Program-made: the position numbers and the translations under genes
NCBI GenBank assembly: GCA_964467955.1
Contig: CAYXTW010000003.1
Span: 4,676-68,675 of the forward strand
Origin: an uncultured Ignavibacteriaceae bacterium
GTDB lineage: Bacteria > Zixibacteria > MSB-5A5 > GN15 > PGXB01
Length of the DNA: 64,000 nt
Direction of reading: 5' to 3'
The notes under the pieces: generated by a model
The model's database searches: none
What the model was told of the DNA's origin: nothing
What the model saw: the letters and a program-made list of their open reading frames with translations, nothing else
Shown here: positions 1 to 64,000 of the stretch, one piece after another
Numbering within the stretch: the first letter of the stretch is position 1
Layout: the number at the start of each line of letters is the position of its first letter

Positions 1-208
1 TAATGGTGGCATCATTCCGTTTGGCAATCGGGACGGCATCCCCGAGATGGTCGCCATGTCCGTGAGTTACCAGAATATAATCGACTTCAACATTATCAGC
101 CTTCATCCCGGCCACGGGGTTATCGGTTAAAAAAGGGTCGATAATGATTTTATATTTGCCGTCGGTGGCCATCACACAGCTATGTCCGAGAAAGGTCGCT
201 TTTAGCAT
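1..208 (-). CDS. MBL-fold metal-dependent hydrolase (UPF0173-like); N-terminal part only, continues past the window start
   Basis: Reverse-complement of 1..208 reads [69 protein letters not shown]. It carries the HxHxDH metallo-beta-lactamase motif (THGHGDH). Start codon is at 206-208. Confidence 0.6.
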
Positions 209-282
209 AAATCATTCTCCTTATTTTTTATCCGCCTGCTGAATATAATAACTAAAAGAAATTAGCGAAGTCCAACTATTTT

Positions 283-1386
283 TTAAAAGCTTATGAATCC
301 GCCGCCGAGAACGACATCATTTTCATAAAAAACGGCCGACTGACCCGGTGTTATGGCGCGCTGGGGAAAATCGAAGATAATTTCGGCATTATTACTTTTG
401 CCCGGAACAACAATTGCCGGCGACGGTGAATGCAGGTATCTGATTTTTACATCTGCCCTGAATTTTTTGCCGGGATTGTCGATTGATACCCAGTTGATAT
501 CGGTAACATTCATTTTATCCGTATACAAATCAGAATCTGAGCCGACTGTAATCCTGTTCGACCGCGCGTCTATATCCAGGACATAAAGCGGTGTCGGATG
601 AGCAATCCCCAGTCCTTTGCGCTGACCAATAGTATAAAAAACGGTTCCTCTGTGCTCCCCGATTACATTTCCGTCGGTATTGACAATCGTTCCCCGCCGG
701 AATGCTTTCCCCCGTTGCTGCTCCCATTCGGTCAGAAATCGATGATAATCGTCATCCGCGATAAAGCATAATTCCCGAGACTCTTTGGTCTCGGCGGTTT
801 TCAGATTCCAGTTGCGCGCCCTGTTTCGAATTTCACTCTTTTTATATTTCCCCAGAGGCAGCAGGGATTTCGACAAGGCCTCCTGCGTTAATCCCCATAA
901 GGCGTAGGACTGATCGCGAGTATCATCAAGTCCTTTATGTAAAACGTATCTGATTTTATTTTTATCGTAATCCACGGTCGCGTAATGGCCGGTGGCAATA
1001 TAGTCGCATCCGATTTCAAGGGCCTTCTTCAGGAGTAACGACCATTTCAAGTGCGTATTACACAGGATACACGGATTGGGCGTCCGGCCCGCTTTATATT
1101 CATCAACAAAATTTTTGATGACTATTTCTTCGAACCGAGAACTGAAATCAAGAACATAAAATGGAATGGAATGCCGATTACAAATAGAGCGCAAATCGTT
1201 AATCGACTCGAGCGAACAACAACGGCCATCCTTATGACTATCACCGCCGACCCGCCCATAATCCCACAATTTCATATGAGCCGCGGCAACTTCGTATCCC
1301 TCCTCCCTGAGCAGCATCATTGCCGTAGAAGAATCAACCCCTCCTGAAACCGCAACCAGAACTTTCTTTGCCATGCTAATACTCAA
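283..1386 (-). CDS. mnmA: tRNA 2-thiouridine(34) synthase MnmA
   Basis: 367-aa ORF. N-terminal PP-loop VAVSGGVDSS is present and the whole length resembles MnmA/TrmU. The real start may be the second Met (MAKKVLVAV..., about 1374). Confidence 0.9.
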   Translation of the reverse strand: MSISMAKKVLVAVSGGVDSSTAMMLLREEGYEVAAAHMKLWDYGRVGGDSHKDGRCCSLESINDLRSICNRHSIPFYVLDFSSRFEEIVIKNFVDEYKAGRTPNPCILCNTHLKWSLLLKKALEIGCDYIATGHYATVDYDKNKIRYVLHKGLDDTRDQSYALWGLTQEALSKSLLPLGKYKKSEIRNRARNWNLKTAETKESRELCFIADDDYHRFLTEWEQQRGKAFRRGTIVNTDGNVIGEHRGTVFYTIGQRKGLGIAHPTPLYVLDIDARSNRITVGSDSDLYTDKMNVTDINWVSIDNPGKKFRADVKIRYLHSPSPAIVVPGKSNNAEIIFDFPQRAITPGQSAVFYENDVVLGGGFISF

Positions 1387-1430
1387 AATCGCCGACTGGC
1401 GTCATTTAAAATGCCCAAAAATGGCTGTTA

Positions 1431-2600
1431 TTAATTTTGTTTGCTGTACAGAGGCGACATGGCGCGAAGCCGATCGATTATTTCCGGCAGGACATCAATC
1501 GTATACTGGAGATCATCTTTGGTCGTGAAACGCCCCAGCGAAAACCGAATCGATCCTTGAGCCAATTCAGCCGACACTCCCATCGCCATTAATACATGCG
1601 AGGCCTCCAGCGATCCGGACGTACAGGCCGACCCGGAAGCCACGGCGACACCCTTCATATCAAGCGACAGAATTATGGATTCGCCCTCGACCGCTTTAAA
1701 TGACAGATTCACAGTCGACGGAATTCGTCGTTCATCGCGCGGGCCATTTAAGAACACATCCGGAATTTTCGACTGTACGCCATCGATAAAGAATTCGGCC
1801 AGTTCCGTCCAGCGCTTATGTTCCTGTTCGCGCATATTTTCGGCAAGTTCCAGCGCCCTGGCAAATCCGACGATTCCGGGAACGTCTTCGGTCCCGGCTC
1901 GACGTTTTTTCTCATGGTGTCCGCCGTGAAATAAGGGGGTAATCCTGACACCTTTTCGAATAAAAATAATCCCCGTTCCTTTCGGACCGTAAATTTTATG
2001 ACCCGACATAGAAAGTAAATCGACATTCAGCGCTTTAACGTCGAGTTTCACTTTGCCGCCGGATTGCACGGCGTCGGTGTGAAACAGGGCGCCTTTTTCT
2101 TTGGCAATTCCTGCCAGAGCGGCGATATCCTGAATCGTCCCGACTTCATTATTGGAATGCATCACCGAGACGACCGAAGTATTTTCGGTAATTTTCTGTT
2201 TTAGATCCTCGGATGATACAATTCCATATTTATCGACGGTCAGGTAGTCAGCTTTAAAACCGTTTTTCGCCAGGAATTTCGCCGATTCCAGGATGGCGTG
2301 ATGTTCAATGGAAGAGACAATCAGATGATTTTTTTTACTCTGATTGATATAGGCGGCACCTTTGAGGGCAATATTGTCCGATTCGGTTCCGCCCGATGTA
2401 AAATAAATTTCCGACGGATCGGCATTAAGCAAAGCGGCGACCTTTTCACGGGCTTCTTCAAGAGCCGTTTTGGCCTCGCGGCCGAAATTGTGCACCGAAC
2501 TGGCATTGCCGTACTTTTCTTTCAGATACGGCAGCATCGCCTCCAGAACTCGCTCATCCAGCGGTGTCGTGGCATTATAGTCAAGATAAACTTGCTTCAA
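1431..2600 (-). CDS. iscS: Cysteine desulfurase (NifS/IscS family, PLP-dependent)
   Basis: 389-aa ORF. MKQVYLDYNATTPLD... is the class-V aminotransferase N-terminus. SGHKIYGPKGTG carries the PLP lysine, and SGSACTS is the active-site Cys loop. It lies directly upstream of mnmA, consistent with a sulfur relay to s2U. Confidence 0.9.
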   Translation of the reverse strand: MKQVYLDYNATTPLDERVLEAMLPYLKEKYGNASSVHNFGREAKTALEEAREKVAALLNADPSEIYFTSGGTESDNIALKGAAYINQSKKNHLIVSSIEHHAILESAKFLAKNGFKADYLTVDKYGIVSSEDLKQKITENTSVVSVMHSNNEVGTIQDIAALAGIAKEKGALFHTDAVQSGGKVKLDVKALNVDLLSMSGHKIYGPKGTGIIFIRKGVRITPLFHGGHHEKKRRAGTEDVPGIVGFARALELAENMREQEHKRWTELAEFFIDGVQSKIPDVFLNGPRDERRIPSTVNLSFKAVEGESIILSLDMKGVAVASGSACTSGSLEASHVLMAMGVSAELAQGSIRFSLGRFTTKDDLQYTIDVLPEIIDRLRAMSPLYSKQN

Positions 2601-2702
2601 TTACTCACCTGTATTTTAGTAATCGTCCAAAAGCGCATTAATATAGTCAACTATTTTATTTTGTCAATATTCCAGGCCATCGCTCTAAATACGATTATGG
2701 AA

Positions 2703-4601
2703 TCAGAATGCGTAAAGAATTGTGAAATGGAACTTGTATCCGGAGTTAATCCCCTTGACTTTAACGCGCCGGGCGTAATCGAGCCTGATCGGCCCCGCCG
2801 GGGAGAGAAATTGAATGCCGAGACCATACGATACGGCCAGATTGTTAAATTTGATGTCAGCGCGATTTCGATAGCCATTGCCGATATCCGTAAATATTGA
2901 CCCCCAAAATTTGCTGATTATGGGATATCTGAACTCCTGGTTAAAGATTAATATGATGTCGGCTCCGGTTGGTGTTCCCAATTCCGATTTGGGTCCCAAA
3001 TCCTTTTCGGAAAAGCCGCGAATCGTGTTGGCCCCACCAATATAGTACCGATCGTTTACCGGCACCGATGCCGACTTTCCAAAGGGATGCACAAAACCCG
3101 ATTTAATTCTCGTCGCGGATATCCAGCCGGGCCAGAACCGCTGGTATCGCGACCAACTGCCCTCCAGCAGGAAAAAACTATCGTCGCCGCCCAAAAATCC
3201 GCCGATATATTCAAATCCAAGCTGTGTAAGCGATCCGCTTTTCGGGACAAATATATCTGCGCGTGCATCGCGGGTGACACTTAGATGCAATTTCCTTCTT
3301 ATAGATATGCCTTGTTCCTGCCGCGTTTGTTCTTCTGCGGCTTTGCTCACCCCGTAAATATTTACCGCCTCATACTGGAAGCCGGTCAGGAACTGGAGTT
3401 TTTCCTTAATTGTACGGGTGGTCGTTGCCGAAACCGACCATGTTTGTATCCGATAATCCTGAATCAGAGAGCGAACGCCCGGTTCGTACTGCCCCGTCAA
3501 GGTCAGCGGCATTCGTAAACCGAGAAACCAGGGTTCGGTGAGTCTAACACGATAACTATGTTCCATCAGACGCCATTCGGTAAAAACCTCAAACGTCGTT
3601 CGAGCGGTAAACTCGATCTGCCGCGAGCGGAGGAAATTCCTTTTCCCCCAGGAGGCCGAAAAATTCCAGATCAAATCCTTTACCGAGTCCTGCGCCGCAC
3701 CGGTTTTAATCGAAACATAGTGTGGGGGTTTTTCATCCAGCCCCAGAATAAAATCAGGATTAAGGCGATTATAAGCAGTATTTGAGTCATAAACAACGTT
3801 TTTTAATTGAAGCGTGATATAATGGCCGGTATTCAATAACCTCTTCTGGGATTCGATAATATCTTTGCGGCGATACAGGTCGCCCTTCTGAAAGGTCATT
3901 TCCCTCCAGACCAGGGAAGTATCGAAATTCTTGACGCCGGTTATTCTCGTATTACCGAAATGAACGAGCGAGTCGGATTGAACATCGAAAGTAACATCAG
4001 CATAGTCGTTGTCCAGAGAAGTATCAATCTTATATTCCACATATGCATACGGATAACCGTTGTTGGCATGGACCGACTTTATATCATAAAGGGCCTGCTT
4101 AAGCGAAAAGGGATCGACCGGATTGCCTTTTTTGAAGCGATTGATAATCTGACGAAATTCCCAGCGACCGCTAAGAGCATTTTCCCCCTTAAGATTGATA
4201 TTGCCGTAATAAAACTGTCGCCCCTCATTAATATAAATCTTAACCAGAGCATTGGAATCATCGGGTAATGGTTCAAAACTTTCCTTGATTTGGACCCCGA
4301 GATAACCGGATGAAAGATAAAGAAATTTTACTTCCGATGTATCTTTCATCATCGTTTCTCGCTGGACCCGGCGCCGCCTGTCTTTATTAATGGCGCGGAA
4401 GATGTTGCTTTCACGGGAATAGAGACCGTTTTTAATTTTGGAGTCGGGAAAAACGGTGTTTCCTTCAATTATAATCTTATCAATTACCGGCTTTTTGCTT
4501 AGCCACCGCCTTTGATCGAGTCCGCGGGAAACCTGCCCGGTCACATCGGCCGCCAGCATGGTCAGGAAAAATATCAGAAGAATATTTGCGTACCTTAACA
4601 A
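2703..4601 (-). CDS. tamA: Omp85-family outer-membrane protein, TamA-like (POTRA domains plus a C-terminal 16-strand barrel)
   Basis: 632 aa with a signal peptide, POTRA-like repeats, and a C-terminal barrel ending ...YKFHFTILYAF (aromatic beta-signal). It starts 2 nt after the TamB-like gene. Confidence 0.7.
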   Translation of the reverse strand: MLRYANILLIFFLTMLAADVTGQVSRGLDQRRWLSKKPVIDKIIIEGNTVFPDSKIKNGLYSRESNIFRAINKDRRRRVQRETMMKDTSEVKFLYLSSGYLGVQIKESFEPLPDDSNALVKIYINEGRQFYYGNINLKGENALSGRWEFRQIINRFKKGNPVDPFSLKQALYDIKSVHANNGYPYAYVEYKIDTSLDNDYADVTFDVQSDSLVHFGNTRITGVKNFDTSLVWREMTFQKGDLYRRKDIIESQKRLLNTGHYITLQLKNVVYDSNTAYNRLNPDFILGLDEKPPHYVSIKTGAAQDSVKDLIWNFSASWGKRNFLRSRQIEFTARTTFEVFTEWRLMEHSYRVRLTEPWFLGLRMPLTLTGQYEPGVRSLIQDYRIQTWSVSATTTRTIKEKLQFLTGFQYEAVNIYGVSKAAEEQTRQEQGISIRRKLHLSVTRDARADIFVPKSGSLTQLGFEYIGGFLGGDDSFFLLEGSWSRYQRFWPGWISATRIKSGFVHPFGKSASVPVNDRYYIGGANTIRGFSEKDLGPKSELGTPTGADIILIFNQEFRYPIISKFWGSIFTDIGNGYRNRADIKFNNLAVSYGLGIQFLSPAGPIRLDYARRVKVKGINSGYKFHFTILYAF

Positions 4602-4602
4602 A

Positions 4603-7600
4603 TTAGTAATTCCAGTTAAAATTAAGGTTCAAGTGGTACAGGTTATCTTCATCGCGATGCCCCTCCATCAATAGAAATCGCTTAAGGCGATATTCAACGC
4701 CGTATTCCTGGCCGGTCTCGAATGATATCGCCGAACGATAATACCAGTAAAAACTCGATCCCCAATATGATCCGACGGTAAACCTCGTTCCCAGAGGGTC
4801 GAATTTGTCGCCATAGACCGGGTCGATTTCCAGCGTTTCCACGCCGATATATCGCGAACCGAGACGACCGACCTGCTGGCTGATGAAATTGGATGCCCCG
4901 GAAATAACGCGGTCCGTCGGCTCCACTTTTCCGGCGGTGTCACTCGGATTATAATTTAACAAAAGCGCCGACAGAATACTTGAATTGCCCATTGGCGAGT
5001 TTTCATCGGTTTCAATTATCGGTTCATCGAGAGTACCGCCAACGTGCACTCTCAAGTCCTCGTTCGTATATTCGATTTCATTATTAAAACCGGTTTGCGT
5101 GGCGGTTCTGATATTGGTTGATGCCCAGATATCAAGCTGCGGATTAGGGATTTCGATATCCTGGTAGCTGACGGTACCGCCGGATTCGATTTTAAAGCTT
5201 CGATCCGCCCAATAAGCCTTGCCGCGTAAAATTTCCATCGTTCCGAAATAATGATACCGGTCGTTCTCTCGAACGAAATTAATTTGACCGGCCAATTCGG
5301 CATCGATATCATCATTTTTTATCCACAGATTCGAGGTTGCTTCCACATTCAGGTTGATATTCCAACTATTCGTCTCCTGGAATGATGAGAGTAAAATCCA
5401 CCCCTCGTCCTTGCCAGCGAAATTCTCGCTATAATTGGCCGAGAGAATGGTCACATCGCCGCTAACGGTCGGCGGCGTGGCACCACGGACTTTCAGATCG
5501 GCATCGACGACGGCGGAAATATCGCCCATTTCGTATTTCGCCGGGAATTGCCGGATATTTATAGCAAGATTATAATCGAATTGATCAATCGCATTTATGA
5601 TAACGGTCCCGCTGCCATTTACTCGACCGGGTTTATTTTTTCCGTTTTTACACAGTGCCGAAATATTATCGAACTTGATAGTCTTGTTTTTCATTTTCAT
5701 ATCGACATTCAGGTTTTCAAGCGGGAGTATCAAGTCATAAATCTTCAACCGGCCGTTTTTTATACTGGCCAAACCCTCGATCTCGGGATTGCGGGTGGTG
5801 CCGGTCACATTGATGTCGGCGTTAAACTCGCCCGTAAAATCCTCCACTTCGTCAACGAGCAGGCTGGCCAGGTCAAGGCGTTTATCGTAGGCGGTTATGC
5901 GGATATTCTGAGGACGCTCCTGATAGAACCGGTCGGCGACGGAAGCAAATGTCAAATCGACAGGGAATACACCGGTGGCAACATAGTTACCAATTTTGCT
6001 TTTTAAGGATATATTATTAATGACAACCTGCTTATCGGCATAGTTAAAATCGGCGGTCAAATCACCAAGCACTAAATTCAGATATGTCATGGAATCTATT
6101 GCACCTTGAAAATCGATAATCGGTGACTTGAAATCACCGGCGATACGGACTTCGCCAGACAAAATACCGCCAACGTCATATTCATTATTGTATAGTTTAA
6201 CCAAGGGGGCGATGTTGACATTCTCAGCTGATAAACGAACATCCATTGAATCATTGTTGTTTATTCGGCCGGAGCCTTCAATATATCCTTCCGGGCGACG
6301 CAAACGGCAACTTAGAATATTATATCCCGAAGAATCTATCTCAACTGTAATCGGATTGTCACTTCTGAATGTCAAACCAAGGAAATCAATAAAGACATCA
6401 TCCATGCTCAATCGCTGGGGATATGACGCGTAATCCAGATCCGCGCGTGCGGTGACAACCGCATCATCATTGGCAAACAGTGCATCGTCTATTATGGCAA
6501 ATTGTGAATCGACCTGCATCTTCAATAAAATTGAATCATACGGCACATCATAGGCAGTACCATCATACAAGGAAAGATCGATTTTCCCGAGCCGATCGTA
6601 AAGAAAATGTTCAACCTGGAAATCCATTACCGCATTTCGGGCCATAATACTATAAAGCCAGAGCGAATCGGAACTGAATCGGCCGGCAATATTGGGATTG
6701 GAGAGTTCGCCGCTAACCATAAAATTGAGATCCGCCCGCCCGCCCATTTTATCGACAAATGTCTGCCCATTAAAAGCTGAAAGATCGTCCAACTCAGTAT
6801 AGCCGGTCAGCTCCACCGGACCGTGGTAATCCAGTTTACCGGATATTATGAATTTGTTGTTTTGATACTTGAGGGCGAATTTATCATGAAGCTGGATACT
6901 ATCGGAATAAATGGTCATCTCCCCCATTGCCTGAGAGATATGATATTCATCGAACCATGATTCATCCAGTTCGGCAACGATATCAAGCATCAATTCTTCC
7001 GATTTCAATCCCTGACCGCTCAGATTAAGCCGGCCGTTCAAATTCGATTTGTACGTATCGGAGGCAAGATTATTAAGGTTAAAATGTTCAATGGCACCAA
7101 TGATATGATATAATACCGGTTCCTGGGATAAATCAAGATCGCCTTTTGCCTCGATATGACACCGGTTTAATATGAACCCACTCAGGGTATCAAAAACAAG
7201 TATCTTGTCGGCAAAATGAAAACTGGTTTTCAATGAATCAAAGTACCGCCCGGTCAAGGTACCCGAGATAGTTACGTCGCCGGAAAGGTCGCCATAGGAA
7301 AAATTAATATTGCCGTTTGCGGCGATATTACCGTCCAGGCCGGTATTTATAAACGAAGAAAGCTCATTCAGATTAATATTTTTCGCCTGCAGGACGATCT
7401 GAATTTGAGGTTTATCTTCAAAGATTATCCGGCCGCCCGCAAGGATATCGGAAGAATCGGTGACTATTTTGAAATCCTGGAACATGAGTTGATTGCCGGT
7501 TGATGTAACCGTTCCGCCGGCGGATACCAGGCTGAAGCGAGTGTCGGATGAGCGATAACTAAGGCGATCTATAATCGCCGAATAGGTTTTATCGCGCGCC

Positions 7601-8124
7601 TCGACGCGTGCGTCGAGGATAATATCTTCAAAGGTCAATGTATCATCGGGAGATTGCATGCTGAAAATAAGATCATTTAAAGTCAATTCCTGAATTTCGA
7701 AATCAAGACTGGTGGCTTTTCGTTCCGAACTTTTCAACGGCTTCGGGAGCAACCATTTTTGATCGGTTTTTTTGAGCGTAAACGCCGCCGAGTCGATTTC
7801 AATTTTGTTGAAAATAAATTCCCCACTCCAGAGCTTTTTAAGGGAATATTCCGCCGTCAGTTTTGACACGTGGGCCATCGCGTATGACTCGGCACCGTTT
7901 TCATAAATCACATCGATACCGTTTATAACGGGCGCCGAGAAATAATCACCCGAGATTTTTTCGATATGAAACCGAATTCCCAGATTGCGGCCGACCTGAT
8001 CATTTAAAATTTTCGTGGCGATTTTTTCGGCCAGACCAAAATGAAACAACCAAAGATAAAGTCCGAAACCCAGGATTAATATCAACAGAGGAATCGATAT
8101 TAATATTTTATTTCTTCGTTTCAT
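4603..8124 (-). CDS. tamB: Translocation and assembly module subunit TamB (AsmA-like, DUF490 C-terminus)
   Basis: 1173 aa with an N-terminal TM anchor (ILISIPLLILILGFGLYLWLF), a long beta-rich body, and a C-terminal ...YRLKRFLLMEGHRDEDNLYHLNLNFNWNY typical of DUF490/TamB. Immediately followed by the Omp85 gene. Confidence 0.7.
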   Translation of the reverse strand: MKRRNKILISIPLLILILGFGLYLWLFHFGLAEKIATKILNDQVGRNLGIRFHIEKISGDYFSAPVINGIDVIYENGAESYAMAHVSKLTAEYSLKKLWSGEFIFNKIEIDSAAFTLKKTDQKWLLPKPLKSSERKATSLDFEIQELTLNDLIFSMQSPDDTLTFEDIILDARVEARDKTYSAIIDRLSYRSSDTRFSLVSAGGTVTSTGNQLMFQDFKIVTDSSDILAGGRIIFEDKPQIQIVLQAKNINLNELSSFINTGLDGNIAANGNINFSYGDLSGDVTISGTLTGRYFDSLKTSFHFADKILVFDTLSGFILNRCHIEAKGDLDLSQEPVLYHIIGAIEHFNLNNLASDTYKSNLNGRLNLSGQGLKSEELMLDIVAELDESWFDEYHISQAMGEMTIYSDSIQLHDKFALKYQNNKFIISGKLDYHGPVELTGYTELDDLSAFNGQTFVDKMGGRADLNFMVSGELSNPNIAGRFSSDSLWLYSIMARNAVMDFQVEHFLYDRLGKIDLSLYDGTAYDVPYDSILLKMQVDSQFAIIDDALFANDDAVVTARADLDYASYPQRLSMDDVFIDFLGLTFRSDNPITVEIDSSGYNILSCRLRRPEGYIEGSGRINNNDSMDVRLSAENVNIAPLVKLYNNEYDVGGILSGEVRIAGDFKSPIIDFQGAIDSMTYLNLVLGDLTADFNYADKQVVINNISLKSKIGNYVATGVFPVDLTFASVADRFYQERPQNIRITAYDKRLDLASLLVDEVEDFTGEFNADINVTGTTRNPEIEGLASIKNGRLKIYDLILPLENLNVDMKMKNKTIKFDNISALCKNGKNKPGRVNGSGTVIINAIDQFDYNLAINIRQFPAKYEMGDISAVVDADLKVRGATPPTVSGDVTILSANYSENFAGKDEGWILLSSFQETNSWNINLNVEATSNLWIKNDDIDAELAGQINFVRENDRYHYFGTMEILRGKAYWADRSFKIESGGTVSYQDIEIPNPQLDIWASTNIRTATQTGFNNEIEYTNEDLRVHVGGTLDEPIIETDENSPMGNSSILSALLLNYNPSDTAGKVEPTDRVISGASNFISQQVGRLGSRYIGVETLEIDPVYGDKFDPLGTRFTVGSYWGSSFYWYYRSAISFETGQEYGVEYRLKRFLLMEGHRDEDNLYHLNLNFNWNY

Positions 8125-8830
8125 ATTTACTTATGATATTCGCCATGATCTTTTCGGCCAGGGCGGAATTTTCATCACCCGCCAGCGGTTTAATATCCCG
8201 ATTGACCTGCATTAGCAGCTTCATATCCGCACCGACATTAAGACTTCCCAGAATATGCGACAGCAACTGCCGTTCCCGCCCGTCGACAATCAGGGCGGCG
8301 ACCTCGGCCAATTCTCTTTCAATGTGCGTCATTTTCGGACGACTTAATACTTTACCATAACCTTCAATGACCATCCAGCGAAATATTTCCGGCGAGACAT
8401 CGGAGAAGCGGTTTTTTAAATTTTCAAAATTTGCTCCGTAAACTCGTCGGCATAATCTTAGACCATTGGTAAACCATGACTCCGATTCGTCAGGCGAGAT
8501 TTTTTCTATATCTCTTCCTTCTCTAATTTTGCCGAAAATTTTATTAAAGGCCAGTGCCGCTTCAATCGTCCGCGGGAATCCGAGGAAAAGGTAACTCTGT
8601 AAAATCGTTTCATAAATCGCATCCTTATCGAATTTTCGTTTATGTAAAAAACCCAGCATTGATTCGGTCAACTCTGATCGGCAGACGGCAATAACCGCCG
8701 ATAAAATCGATAATAATCTAACCGACCTGTTTTCAGCTGACAGTTCTAATGAAAATAAATATTTTTCAAAACCTGATTCGTCTATCATGGGAAGTATTAT
8801 AATCGTTTCGACTGATAAATGCCAAACCAA
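8108..8830 (-). CDS. Carboxymuconolactone-decarboxylase (CMD/AhpD-like) family protein with two CMD-like halves; catalytic Cys positions are not conserved
   Basis: 240 aa. ELAEVAALIVDGRERQLLSHILGSLNVGA aligns by eye to the CMD motif ...NGCxYCixxH...G with Cys replaced by Arg. The 3' end overlaps the tamB start by 17 nt. Confidence 0.4.
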   Translation of the reverse strand: MVWHLSVETIIILPMIDESGFEKYLFSLELSAENRSVRLLSILSAVIAVCRSELTESMLGFLHKRKFDKDAIYETILQSYLFLGFPRTIEAALAFNKIFGKIREGRDIEKISPDESESWFTNGLRLCRRVYGANFENLKNRFSDVSPEIFRWMVIEGYGKVLSRPKMTHIERELAEVAALIVDGRERQLLSHILGSLNVGADMKLLMQVNRDIKPLAGDENSALAEKIMANIISKYETKK

Positions 8831-8887
8831 ATCGAAATTTATGTGACAGGGAAATCGATTAGACGGAAAGCATTCGGCAAAATAAAA

Positions 8888-8924
8888 CCCGGATTGCCAA
8901 AACAGACTAATCCGGGTCTTTTTT
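8888..8924. terminator. Rho-independent terminator hairpin flanked by A/T runs on both sides (bidirectional) between the anti-sigma gene and the CMD-tamB-tamA operon
   Basis: CCCGGATT-gccaaaacagact-AATCCGGG is followed by TCTTTTTT on the plus strand and preceded by AAAATAAAA, which gives a T-run for minus-strand transcripts. Confidence 0.5.
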
Positions 8925-8975
8925 CCGATTCATCATTAACAATTACCGATCGCCGATAAAATCTCCTTTATGGCT

Positions 8976-9644
8976 TTAATTTCCGGACGTCAATTGCGTC
9001 TGCGTACTGCCGACCGGCCGATATGTAATGAAACTCTGGCTGGCCGGTATCAACTGATTGTCGGGTGAATGCGAGTAACCGGAACCGAAACTATTCTGGC
9101 CGGCCAGACGATTCATCAGATTTCTCATCCGATTGGCCTTCGCCAATTTCTGTTTGAACGCCCACGCATTTCTCTGATGTTCAACTATGACATCCTGTCT
9201 ATCCTCTTGAGGTAAGACATGCATGTATGAACTGTCAAGCTCAACATCTGCCGGTCGGTTCACATACATATCCGATCTGTCCGGAGAATGCACAAAATCG
9301 ACGCCGCCGAACATTACAAAAGCCAATACCAGACACGCCGAAGCGAAGGCCGGAATCAGTTTGCCGCGGCCAAAGATCGGCGCCCTTCGCGGAAGATATG
9401 CTTTGGTGCGCGTCTCCCGAAATCTCTCCTTCGCAATTCGATCCAGAAGCTTGCTGTTGAAATCAGCCGAAACTTTCCGCTCCGGAAGATTCCCAATTGA
9501 TTTGTTGATTTCCCAAAATACTGCCTCTTCCCGACGGCATTCCGGGCAGGCGGCGATATGCTCTCGCACCGCCTGGTGCCGCCACCCTGCCAACTCTCCC
9601 CTACAATAAGCTGACAGGTAAGAGCGTACCCTTCGACAACGCAT
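8976..9644 (-). CDS. Zinc-finger (zf-HC2/ZAS-type) anti-sigma factor with one TM segment
   Basis: 222 aa. N-terminal HIAACPECRRE is the HxxxCxxC zinc motif of ZAS anti-sigma factors. A central hydrophobic segment (LIPAFASACLVLAFVMFGG) fits a single TM helix. It overlaps the ECF sigma gene by about 44 nt. Confidence 0.6.
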   Translation of the reverse strand: MRCRRVRSYLSAYCRGELAGWRHQAVREHIAACPECRREEAVFWEINKSIGNLPERKVSADFNSKLLDRIAKERFRETRTKAYLPRRAPIFGRGKLIPAFASACLVLAFVMFGGVDFVHSPDRSDMYVNRPADVELDSSYMHVLPQEDRQDVIVEHQRNAWAFKQKLAKANRMRNLMNRLAGQNSFGSGYSHSPDNQLIPASQSFITYRPVGSTQTQLTSGN

Positions 9645-10206
9645 TATATTCCTCCATTCTCGGTTTTAGTCTTTCACGAAGCATGGCCCGGGCGCGATTT
9701 ACCCTCGATTTTACCGTCCCCAACGGGATATTCATGATCTTCGCGATTTCTTCATATGGCAACTCCTGGATATCGCGAAGTACAAAAGCTGTTCTGTACT
9801 TCTCCGGGAGTGTCGCCATCGCATTTTCGATAGCTTTGCCCAAATTACTGGGCAGTTTCATCTCGACCGCTATCTCGCTTTCCTTTCCCTGAAGATCAAA
9901 AATATCAAAGAACTTAAATCGCTTCCTCTTCCGCAGTTCGTTCCGCGCCAGGTTCAGGGCAATTGTATAAATCCAGGTTGAAAAACAGTGCTGGAAGTCA
10001 AAGGAATCGCGATGCTGATAAACACGCATAAAGGTTTCCTGCACGATATCCTCCGCTTCCTGCTGGCTGTTAATCATCCTTGTTATGACATTCATCAAAC
10101 GGTCTTTATACCTGGTCGCCAATTCATTGAAGGCCACCATGTCGCCGTTCTGAACTTTCCTTATTAAGTCATGGTCTATTTGTTTTTCAGTTTCTTTGCT
10201 TACCAC
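9601..10206 (-). CDS. ECF-type RNA polymerase sigma-70 factor (sigma-E/group 4)
   Basis: 201 aa. Region 2 (FNELATRYKDRLMNVITRMINSQQEAEDIVQETFMRVYQH) and region 4 (LRDIQELPYEEIAKIMNIPLGTVKSRVNRA) are both recognisable. Confidence 0.85.
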   Translation of the reverse strand: MVSKETEKQIDHDLIRKVQNGDMVAFNELATRYKDRLMNVITRMINSQQEAEDIVQETFMRVYQHRDSFDFQHCFSTWIYTIALNLARNELRKRKRFKFFDIFDLQGKESEIAVEMKLPSNLGKAIENAMATLPEKYRTAFVLRDIQELPYEEIAKIMNIPLGTVKSRVNRARAMLRERLKPRMEEYNALSKGTLLPVSLL

Positions 10207-10314
10207 ATTACCCCTATCTTTTAATAATTAATACATTCGGCCGTTTCAAAAGTTCCATTAATTCTCTGCCGTTTACATTTATAAGTCATTATCAAACAAT
10301 GGAATATAAATAAA

Positions 10315-11535
10315 TCAAAATAAATCCCACGGATACCCCGCTAAATATAAAACCAAACCTCCAAGAAATAATATTATTAAAGGTTTGGTAAGCAAACGGT
10401 ATACCTGACCCAAGTTCGATTTAAAATGTTCATTTGTCAATATTAAACAAAAATGAGTCGGTGAAAATATCATACCGACATAACCGGAAACAAAAGCCAG
10501 AAAAATATTGGCCAGGTTTATATCGGGATGATACAGATAACCGGCCAGCAATGGATATCCCAATCCCACCAGGGCAAAGAGGATTCCAGTCAGTAAACCG
10601 GCAGTAAATGACACGGCTATAATTACCAGATCGGCGGGAAGGCCAAATTCGGTCGAGAGTTGAGGAATCGAGCCGATCGCACCGGTCAGTTCCAGCATTT
10701 TCTGGAAGGTCAGAACACCATAAACAAGGACGGGCAGCCTGTAGGATATTGCCGATTTTCCGGCCTCACGAATAGGCAGCCATTTCGGCCTTTCAATAAT
10801 CAAAAGGGCGATTAAAGACAAAGCGACGGCATATAATAATTCGATTGAAAATATGGCCGCGATTAAAATCGCCAGAATGATCGGCCAGATTGTCGACAGT
10901 ATTTTTAAAAACGGCCTGAATAAATGTCCCATTCCTCGATTATTTACGTCTATTTTCCTGATTAAAAATATTATCCCGATCGGGATCATAAGTAACGTCA
11001 TCGGCAGCTGCATGAGGCAAATCGTTCCCAGGGGAACCGATGTCAAAGCCGCCGTCAGTATCAGACCGGGATAAATCGGCCAGCAGAATTCCATGACGTG
11101 CCGCGACCAGTAATTTACGGCGGTTTTAAAAGCCGGAGTGTATTTGTCGTCTGCCAGCACTTTTCCAACCAGTGGCGCCGATAACAGCGCCCCGCCCGGC
11201 ATCGGCATAAGCCCGACCAGGGCCGGAAGGACCGCTGAAGCTGTCCTGGCTCCACCAACGAGACTTTCGCTGGCATCGACAAGTCGGTCAAGGTAGCCCA
11301 ATTCTTTTAATAATCGCCCCAGAAAAGTAATTAAAATTATAATGGCGTATAAGGAAATAAACCGCTCCGAGAGCAGCACATCGCGATATCCCCCGAATAT
11401 TACAACGATATTCAATCGATATAATATTGCAGTCAGCAGACCGGCTCCGAAAAGAAGATAGCCGACGAAAATTTTGCTACGGATACCAATGACAATTAAG
11501 ATAAAGACAAGTGCCAATTTAATAAATTCAGTCAT
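10315..11535 (-). CDS. Polytopic inner-membrane protein, putative permease (possibly DUF401-like)
   Basis: 406 aa and almost entirely hydrophobic, with 10 or more predicted TM helices. No catalytic motifs. Family assignment is from memory only. Confidence 0.35.
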   Translation of the reverse strand: MTEFIKLALVFILIVIGIRSKIFVGYLLFGAGLLTAILYRLNIVVIFGGYRDVLLSERFISLYAIIILITFLGRLLKELGYLDRLVDASESLVGGARTASAVLPALVGLMPMPGGALLSAPLVGKVLADDKYTPAFKTAVNYWSRHVMEFCWPIYPGLILTAALTSVPLGTICLMQLPMTLLMIPIGIIFLIRKIDVNNRGMGHLFRPFLKILSTIWPIILAILIAAIFSIELLYAVALSLIALLIIERPKWLPIREAGKSAISYRLPVLVYGVLTFQKMLELTGAIGSIPQLSTEFGLPADLVIIAVSFTAGLLTGILFALVGLGYPLLAGYLYHPDINLANIFLAFVSGYVGMIFSPTHFCLILTNEHFKSNLGQVYRLLTKPLIILFLGGLVLYLAGYPWDLF

Positions 11536-11811
11536 AGGCCGCTAATATATTGGATTAACCGCATCTGTCAATGAATCAAACTGAATAGATAGAGTGCACG
11601 ACAACCCGAATACGGAACAATAATTGTGCATTATTGCCGGATAAAGCGCCGTAACATGCAGCGTTCATTGATCTTGGCTTTCCCCGGTGATTTGGTATGG
11701 AAATTGCAGTATTAACGATAGATAGTGGTAAGTAGTTTTATGTTGACGAGTTACGAAAAAAACAATAGTATCGCCGGTAAATGGATTTGTTTTGATTCTA
11801 AGGAGGTCAGG

Positions 11812-12624
11812 ATGCATTGGTCATTAAAAATGACGATCCAATTTGCCGGTATATTGTTTTTTGCCTGGATTCCCTCTTTTTCACAATCTCCCGATTATTA
11901 CGGCAGCGAACCGTCCGGCTCGCTTTACGAATTCGCGCCACGTATTTTAGTCGACGCCCCGACCGCGGGAACTCTTCAGCGCGGTTGTTTTGATATTGTC
12001 ATGCGCGTATATAACAATGGAGGTATTTTGGCCGGAGCGGCCATCGGCCTTTCCAACAGCCTTATGATTGGCATGTCATATGGTGCCGAGGGAATAATAT
12101 CTGACCGCTCCACGACTCGTGACCCACAGATAGAGTTTCAGGTCAAGCTCAAACTTATCAATGAGGAATATCTTTTGCCGGCTTTTGCAATCGGTTTTAA
12201 TTCCCAGGGATATGGGGCGTATCTTTATGACCGGCAGCGATATACATATAAATCGAAGGGGTTTTATGGGGTCGTCAGTCGTTCCTTTTATGTGGGCAGC
12301 ATCGGCGTCGGGGGCCATATAGGCATCAACTATTCGCTCGAGAATGACGTTGATCATGACAGAGAGCCATCGATTTATTTCGGCCTCGATGCCCGATTCG
12401 CTCATGACATTGGATTCGTCGCCGAATATGATATGGCTCTCAATGACGATCGAGCGAAAGCAGAATACGCCAAAGGCCGGGGATATCTAAACCTGGGGCT
12501 TAAATGGTTGTATAAAGAGAACCTGGAACTGGAGATAATTTTGCGCGATTTGTTTGTAAACCGCCGCGAAGGCGCGACGACATTTGGCCGAGAGTTACGT
12601 TTTACCTATATAGAATTTTTTTAA
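11812..12624 (+). CDS. Outer-membrane beta-barrel protein of unknown function
   Basis: Strong RBS AAGGAGG sits 6 nt before ATG 11812. Signal peptide is MHWSLKMTIQFAGILFFAWIPSFSQS. The body has alternating amphipathic strands rich in G/Y. C-terminus ...RFTYIEFF is a terminal-aromatic beta-signal. The ORF track's upstream extension (11725) lacks an RBS. Confidence 0.5.
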   Translation: MHWSLKMTIQFAGILFFAWIPSFSQSPDYYGSEPSGSLYEFAPRILVDAPTAGTLQRGCFDIVMRVYNNGGILAGAAIGLSNSLMIGMSYGAEGIISDRSTTRDPQIEFQVKLKLINEEYLLPAFAIGFNSQGYGAYLYDRQRYTYKSKGFYGVVSRSFYVGSIGVGGHIGINYSLENDVDHDREPSIYFGLDARFAHDIGFVAEYDMALNDDRAKAEYAKGRGYLNLGLKWLYKENLELEIILRDLFVNRREGATTFGRELRFTYIEFF

Positions 12625-12647
12625 TTTATGATTGGAGTTGATGTTTT

Positions 12648-13181
12648 ATGAAAAAATATGGAGTCTTATTAATTATTATGATTTTCACATTAATGACCGG
12701 TTCGGGATGTTATACTGTCCTCCAACATTCCAATGATGAGCAGGGTTCTGCGGATTATGGCGATAACTATAATGAAGATTACGGCTATTCGCAATACTAT
12801 TATCCCTCATATTGGACACTTAGCCCCCGATGGGGTCATTATTATGCCGTCCCGTGGTGGTGGGATTACGGTTTTTATCATGGCAGTAAAGATATTTATT
12901 ATGACGACGACGGTTCACCGCGATCTTCCGGTGGAGAAAAGGCCTTACCGGAAAGCCGCTTTCAGGAAGTGCAACCGCCCGGGGCGCCGGCTATCACCAG
13001 AGGGCCCTCCGCTTCAGGTTCATCCGGGGCATCATCTTCGCCGTCCGGCACCGCCTCAAAACAGAAACCGGCCGAACAGAAGTCTGACGCCGATTCGGAA
13101 AACGTAAAAACCAAAGAGAAACAGGAAGAGAGCGAAAGCAATAAACCGACCCGGGAAGCAGGAAGGTGGCATAAGAAATGA
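12648..13181 (+). CDS. Small Tyr/Trp/Asp-rich lipoprotein with a Ser/Gly/Lys/Glu-rich disordered tail
   Basis: 177 aa. Signal peptide plus Cys (MKKYGVLLIIMIFTLMTGSGC). Aromatic segment is YYYPSYWTLSPRWGHYYAVPWWWDYGFYHGSKDIYYDDDG. The stop overlaps the next gene's start by 4 nt. Confidence 0.5.
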   Translation: MKKYGVLLIIMIFTLMTGSGCYTVLQHSNDEQGSADYGDNYNEDYGYSQYYYPSYWTLSPRWGHYYAVPWWWDYGFYHGSKDIYYDDDGSPRSSGGEKALPESRFQEVQPPGAPAITRGPSASGSSGASSSPSGTASKQKPAEQKSDADSENVKTKEKQEESESNKPTREAGRWHKK

Positions 13182-14473
13182 ACAAACACATTTTCCTGTC
13201 AGGTGCCTTCCTTTTGTTCCTGTTTCCCCCGCTGGTTTTAGGTGGATATTTCAATGAGCTCGATGAGCCAATCGCCGGCAATTATTTCGGAATCGGTGCC
13301 CGACAGATGGCCATGGGCGGGGCCGGGATCATGTCGATGGATGGTACCGCTCTCTACTATAATCCGGCCAACTTGGCCCGGATACCGAGAATCGAATTTA
13401 ACCTGGGTCTATCATACCAGAAATATAAGGGCGCTTCCAGTACCCAATCGGTGGGATTATCTCAACAGTACAATGCCAGCGATACAAAAACGAATACGCG
13501 GTTGAATTCATTAATCCTTTCGATACCGTACCCGACCTATCGAGGTTCACTTGTTTTCGCCCTCGGCGTGGGACACCTGAATAATTTTGATAGACTCTCT
13601 AAATTTTATTATCAGGAAAATATCGGCGGAGCCATTACGTCGCTTGAGGAAGAGGCCTTTGAGTCCGGTGGTTTAAATCAATATGCTTTCGGATTCGGAA
13701 TGGATCTATCCCCTCGCATCTCTTTCGGGGGTTCCCTTATCTATCACAGCGGCAAGCACGAGTTTAATCTGAAATCTGATTTGTATCAGGCGGGAGCATA
13801 TGACCCGCTGAGCCAACTCCTTTCCTATAGATATTCGGGAATCGGTGCACAGCTCGGTGTTGCCATGCAGGTATCACGTCATCTGGGAATCGGGATAACG
13901 GTCGAATCGCCGACATCATTGAAGGTCAAGCAGGATGCCCGTTTGATAGAAAATGGCACCGAGACTTACGGATATGCGGAATATGATATTAAAAAGCCGT
14001 TTGCCTTTGCTTCGGGATTGGTCGCTCGTTTTAACAACTTTACCGGCATGGCCGATTTAAATTATATTGACTGGTCGCAACTGGAGTATGGCAATAATCC
14101 CGAAATGGAAATCGATTATAACAGCCAGTTTAAAGATTACTACAGGGAGGTCCTGAGTCTTAAAATGGGTGCCGAATATGTCTTTCCCGAACTGGGGCTC
14201 TCACTCAGGGGCGGCTATTTTAACAATCCACTACCTTTCAAAGACATCGAGCAAAGCGGCATTAAAACGTACGATGCCAAATCCCGGCAAGGATACAGCT
14301 TCGGCATCGGATTCCTGGTCGATCAAATGATGACGATTGATGTTGCTTATGTGCACGGCTCATACGAAAACGATTATTACAGAAACGCCATTGCCAATTT
14401 TAATAACTCCGTTTTACTGACGGAAAACGTCTCTTACAATCGTGTCTACCTGACCGGCGCCTACAGATTTTAG
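13178..14473 (+). CDS. Outer-membrane beta-barrel, FadL/PorV-PorQ-like family
   Basis: 431 aa with a signal peptide. N-terminal GARQMAMGGAG motif resembles the PorV/UPF0164/FadL-like family. C-terminus ...VYLTGAYRF is an aromatic beta-signal. Family call is from memory of motifs. Confidence 0.45.
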   Translation: MNKHIFLSGAFLLFLFPPLVLGGYFNELDEPIAGNYFGIGARQMAMGGAGIMSMDGTALYYNPANLARIPRIEFNLGLSYQKYKGASSTQSVGLSQQYNASDTKTNTRLNSLILSIPYPTYRGSLVFALGVGHLNNFDRLSKFYYQENIGGAITSLEEEAFESGGLNQYAFGFGMDLSPRISFGGSLIYHSGKHEFNLKSDLYQAGAYDPLSQLLSYRYSGIGAQLGVAMQVSRHLGIGITVESPTSLKVKQDARLIENGTETYGYAEYDIKKPFAFASGLVARFNNFTGMADLNYIDWSQLEYGNNPEMEIDYNSQFKDYYREVLSLKMGAEYVFPELGLSLRGGYFNNPLPFKDIEQSGIKTYDAKSRQGYSFGIGFLVDQMMTIDVAYVHGSYENDYYRNAIANFNNSVLLTENVSYNRVYLTGAYRF

Positions 14474-14495
14474 AATTATAGTAGCTTATTAATAG

Positions 14496-14530
14496 GCGGT
14501 TCGCATTTGGGCCGCCTTTTTATTTTTTAT
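14496..14530. terminator. Rho-independent terminator after the outer-membrane operon (plus strand), possibly bidirectional with the creatininase gene
   Basis: GGCGG-ttcgcatttggg-CCGCC followed by TTTTTATTTTTTAT. Confidence 0.5.
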
Positions 14531-15259
14531 CTAAATCTTATCCCAGCGGGCAAAAATAAGGCGGATATAATTTTCGATGTATTCGAATACTTTTTTCTGA
14601 AATTCTCCGGCTTTGGTTAGATCGAAATCCGGCAGCCCCTCCCCTTCCCGGTAAAGAAGTATCGAGCCGGGAATCGGATAAATATCGGCGCCCGGCCGAT
14701 ACAAGTACGGCATGTTTTCATCATAAAGCGACTTATCGACATAGCTTTCATCAATCGCCTGCACCATTGCGGTTTCATCGATACCGGCATGTCCCCCTTC
14801 CTGACCGTAAAACTCCTTGACCAGATCATCGCACAGCATCCACCAGTGTATCACCGCTATCTTCTTTCTATATGTATTAAAAAACTGCAAGGCCGCCGAT
14901 TTCAGCTCGTTATTATTGCCGCCATGACCATTAAGAATAACTATGCGTTTGAATCCGACATCATGCAGAGATTTCAAAATATCGGTTACAACCATTTCAA
15001 AACTCTCCGGTCTTAGTGTCAACGAACCGGGATAACCATACAATGATTTCGTGATACCGTAATTCAAAATCGGCGCAATCAGGCATTCGATCTTGCCGGC
15101 CAGATATTCCGCCATCGATTGGGGAATCAGATTATCGGTTCCCAGTGCAGCCGCACCGTGAGCTTCGACAGTCCCGACCGGGAACAGGACAGTATCGATT
15201 TTATGGGGAACCAGTTCCTGTATTTTTTTCCAGCTGAGTTTCTGCAATTCTTTTTGCAT
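14531..15259 (-). CDS. Creatininase-family amidohydrolase
   Basis: 242 aa. Family motifs are present: PVGTVEAHGAAALGTD, ILNGHGGN and HAGIDETA. Confidence 0.8.
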   Translation of the reverse strand: MQKELQKLSWKKIQELVPHKIDTVLFPVGTVEAHGAAALGTDNLIPQSMAEYLAGKIECLIAPILNYGITKSLYGYPGSLTLRPESFEMVVTDILKSLHDVGFKRIVILNGHGGNNNELKSAALQFFNTYRKKIAVIHWWMLCDDLVKEFYGQEGGHAGIDETAMVQAIDESYVDKSLYDENMPYLYRPGADIYPIPGSILLYREGEGLPDFDLTKAGEFQKKVFEYIENYIRLIFARWDKI

Positions 15260-15267
15260 GTTCGGCC

Positions 15268-16011
15268 CTACTTGTTCAGGATTCGTTCAAGGACTTTTTC
15301 AGTTTCTTTGGCGCAGATTTCATCGCCCTCGAGTCGATATTGATTTATATCACGCACCAGATATTCCAAATCCTCATTATGTTCGACCGCATACCACAAC
15401 TCAAGTTCAGACCAGCTCAGTCCCTTTTCCTTAAAATGAGCCGCCACCTCCGAATAAATATTGGGCGACCGCCAGTCAAAAGCCGACAGGTCGACATGAC
15501 ATTTTTCCGACATCCCCAGCAAATAGTACCTGCCTTCAACCGTCGGCCCGAAAATGGCGTCCGATTTTTTTAGAAGTTTCAGCGCCAGTTTCAACATCTT
15601 TGCCTTCAGTGTCGGTGTCCGGCTGCCAATAAGAAGAACATGTTGATAACCTCCGGAAAAACAATGCTGGAAAACCTTCTCCATCTTGATGCCCCAGCGA
15701 TCGGGCGGCAGAGCAGTGACGCAAAGCCCGTTGGAAAGAATTCTGGCTTTTTTCCCTTTCAGTTTACCCGAGAGGTACTTAATTATCGTATCGACGCCCT
15801 TTTTTGTACTCGGCAAATCGGCATAGAATAGGTGTAAATCGATTGAGTTTAATTCAAGGACATTGACGATCGTATCGGCAATAAACGCATGATGCAAGAA
15901 ATCGATTTCTTCGGCATTGAAATTATCGCCGATGTTCATCTCCGAGCCGTCTTCGACAACCTCCTGAACACATATGGCCAGAGCTGAATGATTCTTTTTC
16001 GGTGCGGGCAT
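15268..16011 (-). CDS. DUF2064-like nucleotidyltransferase-fold protein (MobA-like)
   Basis: 247 aa. The segment ...VLLIGSRTP...GRYYLLG... resembles the DUF2064/TIGR04282 family. Call is from memory. Confidence 0.35.
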   Translation of the reverse strand: MPAPKKNHSALAICVQEVVEDGSEMNIGDNFNAEEIDFLHHAFIADTIVNVLELNSIDLHLFYADLPSTKKGVDTIIKYLSGKLKGKKARILSNGLCVTALPPDRWGIKMEKVFQHCFSGGYQHVLLIGSRTPTLKAKMLKLALKLLKKSDAIFGPTVEGRYYLLGMSEKCHVDLSAFDWRSPNIYSEVAAHFKEKGLSWSELELWYAVEHNEDLEYLVRDINQYRLEGDEICAKETEKVLERILNK

Positions 16012-16116
16012 ATCAAATCACAAATATTTTTTCAATTAATTCAATCCGTGCAAATATAAAATGATGAGTCACCGCCGTCAAGCGGTTGAAGGTATTTTTT
16101 GCGGCTAAAAATATAT

Positions 16117-16860
16117 CTAACCCATATTAAGTCCCGGGAACGCCTGCAAAAGATAATTGGCGATGACCTGAAACAGGTTGAAGAATATCAGTACACCTAT
16201 GACCATCAGCAATGAACCCGAAATAATTTCCACGGCGCGGAAATGTCGCTTGATGAATCCGAAGATGCCAATCAGCCAATTGAAAAGGAGTGCCGTCAGG
16301 ATAAATGGTATGCCCAAACCGGCGGAATAGAAAGACAGCAGCAAAACGCCCTGGCCGACCGTATTCTGGCCGGCCGCCAGCGTCAAAATAGAACCAAGAA
16401 TAGGCCCGATACATGGTGTCCATCCGAACGCGAAAGCCATCCCGATTATTACCGATCCGAGAATTCCGAATTTCTTTTCGGATGTGTGAAATCTTTTTTC
16501 ATAGTTGAGGGCCCTAATTTTAAAAACTCCGGCAACATGCAGACCAAAGAGAAAAATAAGAACGCCGCCGATTTTACTCATGAGTTCCCTATTCTCGAAC
16601 AGCCAGCCGCCGATGAATGAAGCCGAGGCGCCCATGGCAATAAAAACAAGCGAAAAACCGATGACGAAAAAGACCGTATTAACCGCGATGCGGCCAAGAT
16701 GTTTGCCGGCCTTATCCTTATCGGTCAGCTCGTCAAGAGATACCCCCGAAATAAAAGATATATAACCGGGGATCAGGGGCAGGACACACGGTGATACAAA
16801 CGACAATCCTCCCGCAAGTAGGGCGCTAAAATAGCCTACGCTTACGCTGGTTTCAAACAT
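16117..16860 (-). CDS. ccdA: Cytochrome c-type biogenesis / thiol:disulfide transfer membrane protein CcdA (DsbD transmembrane domain)
   Basis: 247 aa with 6 TM helices. The conserved Cys residues sit in FVSPCVLPLIPGY and FGWTPCIGPILG. Confidence 0.85.
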   Translation of the reverse strand: MFETSVSVGYFSALLAGGLSFVSPCVLPLIPGYISFISGVSLDELTDKDKAGKHLGRIAVNTVFFVIGFSLVFIAMGASASFIGGWLFENRELMSKIGGVLIFLFGLHVAGVFKIRALNYEKRFHTSEKKFGILGSVIIGMAFAFGWTPCIGPILGSILTLAAGQNTVGQGVLLLSFYSAGLGIPFILTALLFNWLIGIFGFIKRHFRAVEIISGSLLMVIGVLIFFNLFQVIANYLLQAFPGLNMG

Positions 16861-16918
16861 ATCGGCTCCTCATCTTTTCCTATGATAATCTCGCTGATAA
16901 TTTCGAATTTTCGGCAGT

Positions 16919-18235
16919 CTATTTCGAACCTGAAATCAGGTCTTTGAGGTCATTTTGAATGATTTTATAAATTTTATCCTTATCTATTTTATCGACTATT
17001 TTCTTAGCCAGCTTCTCCGATAAAAGTCCTACCAGATTATTGCAGAAATGCCTGACTTCTTCTTCAATCTGTTCCGCAGATAAAACTGCTTCGGCTTTCT
17101 TTGCTTCTTTTTCAATAACTTGCGTACTTACTGTTTCCGCCGTTGATTTCCCGGCCGGAGTCCTGGTTTTTTGCGGAGATGCACTGCCCATTTCCGTACT
17201 TATCCGTTCAGCCTCTTCTTTGAAATCCGATATGAATTTATCCACGCCGCCCGGCGTTATTTCTGCCTGAGATTTTGCTTTGTCCGAATATCCCTTACTT
17301 TCTTTAGGACGCGGAGGATTAACCGGTTCAATGGCATCACTGGCCGGTGTTTTTTTGAGTTCAGATTTATCTGTTTCGGCTTTCAGAGACTTGCCATCGG
17401 GCCCCACCGTCTCCTTTTTCATTTCATCGATAAACCAGTCATAATCATGTTCCTTATCAGGTTTCGGCTTTGCCGTTATTTTTTCCGGGACTGCCTTTGG
17501 TTCCACAAGACCGTACTGGTCTGATGCAATTTCTATCTTTGATGCCTTCGGAAATTCGCCTTTCTTTTGCTGGTCAGCCAGGACCTGACCGCTATCCTCG
17601 TCACGTATCAATAATGACTCGACCGTTTCGGCCTTATCAGATTTGCCGCCCTCATCGAAATCCGGCTGGTGCGTATCAAAAACATCTTTCTTTTTTGATT
17701 TTTCCGTCGATTTCCTTATTTGAGTAATGCCCGTTTGATTAAGAACCTCCGATTCTTCGACTTCGATATTATCTACTCCCAGGGCCGAATCGAGAAACTC
17801 ATCATCAACGGAATCCATCGGAAATGATTCATCGGTGCCCGGGCCTCCAGGCGTATCCGCATCCAATCCACCCCCGACGAACAGCTTTACTCTTTCGAGA
17901 AACTCACCCGGATCGAAGGGGCGGGGAAGAATTACTTCTTCAGGATAAGGTAACGACCTGCCGTCAGGATCAGAGATTATAAGAAGAGGTATCGATGACG
18001 TAACGTCATTCTCCTCCAGGGAATCATAGAGATAATTGCCTCCCGCATCCTGAAGGTCAGCGCCGATAATAACCATATTCGGCCGCACGGCAATAATCAG
18101 CTCTTTGGCTTTTTCGATATTCGACGCCGATAAGACATCATAGCCGTTTTGATGAAGGATGGTTTCCGCAATGCTTCTAATGGCATCGGACTTTTCCGCA
18201 ACCACGATTTTTTTTCTCATTATAGTCCCCGACAC
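16919..18235 (-). CDS. Response-regulator receiver domain protein with a long disordered charged linker and a C-terminal helical region; no recognisable output domain
   Basis: 438 aa. The first roughly 120 aa form a CheY-like fold (KIVVAEKSD...VIIGADL...LLIISD...). About 300 aa of D/E/K/P/S-rich low-complexity sequence follow. The receiver Lys position appears to be Arg (LPRPF). Confidence 0.55.
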   Translation of the reverse strand: MSGTIMRKKIVVAEKSDAIRSIAETILHQNGYDVLSASNIEKAKELIIAVRPNMVIIGADLQDAGGNYLYDSLEENDVTSSIPLLIISDPDGRSLPYPEEVILPRPFDPGEFLERVKLFVGGGLDADTPGGPGTDESFPMDSVDDEFLDSALGVDNIEVEESEVLNQTGITQIRKSTEKSKKKDVFDTHQPDFDEGGKSDKAETVESLLIRDEDSGQVLADQQKKGEFPKASKIEIASDQYGLVEPKAVPEKITAKPKPDKEHDYDWFIDEMKKETVGPDGKSLKAETDKSELKKTPASDAIEPVNPPRPKESKGYSDKAKSQAEITPGGVDKFISDFKEEAERISTEMGSASPQKTRTPAGKSTAETVSTQVIEKEAKKAEAVLSAEQIEEEVRHFCNNLVGLLSEKLAKKIVDKIDKDKIYKIIQNDLKDLISGSK

Positions 18236-18238
18236 ATA

Positions 18239-19069
18239 CTAATGCTTGTCATTCTTGGATAGAATTTCGCTGGCGTTCTCGAGAAATTTCTTGTCTTCGC
18301 GGGAAATATTCTCAATACCGACTTCATTTATTTTGTCTAGAATATTATCGACACGTTTCATAATTTCTCCGGCCTGCTGGCGTTTCTTTTCAAGCTTCTT
18401 TTCCTGTTTTTTGATACGCCTCCTTTTAAACCACATGGACGGCCGATACAGACGCCAGTCAAGCTTTATATACGCCAGACCAACCAGGGCGCCCCCAAGA
18501 TGCGCCAGATGCGCCACATGCGGACCCGACGCCACAAAATTCAAAATAGCCAGTAACGGAATCGCCCAGCGGACCTTCATCGGAAACAGGAAAAAAATCA
18601 ACAGCGTCCGGTCCGGAAACATTAGCCAGTAGGCCGCCAGAATACCGTAAATCGCGCCTGAGGCACCAATTATCGGATTGGCCAGATTGTAATTAAAAAT
18701 TAGAGAAAGAAAGGCTCCGCCAAGACCGCAATATATGTAATATTTGAAAAACGGCCTGGAACCCCATTTATATTCAATCTCGGTTCCGAACATCCACAGA
18801 ACAAGCATGTTAAACAGAATATGAAAAAAACCGGCATGTAAGAACATGTATGTAAACGCCTGATACAGGCGATAGAGATTATTGGGAAAGTCGCTATATA
18901 TTTTCGCCGGCACCAGACCGAAAATCGGCTCCAGCCGAATCGACGAAAGCCCCTGAAGCAGGAAAACAACGCCATTGGCGATAATCAGGTATTTGATTAC
19001 CGGACTGATTGAGCCCGGTCCGATCCGAAAACCGCTTTGGAAACCTCGATAATTGCTATATGGCCTCAT
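18239..19069 (-). CDS. Rhomboid-family intramembrane serine protease with a C-terminal coiled-coil extension
   Basis: 276 aa. GASGAIYGIL carries the catalytic Ser and AHLAHLGGALVGL the catalytic His. The tail is KRRRIKKQEKKLEKKRQQ... Confidence 0.8.
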   Translation of the reverse strand: MRPYSNYRGFQSGFRIGPGSISPVIKYLIIANGVVFLLQGLSSIRLEPIFGLVPAKIYSDFPNNLYRLYQAFTYMFLHAGFFHILFNMLVLWMFGTEIEYKWGSRPFFKYYIYCGLGGAFLSLIFNYNLANPIIGASGAIYGILAAYWLMFPDRTLLIFFLFPMKVRWAIPLLAILNFVASGPHVAHLAHLGGALVGLAYIKLDWRLYRPSMWFKRRRIKKQEKKLEKKRQQAGEIMKRVDNILDKINEVGIENISREDKKFLENASEILSKNDKH

Positions 19070-19252
19070 ACTTCATCCTATCGGCATTCCTTTTGCCCGC
19101 CTTAAACCGTTTATATTCTATGAATAACAAGGGCCAAAGTCAACAATTATAAGCGGTTTTCCTTGACCTTAATCCCCAAGATTGCCCCCCTTTTGTCGAT
19201 CAATCTTATTCTGTCTGTCTTCATTCAACTGAATGTCACAACTTGTGGGCAC

Positions 19253-19348
19253 TCACCCGCCCATACCGCCGCTTGGCAGAACAAACCTTAATATCAAACC
19301 CCATACACCCAGAAAAAGCAGCAGGAATATAATATCATAAAAATCCAT
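19253..19348 (-). CDS. Candidate 31-aa hydrophobic small protein (MDFYDIIFLLLFLGVWGLILRFVLPSGGMGG)
   Basis: ATG-to-TGA ORF in the 468-bp gap between the trxA and rhomboid genes. A single predicted TM helix. No convincing RBS. Confidence 0.15.
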   Translation of the reverse strand: MDFYDIIFLLLFLGVWGLILRFVLPSGGMGG

Positions 19349-19537
19349 TGTGCCACAACCCGGTACTATCAGGTTCTCCGTCTTAAATCAGTAAAATTAC
19401 TTGCGAGGTCAGGTTAAAACGGAATGGCTGAACCCTTGACGTCATTTTGTCATCGGCTCAGGTTTTACAACAGGTTATCTGCCAGGGGGCAAAAAAAGTA
19501 AGCAGCAATATATATGTTCTACGATACACTTTCTCCG

Positions 19538-19861
19538 CTAAAGCACTCTGGTTACATGCTCCAAAAGCTGATTTTTCGGCAGTGCCCCAATCACCTGGTC
19601 AACCAACTCACCGTTCTTAAAAATAAGCAGAGCGGGTATCGACATAATTCTGAATTGGCCGGCAACTCTGGCGTTGGTATCGACATCCACTTTGGCGACT
19701 TTCAGCTTGCCGTCATATTCGGCCGCGATATCTTCCAAAATCGGTGCAATCATTTTGCATGGTCCGCACCAGGGCGCCCAGAAGTCGACGATTACAGGAA
19801 TATCGGACTTCAATACTTCGTCATTAAAAGTGTTATCCGTTATCTGGACCGGTTTGCTCAT
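19538..19861 (-). CDS. trxA: Thioredoxin
   Basis: 107 aa with the WCGPC active site. Full-length similarity to TrxA. Confidence 0.9.
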   Translation of the reverse strand: MSKPVQITDNTFNDEVLKSDIPVIVDFWAPWCGPCKMIAPILEDIAAEYDGKLKVAKVDVDTNARVAGQFRIMSIPALLIFKNGELVDQVIGALPKNQLLEHVTRVL

Positions 19862-19911
19862 TTTTAAACCTCACAATCATGTTAACAGTTATTTTTTTAA
19901 CATATTCAAAA

Positions 19912-21567
19912 TCAATTTGTTCCCAGCATCGCCTGTCTGACCAGGGTCACCGGAATCGTACCGTAGGAAAGCAATCTATTATGGATGTCCCGGATCGGCA
20001 TATCGGGGGATTGGAATCGGATATCCCTCAAAAGCTTTTCTATCTCGATTTTACCCATCAGATAACTCATTGGCTGCGTTGGTGTTTGCGTGTAACGCCT
20101 GACTTCTGCCCGGGCATTGGAATTTTCCAGCCGGGCCGTATTAACCAACATGGTAACAGCTTCATCAAATGTACACTCCCCGGCATGAAGTCTGACATCG
20201 AGGACCACGCGACATGACCGCCAAAGCTGATCTTTTAGCTGCATCAATTCTATTCGTTTATCACGATAGAAACCGGTCTCCCTCATCAAATCTTCACAGT
20301 ACAGGGCCCATCCTTCGGCGAAAACGGAAGTGCGGAATATTCTCCTGATCTTCGATTTGATAAGATTGGCATGACATAACTGCAGATGATGCCCCGGATA
20401 TCCTTCATGTAACGATCGAACCGTAATTGCGGATCGACTATGACCGGAAAGCTGCTCTCTTTTTTTATCATCCGACGCCGACCTATCAACCGGCGTCACC
20501 CAAAAAAATCCGGTTTGATCGGCTTCAAAGGGCGCCGGCATCATATAGGCGGCATACGGAAGAAGCGCGCGCATAAAGGCTGGTGTTTCCATAAGCTCCA
20601 GCATTTCATTATCCGGGACCGAGACAATTTCCCTTTCCATAATAAACCGACGCGTCGCGGCTACTTCTTTTTTATAATAATCAAGAAGCTCCTCGGCGGC
20701 AGGATAATCGTTCTTGATCTCTTCGATTACTTCCGGCCAGCTTTTGCCGGGATTGACTTCATTATTTAATTCATTGAGTCTGTTAGTCGTCTTGTCTATA
20801 TAATCCAGGCCAATTTGCTCAAGTTCGTTAGAGGTATAGGGCAGCATATGGATTTCTTTAAGGAGTAATTCATATAATTTCCGACCGGCAGCGAAGCTGC
20901 CATCCGGTTTGGCGGACAACTCATCATCCAAAAATCTCCTGTAATCTTTGACGACCTTAATGGTGAGGTCACTGGCGGCGAGGAGCTCGTTTTTTAGAGA
21001 AGGAACTTCTCCTGAAATAGCCCCGATTGTCCCGGAAAAAAATATTCCGGCCGAATCGGCCATATCACGAGCAACTTCCAGCCAGATCTCGGGAATAAAA
21101 TCAGCCTTGCGAAGATTTTCCTTGGCTTCCGACAGTAATTCGGGTATAGCCTTCAAACGAGAGACCAAGGCCGCATATCTTTGTTCTTTGTCCGCAAAAT
21201 CTCGGAGCCATAAAATATGACATGACGACGTTATTAGATTAATATAAAGCGAAGGGTCACGAAAATAACGTTTAAAGACCTGATGATAAACCGGATCAGC
21301 CCGAAGAATACCGGTCAAGATTTCCAGGTCGATTTGACTTTCCTTATTGAGCGATCCTTCAGCTTCGAAACTTTCGCATAAATGGAGATATTCTTTTTCC
21401 TTTTCTATAAAATCATCGATAGCGGCCTGACTAACATTTTCCAGCAGATGATCGAATTTATGAATACCGATGTACGTGGCCCGGCTCGGATACATTTGAA
21501 GATATTCATCTATGAAGCTATCCACCATATCAACAAAGGTGGCATCATTGAACTCAGATAGTTGCAC
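19912..21567 (-). CDS. DUF885-family protein (putative Zn-dependent peptidase-like)
   Basis: 551 aa. HEGYPGHHLQ matches the DUF885 HExxPGHHxQ signature. Confidence 0.6.
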   Translation of the reverse strand: MQLSEFNDATFVDMVDSFIDEYLQMYPSRATYIGIHKFDHLLENVSQAAIDDFIEKEKEYLHLCESFEAEGSLNKESQIDLEILTGILRADPVYHQVFKRYFRDPSLYINLITSSCHILWLRDFADKEQRYAALVSRLKAIPELLSEAKENLRKADFIPEIWLEVARDMADSAGIFFSGTIGAISGEVPSLKNELLAASDLTIKVVKDYRRFLDDELSAKPDGSFAAGRKLYELLLKEIHMLPYTSNELEQIGLDYIDKTTNRLNELNNEVNPGKSWPEVIEEIKNDYPAAEELLDYYKKEVAATRRFIMEREIVSVPDNEMLELMETPAFMRALLPYAAYMMPAPFEADQTGFFWVTPVDRSASDDKKREQLSGHSRSAITVRSLHEGYPGHHLQLCHANLIKSKIRRIFRTSVFAEGWALYCEDLMRETGFYRDKRIELMQLKDQLWRSCRVVLDVRLHAGECTFDEAVTMLVNTARLENSNARAEVRRYTQTPTQPMSYLMGKIEIEKLLRDIRFQSPDMPIRDIHNRLLSYGTIPVTLVRQAMLGTN

Positions 21568-21571
21568 TTAA

Positions 21572-24500
21572 TTAGACCTTTCCGATTATCGCCGTATGTT
21601 TGCTGACGACCTGACCGACAAACGCCTCCAATCGCGTCTCTTCGCCGGTATCCTGCAGACCTTCATAGCTGATGTTAAGCCAGGGAATGTCGCCCAGATC
21701 GTTCGATATTTTACGCGATAATGACGTGACAATCGTCCCCGGCATACAATTAAACGGCATACAATTGACAATCCCGGCGGCGCCGTTTTCGACAAAATCA
21801 ATCGCCTTACCGATCGACAGAATCGCCTCTCCCCTGACGTCCACCGAAAGATAAGGCGAGGCCATCGCGATAACCCGGTCGACTTTGGTTTCCGCATCAA
21901 TCGGAAAATGTTTCATAAAATGTTTTTCGATCTTATGCTCATCGTGATGCTGATAAAACTCCTGAATGATAGCGCGAAGGATATTATTCCACTCTTTCTT
22001 ATAAATTGAGTCCAGCCGGTAAGTATAAGATGTATAATTAATCCACTCGCCAAATGTCGCCAGTTTTACTTCCAGCCCCAGATTCTCAAGTTTGGTAATA
22101 AGATAATTGTTGGAAAAACGATTATTTCGCAGATATATCTCACCGACCAGGCCTACAACCGGCTTCGGCGATTCATCTACCGGAATTCGAGCAAACTCCT
22201 TTGCGGCGGTCCCGGCCAGATTTAATAAATCCCCATTACCGGCCACGTAGTCATTGACCTTATGAAGATACCTATAATACATTTCTTCGGATTGACCGGG
22301 ATTTAATTCGTATGGTCTGGTTTTTAATAGAGCTTTGATCAGACAATCGACATATACCATGCCTTTCCACGCATAACGGCGGAAAGCAGTGCTGTCCATA
22401 CCGAAATCGGTGTACGAGGTGTTTGAATTGGGCGAATAAATCGGTACATTTTTATAGCCGAGATCATCAAGGACAATACGATGATACTGGCAGTATTGTC
22501 CGAAACGGCACGGCCCATCGGCACCCGGCATAAAGAATACCGAATGATCCGGTTTGAAACCGTCCGACCTTATTTTTTTAATCATATCTCCGGTCGTAAC
22601 CGCACAGGGGAAACACTCTTTGCCGGAGGTAAACTTCTTTCCCCATGTCAGGCTTTCCTGATCCGGTTCATCGAGCACCTCAGCCCGGATGCCGCATTTT
22701 TCGAACGCGGCGCGTACGGCATAAGCATGATCGCACATATTCGGAAGATAGATAACCTTATCAGCCGGCGAAAAGTTTTTATTCGCCGGAGAGTACTCGG
22801 TAACCGGTGGCTTATAATTATAAAACCGAAGCGAATCCAGAAATGCTTCCGCGCGCGTTATCATGCCCGCGTCGGCCGAATGCTCATCCATTTCCAGCTG
22901 AAGGTAAGGTTTGCCCGACATAACCCGCCGGAAGAAATGAGTTATGAACGAATCGGGCCCGCAGCCGAATGATGTCAAATAGACGGCATACAGATTCGGA
23001 TGTTTGCGAATATAACTCGCAGCCGATAAAATCTTCCGGCCATATAACCAGTACATCGTGGAAAGATCCTCGGAATCAAGGTCCAGAGGAAGGAAATCAA
23101 TCGGGATGACGGTTATACCCATTTTCCTTATTTTGCCCGGAATCTCGAGTGACAGGCGACGGTCGAAGCCATTATATGGTCGGCTGATTATCACCATACA
23201 TTTTTCATCGCTTTTCAATTGGCCAAGGACTTTACGGCCGACATCTGCGATGCTGCGGCAGTACATGTCGTACGCTTTCATACCGTTGTTGACGGCCTTT
23301 TTCAACTCCTTTTCCGATATATGCAATACTTTAAGTGGTCGACGTAAGTGCCCCATTGTTTTGGCGTTATCGCGATGCAGCCCTATCGGCGCCCCGATAA
23401 ATTTTATCCCCTCTTTTTCAAAGTCAAAGCTGGCCTGAATGGTATTCGAGATCGTTTGGACGTACGGGCAAATATAGCTGCCGTTATCCTCCAATTCATT
23501 GTTATCAGAAAATCTGATAATTCCCGGCAGGAAAATATAATCGACTTTTTTCTTAATCAGGTTATCCACATGCCCGAAGGCCATCTTTACCGGGAAACAT
23601 GTCTCGGCGACAAATTTCTCGAGCGAGGACTCGACGATTTCATGATTGGATAAATCCGAATTGACAACTTCATATCCAAGCGTCTCGAAAAACGCCTTCC
23701 AGTACGGATAAAATTCGAAGAAGTGCAGCACGCGGGGAATACCGACCCGACCTTTCGATTTTCGTTTCCAGTCGATATCGATATATCGCCTCATTAGTAA
23801 ACGTTGGCGGATATTGAAATAATCGGGGATACGGACTTTCTCTTTTTTACGCTTGACATCATATTTCTCGCAGCGACTTCCGTAATAAAGCGGTTCCTCT
23901 CCTTCAACTTCCACTTTGCGGATTTCGCACATATTATCACAGTCTTCACACGTGAAACTGCTCAAAGTATATTGTTTACGTGAAAGATCAAATCCTTTAA
24001 ACTTGGTACCGTTTCCCGTTTCTACTTCCATAGCCAAAATTGCTGCCCCGATCGCCCCGGTGACATCGTGGTGCGGCGGAACGGTAACTTTTTTCCCGGT
24101 AAGTTTTTCGAAGGCGGCGACAACCCCCCTATTCCAGGCGACACCTCCCTGGAAAAATAATTTTTCACCTATTTTTCTGTCCCCGACCACTTTAGTCAGA
24201 TAATTGGACGCTATCGAATAAGCCAATCCGGCGACGAGGTCATCGGTCCCGGCACCAGCCCGTTGATGGCTGACCAGATCCGATTCCATAAAAACGGTAC
24301 ATCGTTCGCCGCACCCGACCGGGCAAGATGCCGATAATGCCCTGTCGCCGAATTCCTGCTCAATATTGATTTCAAGCTTTTCTGCCTGTTCCTGCAGGAA
24401 TGAACCGGTACCGGCGGCACACGCCTTGTTCATCTCGAAATCAATCACTGTTTTATCATGCAGAGAAATATACTTCGAATCCTGCCCGCCGATTTCGAAA

Positions 24501-25750
24501 ATAGTGTCCACTTCCGGATCGATTTCGATAGCTGCCGTTGCCTGAGCTGTAATTTCATTTTTAATCGTATCAGCCCCAACGAAATCACCGGTCAGATAGC
24601 GCCCCGATCCGGTCGTCCCCACGCCGATCACATTGACCCGATCGCCGACCTCATCGCCGATCTCGGCCAAGCCTCGCCGCACCGCTTCAATCGGCCGACC
24701 TTCGGTCATCAAGTAACGACGCGCCACGACATTTTTATCTTTGTCGATCAAGACCAGATTGGTCGATAGTGAGCCAACGTCAATGCCGAGATAAACCTCG
24801 AGATTATCGATGTTATTGCAGTATTTTTCTCTGGTTACCGAATAATATTTTGTATCGGGAAAATCAAAGGTTAGTTTTTCCCGTCCACCTGTGGGCACAT
24901 TACGATATTTTAAATATCCGGTGATTTTCTCCGGATCGATAACGGTCATGTTGCCGTTTTCCGATTGGGAAGCGAGAATAGCGGCGCCAATGGCGCCCAT
25001 AACATTATAATGCTCCGGAATTATCAACTGGTCTTTCTCAAGTTCCAGAACATCGATAAACGCCCTGACAACACCCGGATTGGCCGCAACGCCGCCCTCG
25101 AAGGCAACCGGCGGAAGAAATTTTTTACCGCGCGCTATGGCGCTCTTGAAATTCCTGACAACCGCATAACACAGGCCGGCGACAATATCATAATCGGGAG
25201 TGGCAATCTGCTGCAGGTGAATCATATCCGACTTGGCGAAGACCGAACATCGACCCGCAATGCGGGGCGGTTTGGCCGATTTCAGCGCCAGTTGCCCGAA
25301 TTCATCCTCTATTGATATCTTTAATCGCCCGGCTTGCTGATCCAGAAACGAACCCGTTCCGGCGGCACAAAGGTTGTTCATACTGAAATCGACGACGGTT
25401 TTTTTCTCAGGATCCAGCTGGATAAATTTCGAATCCTCCCCGCCCATTTCAATAATAGTACGGACTTCGGGCTGCAGCAGAAAATTGGCCGCGCTGAAGG
25501 CATTAATCTCCCCGTAAGATTCACCTCCAAGAACTAATACACCTGTTTTACCACCGATTCCGGTAAAGCCGAGTTTGACCTCATCCCGGAGGATATCTTC
25601 AAATTCGGATTCGAGAAGGTTTTTTAATGTCAAATACGGCTGACCGTGAAACCGTCGATAAGCGGTTTTGATTATATCCAGCGTTCCGTCAAGGACCGCG
25701 ACCTTAACCGAAACCGATCCAATGTCAATACCGACCGAATAGTTCTTCAC
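21572..25750 (-). CDS. Fused 2x BadF/BadG/BcrA/BcrD-type ATPase (2-hydroxyacyl-CoA dehydratase activase) plus HgdB/DUF2229-like dehydratase-component protein
   Basis: 1392 aa. Two ASKHA activase modules are each marked by the cluster-helix motif CAAGTGSFL (NLCAAGTGSFLDQQAGRL and KACAAGTGSFLQEQAEKL). A C-terminal 600 or more aa resembles the YjiM/HgdB-like dehydratase D-component. Confidence 0.75.
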   Translation of the reverse strand: MKNYSVGIDIGSVSVKVAVLDGTLDIIKTAYRRFHGQPYLTLKNLLESEFEDILRDEVKLGFTGIGGKTGVLVLGGESYGEINAFSAANFLLQPEVRTIIEMGGEDSKFIQLDPEKKTVVDFSMNNLCAAGTGSFLDQQAGRLKISIEDEFGQLALKSAKPPRIAGRCSVFAKSDMIHLQQIATPDYDIVAGLCYAVVRNFKSAIARGKKFLPPVAFEGGVAANPGVVRAFIDVLELEKDQLIIPEHYNVMGAIGAAILASQSENGNMTVIDPEKITGYLKYRNVPTGGREKLTFDFPDTKYYSVTREKYCNNIDNLEVYLGIDVGSLSTNLVLIDKDKNVVARRYLMTEGRPIEAVRRGLAEIGDEVGDRVNVIGVGTTGSGRYLTGDFVGADTIKNEITAQATAAIEIDPEVDTIFEIGGQDSKYISLHDKTVIDFEMNKACAAGTGSFLQEQAEKLEINIEQEFGDRALSASCPVGCGERCTVFMESDLVSHQRAGAGTDDLVAGLAYSIASNYLTKVVGDRKIGEKLFFQGGVAWNRGVVAAFEKLTGKKVTVPPHHDVTGAIGAAILAMEVETGNGTKFKGFDLSRKQYTLSSFTCEDCDNMCEIRKVEVEGEEPLYYGSRCEKYDVKRKKEKVRIPDYFNIRQRLLMRRYIDIDWKRKSKGRVGIPRVLHFFEFYPYWKAFFETLGYEVVNSDLSNHEIVESSLEKFVAETCFPVKMAFGHVDNLIKKKVDYIFLPGIIRFSDNNELEDNGSYICPYVQTISNTIQASFDFEKEGIKFIGAPIGLHRDNAKTMGHLRRPLKVLHISEKELKKAVNNGMKAYDMYCRSIADVGRKVLGQLKSDEKCMVIISRPYNGFDRRLSLEIPGKIRKMGITVIPIDFLPLDLDSEDLSTMYWLYGRKILSAASYIRKHPNLYAVYLTSFGCGPDSFITHFFRRVMSGKPYLQLEMDEHSADAGMITRAEAFLDSLRFYNYKPPVTEYSPANKNFSPADKVIYLPNMCDHAYAVRAAFEKCGIRAEVLDEPDQESLTWGKKFTSGKECFPCAVTTGDMIKKIRSDGFKPDHSVFFMPGADGPCRFGQYCQYHRIVLDDLGYKNVPIYSPNSNTSYTDFGMDSTAFRRYAWKGMVYVDCLIKALLKTRPYELNPGQSEEMYYRYLHKVNDYVAGNGDLLNLAGTAAKEFARIPVDESPKPVVGLVGEIYLRNNRFSNNYLITKLENLGLEVKLATFGEWINYTSYTYRLDSIYKKEWNNILRAIIQEFYQHHDEHKIEKHFMKHFPIDAETKVDRVIAMASPYLSVDVRGEAILSIGKAIDFVENGAAGIVNCMPFNCMPGTIVTSLSRKISNDLGDIPWLNISYEGLQDTGEETRLEAFVGQVVSKHTAIIGKV

Positions 25751-25876
25751 GCTACTTTTCTCCCGCCTAATTTCGTGAATTTAAGAAGTTTTACGATTAA
25801 TTCCAATTAAATATTTTTCGAAAATTACATAATATTTTGACTGAAAGCTCTTTTGATTGTATTATCTTTTATAATT

Positions 25877-26323
25877 ATGCGTTTATTGCTGCAAAGAGTG
25901 GCTTCCGCCTCGGTCATGGTCGACGACAAAATCATCGGTCAGATTGGCCACGGAATACTGATTCTGGCCGGTTTCAGAAAGGGCGACAAACAGGTATCCA
26001 TAAAAAAATTGGCTGATAAATGCATTAATTTGAGAATCTTCGAGGACGAGGAGTCCAGGATGAATCTTTCCCTGCTGGACATTAAAGGCGAATTGCTTGT
26101 CATTTCCCAATTTACTTTATATGCCAACTGCCATAAGGGTCGCCGGCCGAGTTTCGATCAGAGTATGCTTCCGGATGAAGCTAACCGGTTTTATGAACTA
26201 CTAATCGAGGAATTTGCCCGCTCGGGATTGAAGGTGGAAAGAGGCGTTTTCGGGGCAAAGATGCAAATAGAACTGCTTAATGACGGCCCGGTTACGATAT
26301 CGCTTGATGACGACGAAATATAA
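25877..26323 (+). CDS. dtd: D-aminoacyl-tRNA deacylase
   Basis: MRLLLQRVASASV...SQFTLYA...GRRPSF are classic Dtd motifs. Start is taken at the internal Met (25877) of the longer ORF. Confidence 0.85.
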   Translation: MRLLLQRVASASVMVDDKIIGQIGHGILILAGFRKGDKQVSIKKLADKCINLRIFEDEESRMNLSLLDIKGELLVISQFTLYANCHKGRRPSFDQSMLPDEANRFYELLIEEFARSGLKVERGVFGAKMQIELLNDGPVTISLDDDEI

Positions 26324-26357
26324 AAATCTGCGGCGGCTGCTTGATATCTATAATCTG

Positions 26358-26933
26358 GTGCTTGCCTCCGGTTCGCCCCGACGAGTCGGGCTTTTAATAG
26401 AGGCCGGAATCGCTTTTCGGCAGATAATCCCTGATATCAATGAAGCGAACTCAAAGCAATTGAAGCCGTATGAATTGGCGATGTTGCTCGCCCGGAAAAA
26501 ATCACAAGCGGTCGTGGAACAGATTAATAATAATGAAGTTGTCCTCGGATGCGATACGATTGTCGTCCTCAATGAGCAAATACTCGGTAAACCCTCGTCG
26601 AAAAATGAGGCGGTACAAATGCTGGCGCAACTGGCCGGAAACAAACACACTGTCTGTTCGGCAATTGCTCTGTCGACCGCAAACGATGAAACGGCTGGAG
26701 GTTTTGAGTTGACCGATGTCTATTTTAAAAAAGTCTCATTGCGGGAAATCGAAGATTATGCGGCCAGCGGAGAGCCTCTGGATAAGGCGGGGGCCTATGG
26801 AATACAGGAGCGCGGGGTTTTTTTGGTTGACAGGTTTGTGGGAAATATTGATAATGTTATCGGTCTGCCCATGACGCTGTTGGATGAACTTGCTGGCAGA
26901 CTGGGTGAAAAGTTGAGGTTATATGCCGGATGA
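26358..26933 (+). CDS. maf: Maf-family nucleoside-triphosphate pyrophosphatase
   Basis: (V)LASGSPRR is the typical Maf N-terminus, with a GTG start at 26358. Upstream in-frame ATGs at 26280 and 26307 would overlap dtd. Similarity to the Maf family extends along the whole length. Confidence 0.8.
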   Translation: MLASGSPRRVGLLIEAGIAFRQIIPDINEANSKQLKPYELAMLLARKKSQAVVEQINNNEVVLGCDTIVVLNEQILGKPSSKNEAVQMLAQLAGNKHTVCSAIALSTANDETAGGFELTDVYFKKVSLREIEDYAASGEPLDKAGAYGIQERGVFLVDRFVGNIDNVIGLPMTLLDELAGRLGEKLRLYAG

Positions 26934-27738
26934 GTATAAAGATATAGGTAACAAACTTGGCCAGAAGAGAAAAGAGCTGGGCAAGGAAATCGATGAAATC
27001 TCAGAAATAATAAAGGTCTCGTCGGAGTATCTGAAAGCTATCGAAAAGGGCGACTTTAAGGCCTTGCCCTCGATTGTCTATTATAAATTGTTCGTACGCT
27101 CATACGCTCAGGAGTTGGGTCTGGACGGCAACCAGTTGCTCGAGCAGTTTGAGATAGAAGATGAATCTGTCGAGGGGGATGACGGGTCCGTTTCCGAGAA
27201 GAAAACTGCCGTCAAGAAAAGAAGACGACCCGAAAGCGAAACGCCGTTATTAAAAATCGGCATTATACTTGCCATTATAGTAATCATCGCCTTTATCATT
27301 ATCATTATGTTAGTTCCCCATAATGATAAAATTGGCAGGACCGGCAATGTGGAGGAAAATATTGATACGATCGAGAGCAATCCGGACAGCCAATCTCTTC
27401 TCATGCAAAATGTTGCTCCCCCCGAAGATAGCACGCCGCAGCCGGTCGAGCTCCCCATGAGATTGAGCATCTTTATCAAGGATTCATGCTGGATAATGGT
27501 TGCTGCTGATGGCGATACGGTTTTGAAGAATACTTTGCAAAGCGGGGCGAGAAGAAGCTACACTGCCGACTATCGATTTTTAATTTCCATGGGTAACCCG
27601 TACAATGTCGATTTGAAAATAAATGATACGCTTCTTCGGGATATTTCAAATCAGGGTCGAGTCGTAAAAGGATTTGAGATTAATCGCTTGAATAAAGCGG
27701 ATTTATTTTATATTCCGGAGGATAGTCTTGCTGAATAG
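26923..27738 (+). CDS. rodZ: RodZ-like cytoskeleton protein (N-terminal HTH, TM anchor, C-terminal DUF4115-like domain)
   Basis: 271 aa. The HTH (LGQKRKELGKEIDEISEIIKVSSEYLKAIEKGDF), TM (IGIILAIIVIIAFIIIIML) and C-terminal beta-domain match the RodZ architecture. Confidence 0.6.
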   Translation: MPDEYKDIGNKLGQKRKELGKEIDEISEIIKVSSEYLKAIEKGDFKALPSIVYYKLFVRSYAQELGLDGNQLLEQFEIEDESVEGDDGSVSEKKTAVKKRRRPESETPLLKIGIILAIIVIIAFIIIIMLVPHNDKIGRTGNVEENIDTIESNPDSQSLLMQNVAPPEDSTPQPVELPMRLSIFIKDSCWIMVAADGDTVLKNTLQSGARRSYTADYRFLISMGNPYNVDLKINDTLLRDISNQGRVVKGFEINRLNKADLFYIPEDSLAE

Positions 27739-28306
27739 ACTGCACAAATTTGCGGCCGGATTTCATTTGCGAATGCTTCGGCGAAAATTTCGACCCGCTT
27801 CATTCTCTCTTCCGGATGACCTGTTCAATATCAAGAATGTCCTGGTTTGCCTTCCCCCCGGCCAGCGTCAGCTTACAATGATCAAAGATTTATTACCGGA
27901 ATTGACAAGGATTTTCAATGAATCGGAAATATATTTGATGGCTTCACCGGGACGCTCCGTTTATGATATATTCCCACGGAAAGGATACCGTATTATGACA
28001 CCTTCCTCAAATCACGTAAGCTGGAGCGGTCTGGCGACCAAAAACTATATCAATCTGCTGAAAGAAAACACCTACGATCTGATTCTGGATTTGAATTTAT
28101 ACCCTAATCGTTTTGCTCAATCGATACTTCTGTCTTTCCCCGAAGCCATAAGAATCGGCAATCGAAACAGCCTTGGTGTTCCGCATTATAATATCGAGAT
28201 AAAAACCAGGTTTGTGCGTGATGAAAAGAAAATCTATCGATCGATTATTGAAACTATTGATCGTCTGAAAAATCCCGCGCAATCCAATAATAATATTCAT
28301 GTTTAA
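27728..28306 (+). CDS. Hypothetical protein; weak resemblance to the N-terminal domain of GT9 heptosyltransferases (truncated)
   Basis: 192 aa. IKNVLVCLPPGQ... and YDLILDLN are reminiscent of GT9 N-domain motifs. The C-terminal catalytic half is absent. Confidence 0.3.
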   Translation: MLNRLHKFAAGFHLRMLRRKFRPASFSLPDDLFNIKNVLVCLPPGQRQLTMIKDLLPELTRIFNESEIYLMASPGRSVYDIFPRKGYRIMTPSSNHVSWSGLATKNYINLLKENTYDLILDLNLYPNRFAQSILLSFPEAIRIGNRNSLGVPHYNIEIKTRFVRDEKKIYRSIIETIDRLKNPAQSNNNIHV

Positions 28307-28324
28307 ATGATTTCCGGAGGATAA

Positions 28325-31300
28325 GTGTACCTAAAGAGACTGGAACTTCTCGGATTTAAATCATTTCCGGATAAAACCGTGGTCAAACTGATACCCGGGG
28401 TCACTTCCGTGGTGGGGCCGAACGGATGCGGCAAAACCAATATTCTGGATGCGATTCGCTGGGTGCTGGGCGAGCAGAAAGTATCTCTTCTTCGCGGCGC
28501 GAAAATGGAAGAAATTATCTTTAATGGGACGCACGATGTCAAACCGCTGGGTATGGCCGAAGTCACGCTCGTGATTCAAAATAATAAAGGGGTCCTTCCG
28601 ACCGAATACAGCGAAGTGCAGGTGACTCGCCGCCTGTTCCGCTCGGGGGAATCGGAATACCTGCTTAACAAAGTCCCCTGCCGCTTAAAGGATATTATCG
28701 ACCTTTTTATGGATACCGGGGTCGGGGCGCATATTTATTCCGTGATACAGCAGGATATGATCGATGCCATCCTATCCGACAGGACCGATGACCGTCGCTT
28801 TTTATTCGAGGAAGCCTCAGGTATTTCCAAATACAAGAGCAGAAAAAAAGCGGCTATTCGCAAATTGGAAGCCACCGATGCCGATCTCGTGCGATTGAAC
28901 GATATCGTATCCGAAGTTAATACGCAGGTGAATTCGCTTAACCGCCAGATGAGAAAGGCGAGGCGATACAAGGAATTTTCGGACGAATTAAAAGGCTGGG
29001 AATTGTTTTTAAGCAAGAACGCCATCGATGAACTAAGCCATGAATACAGGGAATTATCCAATCAGAGGGAGATGCTTGCGGATAACAAAGTAAAATCGGA
29101 AACGGATATTGATATTATAAGCGCCTCGCAGGAGACTGAACGAAAGAAGTTGATTGATCTGGAAAAACAGCTTGCTGAAATTTCCAATGATATTTTTAGA
29201 AAATCCGAGGAAGCACACACCGTCGAGCGCGAGATTTCAGTCCTGAATGAAAGGCGTGATAATGCGCGCCAATTAAGAGAAAAAAACGTCCTCGACATTG
29301 AGGCTTATGCAATACGCAAAGAGAATCTCCTTGAGCAAATCGGACAGCATCAGAGAGAAATGACATCAATCGATGAAGCGCTGAGTCGGCTCGAAAATGA
29401 AATCAAGGAGAAAGAGGAAGCGCTGACAGCTGTCGATGAAAAAATTCTCGAGGCCCGTCGCGAACGCGAAAAAATTAATCAAAAATTAATGGCCCTGGAA
29501 GGAAGATTGTCGGCCGGCCAAAGCGATGACAATAATCTCAGGGAACAGGAGAACGAAATCGGCTCCGGCATGTCGACACTCGATGAGCGGATTGGGGAAT
29601 TGAATCTCGAACATGAGTCTCTTCTCGGCAAAAAAACAGATTGCGAGATTAAACTGGCCGAACTGGAAAATAAAATCAACGAAACCAAATCAAAGAAAAG
29701 TACTCTGGAAAATGACCTCTCAGCCCTGGACGAGCAATATGATGAAATATCCGGCAAAATATATGAGCTTTCATCGTCGCTCGAAGCCGCCCAGGCGAGG
29801 AATCATCTTTTGAAACAGATGGTGGCACAGTTCGAAGGTTATGGCAGCGGGGTCGTATCCGCCATGGAAAGCCGCGAAAGATGGCCCGGCTTAATCGGCA
29901 CGGTGGCGGATAATTTGACGCCTCAATCCGGCCATGAACAACCGATTGAAGCCGCTCTGGGCGAAAGGGCCGGATTTATGATTTGCCGTGAACGAGCAAC
30001 GGCTGACGAAATAATCGATTACCTCAAAGGCGAAGTAAAAGGCAAAGCCGGACTGGTAATTCTCGAGTGCGCGGGACCCGATCCGCTTTCAATTCGTCCG
30101 CAGATAACCGACGAAGGCTTTATCGGCTGGGCTGACGATTTCGTCAGTGTTTCTGATGAGCTACAAACACTGGCATCGTTATTGCTTGCAACCGTCGCTA
30201 TCGTCAAGCCCGAAAGCGTCAACGATATTCTGGATCAGCTTCCTTCCTATTATTCAGCGGTAACTACCGACGGCAGGATGTTTCGGGGCAGGGCCATAAT
30301 TTCCGGGGGATCTCGGGAGGGATTATCGCTTCTGGGTCGAAAAGAAAAAGTCGCTGAACAGGAAAAAACTATTGCGGAGTTAAATTCAAAAGCCGAGGAA
30401 CTCAGAAAACAAAAGAATAATATTACGACCTCAATTGGTGCTTCTCAAGCGGAACATAAGTCAATGATCAGCGAACTTGATAATCTGAAAGATGATTTGG
30501 AGAGTATTGAAAAGGAGTTGACTGCGAACGATTTTGGGCGTCAATCGACTCGAAAAGAAATCGAACGGCTGGAAAAAGAACGAGGCGAGTTATTGATAAA
30601 ACTGGATGCACTGCGCACCAGACAGTACAGCTTAAATCTTAATCATGAAGAACTGGCAAAAGAAAAGGAAACAATCGTCAATTCTCTAAATGAACAGGGG
30701 GCGCTTATCGAGAATCTCGAGAATGACTCCGAAAACATCGAAAAACTGGTTTCTTCGCTGCAAATTAAACGCGTCGAATTAAAGAGCAAATTTCAGCAAC
30801 TTGAAAGTCAGATCAGGCACACGCGGGAATTAATAAATGAAATAGACACTAATACCACGCGAAAATCAGAGGAAAACCGCCAGGCGGACTCCGAAATAGA
30901 GGGTTCTGCCGAAAAGAATATTTTTCTGGAGCGCCGGCTCCGGGAAATATTCGATCAGCGTGATGCTGTCTCGGAAAATCAGAAGAAGATTCAGGAGATG
31001 CATGATTCGACCCGCGAAAGTCTCGATGCTCGTGAAAAAGAAATAAAACAACTGCGTCAATCACGTGAAGAAATAAACAGTAAATTGCATACCGCCGAAA
31101 TCAGGAATACGGAAATCGAGGCGGAAACGAGAAATATCAGGAAGAAGATACGTGACGAGTATGATGTCAATCTGGAAGATATTGCGGTTGCGGCTCCGAA
31201 TCCTGAAATCCCTCTCGAAAAAAGACCGGAACGCATGTTGCATCTTCGTGAACGGATGAAAGATTTCGGAGCGGTCAATTTACTGGCGCTGGAGGAATAT

Positions 31301-31990
31301 AGAGTTACCAAAGAGCGGCAGGAGTTCTTGACTTCGCAGATGAACGATCTGATGAGTGCCAAAGCGACGTTGCAATCGACGATCATTAAAATCAATCAGA
31401 CCGCCAGGCGGTTATTTATGGAGACCTTCGCCAAAGTTCGATCCAATTTCCAGGAAGTATTTGCAGAGCTGTTTACCGGTGGAGAATCAGATATTCGATT
31501 GCTCGATGAAAACGACCCTCTGGAATCTCCGATTGAAATCATTGCTCGGCCGCGCGGGAAGAGACTTTTATCGATTACGCAGATGTCCGGTGGTGAGAGG
31601 GCGCTGACCGCAATATCGCTTTTGTTCGCCATCTATCTGGTCAAACCGTCGCCGTTCTGTATCCTTGACGAAATCGATGCACCACTCGATGATGCCAATA
31701 TTCACCGCTTCTTGAAAATTATTAAAACTTTCTCCGACCAGACACAGTTCATTATTATTACGCACAACAAGATCACGATGGAGGCGGCCGATATTCTCTA
31801 CGGTATAACCATGGAGCAGCCGGGCGTCTCACGGGTTGTTTCGGTGCGATTCAATGAGCCGGGCGCGGAAAAACTGATTAATACTTCTATTTCTGATATT
31901 GAGCCGATAGCGCCGGCAAAAATCCCGGAAGCGATAAAAGAAAGAATAACTCCACAGGTTAATATCAAACCGGCCGACGGTAAGGAATAA
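28325..31990 (+). CDS. smc: Chromosome segregation protein SMC
   Basis: 1221 aa. N-terminal Walker A (GPNGCGKTN), long coiled coils, a hinge, and a C-terminal signature motif (LSGGERALTAISLLFAIY) with Walker B (ILDEIDAPLD). GTG start. Confidence 0.9.
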   Translation: MYLKRLELLGFKSFPDKTVVKLIPGVTSVVGPNGCGKTNILDAIRWVLGEQKVSLLRGAKMEEIIFNGTHDVKPLGMAEVTLVIQNNKGVLPTEYSEVQVTRRLFRSGESEYLLNKVPCRLKDIIDLFMDTGVGAHIYSVIQQDMIDAILSDRTDDRRFLFEEASGISKYKSRKKAAIRKLEATDADLVRLNDIVSEVNTQVNSLNRQMRKARRYKEFSDELKGWELFLSKNAIDELSHEYRELSNQREMLADNKVKSETDIDIISASQETERKKLIDLEKQLAEISNDIFRKSEEAHTVEREISVLNERRDNARQLREKNVLDIEAYAIRKENLLEQIGQHQREMTSIDEALSRLENEIKEKEEALTAVDEKILEARREREKINQKLMALEGRLSAGQSDDNNLREQENEIGSGMSTLDERIGELNLEHESLLGKKTDCEIKLAELENKINETKSKKSTLENDLSALDEQYDEISGKIYELSSSLEAAQARNHLLKQMVAQFEGYGSGVVSAMESRERWPGLIGTVADNLTPQSGHEQPIEAALGERAGFMICRERATADEIIDYLKGEVKGKAGLVILECAGPDPLSIRPQITDEGFIGWADDFVSVSDELQTLASLLLATVAIVKPESVNDILDQLPSYYSAVTTDGRMFRGRAIISGGSREGLSLLGRKEKVAEQEKTIAELNSKAEELRKQKNNITTSIGASQAEHKSMISELDNLKDDLESIEKELTANDFGRQSTRKEIERLEKERGELLIKLDALRTRQYSLNLNHEELAKEKETIVNSLNEQGALIENLENDSENIEKLVSSLQIKRVELKSKFQQLESQIRHTRELINEIDTNTTRKSEENRQADSEIEGSAEKNIFLERRLREIFDQRDAVSENQKKIQEMHDSTRESLDAREKEIKQLRQSREEINSKLHTAEIRNTEIEAETRNIRKKIRDEYDVNLEDIAVAAPNPEIPLEKRPERMLHLRERMKDFGAVNLLALEEYRVTKERQEFLTSQMNDLMSAKATLQSTIIKINQTARRLFMETFAKVRSNFQEVFAELFTGGESDIRLLDENDPLESPIEIIARPRGKRLLSITQMSGGERALTAISLLFAIYLVKPSPFCILDEIDAPLDDANIHRFLKIIKTFSDQTQFIIITHNKITMEAADILYGITMEQPGVSRVVSVRFNEPGAEKLINTSISDIEPIAPAKIPEAIKERITPQVNIKPADGKE

Positions 31991-32008
31991 TGACAGGTTT
32001 GAACGGCT

Positions 32009-32926
32009 ATGGCTTCCGGATTTAAAAAGCTCAAGGAATCTCTGACAAAAACACGACAGAATATTTTAGGGAAAATCAGCGGTTTAATAGGCGGGCGGAA
32101 AATCGACGATGACCTGCTGGATGAAATCGAGGAAATTCTGCTTAAGGCCGATATCGGTGTTGCCGCCACCGAAAAAGCGATTGAGACCCTCCGCGAACAG
32201 GCGAGGAATGAAAAGCCCACCGGTTCCGATGATGTCTTCAGACTTCTTAAAAAACAACTTTCAGACATTTTAAACAAAACCGGATCCGAAGCCTCGTCTG
32301 CGATTTCATCCAAACCGATCGTCTGGATGATAACCGGTGTAAACGGCACCGGCAAGACCACTACCGTCGGTAAACTGGCGCATTACTTCAAAAGCAACGG
32401 CAAATCGGTAATGATTGCCGCCTGCGATACATTTCGCGCCGCAGCGGTCGAGCAATTGGGCATCTGGGCGGAACGCTCCGGGGTTGCCTTCGTGAAGGCG
32501 CACTCGGGGGCCGATCCTGCCGCGATTGCGTTCGACGCGGCTAATTCGGCGATTGCACGAAATATCGATTATCTCCTGATAGATACCGCCGGTCGATTGC
32601 ACACCAAGGCGAACCTTATGAAAGAATTGGAGAAAATCCGCCGCGTTACGGAAAAAGTAATTCCACCCGAACAGATTTTCGCCAAGTTAATTATTGACGG
32701 CACTACAGGCCAGAATGCACTATCGCAGGTAAAAATATTCGCCGATGCCGTCGGATGCGACGGTTTAATCGTTACCAAACTCGACGGTACCGCGCGTGGT
32801 GGGATCATGGTAGCCATAGCGGAAGATCTGTCGGTGCCGGTCGATTTTATCGGCATCGGTGAAAAAATAGATGATTTGCGACCATTTAACTCCGAAGAAT
32901 ACGTGGAGGCGCTCTTTGAAAGTTGA
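32009..32926 (+). CDS. ftsY: Signal recognition particle receptor FtsY
   Basis: 305 aa. SRP-GTPase NG domain with GVNGTGKTTT, DTAGR and TKLDG. Confidence 0.9.
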   Translation: MASGFKKLKESLTKTRQNILGKISGLIGGRKIDDDLLDEIEEILLKADIGVAATEKAIETLREQARNEKPTGSDDVFRLLKKQLSDILNKTGSEASSAISSKPIVWMITGVNGTGKTTTVGKLAHYFKSNGKSVMIAACDTFRAAAVEQLGIWAERSGVAFVKAHSGADPAAIAFDAANSAIARNIDYLLIDTAGRLHTKANLMKELEKIRRVTEKVIPPEQIFAKLIIDGTTGQNALSQVKIFADAVGCDGLIVTKLDGTARGGIMVAIAEDLSVPVDFIGIGEKIDDLRPFNSEEYVEALFES

Positions 32927-33317
32927 ACAGATCCAAGTACCGACGCATCAGCGGGAAGAACTGATCGATATTACCGGCGAGGTAAGAAGTTATATCACCA
33001 AGGCAGGTTTACAAAACGGCTTGATAGTTTTGTACGTACCTCATACAACCGCGGGGGTTACGATTAATGAAAATGCCGATCCCGACGTCGCGCGGGATAT
33101 TCTTTATAAACTCAATAAAGAAATTCCTCAGAGCGATGATTATCATCATGGCGAGGGGAACTCGGACGCCCATATAAAATCATCACTTGTCGGTGCTTCA
33201 TTGCAAATAATCGTTTCGGACGGTAAGCCTGTTCTGGGAACATGGCAGGGAATATATTTCTGCGAGTTTGACGGCCCTCGGACAAGGAAGTTATATCTTA
33301 AAGCCATTTCGGATTGA
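32915..33317 (+). CDS. yjbQ: YjbQ/UPF0047 family protein (secondary thiamine-phosphate synthase-like)
   Basis: HTTAGVTINENADPDV and HHGEGNSDAHIKSSLVG are UPF0047 motifs. Probable TTG start overlapping the ftsY stop. Confidence 0.7.
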
Positions 33318-33787
33318 TGCTTAAAATCAAAATCATCACGGTAGGAAAAAATAAAGAAGCATGGGTTGATGATGCGATAAAGCATTATGAAAAACTTTTG
33401 ACAAAATTCGCCAAACTTTCATTTGTCTACATCCACGACATAAAGAAGACACGCGCCCTTGGCGATGATGACGTAAAAAAGCTGGAGGCATCAAAAATAA
33501 AGAAAAAACTCAGCCCCAATTATAAAGTTGCGTTAAGTGATAAAGGCCGGCAGTACAATTCAGAGGAATTTTCGAATTTCATATCAAAGCTTATGCAGAA
33601 TTCCGGCGGTGTGATTGAAATTATTATCGGGGGCGTGTATGGGCTGGACGAATCCATAATCGATGAATGCAATGATATAATTTCCCTCTCCCCCATGACG
33701 ATGTCGCATCAACTGGTTCGGCCGGTATTGCTCGAGCAGCTTTATCGCGGCTTTTCGATTTTATCCGGCGGTAAATATCATAAATAA
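33314..33787 (+). CDS. rlmH: 23S rRNA (pseudouridine1915-N3)-methyltransferase RlmH
   Basis: 157 aa SPOUT-fold protein. N-terminus (M)LKIKIITVGKNKEAWVDDAIKHYEKLL is RlmH-like. Confidence 0.85.
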   Translation: MMLKIKIITVGKNKEAWVDDAIKHYEKLLTKFAKLSFVYIHDIKKTRALGDDDVKKLEASKIKKKLSPNYKVALSDKGRQYNSEEFSNFISKLMQNSGGVIEIIIGGVYGLDESIIDECNDIISLSPMTMSHQLVRPVLLEQLYRGFSILSGGKYHK

Positions 33788-33846
33788 ATTAGAGCCGATC
33801 GCTGGGCGACCGGCTCCCTATAGAGGAAAGTACACTGCATCTATGG

Positions 33847-36800
33847 TTACTTAAGAAGTATCATTTTCTTCGAAACCGCATGGTTTCCGGCCTCAACCCG
33901 ATAGAGATAGACACCTGAGGCCACCGATTGACCGAAATCATTGGTGCCATCCCATTCAATCGTTACAACGCCCGCTTCATCATGCCTTGAAATCTTTCTG
34001 ATGGCCTGGCCATTGATATTATAGATGGTCATGGTCCATGTGCACGCCGCGGGCAGGGAGAGATCGATTGAAGTCATGGGATTAAACGGGTTCGGATAAT
34101 TCTGCGAGACTTCAAATCGATCGGGAACCAGAGCGGATTTGATCTTCGTTTGCATCATATCACCGTGAAAAGTCGCGAATGAAAATTCTTTAAGCCTGAT
34201 ATCACCCGAACCGTTGCAATTAATATTGAGCAGGTTACCGTCGCCGATACCAATTGCCCGGCCGTATTCCAGACTGTATATCAGGACTCTGATTTCAGAA
34301 TCATTGATACTATATATATAATCCATCCCTTCAGCCATTTCACCAAGTTGTGGAATCGCCGGATTAATACCGTCGTATTCAAAAACCAGCACCCCCGCGC
34401 CGACATTACAGTACGATTCCGCGTTGATGGAAATACCGCCATTATTCGATTCGACCGACAACTCCATCCGGGCAAAATTCGGCGATAACCTTGGTATCGC
34501 CAGCGCATCGCCAACGATAATTCTTATGAGATAAACTAAATCGGCAACCGTCAGAGCATAACCGTCGGCGTTAACATCGGAAGCGGCCATCTGTCCGTCG
34601 GGATTTATGGTAAAGGCGGCCATACCGTAAATGAAAAAGTTCGTGTAAATAACAGCATCGGCGATTTCGTACGGGACTCCGTTGAGGTTAAGGTCGCCGC
34701 GGGCATCTATATCTTCGGGATGCTTGACGCATATACCGCCATTATAGAAATATATGCAGCGAACAGGAGAAACCTTATCACCGATCATACAGCTGTCCGG
34801 AGTTCCGAAACCTATCGGGCGGCTCTCTTCGGGATAATGGATATCATCCGACTCCTCCCAGATAATATGGCCGGAATAATTATAAATCCGAGCCTCTACA
34901 TATTGCAATTCACCGGTCGGATCGGCAAAGGAATTGTCGCCACAGTCCAGCCAGTAGAAACTAATCGGTAAATATTGACCCCCGATAGTCTGATCATTGG
35001 ATACAATCATAGTGATATTGGCAACCACGCCTTCCGGCGTCAACTGATCCTGTGGCGGGTGATGCGGCCCATCATTTTGATCGGCAATCCCGACCAATCT
35101 TATTAATCCGGACGGGCAGTTCGAGCCACAGTTGCCTTCCGTAGAAAGACGGTATGTAAAATATTCCCAATCCGGAATCGCCGGCCCCTTGTTTACATTT
35201 AAGAATGACATTCCTGAGTTATCATATCCGATCAATAGATCGAATCCTGCGATAAGATCATTAGTCTGGACTTTCACTCTGACCGGCACGCGCGAACCGA
35301 CAACCACACAGGAATCGGTTTCGATTGAGACATTGACACAAACCGAACAGATGGCTGATGGGAAAACCGTTACAAAAAGCGATTTTGAATCAGTCGAGCA
35401 GCCATCATAAGCTTCCAGACAAAATTCATAAGTCGTGTCGATATTATCGGGCGTGAAGCATACGACACCGCTGTCATCCCGGATCGGAGTGTATGTGCCC
35501 GGGCCGCAGGTTTTGGTTATCGTCAGCGGATTGCCGTCCGGATCAACGGCAAAAATTCCATCTATGCAAATCTGGCCGGTATCATTACTGCACCAGGGAG
35601 CCATTATATCTTCGGGGATCGTCAATTCCGGAGTCTGATTCCGCGTAACGGTTATATCCAGGCTGCAACTGTCGACGCCGCACACCGACGACGCCACGAC
35701 CGTCACCGTTTGAGTTCCTTCATCTGTTATCGGAACGCAGACCATGCCGTCATCATAACTTCCGGCCGGTCGGACGACAACGTCGATACTGTCACCGGTC
35801 AGCTCGACCTCGAAGCAAATGTCGGTCGAGTCGGTGAAGCATAACAAAGTGTCGATATCGCCGGGGCAAGTTATCTGCGGAGGATTAAGTATTGCTACAT
35901 TGGCCCTGACCGTGCATGTGTCGGCATTGCATGGAGATTGGGCGATAACCGTGATCTCATAATGACCTGACGTGTCGGCCATAAATGTCAATAGGCTATC
36001 GGCAAAGCTGTACTGACCAATCGGTGTGACTGTGACGGTCGCAGAAATCGGCGAGATGGGCAGAAGAACCGAAATATTACTCGGTCCACAAAGCACTTTA
36101 TTTATCGCAAGGTCAGGACATATAATTTCAACGTATTCATTAAAAGTAACATTGACCGTTACCTGACACGTATCGGCGCCGCAGATTTCCGAAGCGACAA
36201 CGTCTATAATATATGTCCCGGCCGTATCGGCGGTAAAGCAAAGCTGTCCGTCGGAATAATTGCCGAATGACGGAGATACTTCCGCCGAGGCTGGCGCTAT
36301 CACCAACGGGATACAAATCTCCTCCGGAACGCAAAGACTTACGTTAAATGGCTCAGTGGGGCGTTCGATTTCTGCTGCCGGTCCGGTCGTGACGATGATA
36401 CAAACTTCATCTGAACCGGAATCTTTGCATTCGTCATAAGCGGTTACGGTCAGACAATACGTGCCGGTATCCTCGGGAGTAAAGCAGACAAAGCCCAGAT
36501 TGGAATTATAATATCCGACTGGTGCGACAACAACCGAATCGATATCGTTATCCGTATCGATAATAGAAACTGATCGGCAAATTTCCTCGAAGTCACACTG
36601 GAAGTAAGCGGTATCATTACCGGCATCGACAACCGGCGGCGTATTGAAGATAACATCGACATCGAATCGACAGCTATCGTCGCCGCAATCGGTTTCGGCC
36701 AGAAGGTCGAATGCATAATGGCCGGCCGTGTCGGCCATGAAACATATCTCGCCGGCGCTATATTGCCCGAAAGGAAGAACCGTCACCTCGGCATAATCCG

Positions 36801-39800
36801 GCATGATCGATACCGGCAAACAAATCGTTTCCGGACCGCAGAGGAATATCGAAGTATCAGAAGGACAGATAACCTGGGCCGCCTGGCCGATATTTACGGC
36901 AAATTCGAAAGTACACATATCGGTACCGCATTCAGACTCGGCCGTAACTTCAATTGAATACGTACCGGAAGTATCTGCCTCGAAACAAAGCTGGCCGTCT
37001 TCATAAACGCCTTCGGGAATAGTACTTATGACCGCATCATCAGGCGTGAATGAAATCGGATAACATATCGTCGTAGTCCCGCAATATGAGAAATCTATCG
37101 GGTCCAGCGGACAATCGATATCGGCCGCCTCATTTGATGTCACCCTTATGAATATCGTATCGCTCGCTGAACGCTGGCAATCATCCACGGCCGTGATGAT
37201 AATCCGGTAGGTGCCGGTATCATCTGGAGTAAAACAGACCTGGCCGGTTTCAGAATCATACGTCCCCAAATCAGTCGAGACAATTATGATATTGTTGTCC
37301 GGATCGGAGACGGTCGCATCAAAACAAATCTCCTCGAACTGGCACTGAAAGATATCGAAATCGTTAGCCGCCCGGACAACCGGCGGGCTGTTTAAAATAA
37401 CTTCAACAATGGCCGTGTCGATGGTAACGGCACGGCAGCTATCATAGGCAGAAATAATTATTTCATGAATCCCCGGTGTCACATCCTCAAGACAGACAAA
37501 CTCATTGACAAGATTAGCACCGGTAACGATTATTGAATCTAAATTATTATCGACATCATTCACGATTAACGGCAAGCAGAGCGGGTCGTAATTGCAGACA
37601 ACCACTGAAGTATACGGTTCGATATTAACGGTCGGTGGTGAGTTTAATGTAACCATAACAGTCGTGGCCGCTGATGCCGTTTTACCGCAGGAATCGGTCG
37701 CGCTAATTTCTATATTGTACAATCCTGACGATTGGGGAGTGAAACAAACTTCACCGGTTTCGGCGTTATAATCACCATCCGGCGAAACCGTAACGGCCTG
37801 CAGATTCTTATCAACATCATTTATATCCACCGCAAAACAAATCTCGGTCGGCTCGCATAAATACACTGCAAAATCTTCGGCCGAAGTAATGGTCGGGGCA
37901 CTGTTCATTATAACGGTAATTATGGTCGAGTCGGAATCGGTACTACCGCACGCATCGGTCGCCGTCACCTTGACGACATACTCTCCGGCCGCGGTCGGCG
38001 TAAAGCATATCCGGCCCGAGATCGGATTATAAACGGCGCCCTCGGGCCAAAATGCTATATCGACCAGATTATCGTCGGCATCGGCAATACCAACCGGAAT
38101 ACAGATTTCCCCTTCGCCGCAGAGCGTCATCGTTTTTGACGGCGGCAATAGCACCAGCGGCCGTGAATTCATAGTCACGCTGACCGTGAATTCACAACTA
38201 TCGATGCCGCAATCATTGGCGGCAACTATTTTGAGATTTTTCTCTACCTCACAATTGGTATAGAAACAGATTGTCCCGTCGTCGGCATCATACCAGGCCG
38301 AGGGCGGGAATATGGAAATTTTAGCATCATCGGGTATGCCGTTTATTGGAAAACAGAGCGTATCCGGCCCGCAGATAAATACCGATGTATCGACGGGGCA
38401 ATCGAGATTTATCGCTTGACCGGCAATTACGGTTACCACGGTCGTGTCGGAATCGAGAGCCCCACACTCGTCAGTAAGAGTCGTCACAACATTATATTCG
38501 CCCGGGCCGGTAGGAGTGAAACAGACAAAACCATTAGAATAACTTCCCGGGCTCGTTTCTATCGAATTGATATTTTCGTCGATATCTGATACATCAACAG
38601 GTACACAAATTTCTCTATCCCATGCACACACCGTAATCGTCGAATCAGGTCCGGAAACAACTACTGGTGGGCTGTTTAAATCAACTGTGATACAAATCAT
38701 CGCCGTATCGGCGGAACAGGAATCAAGAGCGACAGCTTCAAAACAATATGATCCCGCTGTATCGGCCACAAAACTTAGAAGGCCGGTTTCGGAATTAATC
38801 TGCCCGAATTCGGAATTCAAACCAAAAGTAAGCGGGGCATCATCCGAATCGGCGGCATGTATCATATATTCAATTGTCATCCCCGGATCGCATATGAAAT
38901 ATTCTGTGTCGGCGGAAATAATTTCGGGCGGTACATTGATAACTACGTCAACGGTGAAGGAGCAATCCACCTTGCCGCACTCGTTCTCGGCCTCGACATT
39001 TATCACATAACTGCCCGAAGTCTCGGCATCGAAACAAACCATACCGCCGGCATACATCCCCATCGGGGATACGGTTACGATTGCATCACTCGGCGTAATA
39101 ACAACAGGGCGGCAGATAGTCTCCGGGCTGCAAAGTTTGAGCGCTGTATCAGGCGGACAGATAACCTGGGGTGCTTCGCCTATCTCGACGGAGAATTGCA
39201 GATTACATGTATCGGCCCCGCACTCGGTCGAGGCGATAACTTCGAAATTATAAACACCAGTCGTATCCGCCATGAAGCAAAGATTTTGACCGTCATAATA
39301 TGTTCCCTCTGGAACAGTAACATGCGCATCGACAGGATATATCGGCAAATTATAACATATCGTATCCGGATTGCAAATCGATTCAACGATCTGGTCAACT
39401 GGGCATTCAATGCGCGCCGGTTCACCTAAGTCAACCACAAAGGCCAACTGGCATGTATCAGCGCCGCATTCGGCGGCGGCGATGATTTCCATGTTATATG
39501 TTCCGGCCGTATCCGGCATGAAACAAAGATCGCCGTCAGTATAGGTCGCGTAATCGGGAATAGTAATGACAGCGTTATCAGGTGTAATCGTCAGAGGATA
39601 ACAGACCGTCTCGCCCGGACAGATGGATTCATAAATCGGTTCGTCGGGGCAAGTTATTTCAGCCGGTTGATTCAATTGAACATTAAATATGATATCACAG
39701 CTGTCGGCACCGCAGTCCGCGGTGGCAATAACCTTGATGATATATGTCCCGGAAGTATCGGGAGTGATACACAACTCACCATTAGAATAATAAGCACCTT

Positions 39801-42800
39801 CGGAAACAGCCACAGTGGGATCATCCGGAGTAATATCAAGCGGGATGCAAATCTCCTGCAAACCGCACAAATTATAATCAAACGGTTCCGACGGACAATT
39901 GATTTCGGCTATCTCACCGACAACAACATCGATAACGGTCGTATCCACACCTGTCGCATAACAGGAATCGGTCGCCGTAACGATAATCGTATCAATCCCG
40001 GGACCATCAGGAGTATAACAGACTTTACCCGTAATCGAGTCATAGACGGTGCTTTCATTGGTGGAAATTATAAATAAATTGTTATCATAATCGGTAATAT
40101 TGACATCGAAACAGATTTCCTCAAGTCCGCACAGGAGAACTCCGAAATCATCGGCCGAACTCACCAACGGAGCAGAATTAAACATGATAGCGATTACGGT
40201 CGTATCGGCCGACATGACGCCGCATTCATCGGTCGCCTCAATAATAAATGTATAATCACCGGCTCCGGTCGGAGTGAAGCATACATAACCGTTATCATAA
40301 GAACCCTCGCCAATAAGAGTTATATCCGTTATATTATGTTCAAGGTCACTGATCTCAACCGGGAAACAAAACTCGGTCGGCTCACACATAAAGATAGTGT
40401 CATTGGTCGCCGAAATGATAATCGGCGGACTATTCAGTTCTACGCCAATACCTATCAAGGCCGTATCGGCTCCGCATCCATCAGCGGCCTCAATCGAGAA
40501 CCAATATATGCCTGAGGATAAATCAGCAGTAAAGCTTATTTCACCGGTGTTCGGATCGATTGTACCAAAAGATGAAAGCAACGCAAAAGTAATCGGATCC
40601 CCTTCATTATCAATGGCCTTAACCTTATAATTGAAAACTTCACTGGCCTCGCAGCTGAAGAAAGCGGTATCGCCCGACACAATTTGCGGCGCGCTATTAA
40701 ATATAACATCGACACCAAAATGGCAGCTGTCAAGGCCACAGTCAGTTTCCGCCTTTACGAAAATTTCATAAAATCCGGAAGTGTCAACTTCAAAACAGAC
40801 CTCACCGTTATCATACACACCGACAGGACTTACAGTCACGACGGCGTTCTGCGGCAACAATCCCACCGGGCGACAAATCTGATCGGCGCCGCACAATTCG
40901 ACTGATGTATCCGCCGGGCAGGTCAGCTGCGGAATTTCGCCGATGCTGATGTCAAATACAACCTGACAGGTGTCGGAACCGCAATCGGCGGTGGCAATAA
41001 CATCTATTATATACGTTCCCGTCGTATCGGGCGTAAAACATATCTCTCCATCATGGTACGTAACACCATCGGGAACGGTCACGACGGCATCAAGCGGCGC
41101 AATTGTCAACGGCTCGCAGATTTCTTCCTGACCGCAAATACTTCGACTGATTGGTTCTTCGGGACAATCTATAAAGGCGGCATCACCGGTCGTAACGGTA
41201 ATGACCGTGGTATCGACATCAGAAGTATAACATGAATCAGTTACGGTCACAGCGATCTCATAGACTCCGGGACTATCGGGAGTGAAACAAATTTGCTTAT
41301 TTACTGAATCATAAACCGCCGCCTGATTCGTACTGACAATAAAAATATTATTATCCGGGTCAATTATATCGACATCGAAGCAAATTTCTTCGAAGTCGCA
41401 TTGGAATACCTCAAAATCGTCGGCCGTAACCACCTGCGGAGGAGTGTTAAGAACAATCGTAATGACGGTCGTATCGGATGCCGTATTACCGCAGGAGTCG
41501 GATGCCTCGATTATAAAAGTAAACTCACCGGAAGCTTGCGGAGTGAAACAGACATAACCGTTCGAGTAAGTACCATCACCTGTCAAAGAGATTGATTGAT
41601 TATCATTATCCGGATCGGTTACCGAGACCGGGAAACAGTAATCACTCAGCTCGCACATAAAGATTGATGTATCCGGCGATGAGACCACCACCGGTGAACT
41701 GCCAAGGCTGACGTCGACATTTATAGTATCCGCACCTTTGGCCCCGCATTCATCGACGGCGGACACAGTCAGGTTATAAACTCCATCGGAATCCGGTGTG
41801 AAACATATCTGTTCATTTCCGGCATCATAAAAACCGGTCGGTGAAACCGTCACGTTGAAAAGATTAAAATTGACGTCGAAAATTTCGACATCGAGACAAA
41901 TTTGTTCCGGCCGGCACAGGTCAACAGCTGTATCCGCCGGCAAGCTGACGACCGGCTTGGCGTTGATTATGACGGCGACATTCACCGAATCGGTATCTTC
42001 GGCACCACAGGAATCAACGGCGTGAACAACAATCGGATACGTCCCTGAAACTGTCGGCGTAAAACAAACTCGCCCCAAATCAGGATTGTAAAATCCGTCT
42101 CGGGTTATAAAAGTATTTTCGATATTGCCGTCCATATCGGTTACTCCCACCGGTATACAAATCTCCTGCGGCTCACAAATAAATATCGATGTATCCGGCG
42201 GCGCCATTACCAGCGGCGGGGAGTTTAAAGTGACATTGACTGAAAATTCGCAACTGGTCAGACCGCAGCCGGTTTCGATGACAACCGTAATATCTTTTTT
42301 CACCGAGCAGTTGGTATAAAAACAAATCGACTGATTATCAGCATCATACCATACCGATTGCGGAAATATCGTCACATTCCCCCCGGGAAGTTCACCGATT
42401 GGAATACAAATCGTGTCCGGCTCACATATAAATACATCACTGTCATCTGGGCATTCAATCGACGGCGGCTCTCCATAAACGACCGTAACAACTACCGTAT
42501 CATACGGAATGGGAGGGCAGGCCATGTCTTTCGGTAATTCGCCGCGCAGACATTTATCTGTGGCCTCGTAAATAAAAACATAGTCGGCCGAGTCGACGGC
42601 ATCGGGCAGAAAGCAGGTAACACCGCCGGTATCGCTGGTCATGGTAAATGTCCCCGGCCCAGCTGTCTGGCTAATAATGAGAGAATCGTATTCAAGGTCG
42701 GGATCAAAAGCATCGATATCAAAACAGATTGTATCGGGCTGGCATATAACGAATTTTCGGTCCGGATTATTAAAGCTCGGAAACGTATTCCATTGAGCAT

Positions 42801-43575
42801 TTATACATATCACAGCGGTATCGGCAGAACAGCCATCGGAAGCTTCAAATGTATGGCAATTCTCACCCATTAAATCCGTCCAGAAACGAAACCAGCCGGT
42901 AACGGAATCAATATAACCGTTGTCCGATAGTACTCGGTACGTGACTTGGTCATTATCCGGGTCGTCAGCCTCTACATAAATGTCAAAAAAGTCATTGTCG
43001 TAACAATTATAAAGACTGGTATCACCGGTTATTATTACCGGCGGCTGATTTTCATATACAACATATGTTCGCGTCGCAAAAAGAGTGTCGCCAGCATCAT
43101 TGTACGCCATAAAGGTGACATCAGAGCTGCCCGCTGATATCGGCGTATATTCATAATATCCGTAGGCAGGCGGAATTGATGGCGTCGATTCAAAATCGCC
43201 CGGCCCCGATGTTTTTTCAAGATTGATTATCGATTGCAAATCTTTGCCGGAGACTATAATCGTATCATAAATAGTTGTCCCGAGACAAACATCGATTATG
43301 TCATCGAAATTATTGAAATACAGCTGGCTGTCGGGGCAGCTACTACCGTCCGACGGCAGCGGCTGGCCGATATCGATGGCCTCGATGTCTCCACTCACCG
43401 GAACGCTCGATACCGTACCGTTCGTTTTATAATTCCCCCCGATTGATACCTGATCGGCCGTATCATAAACGGCGGCTTCCGGGGTTTTTGCCTGAACATA
43501 GGTGCCAATCGTAATAGCGGCTATAAGAAAGATTAAAGAAACCGCGGCCTTTTTTAGCCGTGTTCGTCTAATCAT
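33847..43575 (-). CDS. Giant (3242 aa) secreted cell-surface protein: signal peptide, about 30 tandem roughly 85-aa Cys-containing HYR/Ig-like repeats, a cohesin-like domain, a type-I dockerin, and a T9SS type-A C-terminal sorting domain
   Basis: RBS GGAGGAAAG before ATG 43575. Signal peptide is MIRRTRLKKAAVSLIFLIAAITIGTYVQA. The repeats share the pattern PPxhxCPxDTxxFxCxxxxICFPVxhxDxDxNhxxh...G.YxxGxhCFTPxxxGxYxhxhxAxDxCGxxxxDTxhhTV. Dockerin Ca-loops are DLNLNGVPYEIADAVIY and DVNADGYALTVADLVYL. C-terminal ...VSQNYPNPFNPMTSIDLSLP...GVYLYRVEAGN... is Por_Secre_tail. Confidence 0.8.
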   Translation of the reverse strand: MIRRTRLKKAAVSLIFLIAAITIGTYVQAKTPEAAVYDTADQVSIGGNYKTNGTVSSVPVSGDIEAIDIGQPLPSDGSSCPDSQLYFNNFDDIIDVCLGTTIYDTIIVSGKDLQSIINLEKTSGPGDFESTPSIPPAYGYYEYTPISAGSSDVTFMAYNDAGDTLFATRTYVVYENQPPVIITGDTSLYNCYDNDFFDIYVEADDPDNDQVTYRVLSDNGYIDSVTGWFRFWTDLMGENCHTFEASDGCSADTAVICINAQWNTFPSFNNPDRKFVICQPDTICFDIDAFDPDLEYDSLIISQTAGPGTFTMTSDTGGVTCFLPDAVDSADYVFIYEATDKCLRGELPKDMACPPIPYDTVVVTVVYGEPPSIECPDDSDVFICEPDTICIPIGELPGGNVTIFPQSVWYDADNQSICFYTNCSVKKDITVVIETGCGLTSCEFSVNVTLNSPPLVMAPPDTSIFICEPQEICIPVGVTDMDGNIENTFITRDGFYNPDLGRVCFTPTVSGTYPIVVHAVDSCGAEDTDSVNVAVIINAKPVVSLPADTAVDLCRPEQICLDVEIFDVNFNLFNVTVSPTGFYDAGNEQICFTPDSDGVYNLTVSAVDECGAKGADTINVDVSLGSSPVVVSSPDTSIFMCELSDYCFPVSVTDPDNDNQSISLTGDGTYSNGYVCFTPQASGEFTFIIEASDSCGNTASDTTVITIVLNTPPQVVTADDFEVFQCDFEEICFDVDIIDPDNNIFIVSTNQAAVYDSVNKQICFTPDSPGVYEIAVTVTDSCYTSDVDTTVITVTTGDAAFIDCPEEPISRSICGQEEICEPLTIAPLDAVVTVPDGVTYHDGEICFTPDTTGTYIIDVIATADCGSDTCQVVFDISIGEIPQLTCPADTSVELCGADQICRPVGLLPQNAVVTVSPVGVYDNGEVCFEVDTSGFYEIFVKAETDCGLDSCHFGVDVIFNSAPQIVSGDTAFFSCEASEVFNYKVKAIDNEGDPITFALLSSFGTIDPNTGEISFTADLSSGIYWFSIEAADGCGADTALIGIGVELNSPPIIISATNDTIFMCEPTEFCFPVEISDLEHNITDITLIGEGSYDNGYVCFTPTGAGDYTFIIEATDECGVMSADTTVIAIMFNSAPLVSSADDFGVLLCGLEEICFDVNITDYDNNLFIISTNESTVYDSITGKVCYTPDGPGIDTIIVTATDSCYATGVDTTVIDVVVGEIAEINCPSEPFDYNLCGLQEICIPLDITPDDPTVAVSEGAYYSNGELCITPDTSGTYIIKVIATADCGADSCDIIFNVQLNQPAEITCPDEPIYESICPGETVCYPLTITPDNAVITIPDYATYTDGDLCFMPDTAGTYNMEIIAAAECGADTCQLAFVVDLGEPARIECPVDQIVESICNPDTICYNLPIYPVDAHVTVPEGTYYDGQNLCFMADTTGVYNFEVIASTECGADTCNLQFSVEIGEAPQVICPPDTALKLCSPETICRPVVITPSDAIVTVSPMGMYAGGMVCFDAETSGSYVINVEAENECGKVDCSFTVDVVINVPPEIISADTEYFICDPGMTIEYMIHAADSDDAPLTFGLNSEFGQINSETGLLSFVADTAGSYCFEAVALDSCSADTAMICITVDLNSPPVVVSGPDSTITVCAWDREICVPVDVSDIDENINSIETSPGSYSNGFVCFTPTGPGEYNVVTTLTDECGALDSDTTVVTVIAGQAINLDCPVDTSVFICGPDTLCFPINGIPDDAKISIFPPSAWYDADDGTICFYTNCEVEKNLKIVAANDCGIDSCEFTVSVTMNSRPLVLLPPSKTMTLCGEGEICIPVGIADADDNLVDIAFWPEGAVYNPISGRICFTPTAAGEYVVKVTATDACGSTDSDSTIITVIMNSAPTITSAEDFAVYLCEPTEICFAVDINDVDKNLQAVTVSPDGDYNAETGEVCFTPQSSGLYNIEISATDSCGKTASAATTVMVTLNSPPTVNIEPYTSVVVCNYDPLCLPLIVNDVDNNLDSIIVTGANLVNEFVCLEDVTPGIHEIIISAYDSCRAVTIDTAIVEVILNSPPVVRAANDFDIFQCQFEEICFDATVSDPDNNIIIVSTDLGTYDSETGQVCFTPDDTGTYRIIITAVDDCQRSASDTIFIRVTSNEAADIDCPLDPIDFSYCGTTTICYPISFTPDDAVISTIPEGVYEDGQLCFEADTSGTYSIEVTAESECGTDMCTFEFAVNIGQAAQVICPSDTSIFLCGPETICLPVSIMPDYAEVTVLPFGQYSAGEICFMADTAGHYAFDLLAETDCGDDSCRFDVDVIFNTPPVVDAGNDTAYFQCDFEEICRSVSIIDTDNDIDSVVVAPVGYYNSNLGFVCFTPEDTGTYCLTVTAYDECKDSGSDEVCIIVTTGPAAEIERPTEPFNVSLCVPEEICIPLVIAPASAEVSPSFGNYSDGQLCFTADTAGTYIIDVVASEICGADTCQVTVNVTFNEYVEIICPDLAINKVLCGPSNISVLLPISPISATVTVTPIGQYSFADSLLTFMADTSGHYEITVIAQSPCNADTCTVRANVAILNPPQITCPGDIDTLLCFTDSTDICFEVELTGDSIDVVVRPAGSYDDGMVCVPITDEGTQTVTVVASSVCGVDSCSLDITVTRNQTPELTIPEDIMAPWCSNDTGQICIDGIFAVDPDGNPLTITKTCGPGTYTPIRDDSGVVCFTPDNIDTTYEFCLEAYDGCSTDSKSLFVTVFPSAICSVCVNVSIETDSCVVVGSRVPVRVKVQTNDLIAGFDLLIGYDNSGMSFLNVNKGPAIPDWEYFTYRLSTEGNCGSNCPSGLIRLVGIADQNDGPHHPPQDQLTPEGVVANITMIVSNDQTIGGQYLPISFYWLDCGDNSFADPTGELQYVEARIYNYSGHIIWEESDDIHYPEESRPIGFGTPDSCMIGDKVSPVRCIYFYNGGICVKHPEDIDARGDLNLNGVPYEIADAVIYTNFFIYGMAAFTINPDGQMAASDVNADGYALTVADLVYLIRIIVGDALAIPRLSPNFARMELSVESNNGGISINAESYCNVGAGVLVFEYDGINPAIPQLGEMAEGMDYIYSINDSEIRVLIYSLEYGRAIGIGDGNLLNINCNGSGDIRLKEFSFATFHGDMMQTKIKSALVPDRFEVSQNYPNPFNPMTSIDLSLPAACTWTMTIYNINGQAIRKISRHDEAGVVTIEWDGTNDFGQSVASGVYLYRVEAGNHAVSKKMILLK

Positions 43576-44213
43576 CTTTCCTCCATAGATAATAAAAATC
43601 TCTCCTGTGAATCTTGGCTTCGGCGGTAATGGGGTTACAGGATTTCTGCTTCAATCATTATGACATTCAATCTCTTCTTCTTACCTGCCTCGGCTATTGG
43701 GTGAGGAACTAAGGCTGGTAATAATTTCCGGCGAGTACTACCACAAAACCACAATAAATATATCCCAAAACGCCGATAAGTCAAGAATTTTCTGGAAATC
43801 TATTCCGCCCGAAAGTCGTTTTCTGACATTCTATTAACGAATCTTTACGGGTCTTCAACATCTTCTCCTTTCGTCCAAAATCATCCCATGCAATCCGACA
43901 TAAAACTATAGATTGCCATTGCTATTTCAGCAACTGGCTTGCCTTCCTGATACAGGCAAAATTTTCCGGATTACCAATCGAAAACTGTTCAGTAATTAAT
44001 CATATCCGTCATTTATAGATGGGAAATAATAATTCGTAACACAAATGAATCAAGCAGGTTACGCCGATTATCCCGGAGGTTTATATCTAAGGATTGTATT
44101 CCGCCGGCAATGAGTACGTCCGGCCGATTGTCTGACTCCCTGAAAGCAGCCTCACTATTTATGCATTTGATTTCACAAAATACTGCTTTCGGAGCGGAAT
44201 TTCATATAAAAAT

Positions 44214-44244
44214 GGGCGGAGGCTGTGATGGCCGCCGCCCTTTT
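44214..44244. terminator. Rho-independent terminator downstream of the SPFH gene (minus strand); hairpin is flanked by A-run and T-run
   Basis: GGGCGGAGGC-tgtgat-GGCCGCCGCCC with TTTT on the plus side and TATAAAAAT (reads TTTTTATA on the minus strand) on the other. Confidence 0.5.
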
Positions 44245-44257
44245 AGAGGTGATGATC

Positions 44258-45079
44258 TTATTTCCCGGTATCGAGAATTACCGGTAGTCCATTATCGGAT
44301 TTACCGATTATTATGATTTTGGTATTAGGCGATTCGGCCAGCTTTTCAGTGGCCTCGATACCCTTCCATGTCAGAAGCGACGGTGTCACGCCGGATGCAA
44401 CGATTTTTTGAAAATCGGCTATACCCTTGGCTTCAATGCGCTTTCGTTCCGCCTCCTGACTCTCCTTTTGCAGAACAAATTCCATCTTTTGTGCATCCTG
44501 ATCGGCAGCCAGTTTGAAATTAATTGCCTCGGTAATTTTGGGCGGCAGTGTAACGTTACGAATGATAACATTCTCTACCATAATAAACTTCTGGCTGATT
44601 ATCTTTTGCATCTCTGTCAATATTTCCCCTGATATAGCTTCGCGCTTGGATGAATATATTTCCTCCGGCTTATACTTGCCCACCACGCTTCGCGCGACAC
44701 CCCGAAGCGCCGGGGCCACAGCCACATTGTAGTAATCCTTTCCAACCGTCACCTGAAGTGAATCCAATTTATCGGGCATCGGACGAAACCAGATTGTAAC
44801 CTCCAACCCGATTGAAGCCCCGTCCGAGGAAAGAACATGTAAGTCTTCGCGCCGCTCATCCAATTGAGTCTTATAGACAAACATGCTGTTCCACGGGAAG
44901 TGCCAGTTGAATCCTTCGGGATAGATTCGGCCCATTTCTGTTCCATCTCCGAATTTGGAATAAAATACCCCCCTGTGCCCCGAGGGTATCTGCGTTCCGC
45001 AGCCGATAATCCCCGACATAAATATCAGGATTATCAGGAGCGGCAGTAGTTTCGCTTGGTTGAATTTCTTGGCCCGCAT
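44258..45079 (-). CDS. SPFH/band-7 (prohibitin/stomatin-like) family lipoprotein
   Basis: 273 aa. Lipobox ...MSGIIGC, then a band-7 core (GHRGVFYSKFG...VLSSDGASIGLEVTIWFRP...) and a coiled-coil EAERKRIEAKGIADFQK. Confidence 0.8.
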   Translation of the reverse strand: MRAKKFNQAKLLPLLIILIFMSGIIGCGTQIPSGHRGVFYSKFGDGTEMGRIYPEGFNWHFPWNSMFVYKTQLDERREDLHVLSSDGASIGLEVTIWFRPMPDKLDSLQVTVGKDYYNVAVAPALRGVARSVVGKYKPEEIYSSKREAISGEILTEMQKIISQKFIMVENVIIRNVTLPPKITEAINFKLAADQDAQKMEFVLQKESQEAERKRIEAKGIADFQKIVASGVTPSLLTWKGIEATEKLAESPNTKIIIIGKSDNGLPVILDTGK

Positions 45080-45174
45080 ACAACCTCCATGTTTAAAGTT
45101 AGTTAAAGTCCATCTTGTACTTATAAATAGTATTAAATGAGAATTGTAATATCAAGGTAAAACTGGGAAAGGTA

Positions 45175-46083
45175 TCAGATATCTACCTTAAAGGGGATGA
45201 TGACATCGGAATATCTGATACGAGTCGTGTAAATCTGCTGCATACCGCCGACTGTCACCGTATCGATTCTCTCGAAATAGGGGCCTTCGAATGTAATCAA
45301 CCGATAAAACTTATCACTGCCTGGCGGCGTTCTCCAACCGCCAGTATAATTCGATCCGTCGCTGCTTAAACTTATATTCCGCCGGACACCGTCATTCGTT
45401 TCGGCAAAAAGGATATCCCTGTTTACACTTCGGTAAGTCAGGGTGTCACCGCGGGGGAGCTTGACTATATTATTTTTAAATATAAAATAAAAGCCCATTT
45501 TGCTTCTAATCGTACTTTTAACATCAATAACGTCACCGCTTTGAAAAGCGGAAAACGAACCACCGCTCCCCGGCAGCAAAGTCCCGTATTGCCGGGGATC
45601 AAGATTGTCTACGCCGTAACCCCAAAAACGCCAGCCATGAAAAGAATTATCGTCAGTGAACAATTTAAGAAAATACGCATATCTTGTCACGGCAATCTCG
45701 AGGTGACGATATATTGAAGTATCCGCACCGACGATCCTGTGCAGCGTACCATAAAGTGTATCATTGATGCGAACCACGGCATCATAAATATCCTCAAAAC
45801 CATACATACTTGCCTGCCCGCCGATATCGACTTGATAATATCTCCGGCCGGATTCCAGCTCGTAGAAGTAGTAGAAGCCGTTTTGGAAAAAGGATTCAGA
45901 CCGTTCCGGATATAGATAGAAAGAAAATAGTTCCTGGCCTTCCTGAGTATTATTTATGAAGTTTACCATCTCTTGCTGATAAGAAGTACTCACCACCGTC
46001 GGCTTCCGGCCACAGCCGGAAATAATAAGCGCAGAAAACAGTAGTAGAATTGTGCTATTCTTATGTAATATACTGATAATCAT
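45175..46083 (-). CDS. Hypothetical lipoprotein
   Basis: 302 aa. Signal peptide with lipobox LIISGC. No recognisable domains. 4-nt overlap with uvrB upstream. Confidence 0.4.
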
Positions 46084-48167
46084 TTTCTTCTGCGCTTATT
46101 TTTAAGTTCTGCTTTAATAGCTCTGATTTCGTCCCGGAGGGCTGTGGCGGTTTCGAATTCGAGATTATCGGCCGCCTTTTTCATCGCTTTCAATAAAAAC
46201 GCGATTCTGTCTTCGGAGGTCATCTCGCTGAAGAAGTCAGGCTTTTCGAACTCGGTCTTTACTTCAGTTTTGGAATCAGCGAAGCGGGTCGCTTTCAGGA
46301 TTTCATCGCGTGTCTTATATATCGTCTCGGGATTAATATTGTGCTCAATATTATACTCCATTTGCTTTTTCCGGCGCCGGTCAGTTTCATCAATCGCTTT
46401 TTTCATCGAATCGGTGATCTTGTCGGCGTAAAAAATGACCTCACCGTTCTTATTGCGAGCGGCGCGCCCGGCCGTCTGAATAAGGGAGCGCTCCGACCTT
46501 AAAAATCCTTCTTTGTCGGCGTCCAGAATCGCCACCAGGGAGACTTCGGGAAGATCGAGCCCTTCACGAAGAAGATTTATCCCGACCAGGACATCAAACT
46601 CGGATAATCTCAAATCTCGTATCAATTCAGTTCGGTCGATGGCGTCGATTTCGCTATGCAGATAGCGCACCCGTATATCCAGTTTACTGAGATAATCGGC
46701 GAGGTCTTCGGCCATTCTTTTTGTCAGCGTCGTCACCAGAATCCTTTCCCTGACTGATACTCTACGGCGGATTTCCTCAATCAGATTATCAACCTGAGTG
46801 CTTAATTCCCGAACGGATATCCTGGGATCGCATAATCCGGTCGGGCGAATAACCTGCTCGACAATTACCCCACCGGTTTTTTCGAGTTCATAATCGGCCG
46901 GTGTCGCCGATACAAATATGACTCTATTTATAAGAGCTTCGAATTCGTCAAAAAAAAGCGGCCGATTATCCAGGGCCGACGGCAGCCGGAAACCATGCTC
47001 GACCAGGACTTCCTTGCGCGAGCGATCGCCGGCATACATTCCGCGTATTTGCGGGACCGTCTGATGTGATTCATCGATTATCATCAGAAAATCATCGGGG
47101 AAAAAATCGATCAGCGTCGCCGGCCTTTCACCGGCCTTTCGCCCGGTCAAATGCCGGGAATAATTCTCGATACCGCTGCAATAGCCGATTTCCTTCATCA
47201 TCTCCAGATCATAATTTGTCCGCGACTCCAGCCTTTGGGCTTCCAGAAGCTTGTTCTGATTGCGAAGTTCCTGCAATCGCGCTTCCAATTCTTCCTCTAT
47301 CTGCACGATGGCCCTTTCCATTTGCGGAGGCGTCGTCACAAAGTGTTTGGCCGGGTATATAGCGATCTTGTTACGCTCCGATATTATCTGGCCGGTCAAA
47401 GGATCGATTTCCGATATCCGTTCGATTTCATCGCCGAACATTTCAATCCGAAGCGCTGTTTCCTGATAGGCCGGGATCAGTTCAATAGTATCACCCATCA
47501 CCCGGAAATTGCCGCGCGAGAAATCGATATCATTTCGGTTATAATGGATATTAATCAAGGACTTGATGATATTATCCCGATCTACCTGCTGCCCCCGCTC
47601 GAGGAACAACAGGAGTTTTTTATAATCGGCCGGCGATCCCAGGCCGTAAATACAGGATACGGAGGCAACGATTATAACATCATCGCGCTCCAACAATGAA
47701 GCGGTTGCCCTTAACCTCAGCCGGTCGATATCCTCATTCATGGAGGTATCTTTTTCGATATACGTATCCGTCGTCGGCAGATAAGCCTCCGGTTGATAAT
47801 AATCATAATAGCTGATAAAAAATTCGACCGCATTATGCGGAAAAAACGCCTTCAACTCGCCGAATAATTGCGCGGCCAGCGTTTTATTATGCGAAATAAC
47901 CAGTGTCGGGCGGCGATATTGAGCAATGACATTGGCTATCGTAAAGGTCTTCCCGGAACCGGTAACACCCAATAAAGTCTGGAATTTTTCATTGTTTCTA
48001 AGTCCGGCCATCAGCTGATCGATGGCCGTCGGCTGATCGCCGCAAGGCGAGTAGCCGGAAACCAGCCTGAAATCAGTATTTCCTCTAAAATGGCTTTTCA
48101 TCCGAGGTTTATAAACCTCTTTTTCATTTTTGTGCCGCATTATTGAGCCAATATACATCATACTCAC
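46080..48167 (-). CDS. uvrB: Excinuclease ABC subunit B
   Basis: 695 aa. Helicase motifs ([13 protein letters not shown]), the beta-hairpin region, and the C-terminal UvrB/UvrC interaction helix ([15 protein letters not shown]). Confidence 0.9.
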
Positions 48168-48397
48168 TTTCCTGCAAGCACATTATAGAACGCGCTTGCC
48201 GCTACCTCTGTTCAAATTTTGATTTGAAACGGACAGCCCTTTTAAATGTTTAATATACAAACGGGATAATTAACATAAGGGATATATTCATACTAATGCC
48301 GCACGGCGAATTTTATCTTGACAGTAAGCGGCAAAAACATAAGTTTAAGCCTTTGAAAAACGGCTTATGGTGTCTGATCTTAAAAGGAGGATAAAAA

Positions 48398-48718
48398 ATG
48401 TTTGCGGTATTCGAATCAGGAGGATTACAATTCAGAGTGGAGGAAGGTACGGCGGTTAAGATTCCGCATTTGACAGCCTCTCCCGGTGATACGGTCTCAA
48501 TCGATAAGGTTTTATTGATAGACGACGGCGAGAATTCAATGGTCGGTACGCCTTATCTTGACTCAGCCTTAATTGAAGCCGAAATATTGAACGAAGGGCT
48601 GGCCAAAAAAATCGATGTCTATAAGTTTAAAAAGCGAACCAATTACCGCCGGTTACGCGGGCATCGTCAAAAATTTACCGAAATCAAAATCAAGAAGATT
48701 ACGCCGCCTAAAAGTTGA
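48398..48718 (+). CDS. rplU: 50S ribosomal protein L21
   Basis: 106 aa. MFAVFESGGLQFRVEEG... is a canonical L21 N-terminus. RBS AAGGAGG sits 8 nt upstream. Confidence 0.9.
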   Translation: MFAVFESGGLQFRVEEGTAVKIPHLTASPGDTVSIDKVLLIDDGENSMVGTPYLDSALIEAEILNEGLAKKIDVYKFKKRTNYRRLRGHRQKFTEIKIKKITPPKS

Positions 48719-51207
48719 TTTATCCAGTAAAAAATATCGCCCATAATTGGCGCGGACAGACCATCTTACGGTCTTTTATACTTCTGGTTTGTCTTTTTTT
48801 AATCCACCAGGGACAAGTCGCGGCGCAGTCGTTCAATGTTGTCGATATTAAAGTCGAAGGTAACCGGATAGCAGCAACCAGTTTGATTCTATCGGTCAGC
48901 GGGATAAATAAAGGCGATGAACTGACCGCCTCGGCATCACAGGATGCGGTCCGCCGTTTATACGGTCTGGGATTTTTTCGAGATGTTCAGATTCTGGCCG
49001 AAGAAGTCACCGGCGGTCTGAGTCTTGTAATCAAAGTCAAAGAATTGCCCAAACTGGAGAGAGTGGAATTCGAGGGCAATAAGGAAATAGACTCGGATGA
49101 TTTGCGCAAAGATTTGGAACTTACCGGGGGAAATTACCTGTCGAATAATCTAATCTATGAAAAGAAAAACAAGATCATTGACATTTATGGCGAGAAGGGT
49201 TATTTCATGGTCAAGGTCGATTATGACCTGGATTATATGAATGATTCAACGACAGCCATTTTGACCTACAAAATCTCCGAGGGCTCCAAAGTCAAAGTGG
49301 AAAAGGTCGTCCTGACCGGAAACAAACAGGTTAAGGCCGACAAAATCATAGGCAAAATGCGCAATCGAAAACGAGGCTTTTTAAAATCCTCAAATTTCGA
49401 CAAGGAAAAATATCCGGAAGATAAAGAAAAGATAATCGATTACCTTCATAAAGAAGGTTATATCGACGCGTATCTCATTTCCGACTCAATCGCCATTGAT
49501 ACCGCCTCCAATAAAATGACGATTTATCTGAACATTTATGAGGGGCCGCGATACATTTTCGGCAAAACCACCTGGTCGGGCAAGGAAGTTTTTGATGAAA
49601 ACACTCTGAATAAAACACTCAAATATGACGAGGGCAGGATTTTTAATAATGAGAAATTCGAAGAATCGATAAATGAAATATATTTTCTATACCAGGAAAG
49701 GGGTTATCTTCATGTCCGGGTTATCGACGATCGGAAGACACGCGACAGTATTATCGATATAAATTTCGATATAATTGAAGGGCTTCCATCGGAAGTAAAT
49801 CTGGTCAGGATAATGGGAAATACCAAGACGCGGGAAAAGGTGATAAGGCGTGAGATGGTTATGCGGCCGGGCCAGGTTTTTCATCGTTCATTTCTGCTTC
49901 GCTCTATACGGAATATCATGCAGTTAAATTATTTTGCCAATGTAACTCCGGATATTACTCCTCTTCCCTCGGGTGACGTTGACGTTGTCGTCGATGTCGA
50001 GGAAAAACCGACGGCGCAGATTTCGGCCGGGGCGGGTTATTCGGGGCGCGATAAATTTGTCGGAACACTCGGTCTGGGAATTCCCAATTTCCGCGGTATG
50101 GGTCAGCATCTCTCATTAAATGTCGATATCGGCAGTCAGCGAAATTCGTATTCCATATCCTTTACCGAACCCTGGATGTTTTCCACGCCGACATCTCTGG
50201 GGGTGGATGTGTACTATACCAACCGGCAGTGGTACTCCGATTACACGGAGGGACGTCGTGGCGGATCATTCAGAATCGGGCGGCGACTGCGCTGGCCCGA
50301 TGACTATTTCAGTATTGTGGGGCAATATCGTTTGGAGGATGATCGCTTTTATGATTTCAGCGACGTCTATCGGAATGCACATTCATATATGACGGAAGAG
50401 ACATACATATATCCCAAGGTCGCCGGCGACACGGTGCAACATACCAATATTTTTTACGGCGGTCCGTTGCCGAATTCGCTGACGAGATTCGACGGCAGCT
50501 GGTTTAATTCCTCGAGCCTGCAATTCACCATTACCCGTGACAGCCGCGACCTGCCCGAATTTTCCACGCGCGGCTCGGTTTTATCCTACTCCATCGAAGT
50601 TGTCGGGGGCTGGCTCGGCGGATACTGGAAATACCGCAAACACATTCTGACAGCTTCGAAGTTTATTCCGGTTTTGGGCAAAATCGCACTGGCCGGAAAA
50701 TTGACATTCGGGGCCGTGACCGCCCAGAACGATTTAAACATCCTCGAGTTCGACCGCTTCTCGCCGGGCGGAACCGATTATTTCGGCATTGTCCGCGGGT
50801 ATGAATCCGGCTCCCTGACACCGGATACGACCATTACGTCGACCGATCTGACGTACTACTATGGTGATTCGGATCTTGCACAGCCGCCTGATTCCGTCGT
50901 TCCCCGGACATCGAAATACACGACCACTGTTCGCGGAAAATATTTGCTCGTCGGCAATCTGGAACTGCAGATTCCGATTTCGGAAAATCAGTTGTACGGC
51001 ATTTTATTTTATGACGCCGGTAACTCCTGGCTGAACAGCAGTGATATTAAATTAAATGACTTATATAGAGGAGTCGGTTTGGGTTTTCGATTAGTGGTTC
51101 CGGGAATCGGGACGATTGGTTTTGATTTCGGTTATTCCCTGGATGAACGATCCGACCAGAAAAAGGGCTGGAAACCGCATTTCCAAATCGGCACAACGTT
51201 CAGATAG
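48715..51207 (+). CDS. bamA: Outer-membrane protein assembly factor BamA (5 POTRA domains plus Omp85 barrel)
   Basis: 830 aa. Signal peptide, POTRA repeats (..VVDIKVEGN..., ..LERVEFEGNKEI..), and a C-terminal barrel ...HFQIGTTFR. TTG start overlapping the rplU stop. Followed by skp and lpxD, as in the conserved bamA-skp-lpxD cluster. Confidence 0.85.
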   Translation: MIYPVKNIAHNWRGQTILRSFILLVCLFLIHQGQVAAQSFNVVDIKVEGNRIAATSLILSVSGINKGDELTASASQDAVRRLYGLGFFRDVQILAEEVTGGLSLVIKVKELPKLERVEFEGNKEIDSDDLRKDLELTGGNYLSNNLIYEKKNKIIDIYGEKGYFMVKVDYDLDYMNDSTTAILTYKISEGSKVKVEKVVLTGNKQVKADKIIGKMRNRKRGFLKSSNFDKEKYPEDKEKIIDYLHKEGYIDAYLISDSIAIDTASNKMTIYLNIYEGPRYIFGKTTWSGKEVFDENTLNKTLKYDEGRIFNNEKFEESINEIYFLYQERGYLHVRVIDDRKTRDSIIDINFDIIEGLPSEVNLVRIMGNTKTREKVIRREMVMRPGQVFHRSFLLRSIRNIMQLNYFANVTPDITPLPSGDVDVVVDVEEKPTAQISAGAGYSGRDKFVGTLGLGIPNFRGMGQHLSLNVDIGSQRNSYSISFTEPWMFSTPTSLGVDVYYTNRQWYSDYTEGRRGGSFRIGRRLRWPDDYFSIVGQYRLEDDRFYDFSDVYRNAHSYMTEETYIYPKVAGDTVQHTNIFYGGPLPNSLTRFDGSWFNSSSLQFTITRDSRDLPEFSTRGSVLSYSIEVVGGWLGGYWKYRKHILTASKFIPVLGKIALAGKLTFGAVTAQNDLNILEFDRFSPGGTDYFGIVRGYESGSLTPDTTITSTDLTYYYGDSDLAQPPDSVVPRTSKYTTTVRGKYLLVGNLELQIPISENQLYGILFYDAGNSWLNSSDIKLNDLYRGVGLGFRLVVPGIGTIGFDFGYSLDERSDQKKGWKPHFQIGTTFR

Positions 51208-51232
51208 AAACAATTAATAATTTATTAAGGGT

Positions 51233-51775
51233 GTGAGGATCGTTATGAAAAAAAGTAAACTCCTTTCGGCCGCCAGCATCATAGTCCTGTTTATGGTGGC
51301 CGGATTGGGCTCAACCGCTCTGGCTCAAATCGGGAAATTCGGATATGTCGATTCGGACAGAATCTTCACCGAATACAAAGACTGGGCGAAAGCACAGGAC
51401 GAATTCAATACCGAATACAAAGCCTGGGATGATGAGGCCAAGGATATGCAAAAAGAACTCGATGATATGACGGCAGAATATGAAAAGCAAAAATTGATTC
51501 TTTCCGAGGAAAAAAAGAAGGAACGGGAAGCGGCCATTGAAGCCAAGCGCTCCGCACTGGATGCCTTCACCAAGGAGATCTTCGGACCTGACGGCTCGGC
51601 CGAAAGAAAGAACGCCAATCTTGTTAAACCTCTTCTGGAGAAGATCAACAATGCCATCGAGAGAGTTGCCACCGAAGGGAATTATGATTTTATTTTCAAT
51701 TCGACCGGCCTGGCCTATGCCAAAAAGGATTATGATATAACCGACAAAATCCTGGAGATTCTTGAAGAAGAATAA
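51233..51775 (+). CDS. skp: Periplasmic chaperone Skp (OmpH)
   Basis: 180 aa. Signal peptide and a highly charged coiled-coil body. Sits between bamA and lpxD. Confidence 0.8.
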   Translation: MRIVMKKSKLLSAASIIVLFMVAGLGSTALAQIGKFGYVDSDRIFTEYKDWAKAQDEFNTEYKAWDDEAKDMQKELDDMTAEYEKQKLILSEEKKKEREAAIEAKRSALDAFTKEIFGPDGSAERKNANLVKPLLEKINNAIERVATEGNYDFIFNSTGLAYAKKDYDITDKILEILEEE

Positions 51776-51793
51776 AACCAGAGCTTTCAGGTT

Positions 51794-52810
51794 TTGAAAA
51801 TAAAACTTAAACAGTTAGTCGAGAAGATAGGTGGCCAACTTTTCGGCGACGGCGACATTGAAATCGAGTCGGCCGCCCCGATAGATAGCGCCGGGAAAGG
51901 GCAGATTACTTTTCTGGCCAATCCAAGGTATGAGAAGTTTTTGGAAACGACCAAGGCCTCGGCGGTAATACTTCAAACTGAATACGAATGCAGCCATCCG
52001 GCGGCGATAAAACACAATAATCCATACTACGCTTTTGCCCGGGCACTCGATATTTTATACCCGGAAGTCATCAATCTGCCGCAGGGAATAGATTCTTCGG
52101 CCATTATAGCCGATTCAGCCCAAATCGGGGGTAATTGCGCTATAGGAGCGATGACCTATATTGGCCGCGAAAGCTCAGTCGGAGAAAGCGGTATTATCCA
52201 TCCGCAGGTTCATATTGCCGATAACGTTCACATTGGCAGAAACTGCCGGATTTATCCCGGTGTTAAAATTATGGAGGGTAGCCGAATCGGCGATAATGTT
52301 ATTCTCCACAGCGGCGTTGTCATCGGCTCTGACGGTTTCGGATTCGCCCGCCATGATAAGGGCATCAAGAAAGTCAAACAAATCGGTTGGGTCGAGATAG
52401 GCAGTGATGTCGAAATCGGGGCCAATAGTACCATTGACCGGGGTGCTCTGGGACCGACCAGAATCGGCAATTTCGTAAAAATTGACAACCTGGTTCAAAT
52501 CGCTCATAATGTCGAAATAGGAGATTATTCGATAATCGTATCGCAGGTCGGCATATCCGGATCGACCAAACTTGGAAAAGGTGTTATTCTGGCCGGTCAG
52601 GTCGGGCTCGTCGGTCATATTGAGCTGGGTGATGGCGTTCAGGTGGGAGCTAAATCAGGAATCAATCATAGTATTCCGGCGGGAAAAAGCTACTTCGGCT
52701 ATCCGGCTCGGGAGAAGACATTTGCCATGCGGATAGAAGCCTGTCTGGCAAAACTTCCGGACTTGTTCCGCCGTGTTCGTATCCTGGAGAAAAAAAATAA
52801 GAGTAATTAA
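51794..52810 (+). CDS. lpxD: UDP-3-O-(3-hydroxyacyl)glucosamine N-acyltransferase
   Basis: 338 aa. LpxD N-terminal domain followed by left-handed beta-helix hexapeptide repeats (IGDNVILHSGVVIGSDGFGF...). Confidence 0.9.
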   Translation: MKIKLKQLVEKIGGQLFGDGDIEIESAAPIDSAGKGQITFLANPRYEKFLETTKASAVILQTEYECSHPAAIKHNNPYYAFARALDILYPEVINLPQGIDSSAIIADSAQIGGNCAIGAMTYIGRESSVGESGIIHPQVHIADNVHIGRNCRIYPGVKIMEGSRIGDNVILHSGVVIGSDGFGFARHDKGIKKVKQIGWVEIGSDVEIGANSTIDRGALGPTRIGNFVKIDNLVQIAHNVEIGDYSIIVSQVGISGSTKLGKGVILAGQVGLVGHIELGDGVQVGAKSGINHSIPAGKSYFGYPAREKTFAMRIEACLAKLPDLFRRVRILEKKNKSN

Positions 52811-53026
52811 TAGTTAATTGGCGGCTTAAAATTCCGATCAAAGTTCACTAATAAATATATACCAAAAATATCCAATATTTTCCTAAAAAATCCGATACAA
52901 GTGCCGAAATAGTACATGTATCGAATTATATTCGTAATGGGCGCGATTCGATAATGCGCGACGGGCATGTGGGCGGAACAGGCAATAAAATAGCCAATTT
53001 AGGGGAGTTTAGAGAAAAAAAATACT

Positions 53027-53055
53027 TGACAACAAGTTGAAATAGTATAAATTCT
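53027..53055 (+). promoter_or_regulatory. Sigma-70-like promoter (TTGACA, 14-17 nt spacer, TATAAAT) in the convergent gap between lpxD and rtcB
   Basis: ttgacaacaagttgaaatagtataaat has a perfect -35 and a near-consensus -10. No CDS lies downstream on this strand. Confidence 0.25.
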
Positions 53056-53059
53056 CGAT

Positions 53060-53135
53060 AATTACGGAGGGTGACTCTCTGCTGTCCCTGGGTAGTTTCC
53101 TAGCCCCCTCTACCCAACCAGAAAGGCGCCCTCTT
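53060..53135 (+). ncRNA. Candidate small RNA (GC-rich stem-loops ending in a terminator-like GGCGCC...CTCTTTTATT)
   Basis: Downstream of the promoter-like element: ggagggtgactctctgctgtccctgggtagtttcctagccccctctacccaaccagaaaggcgccctcttttatt. GGGTAG/CTACCC and GGAGGG/CCCCTC pairings are visible, followed by a T-run. Only a 10-codon ORF is present. Confidence 0.2.
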
Positions 53136-53179
53136 TTATTATGCGCTTTGTTCACTCAAAATAGAAGGCTAAAACGAAA

Positions 53180-54634
53180 TCATCCCTTTATATTCAAGAC
53201 CGGATAAAAGCGGGCGACTTTCTTTGAAATACCGATTTCATGAACGGCTTCGACGACAGCATCGATATTTTTATAGGCAAAAGCCGCCTCCTCGGCCAAA
53301 CCGGGCATATAACCCGTTTTTACCAGAATGCCGCTATCTTTCATCCGCTGGCGAACCTGTTCACCACGGGTAGATTTTTTGGCCTTCATCCTCGACATTG
53401 TTCGACCGGCTCCGTGAAGCGACGAGCCGAAGGTTTCGTCGTCGGCATATTTCGTCCCGCACAGCAGGGCCGAGCCGGTCTCCATCGAACCTCCGACAAT
53501 CACCGGCTGGCCAATATCTCGATATTGTGCAGGAATTTCGGCCCGCCCCGGGCCAAATGACCGCGTCGCGCCCTTTCGATGGACCAGAAGCGTCTCTTCC
53601 CTGCCGTCGATTTCGTACTTTTCGAATTTGGCAATATTATGAGCCACGTCATAAATAGTTTCGATACCGAGTTCCTTATCACTCTGGCCGAAGACAGAAC
53701 GAAAAACCCGCCGTATTCCTGATACAATAAGCTGGCGATTGGCGAAAGCGGAGTTAGCGGCGCAGGCCATCGCCCTGAAATATCGCCGTCCCTCGTCGGA
53801 ATCAATCGGCGCCGACATCAGTTCTCTATCACGGACCTCCAGGCCATATTTCCCCATACACTTATTGAATACCTGCAAATAATCGGTGGCAATTTGATGC
53901 CCGAATCCCCGCGAGCCGCAATGGATAGCTATCAGAATCTGATCGTCGACGGTAACACCGAATTTTTCGGCCAGCGTTTGATCAAAAACGCCTTCTCGCG
54001 GGGCCACTTCTACTTCCAGATAATGATTGCCCGAACCGAGCGTACCCATCTGATTTATTCCTCGGGATATCGCTTTTTCCGATACGGCGCTGCTGTCTGC
54101 ATTTTCGATACATCCCTGATTTTCGATAAATTCGAGATCGGTTTCGGTTGCGAAATCATTTTCCAGGCACCACTGAGCCCCGCTCTCCATCAACCGGTTA
54201 AAGCTCCCCCGGCTCAATTTTACAAATCCCTTCGACCCGACCCCTGAAGGAATAGTTGAGAAAAGTGAGGCTAACAAATATTCCATCTTTGGCTTAATCA
54301 TGTCCAAGGTCAAATTTGTTCGAAGCAAACGCATCCCGCAATTGATATCAAAGCCTATCCCCCCCGGAGAAATAATACCGTCATCTTTGGCAAATGCGGC
54401 CACTCCCCCGATCGGAAAACCATAACCGACGTGACCGTCCGGCATACAAAAGGCCGCCTTTTTTATTCCGGGAAGGCAAGCAACATTAGTAATCTGGTCA
54501 ATGACTCTGTCATCGATGCTGTCAAAAAGTTCAGGTGAAGATAATATCCGCGCCGGAACATTCATACCCGGCTTAAAATCGATCGGAACTTCCCAGATAT
54601 TATTGCTCAATCTTTTAAAACTCTCTCTACTCAT
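53180..54634 (-). CDS. rtcB: RNA-splicing ligase RtcB (3'-phosphate/5'-hydroxyl RNA ligase)
   Basis: Full-length RtcB similarity, including metal/GMP-binding His residues (..GHQIATDYLQ.., ..SLHGAGR..). ATG 54634-54632 overlaps the archease stop (ATGA). RBS AAGGAGAGGTGG. Confidence 0.9.
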   Translation of the reverse strand: MSRESFKRLSNNIWEVPIDFKPGMNVPARILSSPELFDSIDDRVIDQITNVACLPGIKKAAFCMPDGHVGYGFPIGGVAAFAKDDGIISPGGIGFDINCGMRLLRTNLTLDMIKPKMEYLLASLFSTIPSGVGSKGFVKLSRGSFNRLMESGAQWCLENDFATETDLEFIENQGCIENADSSAVSEKAISRGINQMGTLGSGNHYLEVEVAPREGVFDQTLAEKFGVTVDDQILIAIHCGSRGFGHQIATDYLQVFNKCMGKYGLEVRDRELMSAPIDSDEGRRYFRAMACAANSAFANRQLIVSGIRRVFRSVFGQSDKELGIETIYDVAHNIAKFEKYEIDGREETLLVHRKGATRSFGPGRAEIPAQYRDIGQPVIVGGSMETGSALLCGTKYADDETFGSSLHGAGRTMSRMKAKKSTRGEQVRQRMKDSGILVKTGYMPGLAEEAAFAYKNIDAVVEAVHEIGISKKVARFYPVLNIKG

Positions 54635-55056
54635 AAATCGAACACCACCTCTCCTTGCCACGTGTCCTCGATTTTCTCAATCCTGAAACGATAATATGTA
54701 ACGCCCTTGACATCGACCTTAAGAACCTGCCGTTTCGGGTCGACGTTATCACCGGTCAAATAGGCTGCCAGTTTATACCTGTTATTTTTTTTAATTTTCA
54801 GCCGACACTGCTTCATTAAAAAATCCCTGGCATCCTTTATATAAATTAATTCTGACAGCCAACTATAGAATAATTCCTCAAGACTGTCATCTTCAAGTTC
54901 CAAAGATAGTTTCTTTTCATTCTCCAATCCTTTCGGTTCAACCATGATTTCCGTCAAACCGGCCGCGGCATCGGCAAATAGTTGCTCCGGAGTTTCTCCT
55001 GAAACCGATAGCCCGACATCGGCGCACGTGTGCGCATCTGTAATTTTATATGGCAT
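54631..55056 (-). CDS. Archease (RtcB activator)
   Basis: 141 aa. MPYKITDAHTCADVGLSVSG... is archease-like. Translationally coupled to rtcB. Confidence 0.8.
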   Translation of the reverse strand: MPYKITDAHTCADVGLSVSGETPEQLFADAAAGLTEIMVEPKGLENEKKLSLELEDDSLEELFYSWLSELIYIKDARDFLMKQCRLKIKKNNRYKLAAYLTGDNVDPKRQVLKVDVKGVTYYRFRIEKIEDTWQGEVVFDL

Positions 55057-55122
55057 ATAGTTATAAGAATAAAAAAAACGCCGCTAAAATACAAGCGACG
55101 CTTTTCTGCAAATCGGTCGGAT

Positions 55123-55338
<216 letters not shown>

Positions 55339-55416
55339 TTAAATATCATTTCGGCGGGAAATATAGAAATTATTTCGTCTTTGTAAAGGAAAAAAACAGC
55401 CGAAAATCGGTTGTTT

Positions 55417-56925
55417 TCATTTTAGCAGCAGAGCTTTCCGAAATACCTGATAATCGTCGCTCGCAAACCGAAAAAAATATATTCCGGTAGGTACCGACCC
55501 ACCGGTGCAATCGGTCCCATTCCAATAGAAATTAATAGATTTCTCCGGCAGGAGTTCTCCGGAATTGATATTCTGCCCCAGAATATTGTAAATATCGTAG
55601 GCAATTCTCTTTTTGTCGACGGCTTTCAGGTTAAACATTACGGTGCTATTAAATGGATTCGGCCACGGCCGGCTGACAAAAAATTCTGATGGCTGAATCT
55701 TTTGGCCTTCCTCAACAAGACTGGGTTCATTAAGGCTAAACTGCAGGTGATAGATAATCGAATAATTGGTATCCGATGTATTTATGAGCATGGTAGTATT
55801 TATCAGAGAGTCTTCAATCGATTCAAATATCGGCATAATGTCTATATCCGTATTTTCGCCGCCGGCGATAGAAAAGGAATCCGCAGAAACTGTCAACAAA
55901 TCTTTATCGTAATTCAGTCTTAATGATACCAACTCCTCCCCCGTATTTTGAATATTGATTGCAAATGCGTTTATCTCGCCATTTTCAACCAATCCATTAA
56001 CTTGCGCTGGCTGAATTATGACGGAAGGCAATTTATTGACATCGACATGTACGAAATCGGAAGACATACTATCCGAACCGTCAGAGGCAACGATGCATAA
56101 ATAACCATCGGATAAAATCCCCTGTTTTGAACATAATGAATCGATCCCCAGACTATCGACCCGAACGCAGACTGACATAAAATCCGTCGTATCAGCACCG
56201 TAATAAATTGAAAAAAATATCGAGTCGTTAATGCTGAGCTTATACCGATGGCTATTGACAACCGTCCAACCAAGCAATTCCAATCCGATCATGTATTCCT
56301 CGTTACACTCCTGCAATTTAAAAGCGGAATCGTCCATCGGACAAATATACTGCTCGAGAGTTCGCGGGCCCAAATTGACGCCGATCAGCGGGGCGGTCGG
56401 AAATCCCGGCTGCCATTCCAATCCGGCCCAGATGTCGAATGCGTCTTTTAAAAATATATCAGTCTGACAATCTACTCGTGCGCCGTTACCGGCGACGTTT
56501 GAATCCAATCGTATCAACTGCTGCCAGTAGTCGGCAAAATTTCCCTCCGGACCTCTCTTTTTAATCGATAATCCAATGGGGCTGAATTGATCTCCCGGGT
56601 ACTCCGGGAAAACATCATTCGCTGATATATAGGTCGAAGCTTGAGAAACAGTGACCGGCGGGTTAATCGGAAATCGGGTCAAAACCGAGTATTGCCGATC
56701 CTTTTCGCTGACAAAAAAATAGCCATCAGCCTGATCCCTAACATTACCCAAAATTTCACAATGCAAACCGGGGTAAAACCAGTAAAGCTCGATTTCGCCT
56801 GTGGAACCGGCATAGATTACAGGATTTATCGGTTTGTCCAGAGCAAATAATGACGGGGCAAAAAATAAAAATGTCGAAAAGAATAGAATTTTGCGCGATT
56901 TACAAAATCGTTTCAACTTTAACAT
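55417..56925 (-). CDS. Secreted protein with a T9SS type-A C-terminal sorting domain
   Basis: 502 aa. Signal peptide is MLKLKRFCKSRKILFFSTFLFFAPSLFA. C-terminal ...SRPWPNPFNSTVMFNL...GIYFFRF... is Por_Secre_tail. Confidence 0.6.
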   Translation of the reverse strand: MLKLKRFCKSRKILFFSTFLFFAPSLFALDKPINPVIYAGSTGEIELYWFYPGLHCEILGNVRDQADGYFFVSEKDRQYSVLTRFPINPPVTVSQASTYISANDVFPEYPGDQFSPIGLSIKKRGPEGNFADYWQQLIRLDSNVAGNGARVDCQTDIFLKDAFDIWAGLEWQPGFPTAPLIGVNLGPRTLEQYICPMDDSAFKLQECNEEYMIGLELLGWTVVNSHRYKLSINDSIFFSIYYGADTTDFMSVCVRVDSLGIDSLCSKQGILSDGYLCIVASDGSDSMSSDFVHVDVNKLPSVIIQPAQVNGLVENGEINAFAINIQNTGEELVSLRLNYDKDLLTVSADSFSIAGGENTDIDIMPIFESIEDSLINTTMLINTSDTNYSIIYHLQFSLNEPSLVEEGQKIQPSEFFVSRPWPNPFNSTVMFNLKAVDKKRIAYDIYNILGQNINSGELLPEKSINFYWNGTDCTGGSVPTGIYFFRFASDDYQVFRKALLLK

Positions 56926-56999
56926 CTTTACCGCTTATACAGCAAATGAATTTCAGAAAATATACATTGGATAAGATAAGAATGCAAGAAAATTAAAAA

Positions 57000-57071
57000 G
57001 GCGGCTTCCGGACTCGAACCGGAGAATAGAGGTTTTGCAGACCTCCGCCTTACCACTTGGCTAAGCCGCCA
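57000..57071 (-). tRNA. tRNA-Cys (anticodon GCA)
   Basis: Reverse-complement folds as a cloverleaf: acceptor GGCGGCT/AGCCGCC, anticodon arm GAGGT-CTGCAAA-ACCTC, T-arm TCCGG-TTCGAGT-CCGGA. Confidence 0.85.
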
Positions 57072-57073
57072 AA

Positions 57074-57152
<79 letters not shown>

Positions 57153-57347
57153 TGGTGTTCTATAAATATATATCGGAAAATCAGTTTGTCAACTTTTTAT
57201 AAATGCGGTTTCAATAATTTTACCATCGCTTAATTTGTATAATTTATTACCGGCCAATCTGTTTCCGTTTGACACCCGGTTTTGGTGCTTTTATATTATC
57301 AGCGAAATGGATAGCCGGAAGACGGCTCTGATATAAGGAGATTTATC

Positions 57348-58322
57348 GTGCTAAAAAAATCGGCGATTTTTGTTTTAATCATAACGCTGGGCTTTTTGGC
57401 CTGCAGCGATAAGGACAGCGGCGTGGGCGAGGTCGACGGCGTTTACCCGGCGGCAATAAATGACCTTCGTGTGAGCGACACTATGGCCACGGCGCTTAAA
57501 TTGAGATGGACGGCCCCGGGTGATGACAGCCTCGTCGGCACCGCCTCGGCCTATGATATAAGGATTGCTTCATCAGCCGATTATTTGATATATTTTTGGA
57601 ATGATGCTGTCGGCGTTCCCAATGTCCCCAGGCCTTCCCCGGCCGGTCAGCCTGAATCTCTATTGGTCGAAGGTCTTTCATTTTATTTCAAATATTATTT
57701 CGCCATAAGAAGCTTGGATGAAGCCGGCAATGTTTCGTATATTTCAAATATCGCCAGCGGACGACCATTTTTCGATTCAACGGTTGTTATCAATGATGAT
57801 AGTCTTGATATTGTTTTAAGGGAACATATCTGGGATTATTTGCCGATTGACTCGGTTCTGGATAGTATTATCACGTATTCAAAGCTTTTGGGATTGGATA
57901 CGCTTAACGGCAAGAACAGGCACATCTCAAATATCGAACAACTTTATTATGCCGCCGAGCTTACCAGGCTGAATCTGGCCAATAATTTAATAGATAATAT
58001 TGACGTTATGTCCCATCTCAGGCGGCTTGATACACTCTATCTGTCGTATAATCGAATTACCGATATTGATTCGCTTGGCGCTTTGACCAATCTGCAATAT
58101 TTATATCTGGATAGCAACCTGATCGACAGCATCGATGCCCTTGCCGATTTGGTCAACCTGGCCTATATAAATCTGGATTCGAATCTCATCGAAAGTATTT
58201 ATCCGTTGGTTAAAAATACCGGTCTGGGCAGTGGCGATTATGTTTCAATCCGCGGCAATCCGTTTACCGATTCGACTTATATCGATTCACTGGCTGATCG
58301 TGGTGTGATAGTAGTCCATTAA
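57348..58322 (+). CDS. Leucine-rich-repeat (internalin-like) lipoprotein with an N-terminal FN3/Ig-like domain
   Basis: 324 aa. GTG start. Lipobox LGFLAC. The C-terminal half is a series of about 22-aa LRRs (LxxLxxLxLxxNxIxDI: ...LTRLNLANNLIDNIDVMSHLRRLDTLYLSYNRITDIDSL...). Confidence 0.75.
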   Translation: MLKKSAIFVLIITLGFLACSDKDSGVGEVDGVYPAAINDLRVSDTMATALKLRWTAPGDDSLVGTASAYDIRIASSADYLIYFWNDAVGVPNVPRPSPAGQPESLLVEGLSFYFKYYFAIRSLDEAGNVSYISNIASGRPFFDSTVVINDDSLDIVLREHIWDYLPIDSVLDSIITYSKLLGLDTLNGKNRHISNIEQLYYAAELTRLNLANNLIDNIDVMSHLRRLDTLYLSYNRITDIDSLGALTNLQYLYLDSNLIDSIDALADLVNLAYINLDSNLIESIYPLVKNTGLGSGDYVSIRGNPFTDSTYIDSLADRGVIVVH

Positions 58323-58475
58323 CCGGAGTAAAAGATAAATAAGATAAAAACCAAATATCTATTCGGGATAGCCGCGTATGCTATCCTCTGGATTCTATTT
58401 TATTCTATATCAGGGTATTGCTCGGATACTGCAAAGGGTGCAATTCTTGAAGAAGGCTGGACTGAATCATTTGAC

Positions 58476-59075
58476 TTGGAAAGCTGCGATTGGTCTTCAC
58501 ACGGCAGTAATAGATACTTCATGCTGGAACCCGGCTATGAACTGGTTCTGGAGGGTATGGATGACGAGGATACGGTCGAGCTTATTATAACCGTACTGAA
58601 TGACACGGAAAGGGTGGCCGGCGTGCAGACAAGAATGGTGGAAGAAAAAGAATCGGTAAACGGTCACCTAATCGAAGTATCAAGAAATTTTCTCGCCTTC
58701 TGCGAAAATAACCAGAGTATTTTTTATTTTGGTGAAGATGTTGATATTTACCGCGACGGCAAAATCGTCAACCATGAAGGATCGTGGCGAGCCGGATTAA
58801 ACGATAATCGCGCCGGTTTGATGATGCCCGGTTTGGCGCTTCTGGGAGCAGGCTATTATCAGGAAATTGCGCCTGATATCGCCATGGATCGTGCCCGGAT
58901 TATCAGCTTAAGCGATACATTGGATACACCTGCCGGGCATTTTGAGAATTGTCTGATGGTTGAAGAGTCGACCCCTCTGGAGCCGGGGGTCCGCGAATAT
59001 AAAATTTATGCTCCGGGAGTCGGCTTGACTAAAGACGGCAATCTACTGCTGACAAAGTACGGTTTATCGCGATAG
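58476..59075 (+). CDS. Hypothetical protein; the N-terminus is unresolved (see findings)
   Basis: 199-aa ORF from the first canonical start (TTG). The in-frame upstream 48 codons encode a signal-peptide-like hydrophobic segment but contain no ATG/GTG/TTG. Confidence 0.4.
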   Translation: MESCDWSSHGSNRYFMLEPGYELVLEGMDDEDTVELIITVLNDTERVAGVQTRMVEEKESVNGHLIEVSRNFLAFCENNQSIFYFGEDVDIYRDGKIVNHEGSWRAGLNDNRAGLMMPGLALLGAGYYQEIAPDIAMDRARIISLSDTLDTPAGHFENCLMVEESTPLEPGVREYKIYAPGVGLTKDGNLLLTKYGLSR

Positions 59076-60536
59076 CACCTCCCGGTACAATTCCGCATAC
59101 TTCTCGGCGCTGCGGTTCCAGGAGTAATCCTTATCCATCCCCCGCTTGACTATCTTGTTCCAGATTTTTTTACGGCCGAATAATTCACAGGCACGTTTTA
59201 TGGTTTTTAGCAGTTCCGCCGAATCGTACTTTTCAAAGGCAAAACCTGTCCCCTTCCCGGTCGTTTCATCGAAATCTTCAACCGTATCGGCCAGACCGCC
59301 GGTTTTTCTGACAATTGGAATCGTGCCATATTTAAGGCTGTACATCTGATTTAATCCGCATGGTTCATAGCGCGACGGCATCAGGAAAATGTCCGCTCCC
59401 GCCTCGATCAAATGCGCCAGGCTGTTGTCAAACTGCAGAAAGGCTTTGAACTTATCGGGATACTTTTTTTCTATCTCGCTGAAAAATCTGTGGTACTTTT
59501 CATCTCCGGTACCAAGTAGCACGAATTGAATGTCAAAGGCTAAGACCTCATTCATAATCTCTTCCAGCAGGTCAAAACCTTTCTGGGCATCAAGACGCGA
59601 AATTATCCCGATTAGCGGCTGCTCCATACGAACCGGCAAACCGCATTGATTCAATAGCTCAAGTTTATTTCTCTTTTTCCCGGAACGATTCGAGGAAAAA
59701 TAATTAAATGGAATCAAGTTGTCGGTTTTCGGCGACCATATATCATAATCGACACCATTAAGTATCCCGGACAGCTTCCCGCTTCGTTCCTTAAGGACAT
59801 CCTGAAGTCCGTTGCCGTATTCTTCCGATTTTTGAATTTCCTGCGCATAAGTCGGCGATACGGTCGTAATCCGGTCGGCGAAATGAATCGCCCCTTTCAT
59901 GAAGTTAACATCGCCCCAGAATTCCAGCGGCCCGGTCGAATAAAATAATGAGTCATCCACGTTGAGCTTTTTAAAAGTATCCGGCGGGAATATCCCCTGG
60001 TAGCCCATATTATGAATGGAGAAAACAGATTTTGTCCTGGCGAAAAACGGGTCATCTTTGTAATGCGATTTAAGATATACCGGGATCAGGGCACTTTGCC
60101 AGTCATTACAATGAATGATATCCGCCTGCCACCGTAATGCTTTAAGCACCTGCAGTACTCCCTGGCTGAAAAAGACAAATCGTTCATCATTGTCGGCGTA
60201 GTCCTTATTTGCTTCCGAATCACGGTACAATTCCGGCCGGTTGAAGAAAAAATCATTTTCGATAAAATAAAATTCGAGATTTGGTTTGCCCTCAGGCAAT
60301 CGAAAAACAGCGCCTTCATATTTTTTATCACCGATGCGGCATTCTATATTACCATCGACACGCTCGAGATCATAATATCCGCGGATGACCTGCAGATATT
60401 TCGGCATAAACAGCTTTACTTCATGGCCTGCGTTTGCCAGATAATTCGGCAGCGCCCTGGAAACATCGGCCAATCCCCCGGTTTTGGCGAACGGAACCGC
60501 TTCCGACGTTACGAAGGCAATTTTCAAATCAGACAT
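59064..60536 (-). CDS. glgA: Glycogen synthase (GT5, ADP-glucose type)
   Basis: 490 aa. N-terminal KIAFVTSEAVPFAKTGGLADV contains the KTGGL motif. Full-length GlgA similarity. Confidence 0.9.
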   Translation of the reverse strand: MSDLKIAFVTSEAVPFAKTGGLADVSRALPNYLANAGHEVKLFMPKYLQVIRGYYDLERVDGNIECRIGDKKYEGAVFRLPEGKPNLEFYFIENDFFFNRPELYRDSEANKDYADNDERFVFFSQGVLQVLKALRWQADIIHCNDWQSALIPVYLKSHYKDDPFFARTKSVFSIHNMGYQGIFPPDTFKKLNVDDSLFYSTGPLEFWGDVNFMKGAIHFADRITTVSPTYAQEIQKSEEYGNGLQDVLKERSGKLSGILNGVDYDIWSPKTDNLIPFNYFSSNRSGKKRNKLELLNQCGLPVRMEQPLIGIISRLDAQKGFDLLEEIMNEVLAFDIQFVLLGTGDEKYHRFFSEIEKKYPDKFKAFLQFDNSLAHLIEAGADIFLMPSRYEPCGLNQMYSLKYGTIPIVRKTGGLADTVEDFDETTGKGTGFAFEKYDSAELLKTIKRACELFGRKKIWNKIVKRGMDKDYSWNRSAEKYAELYREVLSR

Positions 60537-60538
60537 AA

Positions 60539-61576
60539 TTATCGAACGGCATTGACCTTAAACAGCTCGGTGGCCCGCGAGGCATCGATATCGCGCATAA
60601 AAGTCGCGGCATCTTCGGGAAGAGTCGGATTGATATAGAATCCGGAACCCCACTCGAAACCGGCGATTTTGGTCAGTTTGGGAATAATCTCGATATGCCA
60701 GTGAAACAACTCGTTATACTCCCGACCTATCGGAGCCGTATGGAGAATAAAATTAAAAGGCGGGTTGTTCAAAGCCACGCGGATTCGGTTGAGGATATCT
60801 TTTAATGCCTCGGCCAGAAAAATATAGGTATCATCGGAGAAATCGACCAGATGCGAGACGTGCTGCTTGGGCAACAGCCAGGTTTCAAAAGGAAAACGGG
60901 AGGCGTACGGTTCAAAGGCGATAAAATCGCCATAGTCATTGACAATGCGCTCTTTGTCGGTCAATTCCTGCCGGATAATATCGCAGAACACGCAGCGTTC
61001 TTTGAAGTCAAAGTACCGGCGGGCGCCTTCAATCTCTTCTTCGACTTTTTTCGGTATAATCGGTGTCGCGATCAATTGACTGTGGCTGTGCTCCAACGAG
61101 GCCCCGGCCGCTTCGCCATGATTCTTAAAAATGAGTATATATTTAAAGCGCTGATCTCTCTGCAAATCAAGCGCCCTTTCACGATAAGCCCAGAGAACAT
61201 TTTTAATTTCTTCGACTTTCAAATCCGCCAGGTCTCGCCTGTGGTCAGGTGTTTCGATAAAAACTTCATGCGCCCCTATTCCATTCATTTTATCGTAGAT
61301 ACCTTTAGGTTCGCGGCCCTGTGTCCCCTCAATTCTCAACGCCGGGTATTTATTTGAGATTACGCGGACAAACCAGCCCGGTTTGTTTGGCTGCGACCCG
61401 CTCTCCCGGAAGGCCAGGACCTCGGGCGGGGTGCTGGACTCGTTACCGGGGCAAAACGGGCACATCATCGGTTCTTCCTGCTTGGGAATATTTCCGAAAC
61501 CCGATGGCCTTTTGCCGCGATCGGTAGAAATTATAACCCAGCGACCAATAATAGGATCTTTGCGAAATTCAGGCAT
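60539..61576 (-). CDS. GalT-family HIT-like nucleotidyltransferase (galactose-1-phosphate uridylyltransferase / NDP-hexose phosphorylase-like)
   Basis: 345 aa. Zn-binding CPFCPGNE is present, and the HSHSQ active-site motif is the HxHxQ of the GalT family. Confidence 0.7.
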   Translation of the reverse strand: MPEFRKDPIIGRWVIISTDRGKRPSGFGNIPKQEEPMMCPFCPGNESSTPPEVLAFRESGSQPNKPGWFVRVISNKYPALRIEGTQGREPKGIYDKMNGIGAHEVFIETPDHRRDLADLKVEEIKNVLWAYRERALDLQRDQRFKYILIFKNHGEAAGASLEHSHSQLIATPIIPKKVEEEIEGARRYFDFKERCVFCDIIRQELTDKERIVNDYGDFIAFEPYASRFPFETWLLPKQHVSHLVDFSDDTYIFLAEALKDILNRIRVALNNPPFNFILHTAPIGREYNELFHWHIEIIPKLTKIAGFEWGSGFYINPTLPEDAATFMRDIDASRATELFKVNAVR

Positions 61577-61666
61577 GGATGTCTTTCCTAAGCTTGCAAT
61601 TTAGTGAGTAAATCCCGCATATTATTATATTATCGTCAAAATACATAAAGCCTGCACCATTCAGTT

Positions 61667-62956
61667 TTAAGCCTTCTTTTCCTCCCGTCCCCTGCAAAAT
61701 TCTTCAAGGCGTTTTTTTAGGGCCTCGGGAAGCTTCACTTCGCGTCGGCTCATGGTTTTTTCTATCGTTCCTATGGCTTTAACAAAATTGTAGGCCATTT
61801 TGTGCCGGGGCGAATACCAGGTAAATGGTGGAATTTCAGCATCGGTCACCAGCCCATCCGATATTATATTGCAGCCGACGCCGATATTAATACCGGTATT
61901 CAGAAGCGTTCCAATCGAAGTTTTGGTGAAATCACCGATAAACGAGCCGACTTTCAGGCAACCCGTGTCGATCGGTTCGCCATTGACCATAACTTTTATA
62001 TCCGCATAGTTATTTTTCAAATCAGAATTGGTCGTCATGGCCCCCAGATTGATCCATTCACCCAGATAGCTGTGGCCTATGAATCCGGCATGATACTTGT
62101 TGGTGTACCCCTGAATAACCGTCTCCTCCACCTCTCCCCCGATGCGACAGACCGGACCGATGGAACAGCTATTGATCTTGCCCCCGACGACAATCGTTTT
62201 CTTACCTATATATGCCGGGCCGATTATGTACGATTGCGGTTCTATCTTAACCGAATTGCCGATGAAAATCGGGCCTTTGGTGGCATCAAGCACCACGCCC
62301 GGCAGCAATTCCACTGATTGTGCCACGCGGATTTTTTCCGGGTATATCAACTCCACTCCGTGAATGGATTTTCCCTCAAGCCGCAATTCTTCTCCGCTCT
62401 TTAGAAATCCCACCGCATCGGAACGAGCCTTAAAATATGCAAAATCGTACTCAATCTCGCTTTCAATGGCATTAACCACGTCCCAGAGATAATGATACAT
62501 CGGCAATTCAATTTCCATTGTCTGGGCATTCATCGTCAGTTTATCGAGAAGTCTGGCGAGGTCGCCCTCTTTCAGAATTTCTTTTTCATCTTCATTCAAT
62601 TTACCGACCTTTTTAAAGGCGGCGATATCTTCGCCGGAATATAAAATGACATTTTTTCCCGCTTGCTTGAGGGCGGCGATAAATTCCTGGTTATATTTTA
62701 CGCGGCCGTTTATGAAAGTAACCTCTTCGAAATCCGCATCCTCGAATTTATTCACCGGTATTTGAGTTTGCGATGATATTATATCGGACATTTCCGGACG
62801 GCAAAACAGAAACGGGCGATAGCCGTCGAAAGCATCAACGAATTTCTCGAACAGATATCGGATTCCCGGCCTGAGAAAATATGTTGGCCGCAGGCTTGTC
62901 AGGGGATAAAAGTTCAGATATTTCTCATCTTCGAATATGACCAGACCGCTATTCAT
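61667..62956 (-). CDS. Putative sugar-1-phosphate nucleotidyltransferase with a C-terminal left-handed beta-helix (GlmU-like, TIGR03991-type)
   Basis: 429 aa. N-terminus LVIFEDEKYLNFYPLTSLRPTYFLRPG resembles the 'alternative GlmU' family. Hexapeptide repeats are visible in the C-terminal half (IGNSVKIEP..., IGGEVEETVI..). Confidence 0.5.
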   Translation of the reverse strand: MNSGLVIFEDEKYLNFYPLTSLRPTYFLRPGIRYLFEKFVDAFDGYRPFLFCRPEMSDIISSQTQIPVNKFEDADFEEVTFINGRVKYNQEFIAALKQAGKNVILYSGEDIAAFKKVGKLNEDEKEILKEGDLARLLDKLTMNAQTMEIELPMYHYLWDVVNAIESEIEYDFAYFKARSDAVGFLKSGEELRLEGKSIHGVELIYPEKIRVAQSVELLPGVVLDATKGPIFIGNSVKIEPQSYIIGPAYIGKKTIVVGGKINSCSIGPVCRIGGEVEETVIQGYTNKYHAGFIGHSYLGEWINLGAMTTNSDLKNNYADIKVMVNGEPIDTGCLKVGSFIGDFTKTSIGTLLNTGINIGVGCNIISDGLVTDAEIPPFTWYSPRHKMAYNFVKAIGTIEKTMSRREVKLPEALKKRLEEFCRGREEKKA

Positions 62957-62959
62957 TTT

Positions 62960-63487
62960 TTAACCTCCAGCTTCGGTCGTGTAATCGGCTCTATTTATTA
63001 ATCTAAAAGGTGATTTCTTTGAAATCAAAAACATAAGAAGCGGTATGCCAAGCAGGTAGCAGGCAACCAACTCTCCCAGGCCGACCATCTGAACCACAAA
63101 AAAGTAAGACATTTCAGTGATTTTCGATAAATAAATAGCCACACCGAAAGCATTTATTAACACCGGCGGCAGTGGTGCCAAACCGATGGCCACTCTTTTT
63201 GATTTTATTTTTGAAATCCGATAAGTAAGAAAGCCGGCCATCAGGGTAAAAAGCGAACCAAAAATAATATCCGGCAAGCCGTTGCCGCCGAATATATTGG
63301 CGACCAGACAACCGACGAAAAGTCCGATTATGGCGGGGGGATATACAAATGGCAGAACGGTCAGGGCTTCGGCGATTCTTACCTGATAAACGCCATAGCT
63401 GAAGGGAGCCAGAGCCACCGTAAGGAACGCGTAAAGCGCCGCAATGATACCGGTATAAGCGATATCGACAATGCCCAGTCCTCTCAT
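62960..63487 (-). CDS. Small integral membrane protein, QueT-like (queuosine-precursor transporter family)
   Basis: 175 aa with about 5 TM helices. VRIAEALTVLPF resembles the conserved QueT motif. Call is from memory. Confidence 0.4.
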   Translation of the reverse strand: MRGLGIVDIAYTGIIAALYAFLTVALAPFSYGVYQVRIAEALTVLPFVYPPAIIGLFVGCLVANIFGGNGLPDIIFGSLFTLMAGFLTYRISKIKSKRVAIGLAPLPPVLINAFGVAIYLSKITEMSYFFVVQMVGLGELVACYLLGIPLLMFLISKKSPFRLINRADYTTEAGG

Positions 63488-63677
63488 AACGACCTAAGAA
63501 ACCGCCTGCGCAGCTTTTGTCAACCAAAATTTTGCCTTCCCAGGGCCCTTAATATCGTATTGACTTATGGATAAATGCAATGGATTTTTTGAAGCTAATG
63601 CTTGACCGTTTGAAACCGATTCTTATATTGTAGTAGAGCTGTTACTACATAAAGGGCATTCTTGATGTCAGTTTTTA

Positions 63678-64000
63678 TGAAGAAATTTAAGCATAAAATA
63701 TCAGAACCCAAATTCGTCCTGATTTGTATATCAATTATTCTAATGCCTTTCTTCTCCGTCTATTCGCAGGGAACCATTTTCGGAACGGTTCGGAATTCCG
63801 ATTTATCGACGCCTGAGGACGGAATTGTCAATTTTCTCGGATATCTCGATAACACTGATGAGGAAATAAGAATTGAAAGCTGCATCGGCGCCGGATATGA
63901 CAGCGGATATTGGTACGATGATTTTCAAAACTACCTGACCGAGGCTCCCGGTAATCCGTATGATTTTCACTTTTTCAACATTATTAATGGCGAAGGCGCG
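63678..64000 (+). CDS. Secreted hypothetical protein; N-terminal fragment, continues past the window end
   Basis: Signal-peptide-like N-terminus (KISEPKFVLICISIILMPFFSVYSQG) after MKKFKHK. No domain recognisable in the 108 aa visible. Confidence 0.35.

Follow-up and report, generated by a model that had tools for sequence, protein, structure and literature searches.

Introduction

Secretion of cargo with a type-A C-terminal domain (CTD) through type IX secretion systems (T9SS) is established in Porphyromonas and Flavobacterium, and this pathway serves as the model for the export route proposed below. TfsA and TfsB of Tannerella are T9SS type-A cargo composed of Ig-like domains and form an S-layer-like lattice; a CTD of type B (CHU_C / TIGR04131) is typical of SprB-class proteins. 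Adhesins of the SiiE and SraP type are essentially free of cysteine, are exported through T1SS or by sortase routes and have tips that bind ligands. Members of the Zixibacteria occur widely in sediments and groundwater. To our knowledge no member of the phylum is available in pure culture, and nothing is therefore known about its cell surface. Cohesin and dockerin proteins outside cellulosomes were reportedly treated by Peer and colleagues in 2009. Such non-cellulosomal proteins are also present in ANME archaea (PMC9012536). Here, we describe a giant gene of an uncultured Zixibacteria bacterium and the protein which it encodes.

Results

An intact giant gene at a conserved chromosomal position

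The gene is a single minus-strand open reading frame (ORF) at positions 33847-43575 of the window, the 64-kb stretch of DNA which was analysed. As had been proposed in an earlier reading of the letters alone (the sequence-only reading), its 9.7 kb encode 3242 amino acids in an uninterrupted frame (0 internal stops) and it is the largest gene of the window by ORF length, the runner-up having 1392 codons; the gene is intact. The product is very acidic (481 acidic versus 79 basic residues in the mature protein), has a mass of roughly 335 kDa and contains 162 cysteines, or 5.0% of its residues. Features of the gene and protein are listed in Table 1. The strong ribosome-binding site expected from that reading is present, with GGAGGAAAG at 43584-43576 immediately 5' of the ATG at 43575. 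Further upstream, the TTGACT/TATATT element is a putative promoter, the hexamers and spacing of which are kept in the orthologous loci L001 (56% amino acid identity) and L003 (38%). The 680-nt upstream region gave no match in Rfam. The terminator-like hairpin begins 30 nt past the stop codon and separates the giant gene from rlmH, which converges on it.

Table 1. Features of the giant gene and of the protein which it encodes (positions in the window).
Feature	Amino acids	Position	Strand	Basis or remark
Sigma-70-like promoter (putative), TTGACT-16 nt-TATATT		43757..43784	-	~180 nt 5' of start codon; consensus scan 10/12
Shine-Dalgarno sequence GGAGGAAAG		43576..43584	-	Abuts ATG; TGGAGGAAAGATG invariant in 3 aligned orthologous loci
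Signal peptide (MIRRTRLKK / AAVSLIFLIAAITIG / TYVQA)	1-29	43489..43575	-	Read from translation
Ser/Gly/Asp/Thr-rich low-complexity linker	30-93	43297..43488	-	Translation; no Pfam match
Degenerate N-terminal Ig-like domain R00	94-182	43030..43296	-	Family type-I HMM, E 5.6e-8
30 Ig-like repeats R01-R30	185-2744	35344..43023	-	~12 type I, 13 type II, 5 Cys-poor or irregular
Cohesin-fold domain 1	2745-2950	34726..35343	-	Insertions relative to canonical cohesins
Dockerin-like segment	2957-3024	34504..34707	-	Two D-x-N-x-(N/D)-G-x5-A-D motifs, followed by a hydrophobic helix
Second beta-sandwich, cohesin-like	3034-3144	34144..34476	-	AF2 pLDDT 80-90
T9SS type-A C-terminal sorting domain (SQNYPNPFNP ... 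GVYLYRV)	3160-3242	33850..34098	-	
Intrinsic-terminator-like hairpin		33791..33817	-	12-bp stem, 8 G-C pairs; consensus match only

The protein belongs to a conserved family for which no function has been described. The nearest species-representative genome has 89% DNA identity, and the gene order BamA-L21-UvrB-unknown-(Band7)-GIANT-RlmH-YjbQ-FtsY-SMC is conserved even for an orthologue of 38% identity, located in a genome of 3.5 Mb; rlmH was found downstream in 42 of 80 loci. As the chromosomal slot is the same in orthologues of only 38% identity, the gene family seems to be fixed in the lineage.

Size and repetitiveness are the only properties of the gene that would suit mis-assembly of a repeat array or a pseudogene in decay, an explanation which we consider hardly credible. 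In addition to the unbroken reading frame, an identical protein is recorded in NCBI and JGI, and more than 120 full-length homologues share its head and tail. The DNA copies of the repeat diverged long ago and reach no more than 84% identity, over short stretches, and the array is therefore not an assembly artefact; at the protein level the median identity among copies is 31%, and the repeats are positionally orthologous in relatives.

Signal peptide and type-A sorting domain

In the N-terminus (MIRRTRLKKAAVSLIFLIAAITIGTYVQA, followed by K), read by eye, the n-region is basic, the core is hydrophobic and VQA forms a cleavage-type site. The signal peptide that had been suggested is of the Sec type, with n-, h- and c-regions visible in the translation, and the same N-terminus is present in the close homologues P0002-P0006. 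Beyond the linker, R00 was detected over positions 14-95 of an HMM for which 600 type-I repeats from the family were used. In many homologues, additional N-terminal domains stand ahead of the equivalent of R00.

At the opposite end of the protein, the T9SS type-A CTD which had been recognised from its motifs was recovered at amino acids 3160-3239 by both TIGR04183 (44.8 bits, cutoff 23) and PF18962 (34.4 bits, cutoff 27), and has a beta-sandwich fold matching solved CTDs. CHU_C, the type-B model, overlaps this match at 18-22 bits versus a cutoff of 27. Components of the T9SS machinery (PorU/V, SprA, GldKLMN) were absent from the 20 ORFs scanned in the window, in which a second CTD-bearing gene encodes a protein of 502 amino acids; CTD proteins number in the hundreds in Zixibacteria metagenome-assembled genomes.

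Two classes of Ig-like repeat

A self-iterated HMM identified 30 tandem repeats of approximately 83 amino acids each over residues 185-2751 (per-domain E 1e-15 to 1e-32), which bears out the initial estimate of about 30 Cys-rich repeats, with one degenerate copy (R00) in addition. The array had been supposed to run up to the CTD; it stops at approximately amino acid 2744 and some 400 amino acids of non-repeat sequence intervene. The single motif given for the repeats, with 4-5 conserved cysteines, likewise proved to be a fusion of two separate classes having either 4 or 6 cysteines. Type I repeats have 4 cysteines and a conserved Asp cluster (D25, D66 and D74 in 92%, 97% and 71% of repeats, respectively), while type II repeats have 6 cysteines, none of these three Asp residues and a 3-residue deletion. 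The Cys-poor or irregular repeats are R01, R02, R10, R17 and R30.

Co-occurrence of cysteines was assessed in 3014 repeats from 120 homologues (numbers denote columns of the repeat alignment). Columns 18 and 49 both contained Cys in 2507 repeats, neither did in 493 and they were discordant in 14 (phi 0.98); for columns 3 and 73 the respective counts were 901, 1989 and 124 (phi 0.91). Cys was found at column 12 in 99% and at column 68 in 97% of repeats. Because the repeat cysteines are gained and lost pairwise, we infer three disulfides, C12-C68, C18-C49 and, in type II only, C3-C73. In R08 the expected pairs are Cys804-Cys870, Cys814-Cys865 and Cys820-Cys846. Type I repeats have the Asp cluster in place of the third Cys pair, and this cluster probably binds Ca2+. 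Binding of a metal cluster by the cysteines is less likely, given their strict pairwise covariation and their location in different strands and loops of the beta-sandwich. What counts against the disulfide reading is that Zixibacteria are known mostly from anoxic settings, where extracellular disulfides are less expected.

The repeats have an Ig-like beta-sandwich fold, and three consecutive repeat domains were predicted to form a linear rod. The type I family consensus scored above the Pfam gathering thresholds of Big_9 (31.0 versus 23.6) and PKD (26.3 versus 23.5), single repeats being below threshold for both, and the type II consensus gave no significant Pfam match (E<=10). Matches to the repeats were of the Big_9, PKD, He_PIG and cadherin-like kind, together with profile matches to domains from the giant adhesins SiiE and SraP.

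This bears on the proposal of the sequence-only reading that the repeats are HYR-like and the protein SprB-class. Type II repeats start with xxCPxD and have a late Cys just before the last strand, a placement which we take to resemble that of the conserved HYR Cys pair, and both a SprB-like size and T9SS dependence would suit a HYR-domain or SprB-class gliding adhesin. However, neither HYR (PF02494) nor the SprB repeat (PF13573) was matched at any threshold tried, whether with the whole protein (E<=0.1) or with the class consensus sequences (E<=10), and neither was among the 25 of 29 families listed for the 30 repeats taken one by one (E<=10). What the type I repeats do match is Big_9 and PKD, and the CTD is of type A rather than the type B of SprB-class proteins, with CHU_C under its cutoff. 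We regard an adhesin of this kind as very unlikely, and neither label was retained.

Homologues have anywhere from 14 to 41 repeats, and close relatives differ by the gain or loss of whole domains, which fits a stalk better than a lattice of fixed geometry. The three modelled domains, moreover, formed a linear rod and no compact tile. It is thus unlikely that the protein, by analogy with TfsA/TfsB, is the principal building block of an S-layer-like lattice rather than a projecting fibre.

A cohesin/dockerin-like/cohesin cassette precedes the sorting domain

The most distinctive part of the giant protein is a conserved cassette at amino acids 2745-3150, consisting of a cohesin, a dockerin-like segment and a second cohesin, which was missing from the architecture first proposed. 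The nine-stranded jelly-roll fold of cohesins was found in it, the top Foldseek match was a type II cohesin dyad aligned over 467 columns (E 1.7e-9), and a profile match to the Archaeoglobus fulgidus cohesin 2xdh covered module positions 301-395 (E 0.084). The Pfam cohesin model PF00963 remained below threshold on domain 1 (19.5-19.7 bits versus a cutoff of 24.1, over the first ~60 residues only). In paralogues the equivalent slot is filled by canonical Pfam cohesins, which exceeded the cutoff in L071b (55 bits), L075b (27.2 bits) and L045b (26.6 bits).

The dockerin-like segment has 23 invariant columns across 24 homologues, in which both motif copies and the helix are kept without change, and was predicted by AF2 to form three helices, at a pLDDT below 50. 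Alignment against the dockerins of CelS and CelD with hhalign placed both loops in register, with weak scores (P 0.0014, probability 17%), each loop having 13 residues versus the usual 12 and thus one extra residue. The segment gave no match to PF00404 or any other Pfam family at E<=10, and no dockerin was present among its PDB profile matches.

The C-terminal cassette was aligned end to end, over 498 amino acids, in almost every one of the 120 giant homologues. It is present in 674 proteins and at no fewer than 385 loci of species-representative genomes, almost all of them Zixibacteria, with several loci per genome, and it is also found on shorter paralogues and behind non-Ig passengers such as a BNR propeller.

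A cohesin-rich, CTD-bearing protein of 3,755 amino acids from Cloacimonadota has been proposed as a cellulosome-like scaffoldin (PMC8542988). Were the giant protein such a scaffoldin or adaptor, enzymes with dockerins would be brought to the cell surface by its cohesins, with the Ig array serving as a spacer. We consider this improbable, as there are only two cohesin-fold domains, both at the membrane-proximal end, domain scans revealed no catalytic or carbohydrate-binding module in the protein, and no stand-alone canonical dockerin proteins were identified. Furthermore, every cassette has a dockerin-like segment of its own, which points to docking of like with like and not to enzyme recruitment.

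Discussion

The giant protein is probably a Sec-exported, T9SS-secreted and outer-membrane-anchored cell-surface fibre of a Zixibacteria bacterium. An uncharacterised surface structure had already been suspected from the sequence-only reading, and this is probably so, a T9SS-exported, surface-anchored fibre being its most likely form. Following the type-A model, the protein would fold in the periplasm after removal of the signal peptide, and the CTD would direct the folded protein to the T9SS translocon. The PorU sortase would cut off the CTD and the new C-terminus would be joined to anionic LPS, so that the protein would be held on the outer membrane by its C-terminal end. The 31 Ig-like domains, each presumably locked by two or three disulfides, would form an extended, titin-like rod of approximately 120 nm if each domain contributes about 4 nm. 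The anchor-proximal cassette would most plausibly dock the fibre, in a Ca2+-dependent manner, to neighbours bearing the same cassette (further copies of itself or the shorter paralogues), so that the surface would bear a coat or network instead of separate fibres. The physiological role is likely to be adhesion or a protective, spacing coat; no ligand-binding tip domain is recognisable in the protein, and adhesion is therefore a guess by analogy.

It can also be proposed, though we think it doubtful, that the cassette is a self-complementary, Zixibacteria-specific assembly module through which the giant fibre and its shorter paralogues polymerise into a Ca2+-dependent outer-membrane network. 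Each T9SS cargo with the cassette would in that case serve as plug and socket at once, having one plug and two sockets. If true, this would represent a new way to build a bacterial surface layer, of which the giant, syntenically fixed gene would be the core structural element.

The analysis yields three testable predictions, namely a disulfide map in which three pairs are defined, the stabilisation of Ig-like domains in one of two ways (by an Asp cluster or by a third disulfide), and a recurrent cohesin-based cassette immediately ahead of a T9SS sorting signal. If the cassette mediates docking of cargo to cargo, assembly by cohesin and dockerin would no longer be confined to cellulosomes but would reach the general architecture of a diderm cell surface, and surface display would gain a compact, T9SS-compatible docking pair; otherwise, the protein simply joins the large T9SS surface proteins that are uncharacterised.

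Compared with known T9SS type-A cargo (the gingipains of P. gingivalis and TfsA/TfsB of Tannerella), the giant protein shares the CTD and its fold, a Sec signal and an Ig-like passenger. It differs in a passenger of 31 domains, in the cohesin/dockerin-like/cohesin cassette directly before the CTD and in its origin from an uncultured phylum, for which a literature search found no paper joining Zixibacteria with type IX secretion or T9SS. HYR and SprB repeats are comparable in size to the Ig-like repeats (~80 amino acids), but the absence of any HMM match and the type-A CTD set the protein apart from them. The rod of tandem beta-sandwiches of ~80-90 amino acids is shared with SiiE, SraP and arrays of Big_9, PKD or He_PIG domains, the profile and fold matches being weak but specific, and the acidic character and the type I Asp cluster recall adhesins stiffened by Ca2+. 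Unlike SiiE and SraP, the giant protein has two to three covarying Cys pairs per domain, a second repeat class in which the Asp cluster is swapped for a third Cys pair, and no recognisable tip domain.

The papers listed by a literature search for Zixibacteria together with cohesin and dockerin were all on cellulosomes, and among those shown none mentioned Zixibacteria. With the non-cellulosomal cohesin and dockerin proteins the giant protein has in common a cohesin fold outside cellulolytic Firmicutes, the union of a cohesin and a dockerin-like element in one polypeptide and a predicted location at the cell surface, and the Cloacimonadota scaffoldin also ends in a T9SS CTD. In contrast to these systems, neither tandem cohesin arrays nor enzymes are present, and the 13-residue dockerin-like loops of the cassette escape PF00404. 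What further distinguishes the Zixibacteria cassette from these systems is its fixed order of cohesin, dockerin-like segment, cohesin and CTD, which recurs on many cargo proteins of a single phylum.

The giant gene and its repeat array

The giant gene was found to be a single uninterrupted frame and the biggest ORF in the window, as the sequence-only reading had claimed. The strong ribosome-binding site that it had noted (GGAGGAAAG) lies immediately 5' of the ATG, and the N-terminus of the product (MIRRTRLKK-AAVSLIFLIAAITIG-TYVQA) reads as a Sec signal peptide, again as proposed. The mature protein is ~335 kDa and very acidic (481 Asp+Glu vs 79 Lys+Arg), and Cys makes up 162 residues (5.0%) of the giant protein, to which an identical sequence is on record in both NCBI and JGI.

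An HMM iterated on the protein itself recovered 30 tandem repeats (R01-R30 from the N-terminus; aa 185-2751, domain E-values 1e-15 to 1e-32), in line with the earlier estimate of about 30, and an HMM of family type-I repeats identified an extra degenerate repeat at aa 94-182 (E 5.6e-8). Copies of the repeat DNA share at most ~84% identity over a few dozen bases, at multiples of ~245-260 nt, and protein identity among the repeats has a median of 31% and a maximum of 58%. Because the repeats are this divergent in both DNA and protein, the array is ancient and no product of faulty assembly; that the gene as a whole is an artefact is essentially excluded. Repeats are positionally orthologous among close relatives (55-73% identity vs 31% for paralogous repeats), and these relatives differ by gain and loss of whole repeat domains.

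The repeats had been described as HYR-like and of the SprB class. Neither PF02494 (HYR) nor PF13573 (SprB) was present in the whole protein, in the results listed for the 30 single repeats (E<=10) or in the consensus sequences derived for both repeat classes from hundreds of repeats of the family, and an adhesin of the SprB/HYR type is essentially excluded. Weak matches were to PKD, K319L-like PKD, Big_9, Y_Y_Y, He_PIG and cadherin-like models. The type-I consensus scored above the Pfam gathering values for Big_9 (31.0 vs 23.6) and PKD (26.3 vs 23.5), and the 30-repeat profile matched SiiE, a giant adhesin, in its BIg domains (E 2e-4) and SraP in its cadherin-like modules.

Repeat classes and cysteine pairs

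Alignment of the 30 repeats gave two classes, type I with four Cys and a D-x-D-x-N loop, and type II with six Cys, beginning xxCPxD and ending D(S/T)C; R01, R10 and R17 are Cys-poor and cadherin-like, while R02 and R30 are irregular. A total of 3258 repeats were gathered from the best 120 homologues (14-41 per protein, median 27), and Cys content was analysed in 3014 full-length repeats aligned to one model with six Cys columns. Columns 12 and 68 were nearly invariant (99% and 97%). Cys was present at both columns 18 and 49 in 2507 repeats and at neither in 493, with 14 discordant (phi 0.98), and at both columns 3 and 73 in 901 and neither in 1989, with 124 discordant (phi 0.91), the repeats being mutually related so that these counts are of non-independent events. 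Coupled loss was also observed at unrelated positions within the giant protein (R10, R17 and R28). This strong coupling of presence and absence implies that C12 pairs with C68 and C18 with C49, and that type II alone has a third pair, C3-C73; the pairs are most simply read as disulfides.

Type I (n=1740) carries an acidic cluster (D25 92%, D/N27 84%, D66 97%, D74 71%), which is missing from type II (n=901), where a three-residue deletion and the third Cys pair are found. Both classes were present in 120/120 homologues and may represent two alternative ways to stabilise the domain, by a putative Ca2+ site (type I) or by an additional disulfide (type II).

The C-terminal cassette

The earlier account had missed a non-repeat region at aa 2745-3150. 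In nearly all of the 120 giant homologues the C-terminal 498 aa can be aligned over their full length, and they always form the end of the protein; mean column identity is 60% across 24 diverse members. AlphaFold2 predicted four parts in this module (pLDDT 76.6; see table), ending in the T9SS type-A C-terminal sorting domain (CTD). Domain 1 falls slightly under the Pfam Cohesin cutoff (19.7 vs 24.1), which is passed at the same position by paralogous cassettes of other Zixibacteria (55, 27.2 and 26.6 bits).

The helical segment has 23 invariant columns and contains D-x-N-x-(N/D)-G-x5-A-D twice, each followed by a hydrophobic helix (GDLNLNGVPYEIADAVIYTNFF and SDVNADGYALTVADLVYLIRIIVG). This layout is common to dockerins, although the loops are of 13 residues here and 12 in dockerins. 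No dockerin was recognised in the segment by Pfam or PDB profile searches, and hhalign against the verified CelS and CelD dockerins placed both loops in register (P 0.0014) with a probability of only 17%; the segment is therefore termed dockerin-like.

Features of the C-terminal module (residues of the 498-aa module) and of the window (nucleotides)
Feature	Position	Strand	Remarks
Beta-sandwich 1	1-206		AlphaFold2
Three-helix segment	213-277		AlphaFold2, low confidence
Beta-sandwich 2	290-400		AlphaFold2
CTD	after beta-sandwich 2		AlphaFold2, fourth part
BcrAD/BadFG-DUF2229 fusion, 1392 aa	21572-25750	-	two BcrAD/BadFG ATPase domains; CoA-enzyme activase type
Giant gene, 3242 aa	33847-43575	-	
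Leader of giant gene, ~680 nt	43576-44257	-	intergenic, unusually long
Sigma-70-like promoter, TTGACT-16 nt-TATATT	43784-43757	-	consensus match, conserved in orthologous leaders
302-aa ORF	45175-46083	-	no Pfam family; start region overlaps uvrB end by 4 nt
502-aa second CTD protein	55417-56925	-	T9SS sorting domain PF18962, 27.0 bits (at cutoff)

Genomic context

The giant gene lies among housekeeping genes: SMC, FtsY, YjbQ and RlmH flank it on one side, and Band 7, a conserved ORF of unknown function, UvrB and BamA are on its other side. The same order was found around two orthologues, P0003 (56% identity) and P0014 (38%, in a 3.5-Mb genome), and rlmH is just downstream in 42 of 80 loci examined. 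Promoter and ribosome-binding site are kept in 3/3 aligned orthologous leaders, and a strong hairpin lies 3' of the stop codon. The leader had no Rfam match; further blocks are conserved with orthologous loci (e.g. GGCAAGCCAGTTGCTGAAATAGCA and a CCGCCG block ~50 nt before the ribosome-binding site), and a ~175-nt leader may be regulatory.

The 302-aa ORF shows a weak LptM-like lipoprotein signal (residues 11-27), and ORFs of similar size (307 and 299 aa) likewise lie between uvrB and the giant gene in two orthologous loci (L001 and L003). No passenger domain was recognisable in the 502-aa protein; as it carries a sorting domain, the region encodes more than one putative T9SS cargo. A TamA-like Omp85 protein (632 aa), TamB (1173 aa) and BamA (830 aa, five POTRA domains) are encoded at 2703-8124 (-) and 48715-51207 (+), a classical diderm outer-membrane biogenesis set which is consistent with an outer-membrane-anchored cargo. 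The BcrAD/BadFG-DUF2229 fusion adjoins a DUF885 protein and has no relation to the giant gene.

Distribution of the family

The best 120 homologues (1.9-4.2 kaa) are named 'T9SS type A sorting domain-containing protein' or hypothetical, and organism-specific names, where given, are all Zixibacteria. With the cassette alone, 674 proteins were retrieved, and at least 385 cassette loci were found in one-genome-per-species contigs, several per genome (e.g. three in chromosome OY969724.1). Records are mostly Zixibacteria MAGs, with some third-party bins labelled Ignavibacteriales. The nearest bin, L004 (CAYVMO010000002.1), a species-representative genome, has 89% DNA identity to 30489-38731 of the window; it and many other cassette-bearing 'MAG TPA_asm' bins are titled 'uncultured Ignavibacteriaceae/Ignavibacteriales', and most other records with an organism-specific title, closed chromosomes included, are Zixibacteria. 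The Ignavibacteriaceae/Ignavibacteriales titles do not look reliable.

Giant Ig-array genes were present at ~50 of the 80 loci, and the others hold shorter paralogues of ~860-880 aa, in which the N-terminal half is not Ig-like; one of them has a BNR propeller. A second gene often follows, whose product has cadherin-like or canonical cohesin domains and after them, of the cassette, only the dockerin-like segment, cohesin 2 and CTD. Such tandem pairs (L025, L026, L045, L055, L065, L071, L075 and L078-L080, from other Zixibacteria genomes) comprise a ~870-aa product with an unknown N-terminal half and full cassette, and a ~660-860-aa product whose N-terminal part has cadherin/Big_9 domains and a canonical Pfam cohesin; they are possible partners of the giant protein. 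Two homologues, P0030 (2284 aa, no CTD) and P0122 (485 aa, cassette and CTD), each come from a 166,327-bp contig; in that assembly a frameshift or a break in gene calling may have split one giant gene in two.

Discussion

A giant T9SS cargo made of Ig-like repeats is of an already known kind, and databases already auto-name such proteins after their CTD; a literature search found no paper on T9SS in Zixibacteria. Four features are new: the repeats follow a design of two classes in which cysteine pairs covary; a conserved cohesin-based cassette lies immediately before the CTD and is spread through a multigene family; the giant gene keeps a fixed chromosomal position within the lineage; and the repeats are, in correction of the earlier reading, neither HYR nor SprB.

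The best-supported reading, with an S-layer subunit as a rival, is a T9SS-exported surface fibre anchored by its C-terminus. The N-terminal linker and degenerate Ig domain would form the distal end, 30 disulfide-stapled Ig-like domains the rod, and the cohesin/dockerin-like/cohesin cassette, then the CTD, the membrane-proximal part. In the PorU/PorV pathway the CTD of T9SS cargo is cut off on attachment to anionic LPS, and by analogy with studied cargo the CTD would be removed here in the same way.

Since the cassette recurs on several cargos per genome and combines a cohesin fold with a dockerin-like element, docking among cassette-bearing proteins is its most economical function; a scaffold for enzymes is a rival reading of the giant protein. 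A role of the cassette as a self-assembling module of a surface network seems rather unlikely, and would be considerably more interesting if true. Docking among cassette proteins would have parallels in archaea, for which non-cellulosomal cohesin/dockerin proteins have been discussed (PMC9012536), and in Cloacimonadota, for which a cohesin-rich scaffoldin with a CTD has been proposed (PMC8542988).

Follow-up and report, generated by a model that had tools for sequence, protein, structure and literature searches.

A divergent cohesin–dockerin pair beside the sorting domain of a giant T9SS-type surface protein in Zixibacteria-type genomes

Introduction

The cohesin–dockerin pairing ranks among the strongest and most re-used protein–protein interactions in biotechnology, and to our knowledge nearly everything known about it stems from Gram-positive cellulosomes. 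The locus described here, situated in a window of 64 kb (the whole stretch of DNA analyzed), raises the question whether a giant surface protein of an uncultured Gram-negative bacterium combines a cohesin, a dockerin, and a T9SS C-terminal sorting domain (CTD) in one polypeptide, as an earlier note had read from its letters, and what such a combination would do at the cell surface.

A giant surface protein with a conserved C-terminal cassette

The peptides quoted in the earlier note exist in a single open reading frame of the minus strand (Table 1) and their positions were confirmed (e.g., SAICSVCVNV, aa 2740–2749, nt 35329–35358). Judged by its sequence, the product is a secreted giant surface protein of the T9SS-exported fibre or adhesin kind. 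It begins with a Sec signal peptide as found in type A T9SS cargo and contains 162 cysteines (5%, counted over the full length). The repeat body was recognized by summed weak Pfam matches to PKD, Y_Y_Y, Big_9, cadherin, and HYR-like Ig models, together with a [VI]CF[TEMY][PA] motif recurring at spacings of 83–87 aa or multiples thereof. A Pfam scan of the protein found no CBM. The last 500 residues constitute a cassette in the order cohesin (Coh), dockerin (Doc), X beta-sandwich (X), and type A CTD, with Coh, Doc, and X each occurring only once in the window. The CTD (aa 3160–3239) scored 33.7–34.4 bits with Por_Secre_tail (PF18962, cut-off 27), 43 bits with TIGR04183 (cut-off 23), and 44 bits with FlgD_ig; it lies at the extreme C-terminus, ending three residues short of the stop codon, as is typical of T9SS type A. 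A second CTD protein is encoded in the window at 55417–56925.

Table 1. Features of the giant gene and its product (nucleotide positions within the 64-kb window).
Feature	Residues (aa)	Position (nt)	Strand	Basis or remark
Giant surface protein gene	3,242 in total	33847..43575	(-)	ORF list; stop codon 33847–33849
N-terminal Sec-type signal peptide, MIRRTRLKKAAVSLIFLIAAITIGTYVQA-K	about 1–29	43489..43575	(-)	by eye from the translation
Body of ~30 Cys-rich acidic Ig-like repeats, period ~85 aa		35353..43488	(-)	weak Pfam matches and recurring motif
Divergent type-I-like cohesin	2742–2950	34726..35352	(-)
Short conserved linker (..DIDAR) and divergent dockerin, two predicted calcium-loop/helix segments with connecting helix	2951–3033	34477..34725	(-)
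Dockerin segment 1, DLNLNGVPYEIADAVIYTNFFIYG	2961–2984	34624–34695
Predicted calcium loop 1, DLNLNGVPYEIAD, 13 residues	2961–2973	34657..34695	(-)	ortholog alignment
Dockerin segment 2, DVNADGYALTVADLVYLIRIIVGD	3000–3023	34507–34578
Predicted calcium loop 2, DVNADGYALTVAD, 13 residues	3000–3012	34540..34578	(-)	ortholog alignment
X beta-sandwich	3034–3151	34123..34476	(-)	almost always follows the dockerin subtype with 13-residue loops (Doc-X dyad)
Type A T9SS C-terminal sorting domain	3160–3242	33850..34098	(-)	PF18962, TIGR04183, FlgD_ig

Zixibacteria-type MAGs have orthologs of the giant gene at a conserved position, with rlmH-yjbQ-ftsY located downstream in 61 of 80 loci, as in the window. 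Orthologs reach up to 3,626 aa and share the same C-terminal cassette, and in 68 of the 80 related loci the frame continues uninterrupted across all upstream sequence examined (up to 3 kb). With the 428-aa cassette as query, 641 database relatives were retrieved at E<=1e-3, nearly all labelled Zixibacteria. Among GTDB species genomes, a relative is encoded in at least 557 stretches, and the dockerin subtype of the window protein is present in at least 1,209 protein clusters. Cohesin and dockerin belong to a large, modular, and mostly unannotated family in Zixibacteria-type genomes.

Divergent cohesin and dockerin modules

With ~210 aa compared with the usual ~140, the cohesin is enlarged by four insertions with conserved cysteines (GNCGxxCPSG, DCGDN, C198). 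The window copy reached only 19.3–20.4 bits with Pfam Cohesin PF00963 (E 6e-4 to 1.3e-3; cut-off 24.1), in an alignment restricted to positions 1–68 of the 139 in the model. Among 77 orthologs, 26 matched the same model at E<=0.01 (best 2.7e-7), and multi-cohesin paralogs exceeded the cut-off with 58–78 bits. The AF2 model of the cohesin-dockerin-X region (aa 2732–3159; pLDDT 88.5, pTM 0.60) displays a cohesin jelly-roll beta-sandwich that can be superposed on solved cohesins, with the cohesin-like 2jh2, 2vo8, and 2xdh among the Foldseek matches. On the strength of orthologs and structure, the cohesin-like domain proposed earlier is a genuine but very divergent member of the cohesin fold.

The dockerin departs further from its profile. 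Dockerin_1 (PF00404) did not match the window copy, even when the isolated 93-aa piece was searched at E<=10, and together with the sub-threshold cohesin score this would have led a reader of the profile models alone to deny both modules. However, the model matched 29 of 43 isolated ortholog dockerin pieces (best E 3e-7) and nine of 77 full-length orthologs at E<=0.01, and some orthologs match both the Cohesin and the Dockerin_1 models. All 22 Foldseek matches obtained with a dockerin-only model were dockerins, in line with the duplicated calcium-loop and helix (F-hand) segments arranged in a three-helix module. A search of PDB sequences with the family profile returned 3ul4_B (E 0.0049), the HMMER alignment taking a one-residue gap. 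Considering orthologs and structure, we assign the module as a genuine but very divergent member of the dockerin fold; that a single polypeptide unites a cohesin, a dockerin, and a T9SS CTD is thereby borne out.

The claimed agreement with the type-I consensus DxNxDGxxxxxD, in contrast, does not hold. Both loops read D-x-N-x-[ND]-G-x6-D and comprise 13 residues with the final Asp at position 13, one residue more than the canonical 12-residue EF-hand loop (D1, N3, D5, D12), and this spacing is kept in every aligned ortholog. In loop 1, D, N, E, and D are invariant and one N is near-invariant (43–77 orthologs), while in loop 2 N, D, G, and D are invariant and the first D is near-invariant across the orthologs. 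Nor are the two 25-residue segments near-identical duplicates, sharing ~6 identities (~24%), and the family consensus is as asymmetric as the window copy. The pattern D.[ND].[DN]G.{6}D arises by chance with a frequency of 0.041 per composition-preserving shuffle of the 3,242-aa protein, and a pair within 60 aa appeared in none of 20,000 shuffles; a looser loop pattern had no match elsewhere in the window (six-frame open frames >=100 aa). With 13 residues, the predicted loops may bind calcium or may fail to do so.

No sequence family was detected for the X piece by a Pfam scan. A Foldseek alignment of the full model to 3l8q, a cohesin dyad, was the sole basis for reading X as a second cohesin; this reading was not adopted, and hhalign detected no homology between X and the cohesin (probability 0.5%).

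Modular architecture of related proteins

A census of 262 relatives, biased in that the proteins were gathered with cassette and dockerin queries, counted 288 Coh, 338 Doc, and 280 X modules. Direct fusion to a dockerin, essentially without linker (median gap -3), was found for 269 of the 288 cohesins; such a fusion is also expected of a rigid or self-bound two-domain unit. Another 18 cohesins were followed by a further cohesin, and 69 dockerins had no preceding one. The resulting architectures range from (Coh-Doc-X)n arrays, e.g., (Coh-Doc-X)3-Doc-X, over tandem cohesins to cohesin-less (Doc-X)2-3. The window protein has exactly one cohesin and is in this respect no several-cohesin scaffoldin, compared with up to five in paralogs. 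Paralogs terminate either in a T9SS CTD, as in Coh4-Doc-Coh-Doc-X-Doc-X, or in a canonical Pfam-positive Dockerin_1, resembling the anchored and non-anchored tiers of cellulosomes. Several members can share a genome: the closed genome CP070766.1 encodes a giant ortholog (L004) as well as P0121, a (Coh-Doc-X)3-Doc-X-Dockerin_1 protein whose gene adjoins two Dockerin_1 genes, and a second MAG encodes a giant ortholog (L055) and three tandem Coh(-Coh)-Doc-X genes (L081). The 195-aa Dockerin_1 gene of L084 is so labelled by precomputed Pfam annotation only.

This shuffling of modules among relatives favours independent binding modules over one fixed two-domain unit. It also lends indirect support to the self- or hetero-oligomerising surface scaffolds suggested in the earlier note, which we regard as plausible. 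The main competitor is an intramolecular clasp, the dockerin binding or rigidly packing on the cohesin of its own chain and thereby giving a stiff, strong, calcium-stabilised fibre base without oligomerisation. Besides the prevalence of linker-free fusion, the nearly invariant junction motif I-D-x-R-G-D, a junction modelled at a mean pLDDT of 74 in the three-domain chain compared with 60 in the isolated dockerin, and the pTM of that chain are consistent with it. We nevertheless regard such a clasp as rather unlikely, as the 18 cohesins without own dockerin, the 69 dockerins without own cohesin, and the unequal Coh:Doc numbers per protein misfit an obligatory 1:1 self-clasp, and the stretch of ~10 residues that joins the final cohesin strand to calcium loop 1 looks, judged from its length, short for reaching the canonical 8-3-6-5 face.

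Both folds could also be relics that have lost their mutual binding and persist as spacer and calcium-dependent stabiliser or for binding a non-protein ligand. The sub-threshold HMM scores, the non-canonical 13-residue loops, and the large cohesin insertions would fit, and there are known examples of cohesin-like modules outside cellulosomes whose function is uncertain, with 2jh2, 2vo8, and 2xdh among our matches. The failure of the window copy at both Pfam thresholds and its 13-residue loops likewise count against intermolecular binding. Against the loss of binding, however, the dockerin helix residues (EIADAV.FTNYF and TVADLVYLIRVI) are strongly conserved phylum-wide, and Coh and Doc numbers expand and shuffle jointly, which is a signature of interaction modules; we deem a relic pair quite improbable.

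A third alternative assigns the modules to an enzyme-recruiting, cellulosome-like complex, in which the basal cohesin would dock dockerin-bearing hydrolases or peptidases on the cell surface, as proposed for Cloacimonadota. It could draw on the scaffoldin with cohesins and a CTD that was inferred, along with dockerin enzymes, for Ca. Stygibacter (PMC8542988) and on the canonical Dockerin_1 modules present in Zixibacteria genomes. Yet the window protein offers a single cohesin and no CBM, none of 21 dockerin-bearing relatives contained a catalytic domain in a Pfam scan, and neither cohesin nor dockerin was detected in ten other window proteins scanned. Throughout this set (the window protein, the ten other window proteins, and the 21 relatives), no dockerin-bearing carbohydrate-active enzyme or CBM was found; we consider an enzyme-recruiting complex improbable.

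Relation to known systems

In X-Doc dyads such as the X-DocII of C. thermocellum CipA and the XDoc of R. flavefaciens CttA, a dockerin is obligatorily paired with an X beta-sandwich near the cell-anchoring end. By analogy, the Doc and X that co-occur in the 262 relatives, and that lie near the anchoring end of the window protein, may represent a comparable unit, albeit in the order Doc-X and with an X of no detectable sequence family. Type II cohesins and dockerins were not the best structural matches to the window modules.

Compared with clostridial type I pairs (C. thermocellum CipA Coh2-Xyn10B Doc, 1OHZ/2CCL; OlpA-Doc918, 3UL4; A. cellulolyticus ScaC/ScaB, 4UYP), the present system differs in its Gram-negative FCB-group host and in its anchor, a T9SS CTD instead of SLH or sortase. 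Its calcium loops have 13 instead of 12 residues, and its cohesin is ~70 aa longer owing to the Cys-containing insertions. The dockerin is internal, fused directly to the cohesin, and followed by an X module, and no enzymes or CBM were found within the proteins scanned. Furthermore, the dockerin halves are dissimilar (~6/25 identities), so that a dual binding mode is unlikely.

A cohesin and a dockerin within one polypeptide are shared with R. bromii Amy4, whose cohesin binds Amy4's own dockerin with multimerisation being predicted (PMC4611034), and with Archaeoglobus fulgidus proteins, one of which provides the non-cellulosomal cohesin 2xdh. Amy4, however, is a Gram-positive amylosome enzyme (GH13) with a C-terminal dockerin, whereas here a non-catalytic giant adhesin carries the pair, adjacent without linker and upstream of the T9SS signal. 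For Ca. Stygibacter (Cloacimonadota), likewise an FCB-group bacterium, a cellulosome-like complex was proposed in which a large non-catalytic cohesin protein is attached to its own cell surface via a conserved CTD (PMC8542988). That scaffoldin features cohesins in tandem that Pfam detects, together with CBM2/CBM3, and has dockerin enzymes as partners. The window protein instead joins a single cryptic cohesin to a single cryptic dockerin and has no CBM, and its relatives, in the sample examined, rearrange Coh, Doc, and X with no catalytic domain among them. The earlier description of the arrangement as new therefore needs to be narrowed: it is in part precedented, as polypeptides with both Coh and Doc are standard for scaffoldins and known from Amy4 (PMC4611034), and a CTD-bearing cohesin scaffoldin had been proposed (PMC8542988). 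In our literature search, no paper connected Zixibacteria with any of dockerin, cohesin, cellulosome, or T9SS, and nothing relevant turned up on Latescibacteria with dockerin and cohesin.

Proposed function and meaning

Predicted from fold and modularity, the most likely function is a calcium-dependent binding of cohesin to dockerin on different molecules, at the adhesin's cell-proximal base, which we hold with a confidence slightly above even. In Bacteroidota, exported T9SS cargo loses its CTD and is fixed to the outer membrane by the C-terminus so created. If the giant protein is treated alike, it would lose its CTD and be attached to the outer membrane just past X, with a single domain separating the Coh-Doc pair from the cell surface and the ~30 Ig-like repeats rising above the pair as a stalk. 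There, the dockerin would fold around two calcium ions and bind a same-family cohesin on another molecule. The partner might be a neighbouring copy of the adhesin, leading to head-to-tail or reciprocal pairing, or a paralogous (Coh-Doc-X)n or (Doc-X)n protein without an anchor of its own. Both options would make the fibre either the seed of a surface-anchored protein assembly or a part cross-linked into one, and would cast the giant protein as anchoring scaffoldin, with no enzyme cargo evident.

On a wider scale, we tentatively propose, at less than even confidence, that Zixibacteria-type bacteria possess a phylum-wide, non-cellulosomal, T9SS-anchored Coh-Doc system. It would employ a dockerin subtype of its own, with 13-residue loops, an obligatory Doc-X pairing, and in most cases a fused Coh, along with a canonical dockerin ending the non-anchored members, in two tiers like anchoring and adaptor scaffoldins, and the window adhesin would be the anchoring member for a self-assembling surface lattice or fibre network.

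The finding itself is a divergent Coh-Doc pair on a T9SS-anchored giant adhesin, whose gene position is conserved across many Zixibacteria-type genomes and whose surrounding family, counting no fewer than 1,200 protein clusters, mostly escapes standard domain models. Should the modules bind as their folds suggest, an uncultured Gram-negative phylum would prove to use cohesin–dockerin logic for its cell-surface architecture as well. Orthogonal protein assembly would gain a new dockerin subtype, marked by 13-residue loops and a Doc-X dyad, and hundreds of MAG proteins labelled "hypothetical" or "T9SS sorting domain" would be explained.

Cohesin and dockerin modules of the giant adhesin

Three peptides, which the earlier note had read as a cohesin-like signature and the duplicated segments of a type I dockerin, were all located in the translation of one 3,242-aa ORF encoding the giant adhesin, confirming this observation. 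In the C-terminal part of the protein, a cohesin (Coh), a dockerin (Doc) and a beta-sandwich (X) form a cassette (aa 2732-3159) followed by the T9SS C-terminal sorting domain (CTD). The CTD, likewise claimed for this polypeptide, is a type A sorting domain scoring above the cut-offs of both TIGR04183 (43 bits, cut-off 23) and PF18962 (33.7 bits, cut-off 27), and the N-terminus is a typical Sec signal peptide. The repeats of the adhesin body are Cys-rich and acidic, with 162 Cys (5%) in the whole protein, and match PKD, Y_Y_Y, Big_9 and cadherin-like Ig models no more than weakly and collectively, so that they appear to form a repeat family outside existing classifications. The repeats are also very rich in Asp, Thr, Val and Ile, and the motifs CxPxxIC and VCFTP recur.

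Features of the window, of the predicted structure and of related gene clusters
Feature	Sequence	Coordinates	Strand	Description
Omp85/POTRA protein	window	2703-8124	-	632 aa, BamA/TamA-like; adjoined by a 1,173-aa ORF
smc-ftsY-yjbQ-rlmH	window	28325-33787	+	convergent with the adhesin gene
Giant adhesin ORF	window	33847-43575	-	3,242 aa
Second loop/helix segment	window	34507-34578	-	aa 3000-3023
First loop/helix segment	window	34624-34695	-	aa 2961-2984
RGD tripeptide	window	34696-34704	-	aa 2958-2960
Cohesin-like stretch	window	35329-35358	-	starts at aa 2740
Adhesin body	window	35353-43488	-	~30 Ig-like repeats, period ~85 aa
Omp85/POTRA protein	window	48715-51207	+	830 aa, BamA/TamA-like
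Second T9SS cargo	window	55417-56925	-	502 aa
fn3/LRR protein	window	57348-58322	+	324 aa
Cohesin beta-sandwich	428-aa segment	residues 16-219		AlphaFold2 model
Dockerin, three helices	428-aa segment	residues 240-290		AlphaFold2 model
Second beta-sandwich, X	428-aa segment	residues 305-414		AlphaFold2 model
L084 cluster	CP070766.1	7977-14935	+	two small Dockerin_1 genes (195, 378 aa), then P0121
L081 tandem genes	CAZLBP010000012.1	7770-13788	+	three genes

Chance does not account for the pair of calcium-loop motifs: the motif occurred 0.041 times per shuffle of the giant adhesin, and none of 20,000 shuffles contained the pair within 60 aa. A looser form of the motif had no other match in the six-frame open frames (>=100 aa) of the window. 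Both loops, DLNLNGVPYEIAD and DVNADGYALTVAD, are 13 residues long and close with an Asp at position 13, being non-canonical relative to the consensus DxNxDGxxxxxD to which they had been assigned. The HMM check proposed along with this assignment would, taken alone, come close to a refutation, with Pfam Cohesin matching the window copy by the first half of the model only (E ~1e-3, 19-20 bits, below the cut-off of 24.1) and Dockerin_1 giving no match, even when the 93-aa piece was scanned separately with E<=10. Pfam misses these modules because the window copy is too divergent. An RGD tripeptide directly precedes the first loop and is nearly invariant there among orthologs (..IDARGDxNLNG..), probably representing a part of the dockerin N-cap and not an integrin-type motif.

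Searches with the cassette (428 aa) retrieved 641 relatives at E<=1e-3, nearly all labelled Zixibacteria, with 40-60% identity over the full length. Within an alignment of 77 relatives, one Glu is invariant, and there is little or no variation at the Asp/Asn/Gly positions of the calcium loops or at several Cys and cohesin-core positions. Scanned singly at E<=0.01, 26 of the 77 orthologs matched Pfam Cohesin (best 2.7e-7) and nine matched Dockerin_1, the latter being found in 29 of 43 isolated ortholog dockerin pieces (best 3e-7). Comparison of the dockerin-piece profile with PDB sequences led to a type I dockerin (3ul4_B, E 0.0049) and a Cel9 dockerin (4fl4_A, E 0.12), the alignment requiring a one-residue gap per loop.

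The AlphaFold2 model of the cassette, calculated with the ortholog alignment, consists of three domains (pLDDT 88.5, pTM 0.60); with this model, Foldseek returned almost exclusively cohesins from the PDB (E down to 4e-11, target TM 0.75-0.82). For the dockerin modelled alone (pLDDT 87.7), all 22 matches were dockerins (best E 9.6e-3, TM up to 0.83). Orthologs, AlphaFold2 and Foldseek in combination bear out the earlier cohesin and dockerin calls on fold and family level. An interpretation of both modules as non-binding "relic" folds is disfavoured, the dockerin helices being strongly conserved. Four insertions with conserved cysteines render the cohesin ~70 residues longer than a canonical one; the X domain has no Pfam family and no sequence similarity to cohesin. 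Since both folds are recovered, whereas the window copy escapes the Pfam HMMs and lacks the 12-residue loops and near-identical halves of canonical type I dockerins, the modules are best called a divergent, type-I-like subfamily.

Modular family in related genomes

Among 1.84 billion cluster representatives, the dockerin profile matched 1,488 at E<=1e-3 and 1,209 at E<=1e-10, with two to five dockerin copies in ~60 of the best 150 matches. With our own HMM for each module, we counted 288 Coh, 338 Doc and 280 X in 262 relatives, proportions that are biased because the relatives were gathered with cassette and dockerin queries, which leaves the existence of the variants unaffected. Coh was directly joined to Doc 269 times (median gap -3 residues) and followed by another Coh 18 times, while Doc appeared 69 times without a preceding Coh and 279 times ahead of X. 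Architectures comprised (Coh-Doc-X)2-3, (Coh-Doc-X)3-Doc-X, Coh4-Doc-Coh-Doc-X-Doc-X, Coh-Coh-Doc-X and the cohesin-less (Doc-X)2-3. The conserved, zero-length Coh-Doc junction, modelled with higher confidence in the full-length context than in the isolated dockerin, favours Coh-Doc being an intramolecular or rigid unit, the main rival to binding between molecules; the free cohesins and free dockerins of the family argue against it.

The C-terminus of these paralogs is either a T9SS CTD (P0123, P0124) or a canonical Dockerin_1 that passes the Pfam threshold (P0121, P0135, P0147, P0166, P0169 and others), P0135 and P0169 additionally carrying a Pfam-positive cohesin. A closed Zixibacteria chromosome (CP070766.1) encodes both a giant ortholog (locus L004) and P0121 (UCD94658.1; 1,644 aa, (Coh-Doc-X)3-Doc-X-Dockerin_1), the latter within a cluster (L084) resembling a scaffoldin gene cluster. 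The 378-aa protein of this cluster shows a cohesin-like signature, VAGFDFLLV, at its N-terminus. In the MAG harboring ortholog L055, tandem genes (L081) encode three signal-peptide proteins of 699, 741 and 510 aa (Coh-Coh-Doc-X, Coh-Coh-Doc-X and Coh-Doc-X) without T9SS CTD. All three terminate in another type of duplicated dockerin-like segment, CCxxRGNVDGxxGxGGPIDVxDLTYLVxYLFxGGPxPPC, undetected by Pfam.

Conserved locus and genomic neighbourhood

GTDB species genomes contain at least 557 regions that encode the cassette. The closest relative (94% cassette identity) stems from a MAG titled "uncultured Ignavibacteriaceae bacterium" (L001, CAYVMO010000002.1), whose FtsY shares 96% identity. 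Many of 80 related loci are labelled Zixibacteria and some plain "bacterium"; L001 and many others are titled uncultured Ignavibacteriaceae/Ignavibacteriales. These TPA MAGs seem to carry unreliable taxon labels, since every one of their closest named relatives belongs to Zixibacteria. Convergent rlmH-yjbQ-ftsY follows the adhesin gene in 61 of the 80 loci, as in the window, the upstream frame is open through all sequence examined (up to 3 kb) in 68, and orthologs of 2,500-3,600 aa occur in the protein library. Shared neighbours and long open frames therefore indicate that this giant surface protein keeps its position across Zixibacteria-type genomes, a stability that is unusual for the gene of a giant repetitive surface protein.

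Family-specific HMMs with filters off detected no cohesin, dockerin or X in the window beyond the single copy of each in the adhesin; ten other window proteins scanned contained neither cohesin nor dockerin. In Pfam, the second T9SS cargo matches Por_Secre_tail alone (27 bits, at the cut-off), its remainder being unannotated. Another candidate for a surface or interaction protein, of 324 aa, combines an fn3-like domain with leucine-rich repeats that follow it (LRR_4, E 1e-21); in ruminococci, too, some dockerin carriers are LRR proteins (PMC4611034). Two Omp85/POTRA proteins fit a diderm envelope of the host.

Discussion

Cohesin and dockerin on one polypeptide are normal in scaffoldins. A CTD-bearing cohesin scaffoldin has been inferred in Cloacimonadota (PMC8542988). 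The earlier statement that cohesin, dockerin and CTD in one protein are an undescribed arrangement consequently needs limiting in these two respects. Of the specific Coh-Doc-X-CTD cassette we found no description in the open-access literature. Neither did this literature yield a description of the 13-residue-loop dockerin subtype and the Doc-X dyad or of the conservation of the cassette on a syntenic giant adhesin, nor any mention of Zixibacteria in connection with cohesin, dockerin or T9SS.

The analysis shows the folds and how well they are conserved, their location beside the T9SS signal, and a shuffling of modules with unequal Coh and Doc numbers. Beyond this, we consider intermolecular Coh-Doc binding, with the giant adhesin as anchoring scaffoldin of a proteinaceous surface assembly, the most likely function. 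Following the T9SS literature, the CTD would be removed and the new C-terminus anchored, so that Coh-Doc-X would sit at the base of the fibre, close to the membrane. Judging from the families and their modularity, the dockerin would bind a family cohesin of another molecule in a calcium-dependent manner, either a second adhesin copy or an unanchored paralog. In R. bromii Amy4, the cohesin recognises the dockerin of its own polypeptide, which predicts multimers and provides a direct precedent (PMC4611034). Recruitment of enzymes by the adhesin cohesin, as in a cellulosome, is kept open by the Cloacimonadota proposal (PMC8542988) and appears less likely, given the single cohesin and missing CBM of the giant adhesin and no catalytic domain among 21 relatives scanned.

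In function-like terms the system counts as a cohesin-dockerin system, and the interpretation of the earlier note is partly supported: its domain assignments and their placement with the CTD in one polypeptide hold, and a self- or hetero-oligomerising surface scaffold is plausible. Taken singly, the protein diverges from the known folds to which it belongs, but it opens onto an extensive cohesin-dockerin repertoire, for the most part unannotated, in a Gram-negative phylum that is uncultured; the predicted interactions are directly testable.
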